Source: an uncultured Chloroflexia bacterium
GTDB taxonomy: Bacteria; Chloroflexota; Limnocylindria; Limnocylindrales; CSP1-4
NCBI GenBank assembly: GCA_963746845.1
Contig: CAVVCZ010000006.1
Location: 128,001-192,000 of the forward strand
DNA length: 64,000 nt
Direction of reading: 5' to 3'
The position numbers and the translations under genes are program-made. The notes under the pieces are model-generated. The model was not told the DNA's origin. It saw only the letters and a program-made list of their open reading frames with translations, and searched no databases. Each line of letters starts with the position of its first letter. Position 1 is the stretch's first letter. Of the stretch, positions 1 through 64,000 are shown piece after piece.

Positions 1-1105
1 GATCCGGCCGACGGACGGTGAGGAGGATCCGGGCGGCCCGGTCCGGGTCGTCGATGCCGGCGGGGCGACGATCGTGCCCGGGATGGTCGACGCGCACAGC
101 CACCTGACCCTCCCGGGTGGGTCGCACTGGATCGACCGGATCGAGGACACCCCGGAACGGCTCGTCGAGACGGCCGCTCGCAACGCTGCGCTGCTGACGT
201 CCGCCGGCGTCCGGTGGGCACGCGACGTCGGCGCGCCGCCGGGCGTCGATCCGGTCGACGGGCGGCAGCGGGCGCTGAGCCTCGGCGTCCGCGACCGGGC
301 GCGCGGTCGCGCGGGCTGGCCGCACATCGTCGCGGCCGGGACGTGGATCGGCGGGCCCGGCTCGCTCGGCGAGTTCGGTGTGGAGGTCGCCGGAGGCGAC
401 GAGCTCGTGGCAGCCGGCCTGGCCCAGCTCGACGACGGCGCGGACTTCATCAAGCTCTATCTCGACGGCGAGGACCGGAGGGTCTGCCCGTGGTCGATCG
501 ACGAGATCGCCCGGGTCGTGGCGGCCGTCCATGCTCGGGGCGGGCGGGTCACGGCACACTCGACAGCGCTCGCCGGGGCGCGCGCAGGGGTGGCGGGCGG
601 GGTCGACGCCATCGAGCACGGCGACGAGCTGGACGCCGACGTGGCGGCCGAGATGGCGCGGCGCGGGACGTTCCTCGTGTCGACCCTCGCGGTGTACCGG
701 TCGTGGGCGACGTTCGGAACGACGACGCGCATCGAGGGGTTCACCGCCCAGGACCGGCGGGCCGCGCTCACGCCGCGCCGCGAGAAGGCGGAGGCATCGA
801 CCCTGCTCGCCCACCAGGCCGGCGTCCGGATCGCGACCGGGACCGACTTCGGGGGCGGCTCGCTCCGGGCGAACCAGCTCGCGTGGGAGGTCGAGGCGCT
901 GGTCGGTGCGGGCCTGACGCCGTGGGAGGCTCTCGGCGCCGCGACCTGGCGCGGCGGGGAGCTGCTCGGCGAGACGGATGCGGGTGCGCTCCGGGAGGGC
1001 GGACCGGCCGATTTCATCCTCGTCCACGGCGATCCCCTGTCGGATCCGGCCTCGCTCTGGCGCGTCTGGCGAGTCTCGTGGGCGCCGGACCCCGTCGTCG
1101 TCTAG
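1..1105 (+). CDS. Metal-dependent amidohydrolase (5'-truncated by window edge)
   Basis: DAGGATIVPGMVDAHSHL (HxH), FIKLY, VTAH, IEHG and GTDFGG motifs; the frame is open upstream of position 74. Confidence 0.9.
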   Translation, partial: IRPTDGEEDPGGPVRVVDAGGATIVPGMVDAHSHLTLPGGSHWIDRIEDTPERLVETAARNAALLTSAGVRWARDVGAPPGVDPVDGRQRALSLGVRDRARGRAGWPHIVAAGTWIGGPGSLGEFGVEVAGGDELVAAGLAQLDDGADFIKLYLDGEDRRVCPWSIDEIARVVAAVHARGGRVTAHSTALAGARAGVAGGVDAIEHGDELDADVAAEMARRGTFLVSTLAVYRSWATFGTTTRIEGFTAQDRRAALTPRREKAEASTLLAHQAGVRIATGTDFGGGSLRANQLAWEVEALVGAGLTPWEALGAATWRGGELLGETDAGALREGGPADFILVHGDPLSDPASLWRVWRVSWAPDPVVV

Positions 1106-1119
1106 GAAACGGAGGTTCG

Positions 1120-1503
1120 ATGGCTACCCGGATCCGCCCCGAGGAACGGTCGACCTCGAGCGGCCAGAACGCCGACATGGAGCGCTCGATCGCGATCAGC
1201 GCCGAGCGGGTGGGCTCCGTCGGGCTGTACTCGTCCGTCGTCACGACCGCCCCGGGCGCGCGGACGCGGGTCCACCATCACGGCGAGTGCGAGACGTCGA
1301 TCTGGATCGCGTCCGGGGCCGCGCGGTACACGTTCGGGCCGACGGGCCTGGAGGAGACGTTCGACGCCGGCCCAGGCGACTTCGTGTACATCCCCGCCGG
1401 GGAGATCCACGTCGAGGAGAACGCGTCGGACACGGAGCCGCTCGTCGTGGTGATCACCCGGAACTGCCCGGGCTCGGTCGTCCACTACCTCGACGAGGGA
1501 TGA
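1120..1503 (+). CDS. Cupin-domain protein
   Basis: GGAGG RBS before ATG 1120; cupin motifs HHHGECET and GDFVYIPAGEIHVEEN; ATGA overlap with the next gene. Confidence 0.9.
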   Translation: MATRIRPEERSTSSGQNADMERSIAISAERVGSVGLYSSVVTTAPGARTRVHHHGECETSIWIASGAARYTFGPTGLEETFDAGPGDFVYIPAGEIHVEENASDTEPLVVVITRNCPGSVVHYLDEG

Positions 1504-2651
1504 GCCCGGGCTGGCGCGACCGGCCGGTCGCCGACCTCCTCGAGGAGCTCGGGCTGACGGGTCTGCCCGAGCATGAGTTCCCGACGGACGGCTGGTCGGG
1601 GGCGGCGTTCTCGATGATCGAGCGCCCGGGTGACGCGAGCCGTCCGCCCGAGCGCTTCGTCCTGAAGCGGACGTCCGCGTCGATCGACTGGATCGCCGCC
1701 GCGACGAACGACGGCTCGCTGCGGGAGGCCTGCCTGGCGTCCTCGGATCGGCGTCGCGCCGATGGGTTGCTCGGACGGACGCTCCCGTATCTCGGGGCCG
1801 CTGCCGACCCGGATGGATCGGCCGTCATCGTCATGCCGGACCTGTCGTTGGAGCTCCTCGCCTGGGAGCGACCGGCACACGATCGTGGCGACATCGACAT
1901 CGCGGTGGTCGACCGGACGCTCGATCGGCTGGCGTCGCTGCACGCGAATCCGTGGCCGTATCTCGTCGATCCCGCCGCATTCGAGACGCCGGATCGCCCG
2001 TCGTTCCCGTGGTGCCCGCTACCGGAGCGGCTGACGCTGACCGCGCGGCCGACCTGCCTCCGGCACATCGAGCGTGGGATCCCGGCGGGCGTGGAGTCCG
2101 CGGGCAAGCTGCTGGCCGGCTGGGATGCGTTCGATCGCGTCGCGCCGCCAGCGGCCCGCGACCTGATCGCGTCACTCGGGGCCGACCCGGGTCCCCTGGT
2201 CGACGCGCTCGCCCGACTGCCGGCCGTCGGGCTCCACGGGGACCTGAAGCTCGCGAACGTCGCGATCGGTCCGGGAGCGGACGAGGTCCGGTTCATCGAC
2301 TGGCAGATGACGATCCAGTCACCGATCGCCGTCGAGCTCGGCTGGTTCCTGGTCACGAACAGCGCGTCCCTGCCCGAGCCGCCGGTGGCGATCCTCGAGC
2401 GGTACCGGACGTCGCTGACCTGGTTCCTCGGGCGGATCGGCTACGGCGACCGGCGGTACGACCACGACACCGTCGTCGGCGACTGGGACGCCCAGGTCGA
2501 TCTGGCACGGATCATCGGACTGTTGCTACGGGGCTGGCGCAAGGGCCTCGATGCGGAGAGCGGGGCGACGCTCGGCTCGGGAGTCAGCGGGGTGGACGAC
2601 CTTGCCGAATGGTGCTCAACGGCGGTCGAGGCGGCGGCGCGCCGACTCTGA
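1500..2651 (+). CDS. APH/choline-kinase-like phosphotransferase
   Basis: FVLKR, HGDLKLAN (Brenner motif) and FIDWQ; ATG overlaps the cupin stop. Confidence 0.85.
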   Translation: MSPGWRDRPVADLLEELGLTGLPEHEFPTDGWSGAAFSMIERPGDASRPPERFVLKRTSASIDWIAAATNDGSLREACLASSDRRRADGLLGRTLPYLGAAADPDGSAVIVMPDLSLELLAWERPAHDRGDIDIAVVDRTLDRLASLHANPWPYLVDPAAFETPDRPSFPWCPLPERLTLTARPTCLRHIERGIPAGVESAGKLLAGWDAFDRVAPPAARDLIASLGADPGPLVDALARLPAVGLHGDLKLANVAIGPGADEVRFIDWQMTIQSPIAVELGWFLVTNSASLPEPPVAILERYRTSLTWFLGRIGYGDRRYDHDTVVGDWDAQVDLARIIGLLLRGWRKGLDAESGATLGSGVSGVDDLAEWCSTAVEAAARRL

Positions 2652-2692
2652 CGGTTCTGGCCTGCCGGGTCGACGCCCGACATGTCGGCGGA

Positions 2693-3496
2693 TCAGCTCG
2701 GGGCGGCGAGGTCCCGGCGCGGGAAGACGACCAGCGCCCAGCCGATCGCGATCGCCGCGACCACGGCGAGGAGGGCGAACCCGGCCACGTTCACGGTGCC
2801 GGCGAGGACGTCGGCGGCCGCCAGGTAGTGGAACAGCGAGTACCGCTGGAGCCCGGCCGCATCCGGCCACAGCGAGCCGAGGATCTGGATGAAGTACGAC
2901 ACGACGACGATCGCGACCGTGGCGCCGACCGCGGGCGTCAACCGGTCGAACGAGACCGACGCCGCCAGCCCGATCGCTCCGATCGCTCCCCAGAGCAGGA
3001 GGCCGTTCAGCCAGAGGAGCGGCAGACGGTCGATCGTCAGCTCGTCGAGCACGCCCGCGAGCGCCGAGCCGATCATCGTGCCCACGATCGACGCGGCCAG
3101 GATGATCGCTAGGAACAGGAGCAGCGAGACGAGCAGGGTCGTGTAGAGCACCCGGCGCGAGACCGGTCGGGCGAGCACGACCTCCAGCGTCCCCCGCTGC
3201 CGCTCTCCGGCCACGGCCGTCGTGGAGAACCCGACCGCGAAGATCGCGACGAGGACGATCGCGATCGGGTGGATGTAGCCGAGCGCGATCGACCCGCCGA
3301 GCGAGAACGGGTCGCCGCCGCCGAAGTTCATCAGCTGCCGCGGGATGATCCCCGAGTCGACGATCTGCTTGACCTGCTGACCGAACGACCCGTAGATGAT
3401 CGGCAGGAACACGCTCCAGACCGCGATGGCGATCGCGACGATCAGCAGCTTCGTCCGTTGCGACCGGAGGACGTGTCGGAACAGGGCGACATTCAT
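2693..3496 (-). CDS. ABC-2 type exporter permease
   Basis: Multiple TM segments, AGERQRGTLEVVLARPVSR motif, C-terminal RRDL; coupled to the ATPase gene. Confidence 0.9.
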   Translation of the reverse strand: MNVALFRHVLRSQRTKLLIVAIAIAVWSVFLPIIYGSFGQQVKQIVDSGIIPRQLMNFGGGDPFSLGGSIALGYIHPIAIVLVAIFAVGFSTTAVAGERQRGTLEVVLARPVSRRVLYTTLLVSLLLFLAIILAASIVGTMIGSALAGVLDELTIDRLPLLWLNGLLLWGAIGAIGLAASVSFDRLTPAVGATVAIVVVSYFIQILGSLWPDAAGLQRYSLFHYLAAADVLAGTVNVAGFALLAVVAAIAIGWALVVFPRRDLAAPS

Positions 3497-4476
3497 GCGA
3501 CCGACTCCGCCGGCTCGGCGAGGGACGGGTCGTCGTCCGGCTCGACGTCCTCGTACAGCTCGAGGAACGCCTCCTCGAGATGCGCCGGCTCGATCGTCAG
3601 GTCCGTGATCGGGAACCCGGCGATCGCTGCGAGGAACGGCCCGACATCACCCTCGAGCTGGCACGTCACCCGGCCGTCGGCCGCGCGGCCGACCGCGCTG
3701 ACGCCGGCGACGCCGGCCAGGGTCGGGACCGCGTCGCCCGTGATCCGCATCTCCACGTTCCGCTTCCGGTGCTCGAGCAGGCTCCCGACGTCCTGGAGCG
3801 CGACGAGCCGGCCGCGCCGGACGATCGCGACCCGATCGCACACTCGCTCGACCTCGGACAGGATGTGGGACGAGAAGAAGATCGTCCGGCCGGCCGCCCG
3901 CAGCTCGTCGAGGATGTCGTAGAAGGCCCGCTGCATGAGCGGGTCGAGGCCCTCGGTCGGCTCGTCGAGGATCGCGAGCTCCGGGTCGTGCTGGAGCGCC
4001 TGGATGATCCCCATCTTCTGGCGCATCCCGCGCGAGTAGTCGCGGACCGGTCGCGCGAGCGTCCGCGCCGACATCTCGAGCCGGTCGAGGAGCTCGGTCC
4101 GGCGCGTCGGCTGCCGGCCGGTCAGGTGCCCGAGGTAGTCGAGCAGCCGCTCGCCGGTCAGCGAGTCGTACAGGGCGATGCCGCCCGGCAGATAGCCCAC
4201 GCGTCGGCGGATCTCGACGCTGTCATGGACGATGTCCCGGCCGAGGACCGTCGCGCCCCCGGCGCTCGGATGGAGATAGCCGAGCAGCAGCCGGATCGTC
4301 GTGGACTTGCCGGCCCCGTTCGGGCCGAGGAACCCGAAGATCTCGCCCTCGCGCACGGCGATCGAGAGGTCGTCCAGGGCGAGGATCTCCCCGGTCGACC
4401 GGTGGCCGGGTCGGTGGATCGGCGGCTCGCGGTGGCCGTAGCGCTTCGTCAGGGCCGTCGTCGTCAGCGCGTCCAT
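3493..4476 (-). CDS. ABC transporter ATP-binding protein
   Basis: GPNGAGKST, YSRGM signature, ILDEPT, H-loop SSH. Confidence 0.95.
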   Translation of the reverse strand: MDALTTTALTKRYGHREPPIHRPGHRSTGEILALDDLSIAVREGEIFGFLGPNGAGKSTTIRLLLGYLHPSAGGATVLGRDIVHDSVEIRRRVGYLPGGIALYDSLTGERLLDYLGHLTGRQPTRRTELLDRLEMSARTLARPVRDYSRGMRQKMGIIQALQHDPELAILDEPTEGLDPLMQRAFYDILDELRAAGRTIFFSSHILSEVERVCDRVAIVRRGRLVALQDVGSLLEHRKRNVEMRITGDAVPTLAGVAGVSAVGRAADGRVTCQLEGDVGPFLAAIAGFPITDLTIEPAHLEEAFLELYEDVEPDDDPSLAEPAESVA

Positions 4477-4555
4477 CCGGGCCGAAGGCTACACGAACCG
4501 GGTCGTCGCGACCCGTAGACTCGGAGACGAGCAACCCACGATCAGGAGGCACCCT

Positions 4556-4933
4556 ATGCCGAAGACCATCCCATCGCTCCCAGGGCCCCCGAGCGAGCTG
4601 CCCTTCTCGAAGGTCGTTGAGGCCAACGGCTTCGTGTTCCTGGCCGGCCAGGTCGGCGACATGCCGGACACCCGTGGCGTGGTCCCGGGTGGGATCGAGC
4701 CAGAGACGCGAGCCACGCTCGACAACATCGGCCGCTTGCTCCGGGCGGTCGGGCTCGACTACGCCGACGTCGTGAAGTGCACGGTCTATCTGACCGACTT
4801 CGACGACTTCGTCCCGATGAACGCGGTGTACCGCGAGTACTTCCCGAAGGACATGCCGACCCGTGCGACGGTCGTGGTCACCCGCCTCGCGCTCGGCGCG
4901 CGGGTCGAGATCGAGGCGATGGCCGCGCGATAG
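4556..4933 (+). CDS. RidA/YjgF family enamine/imine deaminase
   Basis: FLAGQVG, VVKCTVYL, MNAVY..YF...PTRATV, VEIEAMA; AGGAGG RBS. Confidence 0.93.
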   Translation: MPKTIPSLPGPPSELPFSKVVEANGFVFLAGQVGDMPDTRGVVPGGIEPETRATLDNIGRLLRAVGLDYADVVKCTVYLTDFDDFVPMNAVYREYFPKDMPTRATVVVTRLALGARVEIEAMAAR

Positions 4934-4947
4934 GCCCGGACAGCGCA

Positions 4948-4979
4948 ACGCCCGCCCCGGCACTCGCCGGGGCGGGCGT
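4948..4979. terminator. Perfect 14-bp GC hairpin between convergent genes (probable bidirectional terminator)
   Basis: ACGCCCGCCCCGGC-actc-GCCGGGGCGGGCGT; no U-tract. Confidence 0.65.
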
Positions 4980-4999
4980 CGACACGCCTGGGGGCGAGG

Positions 5000-5866
5000 T
5001 CAGGTCCCGACGATCAGCTCGTCGATCGCGACGGGCCGGCCCGTGCTCGAGACCGAGATCCGGATCGTGTGCTGGCCGCCGGCCGGGAAGGCCTTCGAGA
5101 ACAGCAGGGTCCGGGCATGGAAGGTCGACTTCTTGAGGTTGATCGCGGCCACGAACTTCCCGTCGATGTAGACACGTGCGGTGCCGCGGGTCGGGCCGAC
5201 TGGTCCGATCCAGGCAATCCCCGCTCCGGTGAAGGTCAGCGTCGCCGACGCCCCGACCTTCGTCGCGTACTTGACCTGGCGACCGGAGTACGCCGAGTAG
5301 CGCGCGGTCGCCCAGCCGCCCCGGTAGACGATGGCCGCCGCCGTCTCGCCGAGACGGGTGTCCTTCGCGTCCAGCCATCGGATCGACCGCGCGGCCGCCG
5401 AGGCGCTGCGGATGCCGGGCCCGGCCTTCATCACCGCCATGACCCGGTTCACGTAGGTCCGGGAGAAGGATGACCAGAGGGATGAGTTGCGCTCCCCGGA
5501 TCCGGTCAGCCACCAGTGGGCGACGGCCGGCCACGAGTCGAGCCAGACGTACAGCGCCGTGACCTTGCGGTGGGCCACGATCTCCTGGTTCGCCGGGGTC
5601 TGCGGGGCGGTCGAGCTGCCGAGGTAGGACTTCGCCCAGGCGGCCCAGTTGCTCGGGATGATCTGGTACTTCCCGTAGGCGCCGCTCGTCGGGTTGCGGG
5701 CGTCATACCGTCCGCCGGTCTCGACCTGACCGAGTGCGTCGAGGAAATTCTCGAGTCCTGCCGGCGGGGTGGCGGTGTTGGCCACGGCGGGGACGATCGA
5801 GACGAGCAGGACCGCGGTCAGGAATGCCGCAGGGACCGCACGACGGCGGCCGTTCGCTTCTGGCAA
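5000..5866 (-). CDS. Secreted lytic transglycosylase/lysozyme-like protein with C-terminal beta-sandwich domain
   Basis: Signal peptide; QVETGGRYDARNPTSGAYGKYQ (catalytic Glu, GxYQ); YVNRVM; C-terminal LTFTG...GTARVYIDG...HTIRI module; TTG start after GGAAGGAG. Confidence 0.8.
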   Translation of the reverse strand: MPEANGRRRAVPAAFLTAVLLVSIVPAVANTATPPAGLENFLDALGQVETGGRYDARNPTSGAYGKYQIIPSNWAAWAKSYLGSSTAPQTPANQEIVAHRKVTALYVWLDSWPAVAHWWLTGSGERNSSLWSSFSRTYVNRVMAVMKAGPGIRSASAAARSIRWLDAKDTRLGETAAAIVYRGGWATARYSAYSGRQVKYATKVGASATLTFTGAGIAWIGPVGPTRGTARVYIDGKFVAAINLKKSTFHARTLLFSKAFPAGGQHTIRISVSSTGRPVAIDELIVGT

Positions 5867-5987
5867 TGGTGCTCCTTCCTACCGGGACGGCACGGTGAGC
5901 GTGCCGGCGATGGGATGCGGAAGCGCGGGGGTTCCGACCCAGCATACGGGCCCTGTCCACCCCGGACTGCACCGGACCCCACCTCGC

Positions 5988-6031
5988 GATCACCCGGCGC
6001 TCACATCGCGATCACCCGGCGCTCACCCGGC
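5988..6031. promoter_or_regulatory. Four tandem 11-bp direct-repeat units (putative OmpR/PhoB-family binding site)
   Basis: GATCACCCGGC GCTCACATCGC GATCACCCGGC GCTCACCCGGC. Confidence 0.55.
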
Positions 6032-6040
6032 GCGCGGCAC

Positions 6041-6060
6041 GCCCGGGAGGCGTCCCGGGC
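6041..6060 (-). terminator. Hairpin downstream of alpha/beta hydrolase
   Basis: GCCCGGGA-ggcg-TCCCGGGC, 13 nt after the stop. Confidence 0.45.
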
Positions 6061-6073
6061 TTCGCGTCAGTGG

Positions 6074-6616
6074 TCAGGCATGGGCCAGGAGGAAGGCCGC
6101 GGCGCGGTCGAGGGCGTCGTTCAGGACGGGCTTCAGGGTGTGGCCGAGCCGCGGATAGGTGACCAGCTCCGCGTCCCGGAGGAGGACCACACGGGCGCGC
6201 AGGAGCTCGATCCGGGCGAACGGATCGGCCTCGCCGGAGAGCAGCAGGACCGGGCACGAGATCGACGGGAAGTGACTGGATCGTGTCTCGGCCTTCTCCG
6301 GATGCCCGGGCGGATGGAGCGGGTAGCTGAACAGGACGAGCGCCGCGTAGGACGTGTCGGGCAGGGCAGCGGCCAGACTCGCGACCCGGCCGCCGTACGA
6401 CTGGCCGCCCACGGCGATCGCGTCACCGTGCGCGTCCGGGGCCGTCGGACCGTCCGGGACGATCGCACGGAACGCCGGGACGGCGTCCTCGGCGAGCCTC
6501 ACCGGCAGGTCGATCGCCCGCGCGTCGACGCCACGGGCGACGAGCCCCAGGACGTGCCCGGCCATGCTGACCGCCGACCCGCTGGCACCGTGACCCACGT
6601 AGAATCGGAGCGTCAT
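6074..6616 (-). CDS. Alpha/beta hydrolase (KANL3/Tex30-like)
   Basis: HGASG, GGQSYGGR nucleophile elbow, SYPLHPPG, GEADPF, GH; leaderless start (TACCCT 6 nt before ATG 6616). Confidence 0.88.
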   Translation of the reverse strand: MTLRFYVGHGASGSAVSMAGHVLGLVARGVDARAIDLPVRLAEDAVPAFRAIVPDGPTAPDAHGDAIAVGGQSYGGRVASLAAALPDTSYAALVLFSYPLHPPGHPEKAETRSSHFPSISCPVLLLSGEADPFARIELLRARVVLLRDAELVTYPRLGHTLKPVLNDALDRAAAFLLAHA

Positions 6617-6753
6617 CGCGACAGGGTACGCGGCGGTCCCGTGCGCGGGCTCGCCTGACCCGATCGGATCGGCCGGCTGACCCCGTCGACCCATGGCCCG
6701 GTGCCTCCCCGCACCGGCAAGGTGGACCGGCTCGCAGAGGAACCTCGCTTCCG

Positions 6754-8166
6754 ATGGTGTCGTCCCGCGTCACCCAGCCCGGCCGCGGCTCCCGGCCGGC
6801 ACGCGCAGCCGGTTCGTCCGGCGCGGCCGCCAGGGTCGCGGCCGTCGTCGTCGTTGCGATCGTCGCGCTCGGGCTCCTCCCGGTGGCCGTCGCCGGTGCC
6901 GACCGCTGGCCGTCGCCGCCCGCACCGCCGATTGGCGTGGTCCGCCCGCCCCGACCCGAGATCACGCCCCAACCTCCGCCGCCTTCGACCACGATCACGT
7001 TCTTCGGCCGCGGCTACGGCCACGGGGTCGGGATGTCCCAGTACGGAGCGCGGGGCCGCGCGCTCGACGGCCAGCTCGCGCCCGCGATCCTCGCCCACTA
7101 CTACCCGAAGACGACGCTGGGCCAGCGGGACCCGGCGACGATCGTCCGCGTGCTGGTGCTGACCGGGTTCGCGGCCACACCCGCCAAACCGGCAACGATC
7201 ACCGGCCGCGGCGGCCCGTGGACGATCGACGGGATCGCGACGACGTTCCCGGCCGACGCGCGGCTCACCCTCGCCCCGACCGCCGTCGGCGCGTCGACGT
7301 GGACGCTCACGGTGCTGTCGTCGACCTCGAGCCTCCTCGCCACCGCGACCGTGAAGACCGCGGTCATCGTCCGCCCGGCGGCCCCGGTGAGCCTGCTCGA
7401 GCTGACCTCGACGGCGTCGACCGCGAACCTGTACCGCGGCTACCTCCGGGTCCGCCTGACGACCACGGCGATGGTCATCGACCACGTCGCGCTCGACCAG
7501 TACCTGCGTGGCGTCGTCCCCGCGGAGATGCCGTCGCGCTGGCCGGTCGAGGCGCTGAAGGCGCAGGCGATCGCCGCGCGCTCCTACGCCCTGTATCGGA
7601 GCCACCCGACCACCGGGACGTACGACCTGACCGACGACACGCGTTCGCAGGTCTACCGGGGCCGGCGGGCCGAGACGGCGGCGACGGACGCCGCGATCAG
7701 CGCGACCGCGGGGACCGTCGTCCTCAGCGGGTCGAGCCCGGCCAACGCGATGTACCACTCGGCGGACGGCGGCTGGACGGAGAACAACGAGAACGTCTTC
7801 GTCAGCTCGACCGGGGCGGTCGTTGCGGGCGCGGTGGCCTACCTGCGCGGGTCGAGCGATCGCAGGCCGGACGGGACCTCGTACGACGCCGCCTCGCCGT
7901 ATGCGACGTGGAAGACCGCGACGTACACGAACGCCGCTCTGTCGGCGATCCTCGCAAAGGATCCGCGGACGAACGTCGGGACCGTGACGGCCCTCGACCT
8001 GTCGCAGCGCGGCGTCTCCGGCCGCCTGATCCGGGTCGTGCTGACGGGGAGCCTCGGGTCCAAGACCGTGTCCGGCGACGTCTTCGTCGCGGCGTTCAAC
8101 GCGGGACGGCCGCCGTCCGATCCGAGGCTGCGCGGCACCCTCTTCGCGACCGCGCCGGTCCCCTGA
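6754..8166 (+). CDS. SpoIID/LytB-domain peptidoglycan lytic transglycosylase
   Basis: GRGYGHGVGMSQYGA, YLRGVVPAEMP, EALKAQAIAARSYA, SQVYRG; N-terminal signal; start uncertain. Confidence 0.9.
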   Translation: MVSSRVTQPGRGSRPARAAGSSGAAARVAAVVVVAIVALGLLPVAVAGADRWPSPPAPPIGVVRPPRPEITPQPPPPSTTITFFGRGYGHGVGMSQYGARGRALDGQLAPAILAHYYPKTTLGQRDPATIVRVLVLTGFAATPAKPATITGRGGPWTIDGIATTFPADARLTLAPTAVGASTWTLTVLSSTSSLLATATVKTAVIVRPAAPVSLLELTSTASTANLYRGYLRVRLTTTAMVIDHVALDQYLRGVVPAEMPSRWPVEALKAQAIAARSYALYRSHPTTGTYDLTDDTRSQVYRGRRAETAATDAAISATAGTVVLSGSSPANAMYHSADGGWTENNENVFVSSTGAVVAGAVAYLRGSSDRRPDGTSYDAASPYATWKTATYTNAALSAILAKDPRTNVGTVTALDLSQRGVSGRLIRVVLTGSLGSKTVSGDVFVAAFNAGRPPSDPRLRGTLFATAPVP

Positions 8167-8200
8167 GCGCCGGCGGGCCCGGGCCGGGTATCGTCGGTCC

Positions 8201-8806
8201 GTGACCGACCCCGGCTTCGACCCCGATCTCCCGCGCTGCCGCTGGGCCGGCGCGTCGGGTCCGAACCCGGATCCGCTCATGGTCCGGTATCACGACGAGG
8301 AGTGGGGCACACCCTGCCACGACGACATCGAGCTGTTCGAGCGGCTCGCCCTCGAGTCGTTCCAGGCCGGTCTGTCGTGGTCGACGATCCTCCGCAAGCG
8401 CGAGGGGTTCCGGGCCGCCTTCCGGGGCTTCGATCCCGTCGTCGTCGCGGCCTTCGGGCCGGGCGATGTCGAGCGGCTGATGGCCGACGCCGCCATCGTC
8501 CGGAACCGGGCGAAGATCGACGCGACGATCGGCAATGCCGGGGCCTGGCTCGCGATCGCGGCCGAGCAGGAATCCGGCGATACGTACCTCGCGCGGATGG
8601 TCCCGCCTCCGCCCGGGCGCCTGGGCCGCGACGCCATCGCCGGCGGCATCCCGGATCGGACCCCCGTCAGCGATGCGCTGTCGAAGGACCTCAAGAGGCG
8701 GGGGTTCCGGTTCGTCGGATCGACGATCGTGTATGCGTTCATGCAGAGCGTCGGGCTCGTCGACGACCATGTTCCCGGCTGCTTCCGGTACGTCGATTCG
8801 CCGTGA
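8201..8806 (+). CDS. tag: DNA-3-methyladenine glycosylase I
   Basis: RCRWA, YHDEEWG, LESFQAGLSW, RNRAKI, GFRFVGSTIVYAFMQ..G..DDH...C. Confidence 0.95.
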   Translation: MTDPGFDPDLPRCRWAGASGPNPDPLMVRYHDEEWGTPCHDDIELFERLALESFQAGLSWSTILRKREGFRAAFRGFDPVVVAAFGPGDVERLMADAAIVRNRAKIDATIGNAGAWLAIAAEQESGDTYLARMVPPPPGRLGRDAIAGGIPDRTPVSDALSKDLKRRGFRFVGSTIVYAFMQSVGLVDDHVPGCFRYVDSP

Positions 8807-8821
8807 CACGCTAGGTGTCAC
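8803..8821. promoter_or_regulatory. Perfect palindrome (putative operator) upstream of small Zn-ribbon gene
   Basis: GTGACAC-gctag-GTGTCAC, followed by CAATCT (8832-8837) 7 nt before ATG 8845. Confidence 0.55.
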
Positions 8822-8844
8822 AGCGCAGGCCCAATCTCCTGCCC

Positions 8845-8982
8845 ATGATCACGATCGAATGCGCCTGGTGTGACACGGAGCTGGCCCTCGAGAGCCTGGA
8901 CGCCACGAGCGTCGAGTGCCCGGAGTGCCTCGTCACGGTCGAGCTCGCCCCGGATCCCGAGCCGCTCGCGCTGGCCGCCTGA
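8845..8982 (+). CDS. 45-aa Zn-ribbon microprotein (not in ORF track)
   Basis: Manual translation MITIECAWCDTELALESLDATSVECPECLVTVELAPDPEPLALAA*; two CxxC; high GC3. Confidence 0.75.
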   Translation: MITIECAWCDTELALESLDATSVECPECLVTVELAPDPEPLALAA

Positions 8983-9078
8983 ACTCCACCCGCCCCGCGC
9001 TTCCGGTCGTCCGGGCGCGCGCCCAGTTGCGATACTGGGCCGGGCGGTCGAGGCGCGACCGTGGGAGCGGAGGATGGG

Positions 9079-9738
9079 ATGGACGCACGCAAGTACCTCG
9101 CCGAGCTGATCGGGACCTTCATCCTGGTCGTCGTCGGTTCGATGTCGATCGTCGGCGCCGGGCTGGTGACGCCGCCGGCCCCGGTCCTCCTGGTCGCGCC
9201 CTTCGGGTTCGGGCTCGCCCTGCTCGCCGCCATCCAGGTGTCGGGCCACGTGTCGGGCGGACACTTCAACCCGGCGGTGACCCTCGGAGCGTTCCTCGAC
9301 AAGCGGATCGATCCGATGAACGCGCTCGGCTACGTCGTCGCCCAGGCGATCGGCGCGATCGCGGCGTCGGGCGTGATCCTGCTCCTGGCCGGACAACCCG
9401 CAGTCGTCAGCACGGCTAGCGCGTTTCCGGAAGGCAAGGCGATCGAGGCGCTGGTCGTCGAGGGGCTGCTGACCGCGATCTTCGTGATGGTGATCCTGAC
9501 GGTGACCAAACGCTCGCCGAACCAGGCCGCGTTCGCGATCCCGTTGACGCTCGTCGTCATTCACTTCGCCGGGATCCCGTTCAGTGGCGCGTCAGTGAAC
9601 CCGGTTCGATCGCTCGCCCCGGCTCTGGTCGGCGGGACCCTGGATGTGAACATCCTTGTCTGGATCGTCGGCCCGCTCGTCGGCGCGGCGATCGGCTGGG
9701 GGTTGTACCGCGCGCTGGAGGACGGCTCGACCCGCTGA
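9079..9738 (+). CDS. Aquaporin (MIP family)
   Basis: SGGHFNPAVT and SVNPVRS (second NPA is NPV); six TM segments; GGAGG RBS. Confidence 0.95.
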   Translation: MDARKYLAELIGTFILVVVGSMSIVGAGLVTPPAPVLLVAPFGFGLALLAAIQVSGHVSGGHFNPAVTLGAFLDKRIDPMNALGYVVAQAIGAIAASGVILLLAGQPAVVSTASAFPEGKAIEALVVEGLLTAIFVMVILTVTKRSPNQAAFAIPLTLVVIHFAGIPFSGASVNPVRSLAPALVGGTLDVNILVWIVGPLVGAAIGWGLYRALEDGSTR

Positions 9739-9769
9739 TCGCGGACCGCATCACAAGCCGCCTGGGTCG

Positions 9770-10330
9770 TCAGCGATCCGGGTGGCTGAACCGCCGGGCG
9801 TTGCCCATCGCGGGCCACGCCCGGGACTGCGCGTTCGCCAGCAGCTGGCGGATGTGGTTCCGGTCGTGGAAGACCCACTCGTGCATCAGGTTCTCGATCG
9901 TGACGCGTCCGACCGCGCTGTGGATCGCGAACCGCTCCAGGTCCTCCGCCCGCAGCCCCTCCACGACGGCGATGCCGGCGTCGCGCCCGGCGACGAACTC
10001 CTCGAGGATCGCCGCGACCGACCGCTCCCGGTCGCGGCGTGAGGCGGCGACCTCCAGCTGGTTCCAGCCCTGCTCGGCGACGCCGTCCTCGGCGAGGATC
10101 CGCCGGATCCGCCCGCCGAACCCGCGCCGGTCCGCCTCGATCAGGTGGCCGACGCATTCGTTGGCGGACCATTCGTCCGGCGTCGGACGCCACCGGGCGA
10201 TCGCATCGCCCATCACCGTGAGCTCGGAGACGACATGATCGCGCGCCGCCCGCAGGAACCTCGCGACCTCGAGCGGCGTGAGGGGTGCGAGGCCGTCGGT
10301 CGCGGTGACGTCGGCCGGGTCGAAGCCCAT
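9770..10330 (-). CDS. DinB-family protein
   Basis: WSANECVGHL and HDRNHIRQ His motifs; ATG overlaps the stop of the upstream ATPase gene; GGGAGG RBS. Confidence 0.85.
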   Translation of the reverse strand: MGFDPADVTATDGLAPLTPLEVARFLRAARDHVVSELTVMGDAIARWRPTPDEWSANECVGHLIEADRRGFGGRIRRILAEDGVAEQGWNQLEVAASRRDRERSVAAILEEFVAGRDAGIAVVEGLRAEDLERFAIHSAVGRVTIENLMHEWVFHDRNHIRQLLANAQSRAWPAMGNARRFSHPDR

Positions 10331-11421
10331 CAGGTCGTGTCCTCCCTCGAGACCACCGGGGGGAGCACCGGCAGGGACTTGCCGCCCTCGACGAGCCAGC
10401 ACGCGGCCTTCTGATCGGGGCCCACGTCGAACAGCGGCGGCTCCTCCACGCGACATCGGTCGAAGGCGTACGGGCAGCGCGGATGGAACCGGCAGCCGGT
10501 CGGGATGTGGACGGCATCCGGCGTCTCCCCGACGAGGATCGTCCGCCGGGCGCGCTCACCCCGGCTCGGCGGATCCGGCGAGGGCGACACGGAGACCAGG
10601 GCCTGGGTGTACGGGTTGTGGGGCGCCCGGATGACCGCCTCGGCCGGCCCGATCTCCATGATCTTGCCGAGGTACATCACCGCGATCCGGTCCGAGATGA
10701 CCCACGCCAGCGACAGATCGTGGGTGATGAAGAGATACGTCAGCCCGAGCTCCCGGCGCAGGTCGAGCATCAGCCGGAGGAGCTCCGTGCGGATCGAGAC
10801 GTCCAGCATCGAGACCGGCTCGTCGGCGACGATCAGCTCCGGCCGCATCACGAGCGCACCGGCGATGACGACCCGCTGGCGCTGGCCGCCGGACAGCTCG
10901 TGCGGGAAGCGATACGCGAAGTCGGCGGCGGGCCGCAGGCCCGACGCCTCCATCGCACCGAACGCCCGCGTGACCCGGTCTTCATGGTCGGTGCCGATGT
11001 CGTTGACCTCGAGCGGCTCCATGACGAAGTCGAGGATCTGCTGCTTGGGGTTCAGCGTCTCGTACGGGTCCTGGAAGATCAGCTGGACCCGCCGCCGATA
11101 CGCCCGGAGCGCCTTCGTCCCCCACAGGTCCGAGACGTCGGCTCCGTCGAAGACGAGCCGCCCCCCGGTGTGCCGGGTCAGCTTCACGATCACCCGCCCG
11201 GTCGTCGTCTTGCCGCTCCCGGACTCCCCGACCAGCGCGAGCACCTCGCCCCGGCGCAGCTCCAGGTCGATCCCGTCGACGGCCCGGACCCACGCCTTCG
11301 GGACACCCGAGAACGAGTCGAGGAAGCCGGTCCGGATCGCGAAGTGGACCTTCACGTTCTCGAGCCGGTAGAGGACGTCGGCGTCGGCCGCGTCGCGTGC
11401 GGTCACGTCGGTGTCGGTCAT
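10330..11421 (-). CDS. Oligopeptide/dipeptide ABC ATPase (OppF-like)
   Basis: GESGSGKTT, LSGGQRQR, DEPVS, C-terminal GCRFHPRC...C...AAC. Confidence 0.95.
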   Translation of the reverse strand: MTDTDVTARDAADADVLYRLENVKVHFAIRTGFLDSFSGVPKAWVRAVDGIDLELRRGEVLALVGESGSGKTTTGRVIVKLTRHTGGRLVFDGADVSDLWGTKALRAYRRRVQLIFQDPYETLNPKQQILDFVMEPLEVNDIGTDHEDRVTRAFGAMEASGLRPAADFAYRFPHELSGGQRQRVVIAGALVMRPELIVADEPVSMLDVSIRTELLRLMLDLRRELGLTYLFITHDLSLAWVISDRIAVMYLGKIMEIGPAEAVIRAPHNPYTQALVSVSPSPDPPSRGERARRTILVGETPDAVHIPTGCRFHPRCPYAFDRCRVEEPPLFDVGPDQKAACWLVEGGKSLPVLPPVVSREDTT

Positions 11422-12662
11422 GACGACGTGTCCCGGTACGGCGGGTCGATGAGCTCCTGCTGGTGGCCCGGCAGCATGTCGGTCAACCGTTGCTCGACGT
11501 GGTCGACCGCCCCGATCGGCGCCTCCTCGAGCGGCGCCTCGATGATCGGCTCACCCTCGGTCAACGCGTCGATCGTCGGCTGACGGATCGGCTCACCGGT
11601 CGAGCCCTCCGGGTACAGGTGGCAGGCAACCCGGACGCCGGCGAACACGGTCTCGGGCGGCACGACCTCCGAGCAGATCGCCATCGCCATCGCGCATCGC
11701 GGCGCGAACCGGCAGCCGGGCGGCGGCCTGCGCAGGTCCGGCGGCGACCCGGGGATGACGTCGAGCGTCCGGCGATCCGTCCGGATGTTCGGGAACGACG
11801 CGAGGAGCTTCTGGGTGTAGGGGTGCCGTGGCCGGACGAAGATCTCGGAGACCGGACCTTCCTCGGCGACCCGGCCCGCGTACATGATCAGGGCCCGGTC
11901 GCAGGTCTCGGCGATCACCGACAGGTCGTGGGTGATCAGGATCAGCGACAGTCCGAGCTTGTGCCGGAGGTCCTCGAGCAGCTCGAGGATCTGGGCCTGG
12001 ACCATGACGTCCAGCGCGGTGGTCGGCTCGTCGCCGATCACGACCGCCGGGTCGCAGGCCAGCGCCATCGCGATCATCGCCCGCTGGCGCATCCCGCCGG
12101 ACAGCTCGTGCGGATAGGCGCTGGCCCGCTTCTTCGGGATGCCGACCAGCTCGAGCAGCTCGCCCGCGCGCTTCCGGGCGGCCTTCTCGCTCACGCCGAG
12201 CCGCTCGGTCAGCGGCTCCACGAGCTGGTCGCCAAGACGCTGGACCGGGTTCAGCGCGTTCATCGCCCCCTGGAACACGATCGAGATCTCACGCCAGCGG
12301 TACCGGCGCATCGCATTCGCGTTCTTCGTGACCAGGTCGATCCCGAAGTACCGAACGGAGCCCCCGACGACGCTCGCGTTGGCGGGCAGCAGCCGGACGA
12401 GCGAGAGCGCCGTCGTCGTCTTGCCGCAGCCGGACTCGCCGGCGATCCCCAGCGCCTCGCCCTGCTCGAGGCGGAAGCTGACCCCGTCCACGGCGTGGAC
12501 CGTGGCGCCGTCCAGGCTGAAGTGGGTCTGCAGGTCCTCGACGACGAGCAGCGGCTGACTCGGGTCGGCCTGGCGCGGGAGGACCCGGCCGCGGGCGTCG
12601 CGCGGCAGCGCCGGGTCGGCGGATGGGGTCTCCGGTCCGGGTTCCGCGGATGGCGTCGTCAT
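11418..12662 (-). CDS. Oligopeptide/dipeptide ABC ATPase (OppD-like)
   Basis: [33 protein letters not shown]; start overlaps the permease stop. Confidence 0.95.
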
Positions 12663-13603
12663 CACCGGCCCCGGCGCTTCGGGTTCAGCAGGTCGTCGAG
12701 GGCGCTCCCCACCAGGGTGAAGGACAGAACGACGAGGACGATCCCGATGCCGGGCGGCATGAAGTACCACCAGGCGCCGAGCCCCGGCGCCCCCGCGGCC
12801 CGGGCGGACTCGAGGATCTGGCCCCACGACGGCTGGAACGGGTCGCCGAGCCCGACGAACGAGAGGGTGGTCTCGATCAGCACCGCGCCGGCGAAGGTGA
12901 GCACGGCGTTGGCGACGATCAGATTGATCGTGTTCGGCAGGATGTGGCGCCACATGATGTGCCGGCTGCCCGCCCCGATGACGCGGGCGCGATCGACGAA
13001 CGAGCGCTCCTTCAACGACAGCGTCTGCGACCGGATGATCCGGGCCGTCGACGACCAGCTGGTGATCCCGATGACGATGACGATGACGATCAGCGTCGTC
13101 CGGATCCCGAAGATCTCCGTCGTCGCCGACCCCACGAGGTCCCGGATGATCGGCGTCAGGATCAGGGCGAGGACGAACGTCGGCAGGACGAGGAAGAAGT
13201 CCGTGAACCGCATGAGGACGGAGTCGGACCAGCCGCCGAGGAACCCGGACACGACGCCGATGACCGCCCCGAGCGCGACCGTGACCGCCGTCGCGAGGAG
13301 CCCGAGGACCATCGACACGCGCGCCCCGTGGACCGTGAGGTTGAGCATGTCCCGCCCGAGCTCGTCCGTCCCCAGCCAGTGCGCGCTCGACGGCGGCTCG
13401 AGGCGGCCACCCGTCGCGGTGACGGCCGTCTGGAGCGGACCCACGAGGATCTGGGGGATCGCGGCCATGACGACGAAGACGAGCAGGATCAGGAGCCCGA
13501 TCAGGCCCTCCGGTCGCTTGAGCAGGCGTGCGAACAGGCTCCCGACCGAGGTGACCGACCGGAATCGACGGGCGCCCGGGCGCTGGATCGCCGTCGTCGT
13601 CAC
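12662..13603 (-). CDS. Oligopeptide ABC permease (OppC-like)
   Basis: HWLGTDELGRD, HILPN, ETTLSFVGLG, WW...PPG; GTGA overlap with oppB. Confidence 0.93.
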   Translation of the reverse strand: MTTTAIQRPGARRFRSVTSVGSLFARLLKRPEGLIGLLILLVFVVMAAIPQILVGPLQTAVTATGGRLEPPSSAHWLGTDELGRDMLNLTVHGARVSMVLGLLATAVTVALGAVIGVVSGFLGGWSDSVLMRFTDFFLVLPTFVLALILTPIIRDLVGSATTEIFGIRTTLIVIVIVIGITSWSSTARIIRSQTLSLKERSFVDRARVIGAGSRHIMWRHILPNTINLIVANAVLTFAGAVLIETTLSFVGLGDPFQPSWGQILESARAAGAPGLGAWWYFMPPGIGIVLVVLSFTLVGSALDDLLNPKRRGR

Positions 13604-14577
13604 GTCTTCACCCGCGGGTCCAGGAATCCGTAGATGAGGTCGGCGGCGAGGTTGGCGAGGACCACCGACACGCTGAGCAGCAGGAAGACTCCCTGGAGCA
13701 CCGGGTAGTCGCGGGCCTCGAGGGCTTCGACCGAGAGCGTCCCGAGCCCCGGCCAGCTGAACACGACCTCGACGGTGATCGCCCCCGCGACGACGAAGCC
13801 GAGGTTGATCGCGATCAGCGACACGGTCGGCAGGAGCGCGTTCGGCAGGGCGTGCCGCCGGAGGACTCGCCGCTCCGACAGGCCCATCGCCCGCGCGGTC
13901 GTGACGTAGTCCTCCGACAACGTCTCGACAATCGACGAGCGCATGACGATCGAGTACTGGCCGACCAGGCCGAGCGCGACCGTCAGCAGCGGGAGGACGA
14001 GGTGGGAGCCGAAGTCCGCGAGCTGCTCGAGGAAGTTGTCGTACTGGGCGCCGGCGGTGAGCATCCCGTAGGTCGGGAACCAGTGGAGGGTCGTGGCGAA
14101 GATCAGGAGGAACGCCATCCCGAGGAGGAAGTACGGGGTCGAGTAGAGAACGAGCGAGATGCTGTTGCCGATGTAGTCGACCGGGCCGCCGCGTTTCCAG
14201 CCCGAGTACGCGCCCAGGGTGAGACCGATGACGATCGCGATGACCTCGCCCAGACCGAACAGGATGATCGTCGGCCAGATCCGCTGGGACAGCACCTCGC
14301 CCACGGTCTGGCCGCGGGCGACGAACGAGAAGCCGAGATCGCCCCGGGCCGTCGCCGAGAGGTAGGCGACGAACTGGTCCGGAAAGAGCGGCTTGTCGAG
14401 GCCCCACCGCTCACGCGTCTGCTGGAGGATCTGCGCGGTCACGTTCGGCGTGTGACCGAGGATCACCCGCTCCGGCGATCCGGGCATCGCCCGGAACAGC
14501 AGGAAGTTGATCAGCGTGATCAGGATGATCGTCACGAACGCCGACGCCAGACGCCGGACGAGGTAGCGCAGGCTCAT
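13600..14577 (-). CDS. Oligopeptide ABC permease (OppB-like)
   Basis: MPGSP, GLDKPL, GDLGFS, EDYVTTARAMG, EVVFSWPGLG, RDYPVLQG, LDPRV. Confidence 0.95.
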   Translation of the reverse strand: MSLRYLVRRLASAFVTIILITLINFLLFRAMPGSPERVILGHTPNVTAQILQQTRERWGLDKPLFPDQFVAYLSATARGDLGFSFVARGQTVGEVLSQRIWPTIILFGLGEVIAIVIGLTLGAYSGWKRGGPVDYIGNSISLVLYSTPYFLLGMAFLLIFATTLHWFPTYGMLTAGAQYDNFLEQLADFGSHLVLPLLTVALGLVGQYSIVMRSSIVETLSEDYVTTARAMGLSERRVLRRHALPNALLPTVSLIAINLGFVVAGAITVEVVFSWPGLGTLSVEALEARDYPVLQGVFLLLSVSVVLANLAADLIYGFLDPRVKT

Positions 14578-14611
14578 CGGCGCCCCCGGCCGTCACCCGG
14601 ATCGCGTCGCA

Positions 14612-14639
14612 TCGGGGGGCGACGGTGGTCGCCCCCCGA
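14612..14639. terminator. 12-bp hairpin between oppA and oppB (mRNA stabiliser or attenuator)
   Basis: TCGGGGGGCGAC-ggtg-GTCGCCCCCCGA. Confidence 0.55.
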
Positions 14640-14683
14640 CCCAGACCGGTCGCCGGTGCCGAAGGGCACGCGACGGGCCGGGC

Positions 14684-16603
14684 TCACTCCTCCTCGGTGG
14701 TCCCCCGACGGCCGCGCATCAGGACGAGGCCGACGGCGATGATCGCGACGAGGGCCACGACCCCGAGGATCAGCGGCAGCATCGAGCTCGATGACGACGA
14801 AGCCGGGGTCTGGTCCGTCGGCGCGGACGCGCCCGGCGCTGCGCTCGACCCGCTCCCCGGCGCGGCTCCGGGCTGGGACGGAGCCGCGGACGGCGCGGCC
14901 TTGGCGTCGGTCAGGAGGTTGTACCCGCCCGACCCGTAGCCGAACAGCGGTGTCCCGTCCTGCGGCGGCTGGTTGACCCAACCCGCGAACTTGTCGGTCC
15001 GGTAGGCGTGGAGCTCGGCGTCGTAGTACAGGATGTGGTACGGAGCCTCGTCGTAGACGAGGTTCTGCATCTCGGCGAGGAGCGCCTTGCGCTTGACCGG
15101 GTCCGGCTCGGCGCGTTGCTGCTTGAACAGCTCGTCGTAGTGCGGGTTCGAGTAGTAGCTGTCGCTCGACGCCCCGATCTCACTCGTCTGGAAGAACTTC
15201 AGGAGCGAGTTCGGATCCGGGTCGCCGGTCCAGCCCCACATGTAGATGTCGTAGTTGGCCGGGCCGTCCGGTGGCCCGGTGACATCGGTGGTCAGCTTGC
15301 CTTCCTCGGTCACCGCGGCATTCACGGTGATGCCGAGCTCCCCGAACCACTGGACGAGGAACTGGGCGACGCTCGAGTCCTGGGCCTCGGAATCCGGCCA
15401 GGTCAGGCGCAGGATGATGACCTTGCCGTCCTTGTCGAGGAGCTTCCCGTCGGCGTTGAGCTTGTAGCCGGCCGCGTCGAGTCGGCGCTTCGCCTCCTCG
15501 ATGTCGAAGCGGCGCGGATGATCCGGCTCGACATGCCAGCGGCTCTGGTAGGGCGGGATGATCGTCGTTCCGACGGTCCCGTACCCACCCAGGGTGGAGT
15601 CGACCAGCTTCTGGTGGTCGATCGCGTAGCCCAGCGCGTCGCGGAACGCGACGTCGGACAGCGCCGACGTGGACCCGCCGTAGCCCTTCTTGTTGCCACC
15701 GGTGTTGAACGACAGCTCCGAGTACCCGTTGGCGACCCCGGCGACCGTCTGGATGTTCGGCTCGTTCTTCAGGGCGTTGAACTGGTCCGGCAGAACGTGC
15801 CTGACGTAGTCGAGCTCACCGGTCTTCAACGCCTGGACCATGGTGTCCGGGGCGGCGAACTGGGTGAGGATGATCTCGTCCTCGGCGCCCTTCTGGGTCC
15901 CCCAGTAGTTGGGGTTGCGGGCGAACCGGATGAACGAGCCGGGCTTCCACTCGACGGCCTGGTACGGGCCGGTCCCGACGACCGGCGGCTCGTTCTTGAA
16001 GAAGCCCGCGGCCTCCGGATCGCCGATCTGGGCGAGCGAGTACTTCGACCAGATGTGCTTCGGCAGGATCGGGACGTAGGCCTGCAGGATCACCGAGTTC
16101 GCGAAGTCCGTGGTGAGGACCAGGGTCTGCGGATCCGGCGCCTCGACCTTGCTCAGGCCGGCGTCGGACAGGTAGGCCTCCAGGTAGCCCTCGCCGAGGT
16201 AGCCACGCTCGGAGGCGATCCCGTCGAGGATCGTCTGGTACGTCCAGCGGGCGTCTTCCGACGTCGCGGGCTGGCCGTCCGACCACTTCAACCCGGGCTC
16301 GATCTTGAACGTCCACTGCTTGCCGTCCGCGGACTGGGTCCAGGATTGCGCGAAGCCCGGCACCGGCTCGATGCTCGGCCCGAAGTTCACGAGCAGGTCG
16401 TAGTTGAGGGTGAACACCTCGAAGTCGGCGACGGTGACCGACTCGAACGGGTTGAGGACCTGGAGCTTCTGATCGGTGCCGGCGCGCAGGACCAGGTCGC
16501 CGTCGGCGGCGCTCGTCGCCCCCGCGGCCGGCAACATCGTCGAGAGCAGCAGCGCGAGGGCCCCCGCCACCCGGGCGGCTCGGCCTCGCAGGGGCGTTCG
16601 CAT
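14684..16603 (-). CDS. Family-5 peptide-binding protein (OppA-like) with C-terminal membrane anchor
   Basis: KWSDGQPATSED, VGTGPY, RNPNYWG; signal peptide without lipobox Cys; Ser/Ala/Pro linker + TM helix + RGRRG. Confidence 0.93.
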   Translation of the reverse strand: MRTPLRGRAARVAGALALLLSTMLPAAGATSAADGDLVLRAGTDQKLQVLNPFESVTVADFEVFTLNYDLLVNFGPSIEPVPGFAQSWTQSADGKQWTFKIEPGLKWSDGQPATSEDARWTYQTILDGIASERGYLGEGYLEAYLSDAGLSKVEAPDPQTLVLTTDFANSVILQAYVPILPKHIWSKYSLAQIGDPEAAGFFKNEPPVVGTGPYQAVEWKPGSFIRFARNPNYWGTQKGAEDEIILTQFAAPDTMVQALKTGELDYVRHVLPDQFNALKNEPNIQTVAGVANGYSELSFNTGGNKKGYGGSTSALSDVAFRDALGYAIDHQKLVDSTLGGYGTVGTTIIPPYQSRWHVEPDHPRRFDIEEAKRRLDAAGYKLNADGKLLDKDGKVIILRLTWPDSEAQDSSVAQFLVQWFGELGITVNAAVTEEGKLTTDVTGPPDGPANYDIYMWGWTGDPDPNSLLKFFQTSEIGASSDSYYSNPHYDELFKQQRAEPDPVKRKALLAEMQNLVYDEAPYHILYYDAELHAYRTDKFAGWVNQPPQDGTPLFGYGSGGYNLLTDAKAAPSAAPSQPGAAPGSGSSAAPGASAPTDQTPASSSSSSMLPLILGVVALVAIIAVGLVLMRGRRGTTEEE

Positions 16604-16753
16604 GAAGGTTCTCCTCCTCGTCCGGCCCGCGCCCCGCGGCGTGAGTCCGTTGTCCGCGACCTCCTCCCGGCCGAAGTGCGCGGAAGGATGGCATGAGGTC
16701 CGAAGGGCTGCAAGCGTGAGCCCGTACCGCGCGCCACATCCTGTCCGCCGAGG

Positions 16754-17719
16754 TCAGTCGGAGGTCACGACCTCCTCGACGACGAGCGTGCCGGCGCCGG
16801 CGTCGAGCGTTGCCAGCGCCCCGAGCGGAACGGTCGCGTGGTGCTTGCCGTGGCCGATCGGGAGGCCGAACACGAGCGGCAGGCCGAACGGCTCGAAGAG
16901 CTCCTCGACGATGTCCTCGGCCGACAGATCGCCGATCCCGTCGCTCGGCGTCGTCCTGAGATCCCCGACGGCGATCCCGGCCGCGCCGTCGAGCAGCCCC
17001 GCGTTCCGGAGCTGGGTGAGGATCCCGTCGAGCACCTCCCCCTCCAGGTCGATCTCCTCGAGGACGACGATCCGGCCCCGCAAGTCCGGCTGGAGGCGCG
17101 TTCCGATGGCGCTGGAGAGCAGTCCGGCGCAGCCACCGGCGAGACGTCCGGTGACGCGCCCGCCGACGATCGTCCGGACATACGGGTCGTCCGGGTCCGG
17201 CCCGATCGGTCCGAGCGGCTCGTCGCTGAAGAGGGCGCGCCGGAGGTGCTCCTTGGAGAAGTCCGTGACATCGGTCGCCCCGATCCCGAGGGCGCCGTTG
17301 GCATAGAAGCTGATCACGTTCGCCCAGCGCTCCTGGGCCAGGTGGAGCGTCGTGATATCGCTGTAGCCGCACAGGATCTTCGGGTTGGCGGCGAAGCGCG
17401 GCTCGTCGAGGAGCGGGATCAGACGCGGCGTGCCGTAGCCGCCCTGGAGGCACATCACCGCCCGGACGTCGGGATCGGCGAGCGCGACGTGGAGATCCGC
17501 GACGCGGTCGACGTCGCTGCCGGCGAGGTAGCCGTGACGGTCGTTGACGTGTTCGCCGAGCCGGACCGTCAGGCCCCACGCCTCGAGGGCGGCGACCGCC
17601 CGGAGCAGGTCGCTCCGACTCTCCCACGGGCTCGCCGGGGCGACGATCGCGACCGTGTCGCCGGCCCGCAGGCGGCGCGGCTTCCGCGGCCCTTCGTCGT
17701 GGTGGGTCATCGCGACCAT
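16754..17719 (-). CDS. S66 peptidase (LD-carboxypeptidase/MccF family)
   Basis: IVAPAS, GGYG, GYSDIT (Ser), LEEI (Glu), IGHG (His). Confidence 0.92.
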   Translation of the reverse strand: MVAMTHHDEGPRKPRRLRAGDTVAIVAPASPWESRSDLLRAVAALEAWGLTVRLGEHVNDRHGYLAGSDVDRVADLHVALADPDVRAVMCLQGGYGTPRLIPLLDEPRFAANPKILCGYSDITTLHLAQERWANVISFYANGALGIGATDVTDFSKEHLRRALFSDEPLGPIGPDPDDPYVRTIVGGRVTGRLAGGCAGLLSSAIGTRLQPDLRGRIVVLEEIDLEGEVLDGILTQLRNAGLLDGAAGIAVGDLRTTPSDGIGDLSAEDIVEELFEPFGLPLVFGLPIGHGKHHATVPLGALATLDAGAGTLVVEEVVTSD

Positions 17720-17726
17720 CTCGACA

Positions 17727-18905
17727 TCAGACGAGGAAGCTCGTCGTGGGATCGGCCTCGAGGAGGATCGGCCGGTCGATCCGGAAGCGCTCGATCTCGC
17801 CGGCGGACGGGGTCGAGCCGTCGACGACGAGCTCCGACAGGATCCGTCCGAGGACCGACGCGAACTTGTACGCGTGCGCGGCGCCGAGCGCGACGACGAC
17901 GCCCGGGTGATCGGGCAGCCGGTCGACGACGAAGTCGCGATCCGGGGTCAGGGTGTAGAGGCAGGTCTTCGTGAGGATCTCCGGTCCGAGCTGTTCCGGC
18001 AGGTGCCGGCCGAGGAAGCCCGTCAGCCGGGCGAAGCCGATCTCGTTCCGATCGTACGTCCGGGTCGCGGGCGTGACCTCGTCGCCGCCGACGTCCTCGG
18101 CCGATTTCGGGCCCGCCTCGCCGTACGTCGGGAAGCCGTAGAACGACGGGTCGTCCATCCAGATCCAGATCGGGAAGCGATCGGGCGCGAACCGAGCCGG
18201 ATCGGGCGAGGCGAACCAGGTGACCTGGGCCTGGATGATCGTCAGCGGCAGACGGCGGTCGAACGGCGCGAGCAGGTCGTTCGTCCACGCGTCCGCCGCC
18301 AGGACGACCTGTCGCGCGTGATGGACCGTCCCGTCGTCGAGGGCCGCCTCGGTCGTGCCGTCGGCACGCGGCCGCAGCCCGCTCACGCGGACGCCCTCGC
18401 GGAGCGTCGCGCCGTGGGCGACGGCGAGGCGTTGGTGGGCGGCGTTCCCGCGGTTCGGGTCGGCGATCCCGGCGTCGGCCTGGAACAGACCGTGATGCTC
18501 GTCCCCGAGGCGCCATTGGGGCCAGCGACGGACGATCTCCGGCCCGTCGAGGTGCTCGAACTGGACGCCCTCGGCGGTCATCGCGTCGACGTAGTCGCCG
18601 AGCGGGATCGCCGCCTCGCGCGGTCCGATGTCCAGGCCGCCGGTCCGTGTCACGATCGTCGCGCCGCTCTCCGCCTCGACGTCCGTCCACGAGGCGTAGG
18701 CGCGCCGCGCGAGCCGGACGTAGTCCGGGCGGTGGTACGAGAGCCTGATGATCCGGCTGTGGTCCTGGCCCGCGCCGCGGGAATGCCCGAGCTCGAACTG
18801 CTCCAGGCCCAGGACGCGGTCGCCGAGCCGACGGCTCAGCCAGTACGCCGCGCCGGAGCCGATGGCGCCCAGCCCCACGACGATCGCGTCCCACTCGTTC
18901 CGCAC
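17727..18905 (-). CDS. Monomeric sarcosine / N-methyltryptophan oxidase-like flavoenzyme (SolA family)
   Basis: VGLGAIG, EQFELGH, SRIIR, CLYTLTPD (FAD-attachment Cys), HAYKFA. Confidence 0.9.
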   Translation of the reverse strand: MRNEWDAIVVGLGAIGSGAAYWLSRRLGDRVLGLEQFELGHSRGAGQDHSRIIRLSYHRPDYVRLARRAYASWTDVEAESGATIVTRTGGLDIGPREAAIPLGDYVDAMTAEGVQFEHLDGPEIVRRWPQWRLGDEHHGLFQADAGIADPNRGNAAHQRLAVAHGATLREGVRVSGLRPRADGTTEAALDDGTVHHARQVVLAADAWTNDLLAPFDRRLPLTIIQAQVTWFASPDPARFAPDRFPIWIWMDDPSFYGFPTYGEAGPKSAEDVGGDEVTPATRTYDRNEIGFARLTGFLGRHLPEQLGPEILTKTCLYTLTPDRDFVVDRLPDHPGVVVALGAAHAYKFASVLGRILSELVVDGSTPSAGEIERFRIDRPILLEADPTTSFLV

Positions 18906-18963
18906 CCGCCGATCCTACCCGGGCCGGATGCCCGCTCCGGCGTGCGGTCCCGGTCGCCGAGGA

Positions 18964-18992
18964 TTGACGTGCGCACAGGTGTGTGCCATCGT
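18964..18992 (+). promoter_or_regulatory. sigma70-type promoter of vapBC with internal palindromic operator
   Basis: TTGACG-17 nt-CATCGT, ATG 6 nt downstream; GCACA-ggtg-TGTGC at 18973-18986. Confidence 0.65.
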
Positions 18993-18998
18993 CTGCGC

Positions 18999-19280
18999 AT
19001 GAACGTGCGCACGAACCTGCTCCTGCCGAAGGAGCTCCTCGACGAGGTCGACAGGTTCGCCGGCGAACGCGGACGGAGCCGCTACGTCGCCGAAGCCCTC
19101 CGGGTGAAGCTGAAACGCGACCGGTTCCGGGAGATGATCGAGCGCACAGCGGGCGTCCTGAGCTCGGAGGACTACCCGGAGTGGGCCACCTCCGAGCAGG
19201 TCGTGGAGTGGGTTCGGGCGCGTCGACGCGAAGTCACCGACACCGTCGGGATCGACACGGATGAGGAGGCTCACGGGTGA
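18999..19280 (+). CDS. RHH-type antitoxin (VapB-like)
   Basis: MNVRTNLLLPKELLDEVDRFAGERGRSRYVAEAL ribbon-helix-helix; DYPEW..WVR; GTGA overlap with the PIN gene. Confidence 0.85.
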   Translation: MNVRTNLLLPKELLDEVDRFAGERGRSRYVAEALRVKLKRDRFREMIERTAGVLSSEDYPEWATSEQVVEWVRARRREVTDTVGIDTDEEAHG

Positions 19281-19657
19281 GGCTCGTCCTGGACTCCAGC
19301 TTCGTCATCGACCACCTCCGGGGGCTACCAGAAGCGGTGGATCGGATGGAGTCGATGTTCGAGGTGGGGGACGAGGCGTACGTGACCGACGTTGTCGTGT
19401 GCGAGGTCCGGGCGGGACTCCGCGCGGAAGCCGAGCATCACCTGCTGGCCGTGCTGGAGCCGATCGAGTTCATCCAGGCGGGACCGGAGCAAGCCATCCT
19501 CGCCGGCCGTTGGCGGGCCGAGCTACGGTCTGCCGGGCGCACGCTCAGCCTCGCTGATGCCTTGATCGCTTCAGCAGCAGCGTCGCTCGGCGCCGCGGTG
19601 CTGACGCGGAACCGACGGGACTTCGCGCTGACGCCGGTCGCGGTCGAGACCTACTGA
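19277..19657 (+). CDS. vapC: PIN-domain toxin (VapC)
   Basis: LDSSFVID, CEV, LADALIA, LTRNRRDF. Confidence 0.92.
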   Translation: MRLVLDSSFVIDHLRGLPEAVDRMESMFEVGDEAYVTDVVVCEVRAGLRAEAEHHLLAVLEPIEFIQAGPEQAILAGRWRAELRSAGRTLSLADALIASAAASLGAAVLTRNRRDFALTPVAVETY

Positions 19658-20328
19658 CCGCCGTCCTCGCGGGCCTCGAGCCACTCGACCCGGCCGCCGA
19701 TCTCGACCATGCCGTCCGGCTGCGGCCGGACGAGGATCTCGGACGCGACGCCCTGGTGGATCGTCACGTCGCGTCGCAGGTCGCCGCCCATCGCGACGGC
19801 AGCCGCGCCGGTCGCCTCGTCCTCGGCGATCCCGTAGTCGGTCGCGAAGTAGCGAGCGCGGATGTCGCCCGCGGCCTCGTCCAGCCAGGCCCAGACGTAG
19901 ATCCCCGGGTCGCCCATCCGGGGCGGGTCGTAGCCGTCGACGGCGGCAGGAGTATCGAGGCGGACCCGCCGGTGCTGATGGATCCACGACGGGTTGGCGC
20001 AGACCCACGTCCGCTCCTCGTCATGACGGACCCGGACCTCGCCGGCCGGCGGACGCAGGACGGCAACCGGAGTCCCCTCGCGGCGCAGCAGCCACCCGGT
20101 CCCGACCGTCGGGTGGCCGGCGAACGCCAGCTCCGCGGCGGGAGTGAAGATCTGGATGGTCCCCTCGGCCCGGTCGTCGACGAACACGGTCTCCGAGAAG
20201 CCGAGCCGCGCCGCGACGGCCTGGCGGCGGTCGCTCGGGATCGTGCCTCCGTCGAGGAACACCCCGAGCGGGTTGCCGCCGCGTCCGTCCGGCCCGATGA
20301 ACACCCGGAGCACGTGGAGCGTCGTCAT
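19651..20328 (-). CDS. PhzF-family isomerase
   Basis: GGNPLGV, GFSETVF, IFTPAAELAFAGHPTVG, EDEATGAA. Confidence 0.92.
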   Translation of the reverse strand: MTTLHVLRVFIGPDGRGGNPLGVFLDGGTIPSDRRQAVAARLGFSETVFVDDRAEGTIQIFTPAAELAFAGHPTVGTGWLLRREGTPVAVLRPPAGEVRVRHDEERTWVCANPSWIHQHRRVRLDTPAAVDGYDPPRMGDPGIYVWAWLDEAAGDIRARYFATDYGIAEDEATGAAAVAMGGDLRRDVTIHQGVASEILVRPQPDGMVEIGGRVEWLEAREDGGQ

Positions 20329-20936
20329 GCGGTTGGTCCCTCCTGCCCGGTCAGGGTCGGCCGGCGGGCGCCGCTCCGATCGAGCGCGACCGCCTGGATC
20401 CCCACGATCGACATCGCGTCGGTGATCTCGCCGGTCCCGATCATCGCCAGCGCGTCGTCAAAGAACACCCAGCGGACGACCAGGTCCTCGCTGGGCTCCG
20501 GCGCCGCGGTCCCGTGGTGGCTCGCTCGCGCCGCGAACAGGACGCCGGCCTCGTCGCTGATCGAGTTCGACAGGTGGAGCCGGCACAGCTCCCGCCAGCC
20601 GTCTGCCTCGACGCCCGTCTCCTCACGGAGCTCGCGCCGCGCCCCGTCGAGCGCCGACTCGCCGGCCGGGACGCCACCCTCCGGGATCTCCCAGGAGTAG
20701 GCGTCGAGCGTGTAGCGGTGCTGCCCGACGAGCAGGAGCCGATCCGCCTCGTCCAGGACGATGACGCCGACGGCGAGGTTCAGGAAGTGGACGACGCCGT
20801 AGATCCCGTCGCTCCCGTCCGGTCGATCGACCTCGTCGTGCCAGACGGTGATCCAGGCGTTCGCGTAGGCGTCGCGGCGCGTCCGGCGACGCCACGGCCC
20901 GACGGCAATCGGCGGATCGAGGGGCTCAGGTGTCAT
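20325..20936 (-). CDS. Nudix hydrolase (ADP-ribose pyrophosphatase-like)
   Basis: Nudix box GGVPAGESALDGARRELREETG; QHRY; start 20936 or 20945. Confidence 0.92.
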   Translation of the reverse strand: MTPEPLDPPIAVGPWRRRTRRDAYANAWITVWHDEVDRPDGSDGIYGVVHFLNLAVGVIVLDEADRLLLVGQHRYTLDAYSWEIPEGGVPAGESALDGARRELREETGVEADGWRELCRLHLSNSISDEAGVLFAARASHHGTAAPEPSEDLVVRWVFFDDALAMIGTGEITDAMSIVGIQAVALDRSGARRPTLTGQEGPTA

Positions 20937-21003
20937 CGCCGTCATCGTCGCACGGCCCGGGCGGCGCGGCCGGGCGCGTCCCGGACCCGCCTATCCTCGG
21001 CGG

Positions 21004-23091
21004 ATGCCGGACCCCGACGACGCGGAGCGGACTCGCCCCGCCAGCCAGCCGACCCACGGCGTCGCGGCGCTGTCCGACGTCCGGATCCGGGCGTCCGACG
21101 GGGTCGAGCTGTCGGCGAACCTGTGGCTGCCGGAGCCGCATGCCGACGGATCGGGGCCGCGGGTGTTCCCGGCGGTCCTCGAGATGCTCCCCTACCGCAA
21201 GGACGACTGGCACGCGGCGAGCGACCAGGGGTTCGGCGAGTGGCTCGCGGCGCGTGGCTACGCCTACTGCCGGCTGGACGTCCGGGGAACGGGCTCGTCG
21301 GATGGGGTCGCGCTGGACGAATACACGGCGCGCGAGACGCAGGATGGTGCAGAGGTCGTCGAGTGGCTCGCGGCCCAGGGCTGGTCGAACGGCAAGGTCG
21401 CGATGTGGGGGATCTCGTACGGGGGCTTCACCGCGATCCAGGTCGCGCTGCTCCGGCCACCCCATCTCGCCGCGATCGTCCCGATGATGGCGAGCGACGA
21501 CCGCTACACGGACGACGTCCACTACATCGGCGGGTGCATGACGGTGTCCGAGCTGAGCCAGTACGCGGTGAGCATGGTCGGGATGAACGCGCTGCCACCC
21601 CTCGCCCCGACGACCGGTCCGGGATGGGTGGAGGCCTGGCGCGAACGTCTCGAGCGGACGCCGATCTGGCTCTTCTCGTGGCTGCGCGATCAGCGGGACG
21701 GCCCGTCCTGGCGGCAGGGCTCGCTCGCCCCGCACTGGGACCACCTCACGACGCCGACCTTCCTCATCGGCGGCTGGATGGACGAGTACGTCGATGCGGC
21801 CCTCCGGATGCTCGAACGCTGCACGAATGCCCCGCGACGGGCGCTGATCGGCAACTGGGTCCACAGCTACCCGGATCTCGCCTATCCGGGGCCGAACGTC
21901 GACTGGCGTCACGAGATGCTCCGCTTCCTCGACCACTGGCTGAAGGGCATCGACAACGGCGTCATGGACGAGCCGCCGCTCGTCGTCTACCGCCACGAGT
22001 GGGCGGCGCCGGAGCCGTTCCCCGAGGCGTGGCCCGGCGGGTGGGTGGCGGAGAGCGCCTGGCCGGCGCCGGATCGCGCCGAGCGGGTCCTCCACCTCGC
22101 GCCCGGCGAGCAACCGCTCGTCGGCCGGCTGGCGGAGGCGCCGCCGGTCGAGCCCGCGATCGAGGCGTTCCGCCACCGCGCGTCGGCCGGGACACGCGCC
22201 GGGCTGTCGTGGGGCGCCGGTCACGCGCCGAACGGTCTCGCCCGCGATCTCCGTCCGGACGACGCGACCGGCCCGGTCTTCACCTCCGCGCCGCTGGCCG
22301 CCGATCTCGACGTCGTCGGCTCGCCGTCGGTGGTCCTGACCTGGGAGTCACCCGTGCCGGTCGCGACGGCGGTCGTCCGGCTGCAGGACGTCGCCCCGGA
22401 CGGGACGCCCTTCCAGGTCTGCGCCGGGATCCTGAACCTCACCCATCGAGCGTCCCACGCGGAGCCCTCGCCGCTCGAGCCCGGCTGGCCGACCGAGGTC
22501 CGCATCGACCTGCGGGCGACGGCCCACCGGTTCGGTGCCGGGCATCGGATCCGGCTGTCGGTCGCGTCGTCGATGTGGCCGGTGGTCTGGCCGTCGCCGT
22601 TTCCGGCGACGTACCGGCTCCATCTCGGCGGCCGGCACACCGCCCGGCTCGTCCTGCCGATGCTCCCCGCCGGCCGGTCCGAGACGCCGGTGCCACCGTT
22701 CAAGACGACGCCGGCCGGCGTGCGGGACGTCGGGAGCGAGCGCGGCGACCCGCCCGTCTGGGAGGTCGTCGAGGACGTCCTCGCGGGCTCCGTGACGGTT
22801 CGGTCCAGCGAGTTCGGCGAGCTCGTCCTGCCCGACGGCGTCTCGACGCTGGCGAGCGGCGAGCGGCTGGAGATGATCGCGCGCGACGTCGACCCCGCAC
22901 ACGCCGAGATGCGCAACGACGTCGTCTACCGGCTGCGTCGGGCGGAGGCCGACGTCCTCATCGAGTCCGACGGGACGATCCGGACGACCGAGACGGACAT
23001 CGAGATGACGGTGCGGCTCCGCGTCCAGCTGGACGGCGAGCCGTTCTTCGAGCGCGACTGGCACGAGACGGTGGGGCGCGACCTGCTCTAG
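21004..23091 (+). CDS. CocE/NonD family hydrolase (peptidase S15)
   Basis: PYRKDD, DVRGTGSSDG, WGISYGG, GGWMD, GNWVH, C-terminal PepX_C-like jelly roll. Confidence 0.92.
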   Translation: MPDPDDAERTRPASQPTHGVAALSDVRIRASDGVELSANLWLPEPHADGSGPRVFPAVLEMLPYRKDDWHAASDQGFGEWLAARGYAYCRLDVRGTGSSDGVALDEYTARETQDGAEVVEWLAAQGWSNGKVAMWGISYGGFTAIQVALLRPPHLAAIVPMMASDDRYTDDVHYIGGCMTVSELSQYAVSMVGMNALPPLAPTTGPGWVEAWRERLERTPIWLFSWLRDQRDGPSWRQGSLAPHWDHLTTPTFLIGGWMDEYVDAALRMLERCTNAPRRALIGNWVHSYPDLAYPGPNVDWRHEMLRFLDHWLKGIDNGVMDEPPLVVYRHEWAAPEPFPEAWPGGWVAESAWPAPDRAERVLHLAPGEQPLVGRLAEAPPVEPAIEAFRHRASAGTRAGLSWGAGHAPNGLARDLRPDDATGPVFTSAPLAADLDVVGSPSVVLTWESPVPVATAVVRLQDVAPDGTPFQVCAGILNLTHRASHAEPSPLEPGWPTEVRIDLRATAHRFGAGHRIRLSVASSMWPVVWPSPFPATYRLHLGGRHTARLVLPMLPAGRSETPVPPFKTTPAGVRDVGSERGDPPVWEVVEDVLAGSVTVRSSEFGELVLPDGVSTLASGERLEMIARDVDPAHAEMRNDVVYRLRRAEADVLIESDGTIRTTETDIEMTVRLRVQLDGEPFFERDWHETVGRDLL

Positions 23092-24446
23092 GTGCCGGCG
23101 CCCGCCGCATCGCGGGCTGCCCGTTCGATCGGCCCGAGGAAGTGGTCGCCGCCGCCGGTCATCGTGTAGCGGGTCGCCGGCTCGAGACCGCGGCGGATCC
23201 CGTCGTAGCTGATCACCTGGTACGCCGCCCCGGCGACGAGGATGTCGTCCAGCCGCTCGCGGAGCCGTGACGCCGGCATGACCGGCGACCAGGCATCGAT
23301 CCAGGCGTCGACGGCCGCGTCGATCTCCGCGACGCGATCCTCGCTCCACGAGATCCAGGTCACGAGGTCGACGAGCGGGCTGCCGACGGCGGCATCGGAC
23401 CAGTCGATGATCACGATCCGCCCGTCGATCAGGCCCGCGTTGCCGGAGTGGTAGTCGCCGTGCACGAGAGTCTCGGGCACGCCGAGGCCTTCGACGCGCG
23501 TGACCGCCGCCGTCACGGTCGCGACCAACGCCTCGCGCTCGCCGTCCCCCCATGACCGGTCCTCGACGACCATCCCATCCGGGCCGATCGCCGCCGCAAA
23601 GGCCGCCGGCACGCCCGCGAGCGGCCGGTGCTGCGCCCCGCCGGCCGCGAGCGCGGCCAGGTCCGCCGGGCGATCGGCCATCGCCAGCTGGACGCCGACG
23701 ATCGCCCGGGCGCCTGCGGCAAGGGCGGCCGGACGCTCGGCTTCCGGGAGGTCCCCGACCCACGGCGCCCGGACGTCCTCGACCAGCAGCCAGCCCTCGT
23801 CGGCCTCGATCGCGAGGACGCGCGGGACGGTCGCCGGGAACCGCTCGGCGAGGAGCTGCGTGAGGTCCGGCTCCGCGTGGAACGGCGGGAACACCGCCTT
23901 CAGGAACAGGTCGGCATCGTCCGTCGGGGCGCGGAGCAGCGCGGAGATCCCGCGGAGGAAGAACGGCCGCGGCTCGCCGGTCAGCGGCCGGCCGGCACCC
24001 TCCGCGGCCTCGCCCATCCACGCGGTCGCGCGGCCCATCCACCCCGGCCGCGCCCAGCGCGGCCGGAGCGCGGGCGGCGGTGCGCCGGTCCGGAGCTCCT
24101 CGAGCAGCTCGAGCGCCCGCGGCCGGATCGACGCGGGGAGCCCATCCAGCTCGATCGGCAGCGGCGCGAAGGTCAGCCCGTCCGGCGGTGTCCAGTCCGC
24201 GGGCGCCCGTTCGGTCGTCGCGAGGGTCGGGATCGGCGCACCGTCCGGGACGCCGACCCAGCGCGGATGCGTCTCGAGGACCGGCGCGGTGAAGGCCCAC
24301 GACCCTCGGAGGAACGCGTCGACGGCCACGACCGCCATGTCTTCCTCGCCGCTCTCCAGGATGACCGCCGGCAGCCGGCCGTCGTGGTCGACGAGGACCG
24401 TCGTGCCGGCCGGCCCGGGCACGGCGAGCCGGGCGTCGAGCTGCAT
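23088..24446 (-). CDS. APH-family phosphotransferase
   Basis: FLKAV...HAE, TLVHGDYHSGN, IIDWSD; leaderless ATG at 24446. Confidence 0.85.
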   Translation of the reverse strand: MQLDARLAVPGPAGTTVLVDHDGRLPAVILESGEEDMAVVAVDAFLRGSWAFTAPVLETHPRWVGVPDGAPIPTLATTERAPADWTPPDGLTFAPLPIELDGLPASIRPRALELLEELRTGAPPPALRPRWARPGWMGRATAWMGEAAEGAGRPLTGEPRPFFLRGISALLRAPTDDADLFLKAVFPPFHAEPDLTQLLAERFPATVPRVLAIEADEGWLLVEDVRAPWVGDLPEAERPAALAAGARAIVGVQLAMADRPADLAALAAGGAQHRPLAGVPAAFAAAIGPDGMVVEDRSWGDGEREALVATVTAAVTRVEGLGVPETLVHGDYHSGNAGLIDGRIVIIDWSDAAVGSPLVDLVTWISWSEDRVAEIDAAVDAWIDAWSPVMPASRLRERLDDILVAGAAYQVISYDGIRRGLEPATRYTMTGGGDHFLGPIERAARDAAGAGT

Positions 24447-24470
24447 GGCCGAGAGCCTACGATACGGCCC

Positions 24471-25634
24471 ATGCGCCGGATCAGCCGCAAGGCCGAGAGC
24501 TTCACCGAGTCCGTCATCCGCGAGATGAACCGCCTCGCCGTCGCCGCCGACGCCGTGAGCCTGGCCCAGGGGTTCCCGGATTTTCCCTGTCCGCCCGAGC
24601 TGAAGGCCGCGGCGGCCGAGGCGGTCGCCGCGGACCACAACCAGTACGCGATCACCTTCGGATCGAAACCCCTGCGTGACGCGATCGCCGCGAAGAGCGC
24701 CCGGTTCCACCCGGACTGGATTGTCGACGCGGACACGGAGATCACGGTCGTCAACGGGGCGACCGAAGGGATGATCTCGGCGATGCTGGGCCTGCTCGAC
24801 CCGGGCGACGAGGTGATCGTCTTCGAGCCGTTCTACGAGAACTACGGGCCGGACGCGATCCTCACCGGGGCGGTCCCGCGCTACGTGACGCTCCACGAGC
24901 CGGACTGGTCGATCGATCCGGACGAGCTCCGGTCGGCGATCACGCCACGGACACGGGCGATCGTCGTGAACAGCCCGCACAACCCGACCGGCAAGGTGTT
25001 CACGCGCGCGGAGCTCGAGCTGATCGCCGGCCTGTGCCGCGAGCACGACCTGCTCGCGTTCACCGACGACATCTACCAGCACCTGGTGTACGAGGGCGAG
25101 CACATCCCGCTCGCGACGCTGCCGGGGATGCGCGAGCGGACGATCGCGATCGACTCGATGTCGAAGACGTACTCGGTGACGGGCTGGCGGGTCGGCTGGG
25201 TGATCGCGTCGCCCGAGCTGTCGATCGGCGTCCGCCGCGTCCACGACTTCCTGACCGTCGGGGCCGCGGCGCCGCTCCAGCAGGCGTCGGTCGCGGGGCT
25301 GCTGATGGCCGACGCGTACTACGAGCGTCTGCTCGCGGACTACCGCGAGCGGCGCGACGCGCTCCTGCCCGCGCTCGAGGCGGCCGGCTTCCGGGTCCAT
25401 CGCCCGGCCGGTGCCTACTACGCGATGACGGACATCCGCGACCTGACATCGGAGGACGACGTCGCGTTCGCGCGGCGGCTGATCGCCGATCCGGGGGTCG
25501 CGGCGGTGCCCGGCTCGTCGTTCTTCTCGCGGCCCGAGCTCGGCCGGACGAAGCTCCGGTTCGCCTTCCCGAAGCGGCTCGAGACGCTGCAGGCAGCGGC
25601 CGAGCGGCTCACCCGGATCCGCGCGGCGGTCTGA
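24471..25634 (+). CDS. PLP-dependent aminotransferase class I/II (YbdL/kynurenine aminotransferase-like)
   Basis: LAQGFPD, NQYA, GATE, NSPHNPTG, DDIY, SMSKTYSVTGWRVG. Confidence 0.95.
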   Translation: MRRISRKAESFTESVIREMNRLAVAADAVSLAQGFPDFPCPPELKAAAAEAVAADHNQYAITFGSKPLRDAIAAKSARFHPDWIVDADTEITVVNGATEGMISAMLGLLDPGDEVIVFEPFYENYGPDAILTGAVPRYVTLHEPDWSIDPDELRSAITPRTRAIVVNSPHNPTGKVFTRAELELIAGLCREHDLLAFTDDIYQHLVYEGEHIPLATLPGMRERTIAIDSMSKTYSVTGWRVGWVIASPELSIGVRRVHDFLTVGAAAPLQQASVAGLLMADAYYERLLADYRERRDALLPALEAAGFRVHRPAGAYYAMTDIRDLTSEDDVAFARRLIADPGVAAVPGSSFFSRPELGRTKLRFAFPKRLETLQAAAERLTRIRAAV

Positions 25635-25651
25635 CGAAGGCATGGCCGGAC

Positions 25652-27541
25652 ATGGCTGACCCGACTGCCGGCGGAGGGTCGCCGTCGACTGCCTCGAGCG
25701 GTGTCCGCGCCGGCTCCGTGACCCGGGGCTTCCTGTTCTCGGACCTGCGCGGGTACACGAAGTTCCTCGAGACCCGCGGCGCCGCGGCCGCGGCCGACGT
25801 CCTGCTTCGATATCGGGACCTCGTCCGCGGGCTCGTGCAGCAACACGCAGGGGCCGAGATCCGGACGGAGGGCGACAGCTTCTATGTCGTGTTCGCCGCG
25901 GTCAGTGATGCTGTCCAGTGCGGCCTCGCGATCGCCGCGGAGGCTCGCGCGGCATCGATCGAGCGCCCCGAGGCGCCGATCGCGGTCGGCATCGGGATCC
26001 ATGCCGGCGAGACGATCGAGACGCCGGATGGATATGTCGGTGGGTCGGTCAACATCGCGGCTCGGCTGTGCGCCCTGGCCGGGGCCGGCGAGGTCCTCGT
26101 CAGCGACACGGTCCGGGCACTGACCTACACCGTCCTCTCGGTCAGTTTCGTGCCCCGCGGCAAGAAGGCCCTCAAGGGGGTGACCGACCCGGTCGCCGTC
26201 TATGCCGTGGTGCCCACCTCGGAGGCGCCGCACCCGACCGCCACCGGCCGGCTGCGCCGGCTGTCGCGGGGCGCCCGCGCCGGCATCGCGGTCGTGGTCG
26301 CCATCGCCGTCATCGGCGTCGGGGCGTTCGCCTTCACCGCCCTCCGCCATGGCGCGGGCCTCCCTGCCGGGGCATGGAAGATCGGGCTGGACGTGCCGCT
26401 CACGGGCGACGCCGCATTCCGCGGCATGCAGATCAAGAACGGGGTCACGCTCGCCCTGGACGATGCGAATGCCGCCGGCGGGGTCGGCGGTGCCCAGGTG
26501 GCGCTGGACGCAAAGGACGACGCGGGCAACGCGGACACCGACCAGGATCCGGTCGCCGGCGCGGCGAACGCCTCTGCGCTGGTCGCCGACCCGAACGTCC
26601 TGGCGATGGTCGGCCCGGCCGGGTCGCCGGTCGCCAAGGCGGAGATCCCGATCACGAACCAGGCCGGGCTCCTCGAGTGCAGCCCGGCGAACACGCTTCC
26701 GGGGCTGACGAAGCCGCGCGACGGCGCCCTCGATCTCCGGTCGGCGTTCCCGACTCGGATCAACTACATCCGGACGGCGCCGTCGGACGACATCCAGGGC
26801 CCGGCGCTCGCCTCGTTCGTCTTCCACGACCTCGGCGCGACGTCGACGCTCGTGATCGACGATGCCGACCAGGGGCGGCAGGTCGCGGACGACTTCGCCG
26901 CGGCCTACACGAAGCTCGGGGGGACCGTGGTCCGCCGGGCCCTGAACCCGGGCGACCAGCCGGACTCCGTCCTCGCGCCGCTCGCGACCGCGAGCGGCGC
27001 TCCGGCCGCGGTGTTCTTCGGCGGCTTCACCGAGACGGGTGCCCCCGAGGTCCGCGAGGCGATGGTCGCAGGCGGTCACGCCGACGTGCCATTCGTGAGC
27101 TGGGACGGGATCCAGGACGGGTCCGGCGCCGACAAGGGCTCGTTCATCCAGACCGCCGGGCCGGCCGCCGTCGGCTCGTACTTCTCGCACGCGTCGTTCG
27201 GGGCTCCGAAGGCCGACTTCGTCACTCGCTATCGCGCCCGGTTCAACGACGATCCCGACGAATATGCGACGGCGGCGTTCGCCTGCACGCAGGTCATCCT
27301 GGGCTCGCTCCGGGCCGTGGCCGCGACCGGGCCGAGCGCCGACGGGCTCCGCGACGCCGTCCGCGCCTACGCCGTCGACCCGAGCAACCGGTTCGACACG
27401 GTCATCGGCTCGGTCGGGTTCGATGCCAACGGCGACTCGCTCCAGCAGTTCGTCACGTTCTACAAGGTCGATGGTTCGGCCGCCGGCGGAACGGGCGACT
27501 GGGTGATCGACAAGCAGCAGGACTTCGGCCCGGCGCCGTAG
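25652..27541 (+). CDS. Class III nucleotide cyclase - TM helix - extracellular LIVBP-type ligand-binding domain
   Basis: FSDLRGYT, TEGDSF, GIHAGE, VNIAARL, LKGV; TM GIAVVVAIAVIGVGAFAF; KIGLDVPLTG...RTAPSDDIQG...G.VGFDANGD. Confidence 0.88.
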   Translation: MADPTAGGGSPSTASSGVRAGSVTRGFLFSDLRGYTKFLETRGAAAAADVLLRYRDLVRGLVQQHAGAEIRTEGDSFYVVFAAVSDAVQCGLAIAAEARAASIERPEAPIAVGIGIHAGETIETPDGYVGGSVNIAARLCALAGAGEVLVSDTVRALTYTVLSVSFVPRGKKALKGVTDPVAVYAVVPTSEAPHPTATGRLRRLSRGARAGIAVVVAIAVIGVGAFAFTALRHGAGLPAGAWKIGLDVPLTGDAAFRGMQIKNGVTLALDDANAAGGVGGAQVALDAKDDAGNADTDQDPVAGAANASALVADPNVLAMVGPAGSPVAKAEIPITNQAGLLECSPANTLPGLTKPRDGALDLRSAFPTRINYIRTAPSDDIQGPALASFVFHDLGATSTLVIDDADQGRQVADDFAAAYTKLGGTVVRRALNPGDQPDSVLAPLATASGAPAAVFFGGFTETGAPEVREAMVAGGHADVPFVSWDGIQDGSGADKGSFIQTAGPAAVGSYFSHASFGAPKADFVTRYRARFNDDPDEYATAAFACTQVILGSLRAVAATGPSADGLRDAVRAYAVDPSNRFDTVIGSVGFDANGDSLQQFVTFYKVDGSAAGGTGDWVIDKQQDFGPAP

Positions 27542-27571
27542 CGGCCCGATCTGGCCGGTTCCACCCGCCGG

Positions 27572-27733
27572 TCAGGCGCCGGGCGCGTCAAACGACGTTC
27601 GGCGCCGCCCGCGGATCCCGATTGGCGCTTTCGGACATCAGACGACGCGCTGGACGCTCGATTCGACGGCCGACGGGGCTGTTGCCGGCGACTTCGGGCG
27701 GTGCGGACGTCGTTTCACGCGGTGAGCGCCTGA
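27572..27733. repeat. ~160-bp imperfect inverted-repeat element between convergent genes
   Basis: TCAGGCGC..GCGTCAAACGACGTTCGGCGCCGCCCG pairs with CGGGCGGTGCGGACGTCGTTTCACGC..GCGCCTGA. Confidence 0.6.
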
Positions 27734-27778
27734 AGGGGTGTCGGCGCGCCCCCGCGGCCGGGCAGCTTCCGCGATGGG

Positions 27779-28843
27779 TCAGGCGAGGAGGGCGACCAGC
27801 GCTGCCCGCCCGGTGATCGCGGTGATGATCGCGACGGCGACGCTGGCGAGCGTCCCGAGCAGGTAGTACTCGGCGAAGTCGCGGTCGTCGAGGAGCCGGA
27901 ACCGAGCGAGGGTCTTGGCCGCGACGACAAAGCCGATCGCCGCCTCGGTACCGGTCAGCACGAAGACCACGACGAGGATCCGCTCGAGGACGCCGATCGT
28001 GGCCCCGACGCGCGCGGTCTGGGCGCGCGGTGCGGCGACGGCCAGGACCGCTTCGGCGGCCGGAGGCGGCGGATCCGGCTCCGCCTCGATCCGCGTCTCC
28101 AGCGGGCCGATCCGGACCGACCAGCCGCGCGACCGGTCGAGGGGCGCGGGGCCCGACGACGGCGCGGCACCGACCCCGCCAACCGGTGGCGCGTCCACGA
28201 CCGACGGGCCGGCGCGTCCGCCCCAGCGCGTCTCGCCCTCCGTCTGCTCGACCGGCCGGACGAGGACGGCGACGAAGATCGACGCCGCCAGGATGTTCGC
28301 GATCGCCAGGCTCGAGAGGACCACCCCGGCGGACACGACGTCGTGGACCGCGGCGCGGTCCCAGCTCCCGAGGATCTGGTTGACGGCGTCGGTCCACCCC
28401 TGCAGCAGAGGGGCGCTCGACAGGAGCACCGCCCACGCGACGAACGCGACCAGCAGGTGGGCCAGCTGGTCGAGGATGAACAGCGCCGCGGGCCACGGCG
28501 TCCACGCCCGGCCCAGGTGGTCGGATGGCTGGACGCCCTCGTGCCGCCCGTGGGCGGCGACCAGCGCCGACGCGGCCGCGCGCCGGGTCAGCAGGACCTT
28601 CGAGCGGTCGATGAGCATGTGGAGGATCGCGGACGCGGCCAGGAACGCCCAGCCCGGCCCGCCCCACGCCAGCCCGACGGGGATCAGGCAGACCGCGACG
28701 ATCGCCCCGTGGGCGACCAGCCCACGCAGCGCGCGCGAGCCGTGGTCGGACTTCGCGCGGACGATCGAGGTGGTCTGGAACAGGAAGTCCGCCGCGAGAT
28801 GGGCGAGGACGAGCCAGGCGAGGACAAGGATCGGGTCGGTCAT
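27779..28843 (-). CDS. DUF3307-type membrane protein (SatE-like)
   Basis: AHLAADFLFQ, HG, HMLID, DQLAH; C-terminal IGVLER..AAKTLARF..AEYYLLGTL. Confidence 0.8.
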   Translation of the reverse strand: MTDPILVLAWLVLAHLAADFLFQTTSIVRAKSDHGSRALRGLVAHGAIVAVCLIPVGLAWGGPGWAFLAASAILHMLIDRSKVLLTRRAAASALVAAHGRHEGVQPSDHLGRAWTPWPAALFILDQLAHLLVAFVAWAVLLSSAPLLQGWTDAVNQILGSWDRAAVHDVVSAGVVLSSLAIANILAASIFVAVLVRPVEQTEGETRWGGRAGPSVVDAPPVGGVGAAPSSGPAPLDRSRGWSVRIGPLETRIEAEPDPPPPAAEAVLAVAAPRAQTARVGATIGVLERILVVVFVLTGTEAAIGFVVAAKTLARFRLLDDRDFAEYYLLGTLASVAVAIITAITGRAALVALLA

Positions 28844-29469
28844 CCGGGACCCTCCGCCGGGCGGGCGAGGAGCGTCCGGATCACTCGCGCGAGCTCGCCG
28901 ATCGAGCGCAGGTGAGCGCGATCTGCGGCGACGGAGACCGTCGCCCGGCTGACACCCAGCCGTGCCGCGGCCTCGGATTGACGGAGGCCGTCGACGAGGA
29001 TCGGCCAGGCGATCTCCCGCTGCCGCTTCGTGAGGTCGTCGAGCAGCTCGCCGAGGAGGGGCGCGAGACCGTTGAGCAGGTCGTCGGTCGGGGGGTCGCC
29101 ACGGACCGCGGCGACGGACTCGCGACGCGAGGCGGCGCCGGCGAGGCGCTCGCGGGCCGTGATGAACGCCGGTCCGCTGCGCTGGGTGGCCGGTCCGTGG
29201 CCCGGATCGACCTCGCCCCGGACGAGGACCCAGCGCATCGGGAGCCGATCCGGATGGAGGGACGCGCGGAGGACGGCCCGGGTCGGGTCGGCGGCGGGCG
29301 TGAGCAGGCCCTGGATCTCGTCGCCCTGCGTGAACTCGAACGCCGCGAGCCGATCACCCGCGGGGTAGGCGGCGTCCAGATCGGCCGTCAGCATCCGGAG
29401 CCAGGCCGTCGCCGCCGGCGCATTGCCGCGCGAGCGGACCACGTCGCCGAAGAGCACCACGGCGTCCAT
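28840..29469 (-). CDS. SatD-family protein (cyclase-like palm domain + C-terminal HTH)
   Basis: GDVVRSR, TQGDEIQG, SGPAFITAR, LTKRQRE..QSEAAARLGVSRATVS. Confidence 0.82.
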   Translation of the reverse strand: MDAVVLFGDVVRSRGNAPAATAWLRMLTADLDAAYPAGDRLAAFEFTQGDEIQGLLTPAADPTRAVLRASLHPDRLPMRWVLVRGEVDPGHGPATQRSGPAFITARERLAGAASRRESVAAVRGDPPTDDLLNGLAPLLGELLDDLTKRQREIAWPILVDGLRQSEAAARLGVSRATVSVAADRAHLRSIGELARVIRTLLARPAEGPG

Positions 29470-29475
29470 CGCCCG

Positions 29476-29528
29476 AGGCTAACGCGAGCAGAGTTAGCCG
29501 TCAACGACTAATCCGGGTCGAGTTAGCC
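29476..29528 (-). promoter_or_regulatory. Leaderless sigma70 promoter overlaid by two tandem palindromic operators
   Basis: Minus strand TTGACG(29504-29499)-17 nt-TAGCCT(29481-29476)-6 nt-ATG; GGCTAAC-N9-GTTAGCC (29477-29499) and GACTAAT-N9-GTTAGCC (29506-29528). Confidence 0.75.
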
Positions 29529-29551
29529 ATCTCCGGCAAGCGAGGAGAGGC

Positions 29552-31117
29552 TCATCCGGCGACCGCAGCCGATCGCGCCTCGTCGACGATCTCCGCAACG
29601 CGCGCCCCGATCGCCGGCGTGTCGAACCGGAGCAGCGGGTCGGGATCGATCATCCGCTCCTCGACCTTCCCGTCGCGCCGGAAGTAGACCACCGGGTAGA
29701 TCGCCCCGCTGCCGTCCGCCTCCAGGGTCAGCGCGAGCAAATCGCCCGTGCCGTCGTCGCCGACCCCGTCCACGAACGCCGCCAGGGGCACGATCCCCTC
29801 GTTCCGCGGCCCCTCGCCCGGATCGAGCGAGATCACCCGGGCAAGGTAGGCCCGCTGGTGCCACAGCTCTGGCGCCATGGCGAGCTCCGCCTGGATCATC
29901 GTCACGAGGTCGTCCGCGGCGACCGGGGGTCGCTCCGGGGCCACCCCGAAGACCGTCCGGGCCACGTGGTTCGCGAGGACGCGGGCGTTGTACCGGGCAC
30001 CATGGACCGCGCCGGAGTTCGCGGGCAGGCCGTGCTTCTTCAACCCGGCGGATCCCTGCCCGATCGTCCCGGCGAAGAAGATGCCGGGCAGCGACGCGCT
30101 CTCCCAGTACGGCGTCTGGGCCGGGAGCCGGCTCTGCCCGAAGGTCGTCACCCCGAGATCCGGCAGGTCCAGGAGCGGCGTGACGAACCCGGTTGCCGAG
30201 ATGACCTCGTCGGCCTCGATCACGAGCTCGTCGCCGCCCGCCGATGGCCGCACCCGGACGATCAGGCCGTCGCCGCCCTCCGCCCGCTCGATCCCCCCGA
30301 TCGACGCGTCGAGGATCGTGACGCCGCCGCCGAGGACGTGATCCTCGAACGGCTGGACGTAGCGCGCCCGGACGCCGACGAGGGACTTCGTGTTGACCGA
30401 CAGCTTCGCCGGCGATGGTGAGGCGAGGACGATCCGGCGGGCCCAGGGCAGCAGCCCGGACGCCAGCTCGAAGCCCGAGTTCTGCTTGCCCATGATGAAG
30501 ACGCGGTGACCGGCGTACGTCTCCGCGGGCCGGGTGTCCGCATAGTGGGCGGCCAGCTCGATCCCCGGCGTCGCGGGCGCGTACGGCTCGGCGACGCCGA
30601 CCGCGAAGATCGCGACGCGGGCGCGGTACTCGCCGTCAGCCGTCTCGAGGATGAAGCGGTCGCCGTCGGCGGTCTCCTCTCGGCGGGTCGCGGTCCAGCG
30701 GCAGTCGTACCGGATCCGGACCCCGGTCTGCTTCGCGAACGTGCCGAGGTTCAGCTCCATCTCCGGTCGCGACGGGAAGTAGGACGTCCCGTCCATGAGG
30801 CCCGGCATCAACGAGCGGTGCTCGGGCTCGTCGGCGAGGAGGCTGTTCCAGTCGTAGCGCTCGTAGGCCCGGCTCGATTGCTCGACGGGGGCGTACGGCT
30901 TCGTCCACGACAGGAGCCGCTGGAAGAACGGCCAGCGGCGGAACATGCCGCCGGGCGCCGGATCGGCCGAGATCACCGCATGGTCGAGCCCGACGCGGTC
31001 GAGGGCGTACGCCACCTGGATCGCCCCGGGACCGCTGCCGACGACGATGACCGGGTAGTCGCCCGGTGGGAACGGTCGCTCGGCGTCGCGATCCCCCGAA
31101 GCGGTCAGCTCCGCCAC
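29552..31117 (-). CDS. NAD(P)/FAD-dependent oxidoreductase, FOXRED2-like
   Basis: VVGSGPGA, GGMFRRWP..RLLS.TK, RYDWNSLL, MGKQNSGFE, SATGF, WES...GIFFAGT, VHGARYNAR; GTG start overlaps the upstream gene. Confidence 0.82.
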   Translation of the reverse strand: MAELTASGDRDAERPFPPGDYPVIVVGSGPGAIQVAYALDRVGLDHAVISADPAPGGMFRRWPFFQRLLSWTKPYAPVEQSSRAYERYDWNSLLADEPEHRSLMPGLMDGTSYFPSRPEMELNLGTFAKQTGVRIRYDCRWTATRREETADGDRFILETADGEYRARVAIFAVGVAEPYAPATPGIELAAHYADTRPAETYAGHRVFIMGKQNSGFELASGLLPWARRIVLASPSPAKLSVNTKSLVGVRARYVQPFEDHVLGGGVTILDASIGGIERAEGGDGLIVRVRPSAGGDELVIEADEVISATGFVTPLLDLPDLGVTTFGQSRLPAQTPYWESASLPGIFFAGTIGQGSAGLKKHGLPANSGAVHGARYNARVLANHVARTVFGVAPERPPVAADDLVTMIQAELAMAPELWHQRAYLARVISLDPGEGPRNEGIVPLAAFVDGVGDDGTGDLLALTLEADGSGAIYPVVYFRRDGKVEERMIDPDPLLRFDTPAIGARVAEIVDEARSAAVAG

Positions 31118-31527
31118 CGGTTCGCGTTCCGCAGACGGCGCGCCTGCGCCTGAAGCATCCGGTACATCAACGGCGGGTTGTCGAGGAGGACACCGCGCAC
31201 CGCCGGTCCGCCGAGCACGAGTGTCCGCATCTCGCGGGAGGCGACGATGTCGGCGCCGGGCGGCTCGCCCAGCAGGATCGACACCTCGCCGAAGAAGTCG
31301 CCGCGGGACAGGGTGGCCCGCTTCTGGCCGTCGATGATCACGTCGGCCTCGCCGTCGAGGATCACGTGGAACGCCGAGCCGGTCAGGCCCTGCCGGAGGA
31401 TCCGGGTGCCCTGGGCGTGGACCTCCTCCTCGAACATGTGGGCGATCCGCTCGAGCTGCGGCGTCGTCAGGTCGGCGAAGAGCGCGAACCCGGCGATCTG
31501 GTCGACGATCTCGTCGCGACTGGCCAT
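31105..31527 (-). CDS. Stand-alone cyclic-nucleotide-binding domain protein (degenerate phosphate-binding cassette)
   Basis: LFADL, ILRQG, ILDGEADV, GDFFGEVSILLGEPPGA. Confidence 0.88.
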   Translation of the reverse strand: MASRDEIVDQIAGFALFADLTTPQLERIAHMFEEEVHAQGTRILRQGLTGSAFHVILDGEADVIIDGQKRATLSRGDFFGEVSILLGEPPGADIVASREMRTLVLGGPAVRGVLLDNPPLMYRMLQAQARRLRNANRWRS

Positions 31528-31670
31528 GGACGGGTCGTCCCTCCAACGGAGCGTGGTGGACGCATTCTGGCACTTGCCACCGTTCGGCGATGACCGCTCC
31601 CTCGCGGACGTCGCGGTTGACGCCGACCGGGCGCGGCGCGCAGCATCACGAGGAACTCACAGGAGGCTCC

Positions 31671-32099
31671 GTGACCCTCACCCTCGACCGGCGGAACGAG
31701 CTGCTCGGCAACTGTCCGCTGTTCCGCGGCGTGACCGGCGACGACCTGTCGGCGGTCGCCGACCGGGCCGTCGAGGTCGACTTCCCGGCCGACCACGTGA
31801 TCGCCCGGCAGGGCGAGATCGAGACCGGCTTCTTCGTCGTCATCGAGGGGTCCGTGCGGGTCGTCCGGGACGGGCAGGAGCTGGCCCGCCTCGGGCCCGG
31901 CGACTTCTTCGGCGAGATGTCGGTCATCGACGGCCTGCCCCGGGTGGCCTCCGTCGCGACGGAGGAACCGACCCGCTGTCTCGCCCTCGCGAGCTGGGAG
32001 TTCGAGAAGCTCGTCCTCGACCATCCGACCATCGGTCTGGCGATCCTCCGGGGCCTGTCGGCCCGGCTGCGATCGAAGACCGAGCCGCCCCAGCACTGA
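31671..32099 (+). CDS. Stand-alone cyclic-nucleotide-binding domain protein
   Basis: AGGAGG before GTG 31671; PLFRGV, IARQGE, IEGSVRV, GDFFGEMSVIDGLPRVAS. Confidence 0.9.
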   Translation: MTLTLDRRNELLGNCPLFRGVTGDDLSAVADRAVEVDFPADHVIARQGEIETGFFVVIEGSVRVVRDGQELARLGPGDFFGEMSVIDGLPRVASVATEEPTRCLALASWEFEKLVLDHPTIGLAILRGLSARLRSKTEPPQH

Positions 32100-32131
32100 C
32101 GGAGCGTCCCCCCACGGACACGCAGACCGGG

Positions 32132-34873
32132 GTGCGGTCCCTGCCGACCGGCACCGTCGCCTTCATGTTCACCGACATCGAGGGCTCGACCGCGCTCGCC
32201 CAGGCGCTCGGCGCCGAGCGCTGGAGCGCGCTCCTCGGCCGGCATCGCGAGCTGATCCGGGCCGCGGTCGCCGCCCACGGCGGCTCGGAGGTCTCGACCG
32301 AGGGCGACGGCTTCTTCCTCGTCTTCCCCCGGACGTCCGACGCGATCGCCGCGGCCGTGGACGCCCAGCGGGCGCTGGATGCCGAGCCCTGGTCGCCGGA
32401 CGCGCCGGTCCGGGTCCGGATGGGGATCCATACCGGGGACGGGCGGCTGGACGGGGACGGCAGCTACGTCGGGGCGGACGTCCATCGCGCGGCGCGGGTC
32501 GCCGCCGCAGGGAACGGGGGCCAGGTCCTCCTGTCCGAGACGACCTCGTCGCTCGTCGCGGACGAGCTGCCGCCGGGCGTCGTGCTGCGCGGCCTCGGGG
32601 AGCACCGCCTGAAGGACCTCCGGCCGGAGCGCCTGTGCCAGCTCGTCGTCGAGGGGCTGCGGTCCGACTTCCCGCCGATCCGCTCGCTCGACCGGCGACC
32701 GAACAACCTGCCCACCCAGCTCACGAGCTTCGTCGGCCGGGCGGCGGAGCTGGCGAAGGCCGAGGAGCTGCTCCAGACGACGCGGCTCCTCACCCTCACG
32801 GGCCCGGGCGGCACCGGCAAGACCCGGCTGTCGCTCCAGCTCGCGGCGAACGTGTCCGACCGGTTCCCGGACGGGGTCTGGTTCATCGCGCTCGAGCCCG
32901 TTCGCGACCCGGGCCTGATCGACGCCACGATCCTGACGACGGTCGGGCTGGTCGAGGGCGGCGGACGGACGGCGCGCGACATCCTCGTCGACTGGCTCGC
33001 GGCGCGCCAGGCACTCCTCGTCCTCGACAACTTCGAGCAGGTGATCGAGGGGGCGCCGATCGTCGCGGACCTCCTGCGCAGCGCACCGAAGGTCTCGGTG
33101 ATCGTCACGAGCCGGGCCCCGCTGCGGGTCAGCGGGGAGCAGGAGTACCCGGTCCCCGGCCTGCCCGCGCCGGTCGACGTCCTCGCCCTGACGGACCTCG
33201 AGAAGCTGAACCTGCCTGCCGGCGCGCGACGCCTGGACGCGACGTCGATCACGACCTACGAGGCGGTCCGGCTGTTCATCGCCCGGGCTCTCGCGGTCCG
33301 GCCGGATTTCCGGGTCACGAACGAGAACGCGCCCGCCGTCGCCGGGATCGCCGCGCGTCTTCACGGGATGCCCCTCGCGATCGAGCTGGCGGCGGCCCGG
33401 GTCAAGCTCCTCCCGCCGGACGCGATCCTCGAGCGGCTCGAGCACCAGCTCGGCGTCCTGGCCGCGGGGTCGCGCGACCTGCCGGAGCGCCAGCAGACGC
33501 TCCGCGGGGCGATCGCCTGGAGCCACGAGCTCCTGGACGCCGGCCAGCGCCGGCTCTTCGCCCGGATGTCCGTGTTCGTCGGCGGCTGCGAGCTGGACAG
33601 CGCCGAGACGATCTGCGGGCCGGCCTCCGAGCTCGATGGCCTCGACGTCCTCGACGGGCTGATGGCCCTCGCCGACCAGAGCCTCGTCCGGGTCGAGGAG
33701 ATCGACGACGCGACCCGGTTCCGGATGCTCGACACGATCCGCGAGTTCGCTGCGGAACAGCTGACCGCGAGCGGCGAGCGCGAGGAGATCGAGCGCCGCC
33801 ACAGCGCCGCCTTCGTCGAGCTCGCCGAGTCCCTGACGCCGCGGCTGTCCGGCGACGACCAGCGCCGGTGGCTGGGCCGGCTCGAGCGCGACCACGACAA
33901 CATCCGGGCCGTGCTCGACCGGGCGACCGCCGCCGGCGATGGGCCGACCGCGATCCGCCTCGGGTTCGCGATGTGGCGTTACTGGCAGAAGCGCGGGCAT
34001 CTCGCCGAGGCGAGCCGCCGGCTCCGGGCGATGGCCGACGCGCCCTGGTCCCACGACGATCCCGTGCTGCGGGCCCACCTCATGGAGGCGTTCGGCGGCG
34101 TGGCCTGGTGGCAGGCCGACCTCGCCGCCATGGCGCCGGCGTACAACGAGGCGCTTGCGATCTGGGAAGAGGTCGGCGACCAGCGGGAGATCGTCAACGC
34201 GCTCTACAACGACTCGTTCCAGTACTCGGTCACGGTCGATCCGAAGGAGTCCGACCCCGACCACATCGGGTTCCGTCAGATGATCCGCGCGCGCGACCTC
34301 GCGGCCGAGATCGGCGACGAGCGTGGTCACGCGAACGCGCTCTGGGGGATCGGCAACTACCGCTATTTCCATGACGATGAGGACCGCGGCCTGAGCCAGT
34401 TCCGCGAGGCGCTCGACATCTTCCGCCGCATCGGCGACCGGACGATGGAGGCGTGGTCGCTCCACATGCTCAGCACCGCCCTGATCCGCGCTCAAGAGAC
34501 CGAGGAGTCGCGCCGGGACGCGTTCGCGGCGCTCCGGCTGTTCCACCAGTACGGCGACGTCGCCGGGATCACGCTCGCCCTGGACGACTTCGCCGCGATC
34601 GCGATCGCCGATGGGGACGTGCCGCGGGCCGCCCGGCTGTGGGGGGCGGCGCGGGCCCTGTCATCCGCGAGCGGCGTCGGCCTGGCCGACTTCGTCGATG
34701 AGCAGGACGAGTACTACGGCCGGCCGAACGCCCGGTCCTCGGTCGATCCTGCCGAGCTCGAGAAGTATGCAAACGAGGGCCGCTCCATGACCCTCGACGA
34801 GAGCGTCGCCTACGCGCTGCAGTCCTCCATCGACGACCTGGCGCCGCACGACCACGCAGGCACCGCGCGATGA
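32132..34873 (+). CDS. Class III cyclase - STAND (NB-ARC-like) ATPase - TPR protein
   Basis: LPTGTVAFMFTDIEGST, TEGDGF, RMGIHTG, VHRAAR; NNLP..LTSFVGR, GPGGTGKTRL, LVLDNFE, VTSR, GMPLAIELAA; helical repeats; start approximate. Confidence 0.92.
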   Translation: MRSLPTGTVAFMFTDIEGSTALAQALGAERWSALLGRHRELIRAAVAAHGGSEVSTEGDGFFLVFPRTSDAIAAAVDAQRALDAEPWSPDAPVRVRMGIHTGDGRLDGDGSYVGADVHRAARVAAAGNGGQVLLSETTSSLVADELPPGVVLRGLGEHRLKDLRPERLCQLVVEGLRSDFPPIRSLDRRPNNLPTQLTSFVGRAAELAKAEELLQTTRLLTLTGPGGTGKTRLSLQLAANVSDRFPDGVWFIALEPVRDPGLIDATILTTVGLVEGGGRTARDILVDWLAARQALLVLDNFEQVIEGAPIVADLLRSAPKVSVIVTSRAPLRVSGEQEYPVPGLPAPVDVLALTDLEKLNLPAGARRLDATSITTYEAVRLFIARALAVRPDFRVTNENAPAVAGIAARLHGMPLAIELAAARVKLLPPDAILERLEHQLGVLAAGSRDLPERQQTLRGAIAWSHELLDAGQRRLFARMSVFVGGCELDSAETICGPASELDGLDVLDGLMALADQSLVRVEEIDDATRFRMLDTIREFAAEQLTASGEREEIERRHSAAFVELAESLTPRLSGDDQRRWLGRLERDHDNIRAVLDRATAAGDGPTAIRLGFAMWRYWQKRGHLAEASRRLRAMADAPWSHDDPVLRAHLMEAFGGVAWWQADLAAMAPAYNEALAIWEEVGDQREIVNALYNDSFQYSVTVDPKESDPDHIGFRQMIRARDLAAEIGDERGHANALWGIGNYRYFHDDEDRGLSQFREALDIFRRIGDRTMEAWSLHMLSTALIRAQETEESRRDAFAALRLFHQYGDVAGITLALDDFAAIAIADGDVPRAARLWGAARALSSASGVGLADFVDEQDEYYGRPNARSSVDPAELEKYANEGRSMTLDESVAYALQSSIDDLAPHDHAGTAR

Positions 34874-35055
34874 TCGAGCCGATCGAGATCCGGCTGCTCG
34901 ACGACGAGGGGGACACGCCGGCCGAGGCATCCATCAGCGATGATCCGGCCGCCGTCGTCCTGACCTGCGCAAACTGCGGGGCCGCGATGGACGAACGGAA
35001 ATGCAAGCTGATCTGCCGGTGCGGATACTTCCTGTCCTGCTCCGACTACTACTGA
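34870..35055 (+). CDS. Small Cys-rich Zn-finger protein
   Basis: CANC..CKLIC.CGYFLSCSDYY; ATGA overlap with the STAND gene stop. Confidence 0.8.
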   Translation: MIEPIEIRLLDDEGDTPAEASISDDPAAVVLTCANCGAAMDERKCKLICRCGYFLSCSDYY

Positions 35056-35089
35056 CCGCGGGCGCGAACGCCCGCCGGAGGACCTTCGC

Positions 35090-35512
35090 ATGACCCTTGC
35101 CGCCTTCGCCGCCACGAGCGCTCCCGGTCCGATCGGCGTCGACTACCAGCCGGGCGTCTGCAACATCGGCCCGGCCGAGATCGCCCGTCGCCGGAGGGCC
35201 GGCCACGTCGGGCTCATCGCGACGGTCGCGCTGTTCGCGATCCTCGTCGCCGTCGATGCGCCGCCGATCGCGAGGCTCGTGCTGTTCCTCCCGGCGGCCA
35301 TCGCGGCCTCGGGCTACCTCCAGGCGTGGCTCAAATTCTGCGCCGGGTTCGGGTCCCGCGGGATCTTCAACTTCGGCGACGTCGGCTCGACCGACGAGGT
35401 CGCGGACGCCGCGGCCCGCGCACTCGACAAGGCGAAGGCCAATCGGATCGGGCTGCTCAGCTTCGCGATCGGGCTGGGCGTGGCGGTCGTCGCGGTGCTT
35501 CTCCCGATCTGA
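35090..35512 (+). CDS. Conserved small membrane protein
   Basis: YQPGVCNIGPAEIARRR, LQA..KFC..FG; three TM segments; GGAGG RBS. Confidence 0.75.
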   Translation: MTLAAFAATSAPGPIGVDYQPGVCNIGPAEIARRRRAGHVGLIATVALFAILVAVDAPPIARLVLFLPAAIAASGYLQAWLKFCAGFGSRGIFNFGDVGSTDEVADAAARALDKAKANRIGLLSFAIGLGVAVVAVLLPI

Positions 35513-35545
35513 ACGGTCCCGGCGCGGCCGCCGTAGACTTCGGCG

Positions 35546-36454
35546 ATGACCGCCGAGGCGACCCAGCCCGCCGCCACCGGGCCGGCCCCGACCACCGCCG
35601 CCGGTGCTTCGGCGCCCGGTCGCGAGAAGACCGCGATCCCGAAGAACCCTGGGCGGCGCGACCTCGGGATGAAGGCGACGCTCCTGTTCCCGAACAAGGA
35701 GATCGTCGAGCAGTACTACGTCCCGCTGATCTACACCGCGTGCCGGACGTGCTACTCGGAGCTGACCCCCGACGACATCTTCGACCGCGCGACCGACGGC
35801 CGGGTCGAGCCGGCGAAGATGCAGAAGCTGATCTCCGGCGTGATCGAGTCCGGCCACGGGAGCACGATCGAGCACGTCGTCTTCACCTTCGGGATCAGCG
35901 GCGTGTCGCGGACGCTGTCCCACCAGCTCGTCCGCCATCGGGCTGGCGTCGCGTTCGACCAGCAGAGCCAGCGCTACGTCACCTTCAAGGGCGCGTCGAC
36001 GATGCTGCCGGCCTCGATCGAGGACGCCGAGCCGGAGCTGCGCGACGCGTACAACGAGCAGATCGCGGGCTCGATGGACCTGTACGGCCAGCTCGTCGGT
36101 GCCGGGATCCCGGGCGAGGACGCCCGGTTCGTCTTCCCGAACGCGACCCGGACGAACCTCGTCATGACCACGAACTTGCGCGCGCTCATCCACATGTCCG
36201 GGCTGCGCCTGTGCACGATGGCCCAGTGGGAGATCCGCCGGCTGTTCCAGCTGATCCGCCACGAGATCTTCCAGGTGAGCCCGTTCCTGGGCTCGTTCCT
36301 CGCGCCGAAGTGCGTCGCCCTCGGCTACTGCGACGAGATGGGCAACCGCGACGAGCACTGCCCGATCCGCCCGCACAAGGACAACGTCCTCGCGGCGTGG
36401 GCGGAGAAGTCGAAGGCCGCGAAGGCCGCGGGTCGCGACCTTCCGGTCCGCTGA
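35546..36454 (+). CDS. thyX: FAD-dependent thymidylate synthase
   Basis: GHGSTIEH, SRTLSHQLVRHR...QQSQRYV, EDARFVFPN, NLRAL.H...R....AQWEIR. Confidence 0.95.
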   Translation: MTAEATQPAATGPAPTTAAGASAPGREKTAIPKNPGRRDLGMKATLLFPNKEIVEQYYVPLIYTACRTCYSELTPDDIFDRATDGRVEPAKMQKLISGVIESGHGSTIEHVVFTFGISGVSRTLSHQLVRHRAGVAFDQQSQRYVTFKGASTMLPASIEDAEPELRDAYNEQIAGSMDLYGQLVGAGIPGEDARFVFPNATRTNLVMTTNLRALIHMSGLRLCTMAQWEIRRLFQLIRHEIFQVSPFLGSFLAPKCVALGYCDEMGNRDEHCPIRPHKDNVLAAWAEKSKAAKAAGRDLPVR

Positions 36455-36482
36455 TCATCGGATCGAGCGAGCTCCTCTGAAC

Positions 36483-37061
36483 ATGGCGGAGCCCAATCGC
36501 CTGCAGCAGGCCGTCGCACCGAACACGATCGGCTCGGTGACGCCGCGTCCATCCCCGTCGCCGGCGCCACGGACGGCCCCCGACGGAGCGACGAACGACG
36601 ATGGCGATGCCTTCGACACCTTCGACCTCGATGACCTCGACGAGGCCGCCGCGGCGGCGGACCACGCCGTCTCCCATGGCGAGCTCGACCGGCGGGTCCA
36701 GGAGGCCGTCGCGACGGCGATGGCCGATCAGACGGCGGCGGTCGCGGCGGCCCGACGGCGCGGCCGGATCGGGTTCATCGCCGGGCTCCTCCTCGCGGCG
36801 GCAGGCGTCCCGCTGTTCTTCGGGGCGTCGCTCGTCGCCGAGGAGGCCGGCATCGCGCTGATCTGCATCGGCATCGGCGTGGCGCTCCTGTCGATCCTCA
36901 TCGCCGCCGCCCGAGCCGACGTCGCGGCGAGCCGGCGATCGACGACCGCGGCGGTCGCCACCACGATCCTGTTCCCGCATGCGGCGATCGTCTGGATCGC
37001 CGCGATCGGGCTCGTCGCGTTCGGATTGCTCGTCCTGCTGGTGGCCGTGCAGACAGCCTGA
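36483..37061 (+). CDS. Hypothetical membrane protein
   Basis: Acidic N-terminus plus about four TM segments; codon usage typical of the window. Confidence 0.6.
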   Translation: MAEPNRLQQAVAPNTIGSVTPRPSPSPAPRTAPDGATNDDGDAFDTFDLDDLDEAAAAADHAVSHGELDRRVQEAVATAMADQTAAVAAARRRGRIGFIAGLLLAAAGVPLFFGASLVAEEAGIALICIGIGVALLSILIAAARADVAASRRSTTAAVATTILFPHAAIVWIAAIGLVAFGLLVLLVAVQTA

Positions 37062-37087
37062 CGAACGGAAGCCCAGGCGAGCCGCGG

Positions 37088-37945
37088 TCAGCCCGCGGCC
37101 AGACCCGCGACGAACCGCCGGATCACGCGCGCGAGACGGGGGCCGGCCTCGGCTCCCGCGGCGAGGACCTCCTCGTGGGTCAGCGGCTCGCCCGAGTACC
37201 CGGCGCCCGCATTCGTGACGAGCGACACGCCGCAGACCTCGAGCCCCGCCCAGCGCGCGGCGATGCACTCGAGGACCGTCGACATCCCGACCGCGTCCGC
37301 GCCGAGCGTGCGGAGCATCCGGACCTCGGCCGGGGTCTCGTATTGCGGCCCGAGGAGCCCCGCGTAGATCCCTTCGGTCAGCTCGACGCCCTCTGCATCG
37401 CCTGCGGCGTGGAGCGCCGCGCGGAGACGCGGACTCCAGGCGTCGGTCAGGTCCTGGAACCGAGGACCGATCGCATCCGCGTTCTGGCCGAGGAGCGGCG
37501 TCCGTCCGGTCAGGTTCAGGTGGTCGGCGATGACCATGAGCGTTCCGGGGCCGAAGGCGGGGTCGACGCCGCCCGCCGCGTTCGTCAGGACGACGATCTC
37601 GGCGCCGAGCCGCCGGAACAGGAGGACCGGCTGGACGACCAGGCCCGGGTCGTTGCCTTCGTACACGTGGAACCGGCCCTGGAGCATGACGACGGGTGTA
37701 TCGCCGAGGCGACCGAGCAGGAGCCGTCCGACATGACCCGGCGCGGTCGCCGCGGGCCAGCCCGGCAGGTCGGCGAACGGGATCGCGGTCGCGTCCTCGA
37801 GGTCGTCGGCCAGGCCGCCCAGCCCGGAGCCGAGGACGATGCCCACGCGCGGGACGAGGCTCGCGCGCGCGCGGATCGCGGCCTCCAGCGCATCGAGACG
37901 GGCGGGCTGGTCCGCGGGCGGGATCGGGGTCGAGACGGGAATCAC
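37088..37945 (-). CDS. Purine nucleoside phosphorylase (trimeric, PunA/XapA type)
   Basis: IVLGSGLG, GH.G.L, QGRFHVYEG, TNAAGG, GPQYETPAE, GMSTVLE, SLVTN, HEEV; start approximate. Confidence 0.93.
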   Translation of the reverse strand: MIPVSTPIPPADQPARLDALEAAIRARASLVPRVGIVLGSGLGGLADDLEDATAIPFADLPGWPAATAPGHVGRLLLGRLGDTPVVMLQGRFHVYEGNDPGLVVQPVLLFRRLGAEIVVLTNAAGGVDPAFGPGTLMVIADHLNLTGRTPLLGQNADAIGPRFQDLTDAWSPRLRAALHAAGDAEGVELTEGIYAGLLGPQYETPAEVRMLRTLGADAVGMSTVLECIAARWAGLEVCGVSLVTNAGAGYSGEPLTHEEVLAAGAEAGPRLARVIRRFVAGLAAG

Positions 37946-37975
37946 GGGCGCGCGGGCCTCCGGGATCTCATCCAG

Positions 37976-38184
37976 GGGGAAGACGGCCGAGGCCCGCTGA
38001 GCAGAAAGCCCGACGGACGTACCGACACCGGGATGCCGGTCGCAGTCCGCCGGGCGGTCGTCGCTCGGACGGGGACGAACGAGGCCGCCGGGTCCGGGCA
38101 ACGAAGCGCCCGAAGCGACCGGCGCGGAGCGGAGGCCCTTGATGTGATCTCGGTTTCTCCGGTTCCTGACGGCCCCTTCGGGCA
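37976..38184 (-). ncRNA. Candidate 6S-like rod-shaped ncRNA (~200 nt)
   Basis: Own promoter; nested pairing GAAG/CTTC, GGCCG/CGGCC, AGAAA/TTTCT, CCGA/TCGG, then a central unpaired region, then GCCGGTCGC/GCGACCGGC, CGGGCG/CGCCCG, TCGTTGC/GCGACGA, CGGAC/GTCCG. Confidence 0.5.
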
Positions 38185-38190
38185 CGACCT

Positions 38191-38220
38191 ACGGTACGGC
38201 CGGCTCGGGACGGGGGTCAA
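38191..38220 (-). promoter_or_regulatory. sigma70-type promoter
   Basis: TTGACC-18 nt-TACCGT on the minus strand. Confidence 0.65.
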
Positions 38221-38225
38221 CGGAT

Positions 38226-38312
38226 TTGTCCACCAAGTGCGGGCATCGGCGGGGACGAGTATCCACGAGTTCTGCACCGATGTGGACGAGACGTGGACAA
38301 GACGGTGGAGAG
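38226..38312. promoter_or_regulatory. Cluster of six DnaA-box-like 9-mers
   Basis: TTGTCCACC, GTATCCACG, TTCTGCACC (+); TCGTCCACA, TTGTCCACG, CTCTCCACC (-) compared with TT(A/G)TCCACA. Confidence 0.55.
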
Positions 38313-38351
38313 TCTGCGCCGCAGACCCGTCGGCCGCGGGTCAGCCGCCCC

Positions 38352-39392
<1,041 letters not shown>

Positions 39393-39621
39393 CGCTCGCA
39401 ATCCTAGCGTGGCCCCGAGGAACCGCCCGCCCATACGACCCGAAGACGACCGAAATCTCGGTTGCGAGCGGTCAACGCGCCAGGGTCCGCCCCTGACGGC
39501 GGTACCACCGGCGCCCGCCGCTGGTACCTCTAGCGGACTCCATCACACCCACCACTCGCCACCACAATGCGGCCACGCCCTGGACCCCCTGCAGCGCGCC
39601 ATCTGGAGAGGCACACGACGC

Positions 39622-41253
39622 ATGGCCACGACCGACGCGAAGAGCGGATTCCGGCTTCCGTGGAGCTCTGACCGGCCCGCGGACGGAAGCGAACCGACCG
39701 ACGAGCCCACCGGCGAGGACGGCTGGCCGTCCGAGTCGGGAGCGCCCGAGCAGACCGACGCCCCCGACGGGACCGCCGACGTGGCGGACGCTCCCGAGGC
39801 CGCCGACGCGCCCGAGGCCGTCGAGGCCCCGGCCGACGCCCCGGCTGACGCCCCCGCCGCCGTCGAGGTCGACGAGCCCGCGCCCGTGCCCGCGGCTGCC
39901 GCCGTCGCCAAGGCGACCGGCAAGAAGCCGAACAAGTTCCTCGCCGACCTGACGAAGGCGATGCAGGCCGCCGCGGAGGACGCGCGCGGTCGCGCGCTCA
40001 GCCAGCTCCAGGCCGACGCGAAGACCCACATCGAGTCGATCCACGGTCGATCCGCGACCGAGGCCGCCGATCTCCGCCGAAACGCCGACGACGACGTCGC
40101 CGCGGTCCGCGAGTGGTCGAAGGCCGAGATCGCCCGGATCCGCGAAGAGACCGAGCAGAAGATCACCGATCGGAAGGCTCGTCTCGAGACGGAGATCGAG
40201 CAGCATGCCGCCGTCATCGAGCGCGAGATCGTGGCCGTCCAGGGGACGGTCGCCGGGTTCGAGAGCGAGATGGCCGACTTCTTCGAGCGCCTGCTCGGCG
40301 AAGAGGACCCGACCCGGTTCGCCACGATGGCCGAGAACCTCCCCGAGCCGCCGACCTTCGACGACCTGACCGTCGCCGCGGTCGAGGCCGAGCCCGAGGC
40401 CGCCGTCGAGACGGTCGCGGACGAGCCGGAGGCCGAGGCCGCCGAAGCCGGTGTCGCGGAGACGGCTGAGGCCGAGGCAGGGACGGCCGACGCGGCGACG
40501 GACGAGACCACCGAGACCGTCGATGGCGTGGCCGAGGAGGCCGCCGAGCCGGTCGAGGGCAGCGCCGAGTCCACCGAGAACGCCGAGGCCGGCATGTCCG
40601 GTGAGGGCTCGTTCGAAGGCTTCGCCGGGGGCGAGGGCATGGACGGCGATACCGAGGTCGACCGCGAGGCCGCCTTCGCCGCGATCCAGGCCGCCGCCGA
40701 GGCCGCCGCCAGCGCGGAGGTCGCGGCCGACGCCGCAGCCCGCGCCGAGGCCGTCGCCGACGTCGCCATCGAGATCATCGGCAACCATGACGGCGAGCCC
40801 GAGAGCGAGGCGGATCCCCGCTTCGCGGCCCTCGGCCTCTCGCCGGACTTCGACGCCGCCGAGGCCGAGGCGCTCGCCAGCGCCGACGCGTCGGGCGACG
40901 ACGAGATCCCGGTCATCGGCGACGACGCGCTCGCCGCACGACTCGCCGGCCTCGTGCCGTCGAAGGGCAAGGGCGCGAGCGGCGACGCGACGCAGACCCA
41001 GGTCGTCGTCGTCGGGCTGGTCAGCGTCGCGAGCATCGCCAGCTTCAAGCGCCACCTCGGGCGGGTCCCGGGCGTGCAGTCGGTCGGCGTGTCGTCCGGC
41101 CCCGACGGGGAGTTCGTCTTCGCGGTGGCCCATTCGGCCGAGACCAACCTCCGCGACGCCATCCCGTCCCTGCCGAGCTTCCAGGCTCGGGTCAACAACT
41201 CCACCGACGGCTCCATTCACGTCACCGCCCATGACCCGGAGGCGGACGGCTAG
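39622..41253 (+). CDS. Acidic low-complexity/coiled-coil protein with C-terminal globular domain
   Basis: GGAGAGG RBS; E/D/A/P-rich tracts flanking a ~130-aa helical, charged segment; C-terminal beta-alpha-beta-like domain. Confidence 0.75.
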   Translation: MATTDAKSGFRLPWSSDRPADGSEPTDEPTGEDGWPSESGAPEQTDAPDGTADVADAPEAADAPEAVEAPADAPADAPAAVEVDEPAPVPAAAAVAKATGKKPNKFLADLTKAMQAAAEDARGRALSQLQADAKTHIESIHGRSATEAADLRRNADDDVAAVREWSKAEIARIREETEQKITDRKARLETEIEQHAAVIEREIVAVQGTVAGFESEMADFFERLLGEEDPTRFATMAENLPEPPTFDDLTVAAVEAEPEAAVETVADEPEAEAAEAGVAETAEAEAGTADAATDETTETVDGVAEEAAEPVEGSAESTENAEAGMSGEGSFEGFAGGEGMDGDTEVDREAAFAAIQAAAEAAASAEVAADAAARAEAVADVAIEIIGNHDGEPESEADPRFAALGLSPDFDAAEAEALASADASGDDEIPVIGDDALAARLAGLVPSKGKGASGDATQTQVVVVGLVSVASIASFKRHLGRVPGVQSVGVSSGPDGEFVFAVAHSAETNLRDAIPSLPSFQARVNNSTDGSIHVTAHDPEADG

Positions 41254-41307
41254 GCGGCGCGGCCGACCTGTCGTCCCCTCACCACCCCCTCATCGAAGGA
41301 GCGACCG

Positions 41308-42543
41308 TTGGCGCGACCGGCGATCGTCATCGCACTCCCGGTCGCGGAGCGCAGGATCGTCGCCGACGAGCTGCGCTCCGCCGGTTTCGAGGCCATCACG
41401 GTCGGTGCACCGGATGAGCTCGAGGCGCTCCTCGCGAACCGGCACGACGTCGCCGTCGCGATCCTCGACGGCGAGACCGACCTCGACTCGTCGCTCGAGT
41501 ACTACGCCCTGCTGCACGAGGGCTCGAGGAAGATCCCGGCCCTGATGGTCATGTCGGCGAGCGCGCTGGACCGGATGTTCAGCCCGGACTCCGCCGACGA
41601 GTTCTTCAGCCGCCCGTACACGGCCGACTCGATCCGCTGGCGGGTCGAGGCGATGTGCATCCGGTCGATGACCGTCGACGACGGGTCCGGCCCGATCATC
41701 CAGGGCGGCTCGATGGAGATGGGCGATTGGGCGCGACGCGCGGCCGTGATCGCGATCTTCAACCCGAAGGGCGGGGTCGGCAAGACGACGATCGCCACCA
41801 ACCTCGCGGCGGCGCTCCAGATCCACCGCGACCAGAAGGTCCTCCTGATCGATGCCGACACGGTCACCGGGCACGTCACGACGTCCCTGGGGCTCGAACA
41901 TGTCCGGACCGTCGCGGACAGCTGGCGCGACCAGGCCGAGGGCGGCCCGATGGAGACGCTCACCGAGCTCGCCGCGCCGCATCCGTCCGGCCTGTCGGTC
42001 GTGCCGCTGACGTCGAGCCCGCTCAACACCGAGATCCTCGACCCAGAGCGGGTGGGTGACGCGATCGCCGCGTCCCGGCCGGTCTACGACTTCATCGTCG
42101 TGGACCTGCACCCGTCATATTCGAACCTGAACCTCGCGATCTTCGAGAAGGCCGACCGCATCCTCGTCCCGGTCACACCCGACGTACCGGCGCTGCGGGC
42201 TGCGGTCCAGCTCCGCGACGTCGCCGTCGAGATGGGGCTCCAGGACCGGCTGGCGCTCGTCGTCAACCGCGCGAACAGCGGCGTGTCCGTGGCCGACATG
42301 GAGCGGACGGTCGGGATGTCGGCGCTGGCCCTGATCCGGTCCGGCGGGCTGCTCTTCGTCCGGGCCGCGAACGAGGGCCGCACGGTCATCGAGATGTACC
42401 CGAAGGAGAAGATCACCGAGGACTTCGACGCCCTCGCGGATCGGCTCGTCCGGACGCACGTGTCCGAGGAACCGGCGACGACCACCCCGCAGCGCGCCGG
42501 GTTCCGCCTGTTCAACCGCACGAAGGAAGTGGCGCGAGCCTGA
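41308..42543 (+). CDS. Receiver-like domain + MinD/ParA-family ATPase (CpaE/TadZ-like)
   Basis: AAGGAG RBS with TTG start; deviant Walker A KGGVGKTT, LLIDAD, IVVD, VVNR; C-terminal AGFRLFNR amphipathic segment. Confidence 0.88.
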   Translation: MARPAIVIALPVAERRIVADELRSAGFEAITVGAPDELEALLANRHDVAVAILDGETDLDSSLEYYALLHEGSRKIPALMVMSASALDRMFSPDSADEFFSRPYTADSIRWRVEAMCIRSMTVDDGSGPIIQGGSMEMGDWARRAAVIAIFNPKGGVGKTTIATNLAAALQIHRDQKVLLIDADTVTGHVTTSLGLEHVRTVADSWRDQAEGGPMETLTELAAPHPSGLSVVPLTSSPLNTEILDPERVGDAIAASRPVYDFIVVDLHPSYSNLNLAIFEKADRILVPVTPDVPALRAAVQLRDVAVEMGLQDRLALVVNRANSGVSVADMERTVGMSALALIRSGGLLFVRAANEGRTVIEMYPKEKITEDFDALADRLVRTHVSEEPATTTPQRAGFRLFNRTKEVARA

Positions 42544-42545
42544 GA

Positions 42546-42686
42546 CCGGCTCCTCGCCCGCCCGGCCCTCCGGCTCCTCGCCCGCCAGCCCGCCGGCCCG
42601 CCGGCCCTCCGACCCTTCTGTCATCTCGGCCGTGTGTCACCCACACGCGACCAAGCTGCGTCGTCGTGCGCGCGTGTCACCCACAC
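42546..42686. repeat. Short intergenic direct repeats
   Basis: CCGGCTCCTCGCCCGCC at 42546 and 42570; GTGTCACCCACAC at 42634 and 42674. Confidence 0.5.
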
Positions 42687-42822
42687 ATCCAGCAGGCGCG
42701 GGACCACGCCTCATACGTGAGCGTGGCGTCCGCTTCGTTCTCGCGTGTGCCACACGCAGGCCCGAGAAGAGGATGAGCTCGGGGCGCGACTCAGTCCGCG
42801 GCTCAGGCCGCGGCGTTCGAGC

Positions 42823-43482
42823 CTACGAGCGTTCCTGCCAGTTCGTGCCGCCGAGCGGGGCGCCGGGGAGCCTCTGGGGCTTGGAGCCGGTCCGCTTGTC
42901 GACCTGGTCCACGCCGCGCAGATAGAACCGGTTGACGAGGACCGTGTCGATATCCGGATCGCCGACCCGCTGGTCGCCGTACCAGGCGACCGCATCGACG
43001 ACCGCGACGAACATCTCCGTCGCCCGGTCCAGGAGCCGCTCCGGCTCCGACCCCGGGTGCAGGTAGACGGTCCCGATCACCCGGAACGGCGGCGCCTCGA
43101 GGGCGACGTCGTAGGCGACCTTGTGGACGCGATGGGCCGCCCGCTCGTCGTCCGTGAACTCCGGCAGCGAGCCCTCGCCGGCGAGGACGAGGATCAGGTC
43201 GTACGGATCGACGCTCCGGAGGCCCGGGGCGTCGGCAAAGGGCGAGGACCCGTCGATCGGCGCCCACTGGACGTCGTGGATCGCGACCGATTCGCGCTTG
43301 TTCAGGGCGTCCGAAAGCCGGCCGTCGACGTCCATCCGGCCGACGAGCCGCCACTCCTCGGTGACCCCATCGAACGCGACGCCGGTCCGCGCGACGCGCG
43401 GGGCCGCGGCCGGGGCAGATGGGCCGGCCGGCGACGCAGGCTTCGCGGCGGGCTCGGCCTTCTTCCGCCGGAGGAAGTTCAT
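42823..43482 (-). CDS. Hypothetical protein with two tandem DUF6812-like beta domains
   Basis: Internal repeat: WRLVG....RLSDALN.R..VAI.D / FRVIGTVY....ERLLDR..FVAVVDA...VLVNR. Confidence 0.65.
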   Translation of the reverse strand: MNFLRRKKAEPAAKPASPAGPSAPAAAPRVARTGVAFDGVTEEWRLVGRMDVDGRLSDALNKRESVAIHDVQWAPIDGSSPFADAPGLRSVDPYDLILVLAGEGSLPEFTDDERAAHRVHKVAYDVALEAPPFRVIGTVYLHPGSEPERLLDRATEMFVAVVDAVAWYGDQRVGDPDIDTVLVNRFYLRGVDQVDKRTGSKPQRLPGAPLGGTNWQERS

Positions 43483-43507
43483 CGGCACGCGGATCCTCTC
43501 GCGAGGG

Positions 43508-45475
43508 TCATTCCTCGGAGCTCCCGGTGTTGGCCCGGATCGTCTCGACGACGGTGGCGTCGGCCAGCGTGGTCGTGTCGCCGAGCGTCCGGCCCTGGGC
43601 GATGTCGCGGAGGAGACGACGCATGATCTTGCCCGACCGGGTCTTCGGCAGATCCGGGACGAACATCAGCGACTTCGGCTTGGCGATCGGGCTGATCTTC
43701 GTCGCGACGTGGTCGCGCAGCTCCTGTCCGAGCTCCTTCGTCGGCTCGTTGCCGAGCCGGAGGATGACGAACGCGTTGATCGCCTCGCCCGTCACGGGAT
43801 CCGGCCCGCCGACGACGGCCGCCTCGGCGACGGCCGGGTGCGACACGAGCGCGCTCTCGATCTCCGTCGTCGACAGCCGGTGGCCGGACACGTTCATCAC
43901 GTCGTCCACGCGTCCGAGCAGCCAGTAGTAGCCCTCCTCGTCGCGCTTCGCGCCGTCCCCCGCGAAGTACATCCCGGGGAACCGGCTCCAGTACGTCTGC
44001 TTGTAGCGCTCCGGGTCGCCGTAGATGCCGCGGAGCATCGCCGGCCACGGGCGCTTGAGGACGAGGTACCCACCGCCGCCGAACGGCACGGAGTTGCCCT
44101 GGCCGTCGACGATGTCCGCCTCGATGCCCGGGAACGGGAAGGTCGCGGAGCCCGGCTTGGTCGTCGTGACCCCCGGCAGCGGGGTGATCAGGATCTGGCC
44201 GGTCTCGGTCTGCCACCACGTGTCGACGATCGGGGTGTGGCCGCCGCCGATGTGCTCGTGGTACCAGACCCACGCCTCGGGGTTGATCGGCTCGCCGACG
44301 GAGCCGAGGACGCGGAGCGACGAGAGGTCGTGGCCCGCCGGATGAGCGTCGCCCTGCTTCATGAACGCGCGGATCGCCGTCGGGGCGCAGTACAGGATCG
44401 TGACCCGGTAGTCCTCGATGATCCGCCACCACCGATCCCAGGCGGGCGTGTCCGGCGTGCCCTCGTACATGACCCCGGTCGTCGCGTTCGCGAGCGGCCC
44501 GTAGACGATGTAGCTGTGCCCGGTGACCCAGCCGACGTCCGCGGCACACCAGTACACGTCGTCGGGCTTGATGTCGAAGATCATCCGGTGGCTGTAGGAC
44601 GTCCCGACGAGGTAGCCGGCCGTCGTGTGGGTGATCCCCTTCGGCTTCGCCGTGGAGCCGGACGTGTACAGCAGGTAGAGCATGTGCTCGCTGTCGAGGG
44701 CGACCGCCGGGCACTCGCCGGACTGGCGATCGACGATGTCGTGCCACCACACGTCACGGCCGTCGGTCATCGCCGTGCCGCCCTCGAGCGCGTCGCCCAG
44801 GCGACGGACGACGAGGACGTGCTCGATCGTCGGCGTCGACTGGACCGCCTCGTCGACGGCCGGCTTGAGCGCCGTCGCCTTGCCGCGCCGCCACCCGCCG
44901 TCGGCGGTGATGACGAGCTTCGCCTCGGCATCGTTGATCCGGCCGGCGAGCGCCTCGGCGGAGAACCCGCCGAACACGACCGTGTGGGGCGCCCCGATCC
45001 GAGCACAGGCGAGCATCGCGATCGGCAGCTCGGGGATCATCGGCATGTAGATCGCGACCCGATCGCCGGTGCCGATGCCCAGTTCCAGCAGCGCGTTGGC
45101 GGTCTTCGAGACCTCGCGCAGGAGGTCGGCGTAGGTGATCGTCCGGGTGTCGCCCGGCTCGCCGATCCAGTGGTACGCGACCTTGGTCCCCAGGCCGTTC
45201 GCGACATGCCGGTCGACGCAGTTCTCGGTGATGTTCAGCTTCCCGCCGACGAACCACTTCGCGAACGGCAGCTCCCACTCGAGGGTCGTCGTGAACGGCT
45301 CGCGCCAGGTGACCGTCTCGCGGGCGATCTTCTCCCAGAAGGCGACCGGATCCCGACCGGCCTCGTCGTAGAGCGAGGCCCCCGCGTTGGCCTGCGCGGT
45401 GAACGCCGGATCCGGAGGAACGGTCCGCCGTTCTGCGAGGAGGTTCTCGATTTCGGGACGCTGGTCAACGCTCAC
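43508..45475 (-). CDS. acs: Acetyl-CoA synthetase
   Basis: [55 protein letters not shown]; AGGAG RBS before GTG. Confidence 0.97.
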
Positions 45476-45586
45476 GTGGGCCACTCCTGCCGGGATGTGC
45501 GAGGCGCGCCGCGAGTCGCGGGATGAGGGTCCGCCCATTCTACGCGGGCGCCGTCTCGCAAGCCCCTCGCCGGGCTGCGATCCGGC

Positions 45587-46516
45587 CTACTCGTCCGCGA
45601 GGTCGTCCTGGGACGGGGCGCTGGCGACCGGCACGGCCGTCGTGGCGTCCGCGGACGAGACGACGACCTGCCGCGGGCGCGGCAGCTGGATGCCGTTCTT
45701 CGCGAAGGCCTCGATGAGGAGCTTGCGGAACTCGCCGCCGGCCGCCCACTGCTCGGACGCCCGGACCGTGCCGAGGATCTTCAGCGTGATCCCGCGCTCC
45801 TCGATCCGCTCGACCCGCTCGACCCGCGGCGGCTCCAGGATCCGGCGGCGCCAGACCGGGTCGGCCGCCATCTGCTTGCCGAGCTCCTCGACGACCCGGA
45901 TCGCGGCGTCGATGTCCGTCCCGAACGCGACCGTGACGTCCTGGTTGATCCTCGCCCACGTCCGCGTCCGGTTGCTCGCGACATGGATCTCGCCGTTCGG
46001 GACCGTGTGGACGACGCCGTCGAGGTCGCGCAACGTCGTCCGGCGGAGGCTGAAGTCCTCGACCGAGCCGCTGACCCCGGCGAGGGTCACGACATCGCCC
46101 TTGCTGTACTGGTTCTCGATCAGGATCAGCGCCCCGTTGAGGTAGTCGCGGACGAGGCTCTGAGCCCCGAAGCCGACGGCGATCCCGATGACCCCGAGCC
46201 CGGCGACGGCCGGGCCGATGTCGAGCCCGAGGACCCCGAGGATCATGATCCCGGCGATCACCGCGATGAAGAACTGGAGGACGGCGCCGCCAAGCCCGTC
46301 GAGCGTGTCCATCCGCTTCTTGACCTCGACGGCCGACAGCTCCTGGGCGGTGCCCTCGCTCGCCTCGCGGTCGAACAGGGCCTTCAGGATCCCGTGGACG
46401 ACCAGCTTCGCGAGGCGCAGCGCGATCAACGCCAGCACGACGATCACGAGGATCCGCAGACCGTCGGTGCGCAGGAACTCGAGGATCGTGCTCAGCGGCG
46501 GCTTGTTCGGATCCAT
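45587..46516 (-). CDS. Small-conductance mechanosensitive channel
   Basis: AGLGVIGIAVGFGAQSLVRD, ENQY..GD, G.VE..LR.T.LRD.DG..H.VPNG. Confidence 0.92.
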   Translation of the reverse strand: MDPNKPPLSTILEFLRTDGLRILVIVVLALIALRLAKLVVHGILKALFDREASEGTAQELSAVEVKKRMDTLDGLGGAVLQFFIAVIAGIMILGVLGLDIGPAVAGLGVIGIAVGFGAQSLVRDYLNGALILIENQYSKGDVVTLAGVSGSVEDFSLRRTTLRDLDGVVHTVPNGEIHVASNRTRTWARINQDVTVAFGTDIDAAIRVVEELGKQMAADPVWRRRILEPPRVERVERIEERGITLKILGTVRASEQWAAGGEFRKLLIEAFAKNGIQLPRPRQVVVSSADATTAVPVASAPSQDDLADE

Positions 46517-46555
46517 CGGCGCGATGGTACCGGGCGGCGGCCGACCCGCCGGCGA

Positions 46556-47464
46556 TCAGGACGCGGCGGCGACCTCCGGGGCGAGCGCCTCGACACCGGC
46601 GCCGGCGCTCGACGACGCGGGCAGCGCCGACGGCTCGCTCGCGGCAAGCGACGAGTTCGTGAGCGCCTGGGCGAGCGACGGCTGGGCCGCGGTCGCGGTC
46701 CCGGTGCCGCCGAGCCGGACGGAGATCGCGGCCGCCGCCTCGCGCGCCTGGGCGGCAAGCTCGGGGATCCGGCGCGGCGTGAGCCGGAAGGCCGGGCCCC
46801 AGATGTCGACGGCCGCGATCACGTTCCCGCGGGCGTCGTGGACCGGGGCCGCGACGGCGTTCAGGCCCATCTCGAACTCGCCGAGCGCCGTCGCGTAGCC
46901 GCGCCGGCGGATCCGTGCCAGCTCCTCGAGGAGCGGCTCGAGCTCGGTGATCGTCCGCTCGGTGTAGCTGAGAAGGCCGCGGCGGACGATCCGGAGGACC
47001 TCCCGCTCGGCGACCGCGGCAAGGAGCACCTTGCCGGACGCGACGCAGTGGAGCGGCGTCGCGCGCCCGGTCCAGTCGCCGACGGCGATCAGGTTCGGCC
47101 CGTCAGCCTGGGCGACGGTCAGCAGCGAGTCGCCGTCGAGGACGCCGAGGCCCGTCGTCTCATGGGTGAGCCGGGCCAGCCGCTCGAGCTCCGGCATCGC
47201 GATCCCGCGCAGGTCGAGGGTCCGCTCTGCGCGCTCGGCGAGGCGGATGACGACGAGCCCGAGACGGTACTTGCCGGTCTCGTCGTCCTGCTCGACGAGG
47301 CCGCGCTTCTGGAGCGTGGCGAGGAGGCGGGACGCCGTCGACTTGTGGAGGCCGAGCCGCCGCGCGAGCTCGGTGACGCCGGCCTCGCCCTGGGAATCCC
47401 CCAGCGCGAGCAGGAGTGCCGCGGCCCGGTCGACCGAGCGAACGGCGTTTCCGTCGAGGACCAT
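46556..47464 (-). CDS. IclR-family transcriptional regulator
   Basis: VRSVDRA, ELARRLGLHKSTASRLL, PLHCVASGKVLLA, IRRRGYA, AVAAPV; AGGAG RBS. Confidence 0.95.
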   Translation of the reverse strand: MVLDGNAVRSVDRAAALLLALGDSQGEAGVTELARRLGLHKSTASRLLATLQKRGLVEQDDETGKYRLGLVVIRLAERAERTLDLRGIAMPELERLARLTHETTGLGVLDGDSLLTVAQADGPNLIAVGDWTGRATPLHCVASGKVLLAAVAEREVLRIVRRGLLSYTERTITELEPLLEELARIRRRGYATALGEFEMGLNAVAAPVHDARGNVIAAVDIWGPAFRLTPRRIPELAAQAREAAAAISVRLGGTGTATAAQPSLAQALTNSSLAASEPSALPASSSAGAGVEALAPEVAAAS

Positions 47465-47523
47465 CGATCTGTCGCTCCTGTCCTGGTGGTGGCGGTGGTG
47501 GCGTCGGTGGCCGGGACCCCGTG

Positions 47524-48927
47524 TCAGCCGGCGGCCGAGTGGGCCTGGGCGCCCTGCGGGTGCTCCGTCGTCGCGTGATGCGCCCGGTCGTCGAGGGCCC
47601 CCTGGAGGGACTCCTCGAAGATCGAGACGACCCGGTCCACGATGTCGCCCTGGGCATGGGCCTCGCACATGAACCACGGCTCGCGGCTGTCCGGCTCCGG
47701 CATCGCCCCACGGGCGTGCATCCCGAACGCCACGGCGTCGTACAGCTCGTGGTCCGAGCTCGCCCAGTCGCGATACTCGGTCGGAGCCTGCTCCGTGAAC
47801 ATGATCCCGAACATGGACGGATGTCCGGTGAAGATGTACGGGATGCCGGTGGGGTTCAGGACCTCACGCAGGCCGTCCTGCACCCGCCGGCCGGTCGCAT
47901 GGACCGTCTCGAGCGCATCCGTGTCCCGGAGGATCAAGAGGGTCTTGACCGCGGCCGCGGCCGCGACCCGGTTCCCGGCGTACGTCCCGCCGTGGCTGAC
48001 CTTGTCCGGGAGGACCTCCATGACCTCGCGCCGTCCGCCGAACGCGGCGGCCGGATAGCCGTTGCCGATCGCCTTCGCGAAGGTCCCGAGATCCGGCTTG
48101 ATCCCGAAGAACTCGGCGGCGCCACCACGGGCGAACCGGAACCCGGTCTTCACCTCGTCGAAGATCAGGAGGATGCCGAACTCCTCGGTCAGCGCCCGCA
48201 TCGCCGCGTGGAACCCGGGCTGGGGCAGGATCCCCTGCGCGTTGCCGAGGACCGGCTCGACGATGACCGCGGCGATGTCGTCGCCCTGCTCCTCGAAGAG
48301 CCGGCGGAGCAGGTCGATGTTGTTGTAGCGAGCCGGGATGATCGTGTCGGCGACCGCGTCCGGGATCCCCCGGCCCCAGGCGAGGCGGACCGGCCGGTCG
48401 GCGTCGCCGAGCTCGCTCATGTCGTCCGGGGTGACCGAGATCAGGGCGTAGTCGTGGACGCCGTGGTACTGGCCCTCGAACTTCACGATCTTGTCCCGGC
48501 CGGTGAACGCGCGGGCGACCCGCATCGCGTGCATCGTCGCCTCGGTGCCCGAGACGGTCATCCGGGCCATGTCCACCCAGCCCGTGAGCTCGCAGATCAG
48601 CTCGATCGCGCGGACCTCGTCCTCGCTCGTGAGCGAGAAGCTGACGCCCTTCCGCATCTGCTCGTTGACGTAGTCGTCGACCCGCTCGTCGTTGTGGCCC
48701 AGGATCACCGGGCCGTAGCCCATCCGGAGATCGATGTACTCGTTCTGATCCAGGTCCCAGACCATGCCGCCCTTGCCCCGGTCGATGTAGATCGTCTGCT
48801 CGCCCCAGGCGCGGAAGTTCGAGTTCGTCCCACCCGGCAGCGACTTCAGCGCGCGGTGGTACATCTCGAGCTGGCGGGTGCGCCGAAGGGTCGGGGTGTC
48901 GGAGGTCGACCGGGGGTCGGTGGCCAT
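47524..48927 (-). CDS. Class III aminotransferase, GSA-aminomutase-like
   Basis: PGGTNSNFR, YGPVILGH, SGTEATM, FEGQYHG, FDEVKTGFR, FAKAIGNG, GTYAGN. Confidence 0.9.
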   Translation of the reverse strand: MATDPRSTSDTPTLRRTRQLEMYHRALKSLPGGTNSNFRAWGEQTIYIDRGKGGMVWDLDQNEYIDLRMGYGPVILGHNDERVDDYVNEQMRKGVSFSLTSEDEVRAIELICELTGWVDMARMTVSGTEATMHAMRVARAFTGRDKIVKFEGQYHGVHDYALISVTPDDMSELGDADRPVRLAWGRGIPDAVADTIIPARYNNIDLLRRLFEEQGDDIAAVIVEPVLGNAQGILPQPGFHAAMRALTEEFGILLIFDEVKTGFRFARGGAAEFFGIKPDLGTFAKAIGNGYPAAAFGGRREVMEVLPDKVSHGGTYAGNRVAAAAAVKTLLILRDTDALETVHATGRRVQDGLREVLNPTGIPYIFTGHPSMFGIMFTEQAPTEYRDWASSDHELYDAVAFGMHARGAMPEPDSREPWFMCEAHAQGDIVDRVVSIFEESLQGALDDRAHHATTEHPQGAQAHSAAG

Positions 48928-49151
48928 GAGGAAACGCACTCCATTGGGTGGTGGACCGTCACACGCGACGGGCGTTCCGGGGGACGGAACGCTCGGACGG
49001 TCATCTTGGCATAGCCGACTGATCCACGTCAACGCGAATATCGCACGGTTGTGCCCGAATACGTGCAAATCACGAGGGTGTGGCGGCCTGATCGTCGCTC
49101 GTTCGCACCGATCCGACGATGGGCCGGCCCGCTCGTCTATCCTCGCGATCC

Positions 49152-50555
49152 ATGGAGCCCTCCGAGATTCGACCGGACGCCGAGACCGCCGTGAGCTACT
49201 GGCTGGCGGCGTCGCCGGCCGGGCCGGTGCGGGCGCCACTCGACGGGGACGGCGTCACGGACGTCGTCGTCGTGGGCGCCGGGTTCACCGGGCTGTGGAC
49301 CGCGATCGCCCTGACCGACACGGATCCGTCGCTGCGGGTGACGGTGCTCGAGGGGGCAACGGTCGGGTTCGGGGCGAGCGGCCGGAACGGCGGGTTCTGC
49401 CAGGCTTCGCTCACGCACGGCCTGGCGAACGGCATCCGGCACTTCCCCGACGAGGTCCGTTTCCTCGAGGAGGAGGGGCTCGCGAGCCTCCGGGCGCTGG
49501 TCGCCTTCACCCGCGATCACGGCATCGACTGCGACCTCGAGGACAACGGCGGCCTGACCGTCGCCGACCAGTCGTACCAGGTCGAGGAGTTCCGCGCCTG
49601 GGTCGACGAGGCGGCCGAGTGGGGCGAGGAGCTGGTCTTCCTCGATCGCGACGCGGTCCAGGCCGAGCTGCACTCGCCGCTCTGGCAGGCGGGGCTCCTC
49701 GCGCCGCCGGGCCGCGAGCTCCTCGTGGATCCGGCGAAGCTGGTGCGTGGGCTCGCCCGCGTGTGCGAGGAGCGTGGCGTGGCGATCCACGAGCACTCGC
49801 GCGTCCGGCGCGTCGAACGCCGAGCCGGCGGCGTCCGGCTCACGACCGAGGCCGGCGCGACCCTCGATGCCGACCACGTCGTCGTCGCCACCTCGGCCTA
49901 CTCGGCGTGGCTGCGCCGTCTGTCGAGCCACTTCGTGCCCGTGTACGACTACGTCCTCGTCTCCGATCCGCTGACGCCGGCCCAGCGCGCGTCGATCGGC
50001 TGGGAGCGGCGGCAGGGCACGGGCGACGCGAACAACCAGTTCCACTACTTCCGGCTGACGACCGACGACCGGATCCTGTGGGGCGGTTACGACGCGATCT
50101 ACCACTGGAACAACGGCGTGGGCCCGGAACTGGACCGGCGGCCCCAGACGTTCGACAAGCTCGACGGCCACTTCCGGCGGGCGTTTCCGCAGCTGGCGGA
50201 CCTGCGATTCCCGTACCGCTGGGGCGGGGCGATCGACACGACGTCGCGGTTCACGGTGACCTTCGGACAGGGCCTCGGCGGCCGGCTGACGTACGCCCTC
50301 GGGTACACCGGGCTGGGCGTCGGGGCGAGCCGCTGGGCGGCCGGCGTCGTCCGCGACTTCATTCTCCGCCCGGACTCGGAGCTGCTCCGGCTGCGGTTCG
50401 TGCAGAGCCGGCCGTTCCCGTTCCCGCCGGAGCCGCTCCGTTCGGTCGCGGTCAACACGGTTCGCCACGAGCTCGACCGGGCCGACCGCAACGAGGGCCG
50501 CCGCGGGCTGATCCTGCGGACGCTCGACGCCCTGGGGATCGGCTTCGACAGCTAG
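49152..50555 (+). CDS. FAD-dependent amine oxidoreductase (PuuB/DadA family)
   Basis: SYW, VGAGFTGLWTA, GASGRNGG, FHYFR, WGG, GYTGLGV, FPPEP. Confidence 0.9.
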   Translation: MEPSEIRPDAETAVSYWLAASPAGPVRAPLDGDGVTDVVVVGAGFTGLWTAIALTDTDPSLRVTVLEGATVGFGASGRNGGFCQASLTHGLANGIRHFPDEVRFLEEEGLASLRALVAFTRDHGIDCDLEDNGGLTVADQSYQVEEFRAWVDEAAEWGEELVFLDRDAVQAELHSPLWQAGLLAPPGRELLVDPAKLVRGLARVCEERGVAIHEHSRVRRVERRAGGVRLTTEAGATLDADHVVVATSAYSAWLRRLSSHFVPVYDYVLVSDPLTPAQRASIGWERRQGTGDANNQFHYFRLTTDDRILWGGYDAIYHWNNGVGPELDRRPQTFDKLDGHFRRAFPQLADLRFPYRWGGAIDTTSRFTVTFGQGLGGRLTYALGYTGLGVGASRWAAGVVRDFILRPDSELLRLRFVQSRPFPFPPEPLRSVAVNTVRHELDRADRNEGRRGLILRTLDALGIGFDS

Positions 50556-50562
50556 GCCGCCA

Positions 50563-50769
50563 ACTGCCTTCGTCGCGCAGGAGGCGCCGGTGAGACGACC
50601 CCGACTGCGTTCGTCGCGCATGGGCGAGGCTGGCAAGGCGCACGCGACTGCGTTCGTCGCGCATGGGCGGCGCTGGCAAGGCGCCTCCGAGGAGCGGAGC
50701 GAGCGCACTTGGGGGTGCGTGAGCGAGCACCGCAGGAGGCAACGCAGTCCAGCGTCGTCCAGGCGCGAC
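50563..50769. repeat. REP/MITE-like intergenic element with tandemly duplicated 40-bp end and long hairpin
   Basis: CGACTGCGTTCGTCGCGCATGGGCGnnGCTGGCAAGGCGC at 50602-50641 and 50645-50684, partial copy at 50563-50579; 50656-50769 folds back on itself. Confidence 0.7.
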
Positions 50770-50775
50770 AGCCGT

Positions 50776-52458
50776 TCAGGCCGGGGCAGTCACCCAGTTC
50801 GGGAGCTCGCGCGAGAGGGTCGCCAGCGGCAGGGACCCGTGACCGAGCACCTGGTCATGGAACTCGCGGAGATCGAACCGTGAGCCGTCCCGAGCCTCGA
50901 GCACCCGGCGCAGCCGCTCGATCTCGCGGCAGCCGATCATGTACGTCAGGGCCTGACCGGGCCAGGCGATGTAGCGGTCGGTCTCGATCGTCGCGTCGGT
51001 CTCGGACAGGCCGGTCTCGAGCAGGAAGTCGATCGACTGCTGGCGCGTCCACCGGAGGGCGTGCATCCCGGTGTCGACGACCAGCCGCGCAGCCCGCCAG
51101 GCCACCGCGTCGAGCATCCCGAACCGCTCGGCGTCGTCCCGGAAGAGGCCCATCTCGTCGGCGAGCTTCTCGCTGTACAGGCCCCAGCCCTCGACATACG
51201 CCCCGCCGACGATCCGAGCGCCCAGCCGCCGGAAGGTCGACAGGCTCTCGTTCTCCTGCTCGAGCGCGATCTGGAAGTGATGGCCGGGCACCGCCTCGTG
51301 GTAGGTCGTCGTCGCGAGCTTCGTGTACTTCCGGCTCGGCAGGTCGTAGCCGTTCGCGTAGTAGATGCCGGGCCGCGTCCGGTCCGGCGACGGCGGGAAG
51401 TAGTAGGCGAACGGAGCGTCCTTCTCCTTGAACTCCTCGACCGCCATGACCTCGATCCCCGAGACGGGCAGCCGACCGAAGAACCGCGGCGCGACCGCCA
51501 TCGCCCGGTGGATGTCCTCGCGCGCCCGGCCCAGCAGCTCCTCCTTCGACCCGGGCGTGTTCGCCGGATCGTCCGCGAGCCGCCGCCGGTACTCCGCGGG
51601 ACTTGCGGCCCCGGCGGCCGACGCGATGGCCCGCCGCCCCTCGTCGACGATCGCCAGCTCGTCGAGCCCGATCTGGTGGACCTCCGCCGGGTCAAGATCG
51701 AGCGTCGTCCACGACCGGATCTGGGTCCGGTAGAGCGCGTCGCCCGTCGGTGCCGACCAGAGCCCGGGATCCTCGCGGGTCGCGCTCAGGTAGTCGCCGC
51801 GGAGGACGTCGAGGAACGCCCGGTCGGCCGGGTACAGGACCGCCTCGGTGATCTTCCGGACACGGTCGCGATCGGCCTCGTTCGTGACCTTCGCCATCGC
51901 CGGGACGATGGCCTGGTCGAGCGGGATCGCGAGCATCCGCTCCAGCTGGGCGACCGTCCGGTCGGCGACGATCCGCGGGGCGGTCAGGCCGGTGTCGAGG
52001 CCCTCCCGGAGGATGTCCGCGTTCGCGGCCATGTAGCCGCGGTAGCTCTCGAGACGGGCGAGGAACGCGTCCATCCGCTCCGGCGTGTCGAGCGGCTGGA
52101 ACTGGCAGATCTGCGGGAGGAGCGTCTGCGGGCCGGCGATCTGGTCGACGACCTTCAGCCGGTGGATGCCCTGGTCGTCCTCCTTGATGCTCTGCTCCGC
52201 GATGACGATCAGCATGTCCCGGGTGATCCGGTCCTCGACCGGCAGGCCCTCGGCGGGGATTGCCTCGGCCGCGGCCTTCGTCTCCTCCATGAGCCGCCGC
52301 ACGGTGGCCCGGCCCACCGGGCTCGGGTCCTCGAGCCGGTCGGCGTAGCGCTCGTCGCCGTAGACGGTGGCGGCGGTCGGGTTCAGCTCGAGGATCGACT
52401 CCCAGAACCGGTCGGCCAGCTGGTCGACGGGCGAGACGGGTTGGTCGGACACGGTCAC
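50776..52458 (-). CDS. DUF885-family protein (metallopeptidase-like)
   Basis: HQIGLDE, AYY.PP....RPG, YHEAVPGHHFQ, EGWGLYSE, RAARLVVDTGMH, RY..WPGQALTY..G, FHD..L..G. Confidence 0.93.
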   Translation of the reverse strand: MTVSDQPVSPVDQLADRFWESILELNPTAATVYGDERYADRLEDPSPVGRATVRRLMEETKAAAEAIPAEGLPVEDRITRDMLIVIAEQSIKEDDQGIHRLKVVDQIAGPQTLLPQICQFQPLDTPERMDAFLARLESYRGYMAANADILREGLDTGLTAPRIVADRTVAQLERMLAIPLDQAIVPAMAKVTNEADRDRVRKITEAVLYPADRAFLDVLRGDYLSATREDPGLWSAPTGDALYRTQIRSWTTLDLDPAEVHQIGLDELAIVDEGRRAIASAAGAASPAEYRRRLADDPANTPGSKEELLGRAREDIHRAMAVAPRFFGRLPVSGIEVMAVEEFKEKDAPFAYYFPPSPDRTRPGIYYANGYDLPSRKYTKLATTTYHEAVPGHHFQIALEQENESLSTFRRLGARIVGGAYVEGWGLYSEKLADEMGLFRDDAERFGMLDAVAWRAARLVVDTGMHALRWTRQQSIDFLLETGLSETDATIETDRYIAWPGQALTYMIGCREIERLRRVLEARDGSRFDLREFHDQVLGHGSLPLATLSRELPNWVTAPA

Positions 52459-52488
52459 GGTGGGATCTCCGGTGCAGGTACGGTCGGT

Positions 52489-55416
52489 CTACTCGCCGAA
52501 CAGCCCGAGCTGCTCACCGCTTCGCTCGACGATCGGATCGAGCCCCAGGTACGGTTCCATGAGGTCGAGGCTCAGGTCGTCCCGGGCGAGGAACGATGCG
52601 AGGTGGTTCCACTTCAGGATGTGCCAGTTGTCGCGCTCCATCGCCTCCCGGAGCAGCGGCGAGCGCTCCAGCTTGTGGCGGACAAGCTCCGTCCGCTCCG
52701 GGGCGATGACGAGGAACCGGACCATCCCGTCGTCCTGGGGGATCCGCGCGTGGCGGCGGAGGATCACCTCGCCCAGCATCGCGGTCCACTCGACCTCGAA
52801 CAGGAAGGCCATCCGCCGCCGGACGTACCAGACGCAGTCGACGTCGGCGATCTCGTCGACCGCCCGGTTGATGTGGGTCAGCGGGACCTGCCGCTCGCGA
52901 TCGTCGAGCCAGTCAGCGAGCCGATCCCGCCCGATCCGCCGGCCCTGCTCGCGCCGGCCGATCCAGACCGACAGCCCGAGACGGTGACCACCGTCGGCGA
53001 GCATCGCGATCAGCTCGCTGTGGTCCTGGGCGCGCCCGAGCAGGTCGTCGCCCGTCACGATCCGGTCCGCGGTGCTCGCCCGGCTGCGGTAGCTCTGGAG
53101 GCACGCCCGGACGAGGGCCTCGTCCGGGAGGTCCTGACCGCTGAAGATCCCGGCGATCCTCTGCAGGAAGGCGGTCTCGGACAGAGGACCGGCCGTCGAC
53201 AGGAGGCTGTAGACGGACCACTCGACCCGGTCGGACAGCGGGACGGCCGCCGCATCGCGGTCCTTCCGGTCGGCGAGCCACCAGCGGTCGGGGGCGACCT
53301 CCACGAGCCGGTCGCGGCCCGTCGTCGCGAGCCCCTCCCCGATCAGGCCGAGCAGCGCCTCCACCGGGTCCGACGGGGCGTCCGCCGAGCGCACGAACCG
53401 GCGGGTCCGGACGGTCGGATCCGAGCCGCCACGATCGTCGCCCTCCGGCGCCTCTCCCCAGGTCAGGGAGCCGCCGCGCACCGTGGGCCGATGCCCGGAC
53501 CCACCGCTCGTGCCACGATCGCCGGCGTCCGGGCCTGGCCGATCCCGCGCGTCGGCGCCCGGGGCGTCGGGGTCCCCGACGACGGACAGGCCGCGATCCG
53601 CGACGAGCCGGCGGAGCTGGCCCGCCCGGTCCAGCCCGACGAGGATCTCCCCGAGCAGCCGATCCGCGCTCGCGGGCTCGCCGCGTGCCTTGAGGCAATC
53701 GACGGCGACGTCCACGACCGTCCGGCTGACATCGGCCGACGAGAACGGCCGCCGGTCGACCCGTTCGGCCGGGCTGAACAGGCCCGGGCCCGGCACGATC
53801 TCCGGATCACCGGCACCGCCCGGGGCCGGCGTGAGCGAGACGTTCGCCCGCGTCCGGGGCGTCGGGGGCGGGACCGCGCCGGGCGGGAGCAGCTCGACGC
53901 TGCCGAGCGCCTCGTCGTCGCCGTCGCCGAGCCGCGCGGAGAGCAGTCGGAACCCGGCCTCCACGCCACCGAGCGCAGCAGTGACCAGCGCCTCCGACCC
54001 GCCGTCGACGAGGAAGACGACCCGGCCGTCGCGGGCGATCGACGGCTCGACCCCCGCCAGGGACTTGGCCAGCGCGGCCGCCTGCCAGCCCCACGGCGCC
54101 CGGATCGCGGGGCCGGACAGGGCCGCCAGCGGCAGGCCAAGGGCTGCCTCCGCGCCGAGCGTCCAGGCCGTCGCCCAGTACGTCATCGACAGCCGCTCCT
54201 GGTTCGGGCGGACCGCCGGCTGGCCCAGGACGAGGCGGATCCGACGCTTCAGGCTGCCCGCGCCCTCCCAGCCTCGACCGGCGGTCGCCTCCGCGCCGAT
54301 CGCCCGCGTCGTCGACGGACCGGCGATCGCCACGACCGCGGTGGCCGCGCCCTCGTCGAGCGCCTGGAGGTCGTTGCCGAGCCGGGCCTGGACCGCCCCG
54401 CCCGGTCCGCTCTCCAGCCGCTGGATGAACCCGCGGACCGTCCGGATCCCGTCCTCGAACGCGAGCCACGGGTTGCGTTCCCGCCACGGGCCCGGGCTCG
54501 GGGCGCGGACGTGGCCTGCCTGGATCCGGAGCGCGCCGACCCGGTGCGGATGGCCGTTGAGCCGGCTCGCCGGCAGGAGCGCGTGGAGGAAGGCGAGGCG
54601 CAGGGCCGCCTCGACCGGCGCGGCCCGGAGGTCGCCTTCGATCCGCTCGAGGATCGCCTCGAGGCCGGCCAGCTGACGCGGCGTGTGGAGGTCCAGGAGC
54701 CGATCGACCAGCCCGGCGCCACCCTCCACGACCGGGAACCGATCGCGCAGCCTTGCACGGGTCGCGGCGTGGTCGTCGGGGATCGTCCGGGCGCGGACGA
54801 GGTCCGCCTCGTCGAGCTCGGCGCTCCGCTCGCCGCTGCGCTGGCCGCGGCAGACGGGGCAGGAGTAGACCTTGCGGGCGGTCATCCGGGGCTCATCGCC
54901 GCCTTCGCCCGGGTCGTCGGACCCGCGATCGGTGTCGTCGTCGGGGGCCGCATCGCCGTCCTCGGACGTCGCCTCGCCGTCGGCGAGCGCCTCGTGCGGC
55001 CCGTCCTGCTCCGGCCAGACGATCTCGTCGATCACGAGCGATCGGCCGCAGGTCGGACAGCGTGTCGCGAACAGCGCGCCGACCGCGACCTTCAGGCTCG
55101 TCTGGCCGCGGGGCGAGGCACCCATCGCCTGGAACGCGGCGTCGAGATGGCGGAGGTCCGGCGGGCGGAGGACGAGCTCCGCGAGCAGCCGGGTCAGCGG
55201 GGTCGACTCCAGGCTCGCGACACGGCGCTGGCGATCGACCGCCGCGCGGGCCACCCAGCCGCCGCGGCCGGCGAGGTCCAGGACGACGTCACCCGGCTTG
55301 GCGAGGGTGTCGATCCGGCCCTCGACGAGGGCGGGCGGGGGCGGGGGCGCCAGCCGCTCGAAGAACGGCAGGGTGAACCCGGGCTCCGCTCGGACCAGGG
55401 GGGCGCGACCGGCCAT
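52489..55416 (-). CDS. Large DNA-methyltransferase-fold / Zn-ribbon / PD-(D/E)XK-like fusion protein with degenerate MTase motifs
   Basis: PGDVVLDLAGRGG (motif I-like), CPTC...CPVC, RLVLGQPA at the motif IV position, C-terminal HSELI..L...G...VWIG...DVDCVW...FEVEWT. Confidence 0.7.
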   Translation of the reverse strand: MAGRAPLVRAEPGFTLPFFERLAPPPPPALVEGRIDTLAKPGDVVLDLAGRGGWVARAAVDRQRRVASLESTPLTRLLAELVLRPPDLRHLDAAFQAMGASPRGQTSLKVAVGALFATRCPTCGRSLVIDEIVWPEQDGPHEALADGEATSEDGDAAPDDDTDRGSDDPGEGGDEPRMTARKVYSCPVCRGQRSGERSAELDEADLVRARTIPDDHAATRARLRDRFPVVEGGAGLVDRLLDLHTPRQLAGLEAILERIEGDLRAAPVEAALRLAFLHALLPASRLNGHPHRVGALRIQAGHVRAPSPGPWRERNPWLAFEDGIRTVRGFIQRLESGPGGAVQARLGNDLQALDEGAATAVVAIAGPSTTRAIGAEATAGRGWEGAGSLKRRIRLVLGQPAVRPNQERLSMTYWATAWTLGAEAALGLPLAALSGPAIRAPWGWQAAALAKSLAGVEPSIARDGRVVFLVDGGSEALVTAALGGVEAGFRLLSARLGDGDDEALGSVELLPPGAVPPPTPRTRANVSLTPAPGGAGDPEIVPGPGLFSPAERVDRRPFSSADVSRTVVDVAVDCLKARGEPASADRLLGEILVGLDRAGQLRRLVADRGLSVVGDPDAPGADARDRPGPDAGDRGTSGGSGHRPTVRGGSLTWGEAPEGDDRGGSDPTVRTRRFVRSADAPSDPVEALLGLIGEGLATTGRDRLVEVAPDRWWLADRKDRDAAAVPLSDRVEWSVYSLLSTAGPLSETAFLQRIAGIFSGQDLPDEALVRACLQSYRSRASTADRIVTGDDLLGRAQDHSELIAMLADGGHRLGLSVWIGRREQGRRIGRDRLADWLDDRERQVPLTHINRAVDEIADVDCVWYVRRRMAFLFEVEWTAMLGEVILRRHARIPQDDGMVRFLVIAPERTELVRHKLERSPLLREAMERDNWHILKWNHLASFLARDDLSLDLMEPYLGLDPIVERSGEQLGLFGE

Positions 55417-55481
55417 CCGCGAAAGCCTACCGGCTTGTCAAGTCGCTCAGCGGGGACGTGCCCGCGGGCGACCCGCCGCGG

Positions 55482-56339
55482 CTATGCCTCGTCGGCCTCG
55501 TCGAGCTCTTCCTCGAAGGCCTCGTCCGTGGTCGATTCCGGCGGCAGGACGCGATCGAGGTCCTCGATCTCCTCGTCCTCCTCGTCGTCCTCGAGGTCGT
55601 CCTCGAGGTCCATCTCCTCGCGGATCAGGGTGCCCTTGGTGTACGGCCGCAGGTCGGTCGACTTGGCCGCCATCGGGAAGGACACCTTCCCGTAGTTGCG
55701 CGGGTCCTGGTAGATCTCGCGGATGATGATCCGGACGTCCTTGTCGCCGAGCGAGGTCACGCCGGCCGCGTACTTGTTGCCCTCGGCCATGAGCTTGAGG
55801 AGCCGGGCGGCGACCCGCGGCTCCACGACGCCGATCCTCATCCCGTTGCTGAACGCGATCAGGCGGCCGCCCTCCGGCGTCAGCTCGACCGCATCACCCG
55901 GGTTGACCTGGGCGAGCTTGCGGGGATGGGGCAGGTCCGTCAGGAACGCAAACCCGGTCTTGCCGGTCTCCTCGACGAAGATCGAGACCGGGGCCTTGCT
56001 GCCCTCCTGGGCGGGCACGGTCTTGTCGCCGGCCTCGACGAGCAGGACCCGAAGGCGGTCGATGTTCCGCTCGGCGATCCGGTTCGTGGGATCGAGCGCG
56101 AGCGCCGTCTGGTAGTGCTCGCGCGCGGCGGCGAGCTCGCCCAGCTCCCACAACGACTTCGCGAGGCGGTTCTCCGACTCGGCGTCCGGTCCGAGCTCGA
56201 GCAGGCGTCGGTTCGTCTCGGCCGCCTCGGACCACTGGGCGGCGGTCGCCTGGGCGATCGCCTGGTCGACGAGCTGGCGCTTGAGGCGGACCTGGTTGAC
56301 GGCGCTCGACGCGGGCGTCTCGAGTTCGGGGAAGGTCAC
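55482..56339 (-). CDS. TPR-repeat protein with beta-barrel (HIRAN-like) domain and acidic tail
   Basis: NRLAK...LGEL..A..HY..AL.LDP.N.IA; FVEETGKT; IGVVEPRVAARL..LM..GNKY; D/E-rich C-terminus. Confidence 0.78.
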   Translation of the reverse strand: MTFPELETPASSAVNQVRLKRQLVDQAIAQATAAQWSEAAETNRRLLELGPDAESENRLAKSLWELGELAAAREHYQTALALDPTNRIAERNIDRLRVLLVEAGDKTVPAQEGSKAPVSIFVEETGKTGFAFLTDLPHPRKLAQVNPGDAVELTPEGGRLIAFSNGMRIGVVEPRVAARLLKLMAEGNKYAAGVTSLGDKDVRIIIREIYQDPRNYGKVSFPMAAKSTDLRPYTKGTLIREEMDLEDDLEDDEEDEEIEDLDRVLPPESTTDEAFEEELDEADEA

Positions 56340-56500
56340 GAGGGCACTCCGTTCGTTGCGTTGCCCACCTGCCGGAATGGCCGCAGCCGAGGGGTTTCGA
56401 GTCCCGGAGGGGGCAAGGGTTTGTAGCATCGCACGAGCCGCACGTCAAACGTCGGACGACGGCGACCCGCAGATGCGGGCGGGCACCGAATCGGAGGGTG

Positions 56501-58720
56501 ATGCGCGGACGACGATCGTGGGTGGCCATCGGGGCGGTCGGGGTCGGGGCACTCGTGCTCGCGATCATCGGGACCGGTCGATTGACCGCGCCGCCGGCTC
56601 CGAGCGGCGGACCCGCGACGGCGTCGGCCAACGCGGAGATCCCGGCGGCGGGTCCCCTCGTCTTCTACGAGATCCTCGATGCCGATGGGGCCGCCCTGAT
56701 GACGCGACGGCTCGACGGTACGAGCCTGCCGCGTCGAGTCGCCGTGCGGTCGACGGACGCCGGCCGGATCTGGTCCGTCGACCCGACGGGCGCCGTCGCC
56801 CTCGCGGTGCTCCCCCAGGGCGACGGCGTGCGCCTCGAGGCGATCGCGACGGCCGACGGGAGCGATCTCTGGCGCGTCGACCTGCCGGCCGCCCAGATCG
56901 ACGAGGCGATCTGGTCCGCCGACGGCCGGCGGTTCGCCCTCGTCCACCGGCCCGAGGCGGCCGGCCCGACGGAGACGCTCGTCCTCGACACGCGCGACGG
57001 GCACCTGGTCCGGACGATCGTGCCCCACGACGCCGTCCTCCAGGGCTTCGACACCGCCGATGCGCTCGTCCTCCGACAGCGGCTGCCGTCGGGTCAGGCC
57101 GGGACGGTCCGCTGGACGTTCCTGCGGGTGGACCCCGCGACGAACATCGTCAACCGACTCGCGGCGCCGCCGGACGTCGGGCCGGCGACGACCTACTCCG
57201 AGGACGTCGACCCGGGGCACGGGGTCGGGGTCGTGTCCGCGCTGGCGCCGAATGACGCGGACACCGCGGTCCAGGCCTGGCCGCTGGGCGGGGGCCCGTC
57301 GAAGACGATCGCCACGCTCCCGTCGGTCGACCAGCTGGCGATCGATCCCGACGGGTCGGGCGTGGTGGTGACGGCCGCCGACCTGGTCCGCCTGATCGGC
57401 TGGGACGGGCGGGCGACGGAGCTGCGGTCCGGCGCCGACGCGGTGACCGCGCTGAGCTGGTCGGCGACGGGCGACTACCTCGGGCTGACGACGGAGCACG
57501 CCGGCGCCCCGCTCACGGTCGTCGAGATGGCGACGGGCCGGAGCGTCGACCTGCCGATCACCGCGCCGGTGGCCGGGGCGATCCTGACACGCGTCGTCGG
57601 CGGGGTGCCCCTCCCGGCGACCCCGCTGCCGGCCGTCGAGCCCGGCCCGACGCCGACGCCCGCCTCGTCGGGCCCGGATCTCGGGGGCGCCCCGTCGATC
57701 GGATCGGCGTGGTTCGACACGTCGAGCGGCGACGTCGTCCTGCACGTCGACCGCCTCGTCCCGACGAGCGAGGGCGGCATGCGGGCCGCGGCCTCGATCA
57801 CGCCGATCGGCCTCGGCGCCGTCCCGATCCCCGACGACGGCGCGCGGACCGTCACCCTGCTCCCCCGCCCGGGCTCGACCGAGATGCTCGTCTGGGTCCA
57901 GACCGCCGACCGCGGCCGGGGCTGGCTGTGGGACGGCGCCGGAGCCGCCCACCCGATCGCCCTGCCGCGCGACTGGCCGGCGAACGCGACCGACGTGGCG
58001 TGGCGACCGGACGGCCTCGCCCTGGCGGGGAGTGCCGCGCGCGTCCGCCCGAACGGGGACGTCCAGGCGACCTTCGTCGTCGGCGAAGTTGGCGGGAGCG
58101 GCGGGTCGCGGACGACGGTCGTCCCGGTCCGGGGCGAGTACGACCGCCTGGAGGGCTGGTGGTCGCCGACGGAGCTCCGCGTCGGGCACGGCATCTGCAC
58201 CGAGGGCTGCGCGGGTCGCTACGCGAACTCGGCCCGGCTGCGCGTCCGCGATGCGCGTCTCACGCAGTTCACCGCCGCGGACCGCGCGCGCGGTCCGATC
58301 GACGACATCTACCCGGACGGGAAGGGCGGGCTCGTCATGAGCGCGATCAACGACGACGTCCGCGACGACATCCACATCGACTGGCCGGCGAACCCCGACG
58401 ATCCGGATGGACCGACGTTCGTCGGGGTGGCGGCGGATCGACATTCGCTGCTGATCGCGGAGGCGCGGTCGACCGGGACGGACCTGTACCGGGTCGCCGA
58501 CCCGGTCCGCCAGGCGGTCGCAGGGCGGGTCACGAACCCCCAGCGGACGCTGATCGGGCACTTCGCGCGGACCGGTCTGGACATCATGGTTTCGCCGGAC
58601 GAGCACTGGGCCGTCACGACCGATCGCGTCGGGGGCACGGAGCTCGTCGAGCTCGCCTCGGGGCGGTCATGGCCGGTGGACCGCGATCGGACGCTCACCT
58701 GGTGGCCGAAGACGGCCTGA
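56501..58720 (+). CDS. Exported/membrane-anchored beta-propeller-like protein
   Basis: GGAGG RBS; N-terminal TM; repeated WSADG, IDPDG, WRPDG, VSPDE blade motifs; Pro/Thr linker. Confidence 0.72.
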   Translation: MRGRRSWVAIGAVGVGALVLAIIGTGRLTAPPAPSGGPATASANAEIPAAGPLVFYEILDADGAALMTRRLDGTSLPRRVAVRSTDAGRIWSVDPTGAVALAVLPQGDGVRLEAIATADGSDLWRVDLPAAQIDEAIWSADGRRFALVHRPEAAGPTETLVLDTRDGHLVRTIVPHDAVLQGFDTADALVLRQRLPSGQAGTVRWTFLRVDPATNIVNRLAAPPDVGPATTYSEDVDPGHGVGVVSALAPNDADTAVQAWPLGGGPSKTIATLPSVDQLAIDPDGSGVVVTAADLVRLIGWDGRATELRSGADAVTALSWSATGDYLGLTTEHAGAPLTVVEMATGRSVDLPITAPVAGAILTRVVGGVPLPATPLPAVEPGPTPTPASSGPDLGGAPSIGSAWFDTSSGDVVLHVDRLVPTSEGGMRAAASITPIGLGAVPIPDDGARTVTLLPRPGSTEMLVWVQTADRGRGWLWDGAGAAHPIALPRDWPANATDVAWRPDGLALAGSAARVRPNGDVQATFVVGEVGGSGGSRTTVVPVRGEYDRLEGWWSPTELRVGHGICTEGCAGRYANSARLRVRDARLTQFTAADRARGPIDDIYPDGKGGLVMSAINDDVRDDIHIDWPANPDDPDGPTFVGVAADRHSLLIAEARSTGTDLYRVADPVRQAVAGRVTNPQRTLIGHFARTGLDIMVSPDEHWAVTTDRVGGTELVELASGRSWPVDRDRTLTWWPKTA

Positions 58721-58723
58721 GGT

Positions 58724-59641
58724 TCAGGCGTTCAGCCGCAGGTTCCAGGCGATGACGATCGCCGCCAGCCCGACGAGGATGACCAGCTCCCACAGCCAGC
58801 GCGGGTCCCGTCGGCGCGACGGCGGCGCGGAGTGGAGCGTGTCCCACAGGTAGAACAGGAACATCAGGAGCGCCGGTCCGATCAGGCGCGGGATCCCGAT
58901 CGCCCGGATCGCCGCCGCCCCGATCGCGATCGCGACGGCGTAGGTCAGCGCGGACAGGAGCGCGTCGCGGGCGTTGGCGGTGCGCAGGGCGGCGGCGCGA
59001 TACCCGAGCAGGCCCGCGACGATCCCGTCGGCGATGGACAGCACCAGGAGGTTGGCGAGCGGCAGCGGCGTGCCCGGCGCGCCCGGGGCCTCGCCGCCGG
59101 CGATCCCGCCGGGGACGCTCGCCGCGACGCCGGCGAAGGCAACCAGCGCGACGACGAGCATCGTCACCAGGGCCGACGAGCGGTCGTCGGCCGTCGGGCC
59201 CTGGGCGGAGCCGGCGATCCGGGTCTCGATCGCCAGGGCACGATCGAGGAGGATCCCGACCGCCACGATCGCCGGGATGATCGCCGCCCCGAGCGGGACG
59301 AGCCGGATCGCCCCGACCGACCCGAGGGCGGCGACCGCCGGGACGATGAGGGACTCGACCGGGACGCCGCGGTCCGACTCGGAGCTCTCGACGTCGCCGA
59401 GGAGCTGGAGCGTCCCGAGGATCGTCGCGGCGAGGAGCAGGACCGCGACTCCCCAGATCAGCGGACCGCTCAGGACCGCGGCCATCCCGACGACGGTCGC
59501 GACGGCGATCTCGAGATCCCGTCGCCGGCCGGTCGCGTCGCGGGCGGCGTCGCGCGCCACACCCCGGATCGGGAGGTGCCGCGAGGCTCGCCCGAGGCCG
59601 CTCGGCTCGAGGTGTCCGACTGGGTGCGACGGGGTCGTCAT
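58724..59641 (-). CDS. Multi-pass membrane protein of unknown function
   Basis: About nine hydrophobic segments; leaderless TACCAT-7 nt-ATG. Confidence 0.72.
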   Translation of the reverse strand: MTTPSHPVGHLEPSGLGRASRHLPIRGVARDAARDATGRRRDLEIAVATVVGMAAVLSGPLIWGVAVLLLAATILGTLQLLGDVESSESDRGVPVESLIVPAVAALGSVGAIRLVPLGAAIIPAIVAVGILLDRALAIETRIAGSAQGPTADDRSSALVTMLVVALVAFAGVAASVPGGIAGGEAPGAPGTPLPLANLLVLSIADGIVAGLLGYRAAALRTANARDALLSALTYAVAIAIGAAAIRAIGIPRLIGPALLMFLFYLWDTLHSAPPSRRRDPRWLWELVILVGLAAIVIAWNLRLNA

Positions 59642-59663
59642 CGGCGGGATGGTACGCGCTCGG

Positions 59664-61562
59664 TCAGCCCGGGACGCGGCCGGGCTTCCCGGCCGCCCAG
59701 GCGAGCACGTCGGCCCGGGAGCGGGTGTTCACGACGTCTGCCGCTGTTACCCACGCCCGGCGCGCCTGGCTGATCCCCCAGCGCACGTAGTCGAGCTCGC
59801 GCGTGTGGTGGGCGTCCGAATCGACCGTCAGGACGCAGCCGGACGCGACGGCCCGGCGCGCCCGTTCCGCCGACAGGTCCAGCCGGTGCGGCGACCCGTT
59901 GATCTCCAGCGCCGTGCCGGTTCGCGCGGCAGCGTCGTACACCGCGTCCCAGTCGAGGTCGAGATCGTCCCGGGTCTGGATCATCCGCCCGGACGGGTGG
60001 GCGACGATGTCGACGTGTGGGCTGTGGATCGCGTTCAGGGTCCGCCGCGTGAGGTCCACGCGTGACTGGCGCCGGGCGACGTGGACCGACGCGACGACGA
60101 CATCGAACGTCGCGAGGAGGTCGTCCTCGTAGTCGAGGTCTCCGTCGGCGCGGACCTCGAGCTCACAGCCGTGGAGCAGGCGGAAGCCGTCCTTCGGCGT
60201 TTCGGGCGGGGCGGTGCCGGCCGCCTCCTCGGCGGCGAACCGGGCGTTGAGCCCGGCGATGATCGCCCGCTCCTCCGCGACCCGGTCCGGGGTGAGCCCG
60301 TTCGCGATCGCGAGCGACTGGGTGTGGTCGGTCAGCACCTGGAAGGCATAGCCGCGACGACGGGCGGCGTCGGCCATGACCTCGATCGGCTGGCTGCCGT
60401 CGCTCCACTCGCTGTGGGTATGGCAGTCGCCCAGCAGGTCCGCCTGGGTGATGAGGACCGGCAACGTCCCGGCGATGGCGGCCTCGATCTCGCCCTCGTC
60501 CTCGCGCAGCTCCGGCTCGATGAACGGCAGGTCGAGGAACGCGTAGGCCTCGGTCTCGGTCGCGAACGTCCGCAGCTCGGCGTCCGGGCCGGTGAGCGGC
60601 TCGCCCGCCTCGTCGATCCGGGCGAAGCCGTACTCGCTCAGGCTCCAGCCGCGATCGCGCGCGCGGGCCCGGAGCCGGACGTTGTGCTCCTTGCTCCCGG
60701 TGAAATGGATCAGGTGGGTCCCGGCGGCGCCGGGCGGCATCGACATCAGGTCGACTTGCGGGCCCCGCAGCAGGCGGACGGCGGACTTGTGGCCGCCCCG
60801 CCCGATCACGGCGTCCACGGCGCCGAGCCCGGTGAAGCGGGCCATCAGCGCATCCGGGTCCGTCGTCTCCGCGAGGAGGTCGAGGTCGCCGATCGTCTCC
60901 TTCTTCCGGCGGAACGAGCCGGCCGGAACAATCGAGACGACGCCGGGCGTCGAGGCCAGAGCGGGCAGGAGCGCGTCGATCTGCGCTTCCGCCTGGTTCA
61001 GGAGCAGCCGCCGGGGGTTGCGCTCGATCCGCTCGATGCCCTCCAGGATCATCGCCTCGGTTCGCTCGGACAGGCCGCGGAGCGACCGGACCCGGCCGTC
61101 CCGGGCGGCCGCCTCGAGATCGGCCATCGTCAGGATCCCGAGCTCGTCGTGGAGCTGCTTGACGGTCTTCGGCCCGAGCCCGGGGATCTGGAGCAGCTCG
61201 ACGAGGCTCGCCGGCACGTCCGCCCGCAGACGCTCGAGGTAGGCCATCCGGCCGGTGGTCACCAGCTCGAGCGTCTTGTCGGAGATCGCCTGGCCGACGC
61301 CCGGGATCTTCGGTGGGTTGCCGGCGCGGTAGGCCGCGACGAGGTCGACGGGGCTGCGGCCCATGGCGTCGGCGGCCCGGTGGTAGGCCACCGTCTTGAA
61401 CGGGAGCTCGCCCTTGACCTCGAGGATGTCGCCGATCTCGTGGAAGACCCGGGCGAGATCGCCGTTCGTCAGGTCGGCGGCGAGATCGGCGGCCTCGTCC
61501 GGCGGCTCGTCGTCGTGGATCGGCGGGCTCGCGAGGAGCTCGTCGGGATCTGCGGTGGGCAC
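59664..61562 (-). CDS. polX: DNA polymerase X with PHP domain
   Basis: KIPGVG, IPGLGPK (HhH), GSFRR..ETIGDLD, QVDL, HFTGSK.HN, PELRE, HTHSEWSDG, TDH, DSDAH. Confidence 0.95.
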   Translation of the reverse strand: MPTADPDELLASPPIHDDEPPDEAADLAADLTNGDLARVFHEIGDILEVKGELPFKTVAYHRAADAMGRSPVDLVAAYRAGNPPKIPGVGQAISDKTLELVTTGRMAYLERLRADVPASLVELLQIPGLGPKTVKQLHDELGILTMADLEAAARDGRVRSLRGLSERTEAMILEGIERIERNPRRLLLNQAEAQIDALLPALASTPGVVSIVPAGSFRRKKETIGDLDLLAETTDPDALMARFTGLGAVDAVIGRGGHKSAVRLLRGPQVDLMSMPPGAAGTHLIHFTGSKEHNVRLRARARDRGWSLSEYGFARIDEAGEPLTGPDAELRTFATETEAYAFLDLPFIEPELREDEGEIEAAIAGTLPVLITQADLLGDCHTHSEWSDGSQPIEVMADAARRRGYAFQVLTDHTQSLAIANGLTPDRVAEERAIIAGLNARFAAEEAAGTAPPETPKDGFRLLHGCELEVRADGDLDYEDDLLATFDVVVASVHVARRQSRVDLTRRTLNAIHSPHVDIVAHPSGRMIQTRDDLDLDWDAVYDAAARTGTALEINGSPHRLDLSAERARRAVASGCVLTVDSDAHHTRELDYVRWGISQARRAWVTAADVVNTRSRADVLAWAAGKPGRVPG

Positions 61563-61621
61563 CCCCCGATGGTAGCGGGCACCGCCGAAGGCTCGCCGAA
61601 GCGCGGCCGCCGCTCGAGGGG

Positions 61622-63022
61622 CTACGCGACGACGCGGTCGCGACCCCGTCGCTTCGCGAGATACAGCGCTCGGTCGGCCTGGTCGACGACCGACTCGATC
61701 GATTCGTCGCCGTCGCGGGCGACCGCGGCCCCGACCGACACGCTGACGCTTCGTACCCCGACGTCGTCGAGGTCGAGCGCGCCGACCGCGGCACGGACGC
61801 GCTCGCCCACGTCGAACGCGACGTCGAGCGTCGGGTTGCGGAGGAGCACGGCGAACTCCTCGCCGCCATACCGCGCGGGCACGTCGTCCTCGCGGACCGC
61901 GCCCGCGATCGCCCCGGCCACGGCGCGCAACACCTCGTCGCCGACCTGGTGGCCGTGGGCGTCGTTGAGCGCCTTGAACTTGTCGATGTCGATCATCAGG
62001 ACGCCGACCGAGTCCTCGGCGCGGCGACGACGCGCGAGCAGGGCGCAGAACTCGTCGAAGTAGCGCCGGTTCGGGAGGCCGGTCAGCGCGTCGGTCGAGG
62101 CGCGTGCCTCGGCCTCGCGATGGGAGTAGGCGCGCGAGAGGGCGGCCGAGGCCTCGATCGCCGCGCCGACGAGGATCCGGTGCGCCGACCCGGGCCAGGA
62201 CCCGGCCGTCCGGCGCGAGATCAGGAGAGCGCCGATCTGTCCGGCATCCGTCGTGAGCGGGGCGACGAGCGTATGGCGAAGCCCGAAGACGCTTCGAGCG
62301 CGCTCGGCGATCCGCTCCGCGACCCGGGCCTCGGCGGCGTGTGAGCGGCGGCCGCCGGGGCGAGTCAGCTCCGGGAGCGGCGGAACGTCCGGTGCGCGGC
62401 GGCCGCTCCGGTGCGGCCCGGCCGACGCCGGAGGCGACGTGGCGATCGTGACGGGCCGGCCGGCGGCGAGCGGCAGGATGCCGGCCGGCAGGTCGGCGTC
62501 GGGCTCGATCGGGATCGCGACCGCGACCGGCCCGCGACCGGCGGCGCCCTCGGCCGCCGGGTCCTCGAGGTCGGAGATCGGGAAGAGCGTGGACGACGTG
62601 GAGCCACCGGTCCGGGCGTTCACGAGCGTCGCCTCGAGGACGCGGGCGTCGGGCCGGCGGCGGACGATGACGACGTGATCGGCCCCGGTCCCGGCGCCGA
62701 GCTCCTCCACGATCGCGCCGACGATGGCATCGGGGGAGATCGAGCGGGACAGGCCCTGGAGAATCCGCGCGAAGCTCTCGGCCTCGAACCGCCGGCTCTC
62801 CTCGAGCTCCTGGACGGCGAGGCGGTTGCGGACGGCCGCGAACCCGACGATGACGATCAGGACGGTGATCGCGAGGTCCAGCGGGCGCGCGCCACCGCCG
62901 AACAGGCGGATGACGGAGATCACCCCGAGCGTGAAGAAGGTTCCGGCGAAGACGAGCCAGGAGCGGCGGATCCCGGGATCCTCCGCAGTGGCCGACGGAC
63001 GACGCTCGGTCGGTGTTGTCAC
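61622..63022 (-). CDS. Membrane-bound GAF-GGDEF diguanylate cyclase
   Basis: Two TM segments, GAF-like region, DALTGLPNRR, DIDKFK.LND.HGH.GD, REDD I-site, RYGGEEF; start uncertain. Confidence 0.9.
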   Translation of the reverse strand: MTTPTERRPSATAEDPGIRRSWLVFAGTFFTLGVISVIRLFGGGARPLDLAITVLIVIVGFAAVRNRLAVQELEESRRFEAESFARILQGLSRSISPDAIVGAIVEELGAGTGADHVVIVRRRPDARVLEATLVNARTGGSTSSTLFPISDLEDPAAEGAAGRGPVAVAIPIEPDADLPAGILPLAAGRPVTIATSPPASAGPHRSGRRAPDVPPLPELTRPGGRRSHAAEARVAERIAERARSVFGLRHTLVAPLTTDAGQIGALLISRRTAGSWPGSAHRILVGAAIEASAALSRAYSHREAEARASTDALTGLPNRRYFDEFCALLARRRRAEDSVGVLMIDIDKFKALNDAHGHQVGDEVLRAVAGAIAGAVREDDVPARYGGEEFAVLLRNPTLDVAFDVGERVRAAVGALDLDDVGVRSVSVSVGAAVARDGDESIESVVDQADRALYLAKRRGRDRVVA

Positions 63023-63142
63023 GTTCGGAGGAGAGCATGCCGGTCCGGAGGGGATCAATGCAAGCGACGCGGGTAGTACCTCCGGCGGGCGGGTCCTGGT
63101 ACTTCCGTTCGAACCTGCGGCGGGGCGGGTCGCGTGACCGGG

Positions 63143-64000
63143 TCAGGCGGAGCGGTCCTCCACCCGGCGGCCGCGCTTCATCCGGTACAGCCCGGCGTCG
63201 GCGACCGCGATCAGCTCGGCCGCGGTCCGGCCGTCGGACGGGAACGTCGCGACCCCGACCGAGACGCCGATCGGCACGTTCAGCCGCCCGTCGTGGCAGA
63301 ACGTCGAGCTCGAGAACGCGTCGACCAGACGCTCGGCGGTGCGGGTCGCCTCGTCCTGGTCGGCGTCCGGCAGGAGGATCGCGAACTCGTCGCCGCCGTA
63401 GCGGGCCGGGATGTCCGAGACGCGGATCGTCCGGCGGATCACGTCGGCGGTCCACCGGAGGACCTCGTCGCCGAGGAGGTGGCCGAACGTGTCGTTGACG
63501 AGCTTGAAGTCGTCCAGATCCAGCATCAGCAGGCCGAGCGGCTTGTGGACGCGCCGCGCCCGGACGGCCTCCTGGCCGAACCGCTCGTGGAGCGAGCGGT
63601 GGTTGAAGAACCCGGTGAGCGGGTCGCGGTCGGCCAGCGCCTTCGCCTCCCCGTAGAGGCGGGCGTTCTCGAGGGCGATCGAGGCCTCGTTGGCGATCGT
63701 CCGGGCGAGGCTGAGCCGCTCCTCGTCCGGCTCGATCACCCCGTCCGAGATCAGCTCGACGAGCCCGATGGTCTCGCCCGAGGCGACGAGCGGCAGCATG
63801 ACGAGGGACCGATGGCCGCCGGCGAGCAGCAGGCGCGCCTCCGCCGGGTCGGCGTCCGGCGCCGTTGCGTCGACGCTCTCGGTCCCCTGGTCGACGAGGA
63901 CGCGGCGGGTCTGCGGAAACGCAGACACCTGGTAGTCCGGCTCGAGCTCGTCGGCCTCGACCGCGGGGAACGAGCCGAGGCTCGTGAGCCGGTCGTTCGG
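63143..64000 (-). CDS. GAF-GGDEF diguanylate cyclase (N-terminus beyond window)
   Basis: LENARLY, DPLTGFFNHR, DLDDFKLVNDTFGH, RVSD I-site, RYGGDEF. Confidence 0.9.
   Translation of the reverse strand, partial: PNDRLTSLGSFPAVEADELEPDYQVSAFPQTRRVLVDQGTESVDATAPDADPAEARLLLAGGHRSLVMLPLVASGETIGLVELISDGVIEPDEERLSLARTIANEASIALENARLYGEAKALADRDPLTGFFNHRSLHERFGQEAVRARRVHKPLGLLMLDLDDFKLVNDTFGHLLGDEVLRWTADVIRRTIRVSDIPARYGGDEFAILLPDADQDEATRTAERLVDAFSSSTFCHDGRLNVPIGVSVGVATFPSDGRTAAELIAVADAGLYRMKRGRRVEDRSA

Follow-up and report, generated by a model that had tools for sequence, protein, structure and literature searches.

Bacterial cyclic-nucleotide signals are read mostly by CRP-type transcription factors, and a few other outputs are known, among them an acetyltransferase, ion channels and defence effectors. 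In the mycobacterial class IIIc cyclase-STAND proteins of the Rv0386, Rv1358 and Rv2488c type, an N-terminal cyclase is followed by a P-loop STAND NTPase, helical repeats and a LuxR-type HTH. Our analysis of a 64,000-nucleotide stretch of DNA (the window) from a soil bacterium, a high-GC Limnocylindria-type Chloroflexota, revealed a protein, CYC, built in the same order, with the class III cyclase at the N-terminus and the P-loop STAND NTPase and helical repeats after it, and likewise with non-canonical substrate-specifying residues. CYC differs from the Rv0386-like cyclase-ATPase-LuxR regulators in having no C-terminal LuxR/GerE-type HTH, and its gene set is also unlike theirs, as it lies among genes for two stand-alone CNB proteins and a flavoenzyme. 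The source of the window is not an actinomycete. A literature search over titles and abstract openings returned no description of the cassette, and no passage on these domains was found in the accessible part of a 2004 survey of actinobacterial cyclases (PMC2447327). The cassette, which is real, conserved and undescribed, comprises the following features, numbered by window position or by residue.

29552-31117, minus strand: FLAV, a 521-aa NAD(P)H/FAD two-dinucleotide-binding-domain flavoenzyme (YpdA/FMO-like; Pyr_redox_3, E 6e-23)
FLAV residues about 400-521, minus strand: extra C-terminal alpha/beta domain
31105-31527, minus strand: cNMP1, a 140-aa stand-alone CNB-fold protein with an arginine-less cassette (PF00027, 43.3 bits; cutoff 27.5)
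31528-31670, no strand assigned: divergent promoter region, 143 nt
31564-31572, minus strand: TGnCAGAAT, extended -10-like
31617-31622, plus strand: TTGACG, promoter-like, with an 18-nt spacer to CAGCAT
31641-31646, plus strand: CAGCAT, promoter-like
31661-31666, plus strand: AGGAGG, read from the sequence
31671-32099, plus strand: cNMP2, a 142-aa stand-alone CNB protein with a canonical FGE...PR.A cassette (alternative ATG 31590)
32132-34873, plus strand: CYC, 913 aa, class III cyclase, NB-ARC-type STAND NTPase and TPR sensor
CYC residues about 1-175, plus strand: cyclase domain (Guanylate_cyc, PF00211, residues 5-143, 44.5 bits; cutoff 21.9)
CYC residues about 200-535, plus strand: NB-ARC-type STAND NTPase, from motifs and fold
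CYC residues about 550-900, plus strand: TPR sensor, from fold
34870-35055, plus strand: ZnF, a 61-aa Cys-rich microprotein with six Cys, ATGA-coupled to CYC

The five genes lie where the initial annotation had placed them, ORF coordinates confirmed the two overlaps it had claimed (13 nt between cNMP1 and FLAV, ATGA between CYC and the microprotein), and a frame-specific GC3 of 0.89-0.96 backs every gene. An Rfam scan of 27000-38000 returned no family, and a strict scan for terminators gave a single terminator-like site, located in thyX, a yield not above that of shuffled sequences. The neighbourhood counts cover 80 genome loci, the best of 417 related ones, which belong to one lineage and are 57-90% identical; thyX accompanies the cassette in 47 of these best 80, and PNP is a frequent neighbour.

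The adjacency of a class III-like cyclase gene and genes for CNB-domain proteins recalls Pycsar. An anti-phage role of the Pycsar or bacterial-NLR type, with the cyclase signalling to a CNB-domain effector, would be in keeping with the frequency of STAND NTPases in defence systems and with the matches of both CNB proteins to the CNB part of PycTIR effector models (E 5e-11 and 1e-15). We consider such a role very improbable: CYC matched no PycC model at E <= 0.001; cNMP1 and cNMP2 consist of the CNB fold only, without a TIR, transmembrane or other killing domain, so that the toxic effector domain of Pycsar is missing; the partner is a metabolic-type flavoenzyme; and the cassette sits in the conserved, core-genome housekeeping synteny described above.

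The flavoenzyme FLAV and its probable partner cNMP1

FLAV, with homologues in 5742 database clusters, yielded an AF2 model with a pLDDT of 85, for which Foldseek ranked as best PDB folds 7a76, a YpdA/Bdr reductase, and 4c5o/4a9w, a flavin monooxygenase, over some 385 alignment columns with gaps counted. A profile-against-PDB search returned the same families. The likeness to the bacillithiol-disulfide reductase YpdA/Bdr and to SMFMO lies in the two-Rossmann FAD/NAD(P)H fold (E about 2e-18, TM 0.73-0.80 on target), whereas FLAV is about 190 residues longer, carries the extra C-terminal domain and a loop at 236-262, and shares only 14-20% identity with them; the loop is conserved yet poorly modelled. 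Direct reading of the protein gave a GxGxxG at 27-32, GKQNSG at 210-215 and an ATG motif at 308-310, which we take to be the FAD motif, the second, NAD(P)H-binding Rossmann and the ATG motif. Motifs, fold and profile together place FLAV among the two-dinucleotide-binding-domain flavoproteins of the YpdA / class B FMO-like kind, and to our knowledge no member of the YpdA/Bdr or SMFMO groups has a CNB partner. The label 'FOXRED2-like' of the initial annotation proved a fair lead: a FOXRED2 cluster ranked 13th among the look-alikes of FLAV in an Atlas search (score 0.98), and the eukaryotic protein is a look-alike at the level of features. The JGI label 'thioredoxin reductase' is unlikely to be right, because C139 is the only Cys in FLAV and the CxxC, the redox-active motif of thioredoxin-reductase-type disulfide reductases, is missing. 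No NCBIfam model matched FLAV at cutoff. A tblastn search of a plasmid collection found distant matches only, at no more than 35% identity and mostly to ArsO-type monooxygenases; the best of them, a Nonomuraea homologue at 35% identity, has a CMD/AhpD-like gene upstream, by Pfam annotation, and not a CNB gene.

The cNMP1 stop overlaps the GTG start of FLAV by 13 nt (31105-31117), and this arrangement is conserved. Among the best 80 of 417 loci, cNMP1 lies directly upstream of FLAV in all 76 with at least 450 nt of upstream DNA, the spacing falls between -23 and +40 nt in 72 of 77, and the 13-nt overlap itself recurs in 45 of 77. Four of the 15 long representatives covered by a scan for fusions had cNMP_binding together with FLAV (P0242, P0189, P0145 and P0143); these apparent Rosetta-stone fusions were rejected, because out-of-frame stretches across the junction mark them as sequencing frameshifts, and P0148, P0203, P0221 and P0258, also frameshifted, were dropped from alignment A1.

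The cNMP1 protein, found in 5277 database clusters, matched best by profile the CNB domains of PKG and PKA-R (E 4e-52 to 1e-34, with their repeats summed). Fold and profile thus agree with a CNB domain, but the cassette is altered: the phosphate-binding Arg is missing from all 78 sequences, Pro90 takes its place in the window, and three residues further on, at the Thr/Ser position, stands an invariant Asp93. Judged by its residues, cNMP1 is a CNB fold and not a canonical cNMP receptor, and with the Arg lost from all 78 sequences and the invariant Asp in place, recognition of a cyclic nucleotide in the ordinary manner is unlikely; direct cNMP control of FLAV via cNMP1 is therefore doubtful. The altered cassette is nevertheless strongly conserved, with F79, G80, L85, L86 and D93 invariant in the alignment, a pattern that argues for a working pocket rather than a decayed one. 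A similar case is found in the CNBs of trypanosomatid PKA, where, as in cNMP1, the cassette Arg is lost and the Gly-Glu kept (PMC10959531). The replacements differ: cNMP1 has Pro for Arg and Asp for Thr/Ser, and the trypanosome proteins have Thr/Asn for Arg and Glu for Ala (PMC10959531).

Structure prediction of the FLAV-cNMP1 pair gave a complex score of 0.80 (median of three runs) against 0.00 for the best control, with at least 84% of contacts in common between runs and a partner pLDDT of at least 85. Of 157 solved complexes, 116 reach the mark applied to this score, as do 2 of 215 mismatched pairs. We know of no solved CNB-flavoenzyme complex, and a high score by way of a memorised structure is therefore unlikely. 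Interface conservation lent the predicted complex no independent support: the predicted interface residues of FLAV score 0.70 against 0.68 overall, and those of cNMP1 0.61 against 0.71, with 99.8% of random residue sets at least as conserved. Most likely, cNMP1 is bound to FLAV and serves as the regulatory subunit of the enzyme. The proposed arrangement, with a small CNB protein as the regulatory subunit on a chain of its own, resembles the PKA/PKG regulatory subunits that cNMP1 matches by profile; it differs from them in that cNMP1 would act on a flavoenzyme where they act on a kinase, and in that each chain has one CNB domain.

CYC, ZnF and cNMP2 on the opposite arm

By profile and fold, CYC carries a class III nucleotidyl cyclase domain, with the Ma1120 and Rv1900c domains of mycobacteria closest to it in sequence as well as fold (PDB sequence matches to Ma1120 at E 1.5e-21 and to Rv1900c; TM about 0.9 on target). 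Its AF2 model (pLDDT 88.6) found in Foldseek the STAND-TPR protein 6mfv as top match, followed by Apaf-1 and plant NLRs. The STAND motifs are invariant, namely the Walker A GPGGTGKT, the Walker B D299-N300 and the GxPL at G412-x-P414-L415, and the protein has the features of an NB-ARC-type STAND NTPase with TPRs. The NB-ARC claim of the initial annotation accordingly holds on motifs and fold, but no Pfam NB-ARC match was obtained on the window protein, whose AAA_16, AAA_22 and TPR_12 matches all fall under their cutoffs; one orthologue (L059) does pass Pfam NB-ARC, with 26.6 bits (cutoff 23.5). Pfam and the predicted structure also agree with the earlier observation that CYC bears no LuxR-type HTH: no HTH family matched at E <= 0.01, no HTH is seen in the model, and the helical repeats run to residue 896 and end in a disordered tail. 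The output of CYC would therefore pass through a diffusible product or protein contacts, not DNA binding.

The catalytic residues of CYC give a mixed picture. The two metal Asp, D15 and D59, are kept in 57 of 58 sequences (the one miss being a row with an incomplete sequence) and in 58 of 58, and the transition-state Arg, R122, does not vary across the 38 sequences of alignment A6. At the position of the transition-state Asn, the window protein has His118 and the orthologues have either Asn or His, and the Lys-equivalent substrate position holds Ser55 in the window and G, S, K, A, R, N, Q or V in the orthologues, with Lys in only 3 of 58. The Asp-equivalent specificity residue is ambiguous, owing to a one-residue insertion, and CYC does not show the Lys and Asp pair of adenylyl-type substrate specification. 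With non-canonical Lys and Asn positions, the activity and product of CYC are uncertain.

The cyclase domain might accordingly be weak or dead, a dimerisation or effector-scaffold module only, with no second messenger arising from the CYC gene. The loss of the substrate Lys, the His at the transition-state Asn and the non-canonical or ambiguous state of both specificity residues, relative to K101 and D157 of Ma1120, speak for such a domain. We judge it quite unlikely all the same, given the conservation of both metal Asp and the Arg in 57-58 of 58 sequences and the presence of a canonical receptor gene, cNMP2, at the head of the same operon. Rv0386, moreover, is reportedly active with Gln/Asn at its specificity positions. 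Ma1120 is likewise active with Ala in place of the transition-state Asn (PMC4215837).

The ATGA start of ZnF lies inside the CYC stop, and its GC3 is 0.89. The protein has the Cys pattern C-x2-C-x8-C-x3-C-x-C-x5-C and a nearly invariant C-terminal 30 aa, with homologues in 2292 database clusters at E <= 0.01; a Pfam search returned no family, and the Atlas lead is an HVO_2523-like zinc finger (score 0.94), a label borne by 13% of cluster members. The initial annotation had listed the microprotein as part of the module. Among the best 80 of 417 loci, ZnF occurs in 22, in every case just 3' of a gene of the CYC family, and it is an optional accessory to the cyclase gene.

For cNMP2, the start is most likely GTG 31671 (142 aa) rather than ATG 31590, because its orthologues are 142 aa long and alignable from residue 1. 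The divergent layout described initially stands, but with this start the short spacer measures 143 nt and not 62. Between the two candidate starts lies a conserved TTGACG-N18-CAGCAT element, and TTGACG...CAGCAT with 14-20 nt spacing recurs in 34 of the 54 divergent spacers among the best 80 of 417 loci; the TGnCAGAAT element was found in 9 of the 54, in close relatives only. A strict consensus promoter scan returned no promoter.

The cassette of cNMP2 (PF00027, 72.6 bits on the 169-aa reading) has FGE and PR.A invariant and the Arg kept in all 61 sequences, and by these residues cNMP2 is a protein with a canonical phosphate-binding cassette and the features of a canonical CNB receptor. The suggestion that the CNB proteins read the cyclase product is thus favoured by the residues of cNMP2 and disfavoured by those of cNMP1, with its missing Arg. 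Neither protein resembles a CRP/FNR-type regulator: no HTH_Crp_2 match was obtained for either, the chain of each stops some 25 residues past the CNB barrel, and the NCBIfam CRP match lies far under its cutoff (35 versus 266 bits).

Linkage of the two arms and a possible circuit

Beyond the invariant cNMP1-FLAV pair, a CYC-family gene is present in 64 of the best 80 of 417 loci; of the 60 loci with adequate flanks, 52 have one no more than 10 kb away. It occurs in three arrangements, divergent in 55 loci, immediately after FLAV in 8 and upstream with the same orientation in a single locus; in the remaining 8 of the 60, no CYC-family cyclase lies within 10 kb. The cNMP2 gene accompanies the pair in 60 of the best 80 loci, divergently in 54 and in tandem upstream of cNMP1 in 6. 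No cNMP2 is found in the 8 cNMP1-FLAV-CYC loci, and no cyclase within 10 kb in the 6 tandem-cNMP2 loci or in L061. In a quick FLAV tree, the arrangement types correspond to clades, of which there are only about 3-4, which leaves the cyclase link with modest independent support.

The two arms may then be mere neighbours: cNMP1-FLAV would be a self-contained two-subunit enzyme, in which cNMP1 is either purely structural or a sensor not of a cyclic nucleotide but of a substrate, product, nucleoside or FLAV segment, and the cNMP2-cyclase(-ZnF) operon would signal elsewhere. We regard this as possible, though rather doubtful. It fits the arginine-less cassette with the invariant Asp nearby, the apparently separate promoters of the two arms, the 8 of 60 loci without a CYC-family gene and the small number of independent arrangements (3-4), and it has a precedent in the trypanosomatid PKA regulatory subunit, where a CNB without the Arg binds nucleosides (PMC10959531). 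However, the cyclase stays adjacent in three gene orders, in one of which (8 loci) it follows FLAV in the same apparent operon, and cNMP2 stays with cNMP1-FLAV in the 6 loci where the cyclase is absent. One locus without a CYC-family gene (L062) has another cyclase-AAA_16-TPR gene 0.6 kb away.

From the gene anatomy, conserved linkage, residue patterns and predicted cNMP1-FLAV interface observed here, the best explanation of the whole, which we offer tentatively, is a signalling cassette with a cNMP1-FLAV core complex and an input arm of CYC and cNMP2. The fixed core would be the translationally coupled cNMP1-FLAV pair, in a chromosomal cassette of Limnocylindria-type Chloroflexota, and the input arm, usually adjoining, would consist of CYC, a STAND protein with an N-terminal class III cyclase, and of cNMP2 with its canonical cassette. 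By analogy with other STAND proteins and class III cyclases, the TPR/NB-ARC part would sense a ligand, and the oligomerisation that follows would bring about active cyclase dimers. CYC would then make some cyclic nucleotide, its base-specifying residues being non-canonical, and cNMP2, to judge from its intact cassette, would bind the product. The signal would finally reach the cNMP1-FLAV complex and alter flavoenzyme activity, either through an action of cNMP2 on cNMP1 or FLAV, or through a non-canonical ligand in the conserved, arginine-less and Asp-bearing pocket of cNMP1.

The self-contained circuit of the initial annotation is only partly supported, because the direct partner of FLAV is not a canonical cNMP receptor. 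The co-occurrence of the genes and the retention of the metal Asp and Arg of the cyclase speak for it, and the 8 of 60 loci without the cyclase against it. A bolder form of the signalling-cassette reading, which we think unlikely, would make FLAV the first metabolic flavoenzyme under second-messenger control via a split, two-protein 'regulatory subunit', in which cNMP2 reads the CYC product and permanently docked cNMP1 reads a non-phosphate ligand or an intrinsic FLAV segment via its Pro/Asp-modified pocket; in addition, CYC, whose base-specifying residue varies freely, might make a product other than cAMP.

Possible meaning for cyclic-nucleotide signalling in Limnocylindria

As a cyclase-STAND protein without a DNA-binding output, CYC may help to probe how STAND oligomerisation drives a dimer-dependent enzyme domain. 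The pocket of cNMP1, a natural and strongly conserved CNB pocket rebuilt without the phosphate-binding Arg, offers a direct target for the discovery of new CNB ligands. Probably, cNMP1 acts as a subunit of FLAV, which would constitute an undescribed kind of output for cyclic-nucleotide signalling; if true, a CNB fold serving as the dedicated partner of a flavoenzyme adds an enzymatic redox or oxygenation output to those known from bacteria. The cassette is widespread in Limnocylindria, uncultured Chloroflexota that are abundant in the soil and freshwater metagenome data searched, and its function is likely part of the core physiology of these organisms.

Gene anatomy of the cassette and its surroundings

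In a window of 70-75% G+C, real genes were told from the many spurious open reading frames by frame-specific GC3. The ORF, GC3, and Pfam results bore out the five genes in two divergent arms that the initial annotation had placed at 29552-35055.

Genes of the cassette and other genes of the window (coordinates, strand, description)
19277-19657, +, PIN-domain protein, unrelated to the cassette
25652-27541, +, second class III cyclase gene, 629 aa, 4 kb from the cassette
27779-28843, -, 354-aa DUF3307 protein, second same-strand gene downstream of FLAV
28840-29469, -, 209-aa protein with a weak sigma-70 region-4/KorA-type HTH
29552-31117, -, FLAV, flavoenzyme, 521 aa; Pyr_redox_3, E 6e-23
31105-31527, -, cNMP1, CNB-fold protein, 140 aa; PF00027, 43.3 bits
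GTG start at 31671, +, cNMP2, stand-alone CNB protein of the rightward arm; PF00027, 72.6 bits
32132-34873, +, CYC, cyclase-STAND-TPR protein, 913 aa; Guanylate_cyc at residues 5-143, above cutoff
34870-35055, +, ZnF, 61-aa microprotein with six Cys
35090-35512, +, 140-aa hydrophobic protein of no family, between ZnF and thyX
35546-36454, +, thyX, beside the rightward arm
37088-37945, -, purine-nucleoside phosphorylase, beside the rightward arm
38352-39434, -, moaA, beside the rightward arm
61622-63022, -, GGDEF diguanylate-cyclase protein, unrelated to the cassette

Both couplings reported earlier were recovered: the GTG start of FLAV lies 13 nt inside cNMP1, and ZnF starts within an ATGA overlap with the CYC stop. 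For cNMP2, the start codon is very probably GTG 31671, preceded by AGGAGG, rather than ATG 31590, because cNMP2 orthologues are 142 aa long and align from residue 1, and because a conserved TTGACG-N18-CAGCAT element sits downstream of that ATG. The flanking genes are ordinary chromosomal ones (thyX, purine-nucleoside phosphorylase, moaA, acetyl-CoA synthetase, ABC transporters), and an Rfam search around the cassette returned no family. That the cassette is a defense system is less likely than a functional separation of its two arms, the main rival considered below.

The HTH gene is the next gene after FLAV, in the same orientation and separated from it by an 82-nt gap; it could be a member of the leftward operon. 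The 140-aa hydrophobic protein was found, among the 80 related loci searched, in the closest relative (L001) only. In the second cyclase, the cyclase domain is fused to a Peripla_BP_6/branched-chain-amino-acid-binding-type domain; its full-length orthologue was likewise confined to L001, and just the binding-protein part was matched elsewhere among the 80 loci.

The flavoenzyme and its predicted CNB-fold partner

The first ~390 residues of the FLAV model (pLDDT 85) match YpdA/Bdr reductase and small flavin monooxygenases, in agreement with a profile search against the PDB, and are followed by an extra alpha/beta domain at residues about 400-521; distant relatives match just up to about residue 438. 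The protein carries the FAD and NAD(P)H glycine motifs and an ATG motif. The FOXRED2-like assignment of the initial annotation is a reasonable lead: a FOXRED2 cluster occurs among feature-level look-alikes. No curated NCBIfam model reached its cutoff. The database label "thioredoxin reductase" is unlikely, because FLAV has a single Cys. A loop at residues 236-262 (about 30332-30412, minus strand) exceeds the average of the protein in conservation (0.81 vs 0.68), with R250 invariant; it is modeled at pLDDT <50, is not among the confidently predicted cNMP1 interface residues, and may be ordered only with substrate or partner.

The two CNB proteins are of different kinds. The canonical cassette Phe-Gly-Glu ... 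Pro-Arg-x-Ala was present in 61/61 cNMP2-type sequences, whereas all 78 cNMP1-type sequences have Pro at the phosphate-binding Arg position and an invariant Asp three residues on; an HMM alignment to solved PKG CNB domains gave the same column correspondence for the cNMP1 cassette. Few parts of cNMP1 are as conserved as this altered cassette (F79, G80, L85, L86, and D93 are invariant), so it looks like a working pocket of different specificity rather than a decayed one. According to PMC10959531, CNB domains of the trypanosomatid PKA regulatory subunit without this Arg bind nucleosides and not cAMP; the loss of Arg is common to both, but the substitutions differ. Pfam and NCBIfam revealed no HTH in cNMP1 or cNMP2, each being a bare CNB fold, and therefore neither is a CRP-type regulator.

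From the alignment of FLAV relatives (A2), 417 relatives were confirmed in a species-representative genome collection, and the best 80 loci of these (57-90% identity) were examined by tblastn with the window proteins. Like the closest database relatives of FLAV (74-100% identity), they are labeled Candidatus Limnocylindrales or Chloroflexota MAGs. The window DNA is therefore that of a high-GC member of the Chloroflexota rather than of an actinomycete, and the comparative evidence as a whole is confined to a single lineage. In all 76 loci (76/76) with at least 450 nt of upstream DNA, a cNMP1 orthologue immediately precedes FLAV in the same orientation; of the other four, two with shorter flanks show a partial cNMP1 and two lack upstream sequence altogether. 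An overlap of 13 nt is seen again in 45/77 loci, and the spacing is -23 to +40 nt in 72/77.

Several loci (L003, L033, L062, L071, L072, and others) are labeled Verrucomicrobiia, Dormiibacterota, Actinomycetota, Bauldia, or Kaistiaceae yet fall among the Chloroflexota in the FLAV tree (58-79% identity), possibly through mis-binning of contigs, loose labeling, or transfer. Farther away, Nonomuraea gerenzanensis (L081, an 11.85-Mb replicon filed in a plasmid collection) encodes a distant FLAV homologue (6992-8533, 513 aa, 35% identity), the start of which is overlapped by a CMD/AhpD-like gene (6432-6995) in place of a CNB gene, with a TetR gene downstream.

Complex prediction, with each protein input as an alignment, supports cNMP1-FLAV binding: the median score over three runs was 0.80, against 0.00 for the best of three controls. 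This score is reached by 116/157 solved complexes and 2/215 mismatched pairs, a benchmark that is rough here because our own alignments were used. The runs had at least 84% of contacts in common, with partner pLDDT of at least 85. The predicted interface comprises the N-terminal helix and beta2-beta3 region of cNMP1 and, in FLAV, the NAD(P)H domain, the 357-363 segment, and the extra C-terminal domain; its residues are no better conserved than average (FLAV, 0.70 vs 0.68; cNMP1, 0.61 vs 0.71). Apparent cNMP-FLAV fusion proteins in databases were rejected as support for the pairing, being frameshift artifacts.

The cyclase arm and its linkage

The CYC cyclase domain is nearest to mycobacterial Ma1120 and Rv1900c (sequence E 1.5e-21; fold TM about 0.9 on the target). 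Across 58 CYC-family sequences, both metal-binding Asp residues and the transition-state Arg are kept, one row being truncated at the first Asp, while the position of Ma1120 Lys101 is freely variable (Ser in the window CYC, Lys in 3/58) and the Asn position holds His or Asn. PMC4215837, from which the residue roles were taken, describes Ma1120 as an active enzyme in which Ala takes the place of the Asn. Given the retained metal and Arg residues, the variable Lys and Asn positions, and the Ma1120 precedent, catalysis by CYC is plausible and its cyclic-nucleotide product is not callable from sequence. A dead cyclase is a less likely alternative than separate arms.

In the STAND part, the Walker A, Asp-Asn Walker B, and Gly-x-Pro-Leu motifs are invariant; AAA_16, AAA_22, and TPR_12 matched the window CYC under their Pfam cutoffs. 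The best structural match of the model (pLDDT 88.6) is the STAND-TPR protein 6mfv, followed by Apaf-1 and plant NLRs. Cyclase-STAND proteins of the Rv0386 group carry a LuxR-type HTH, whereas CYC has none: Pfam and the model, helical repeats through to the end, agree with the earlier observation.

A CYC-family gene occurs in 64/80 loci: divergent as in the window in 55 (three broken by assembly frameshifts), immediately after FLAV in the same orientation in eight (one cut by a contig end), and upstream on the same strand in one. Among loci whose flanks reach 4 kb or more upstream and 3 kb or more downstream, the count is 52/60, so the cassette genes, read initially as a circuit in which a cyclase product is sensed by cNMP receptors controlling a redox enzyme, do co-occur in related loci. 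The eight exceptions are six loci of order cNMP2-cNMP1-FLAV plus L061 and L062. cNMP2 was found in 60/80 loci (54 divergent, 6 tandem) and in none of the eight cNMP1-FLAV-CYC loci. ZnF, all-or-none by HMM search, occurs in 22/80 loci, in each of which it directly follows a CYC-family gene. In a rapidly built FLAV tree, arrangement types form clades (tandem type with L061 and L062, 8 rows at support 98; downstream type, 10 rows at support 100; divergent type, the other 59 rows, with L011 alone), so the cyclase link amounts to about 3-4 independent arrangements, not 64 independent observations. Found in the divergent type only, thyX (47/80) and the sigma-r4-like HTH gene after FLAV (22/80) look like plain synteny.

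Variants of the arm were also observed. Seven loci (L034, L042, L043, L046, L050, L052, L055) have two tandem CYC-family genes upstream of FLAV, with ZnF after the distal copy in L042, L043, L046, and L055. L062, with cNMP1-FLAV and without the usual cyclase, encodes 0.6 kb downstream a different cyclase-AAA_16-TPR protein (12079-15384, minus strand, 1101 aa) with an N-terminal Zn_Ribbon_1, a zinc ribbon fused to a cyclase-STAND protein where the window has a separate microprotein after one. In L059, a cNMP1-FLAV-CYC locus, a Pyr_redox_2/Pyr_redox_dim disulfide-reductase-type flavoprotein gene (14105-15553) starts overlapping the CYC end and is followed by a GAF-GAF histidine kinase (15730-17370); L032 has an ORF of like size and place (14102-15523).

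A two-layer reading

The evidence best supports a picture in two layers. The firm one is cNMP1-FLAV as a fixed enzyme pair, based on adjacency, translational coupling, and the predicted complex; the looser one is an input arm of the cyclase-STAND-TPR protein and the canonical receptor cNMP2. A signal from cNMP2 or the nucleotide itself would then pass to the Arg-less cNMP1-FLAV complex. In the main rival reading, the two arms work independently of each other and cNMP1 responds to something else.

The component families are already known, and the parts carry generic names in databases; judged from titles and abstract openings, the cassette was not found in the literature. What is new is the combination, a CNB-fold protein as a partner dedicated to a flavoenzyme, and a conserved Pro/Asp cassette without Arg.
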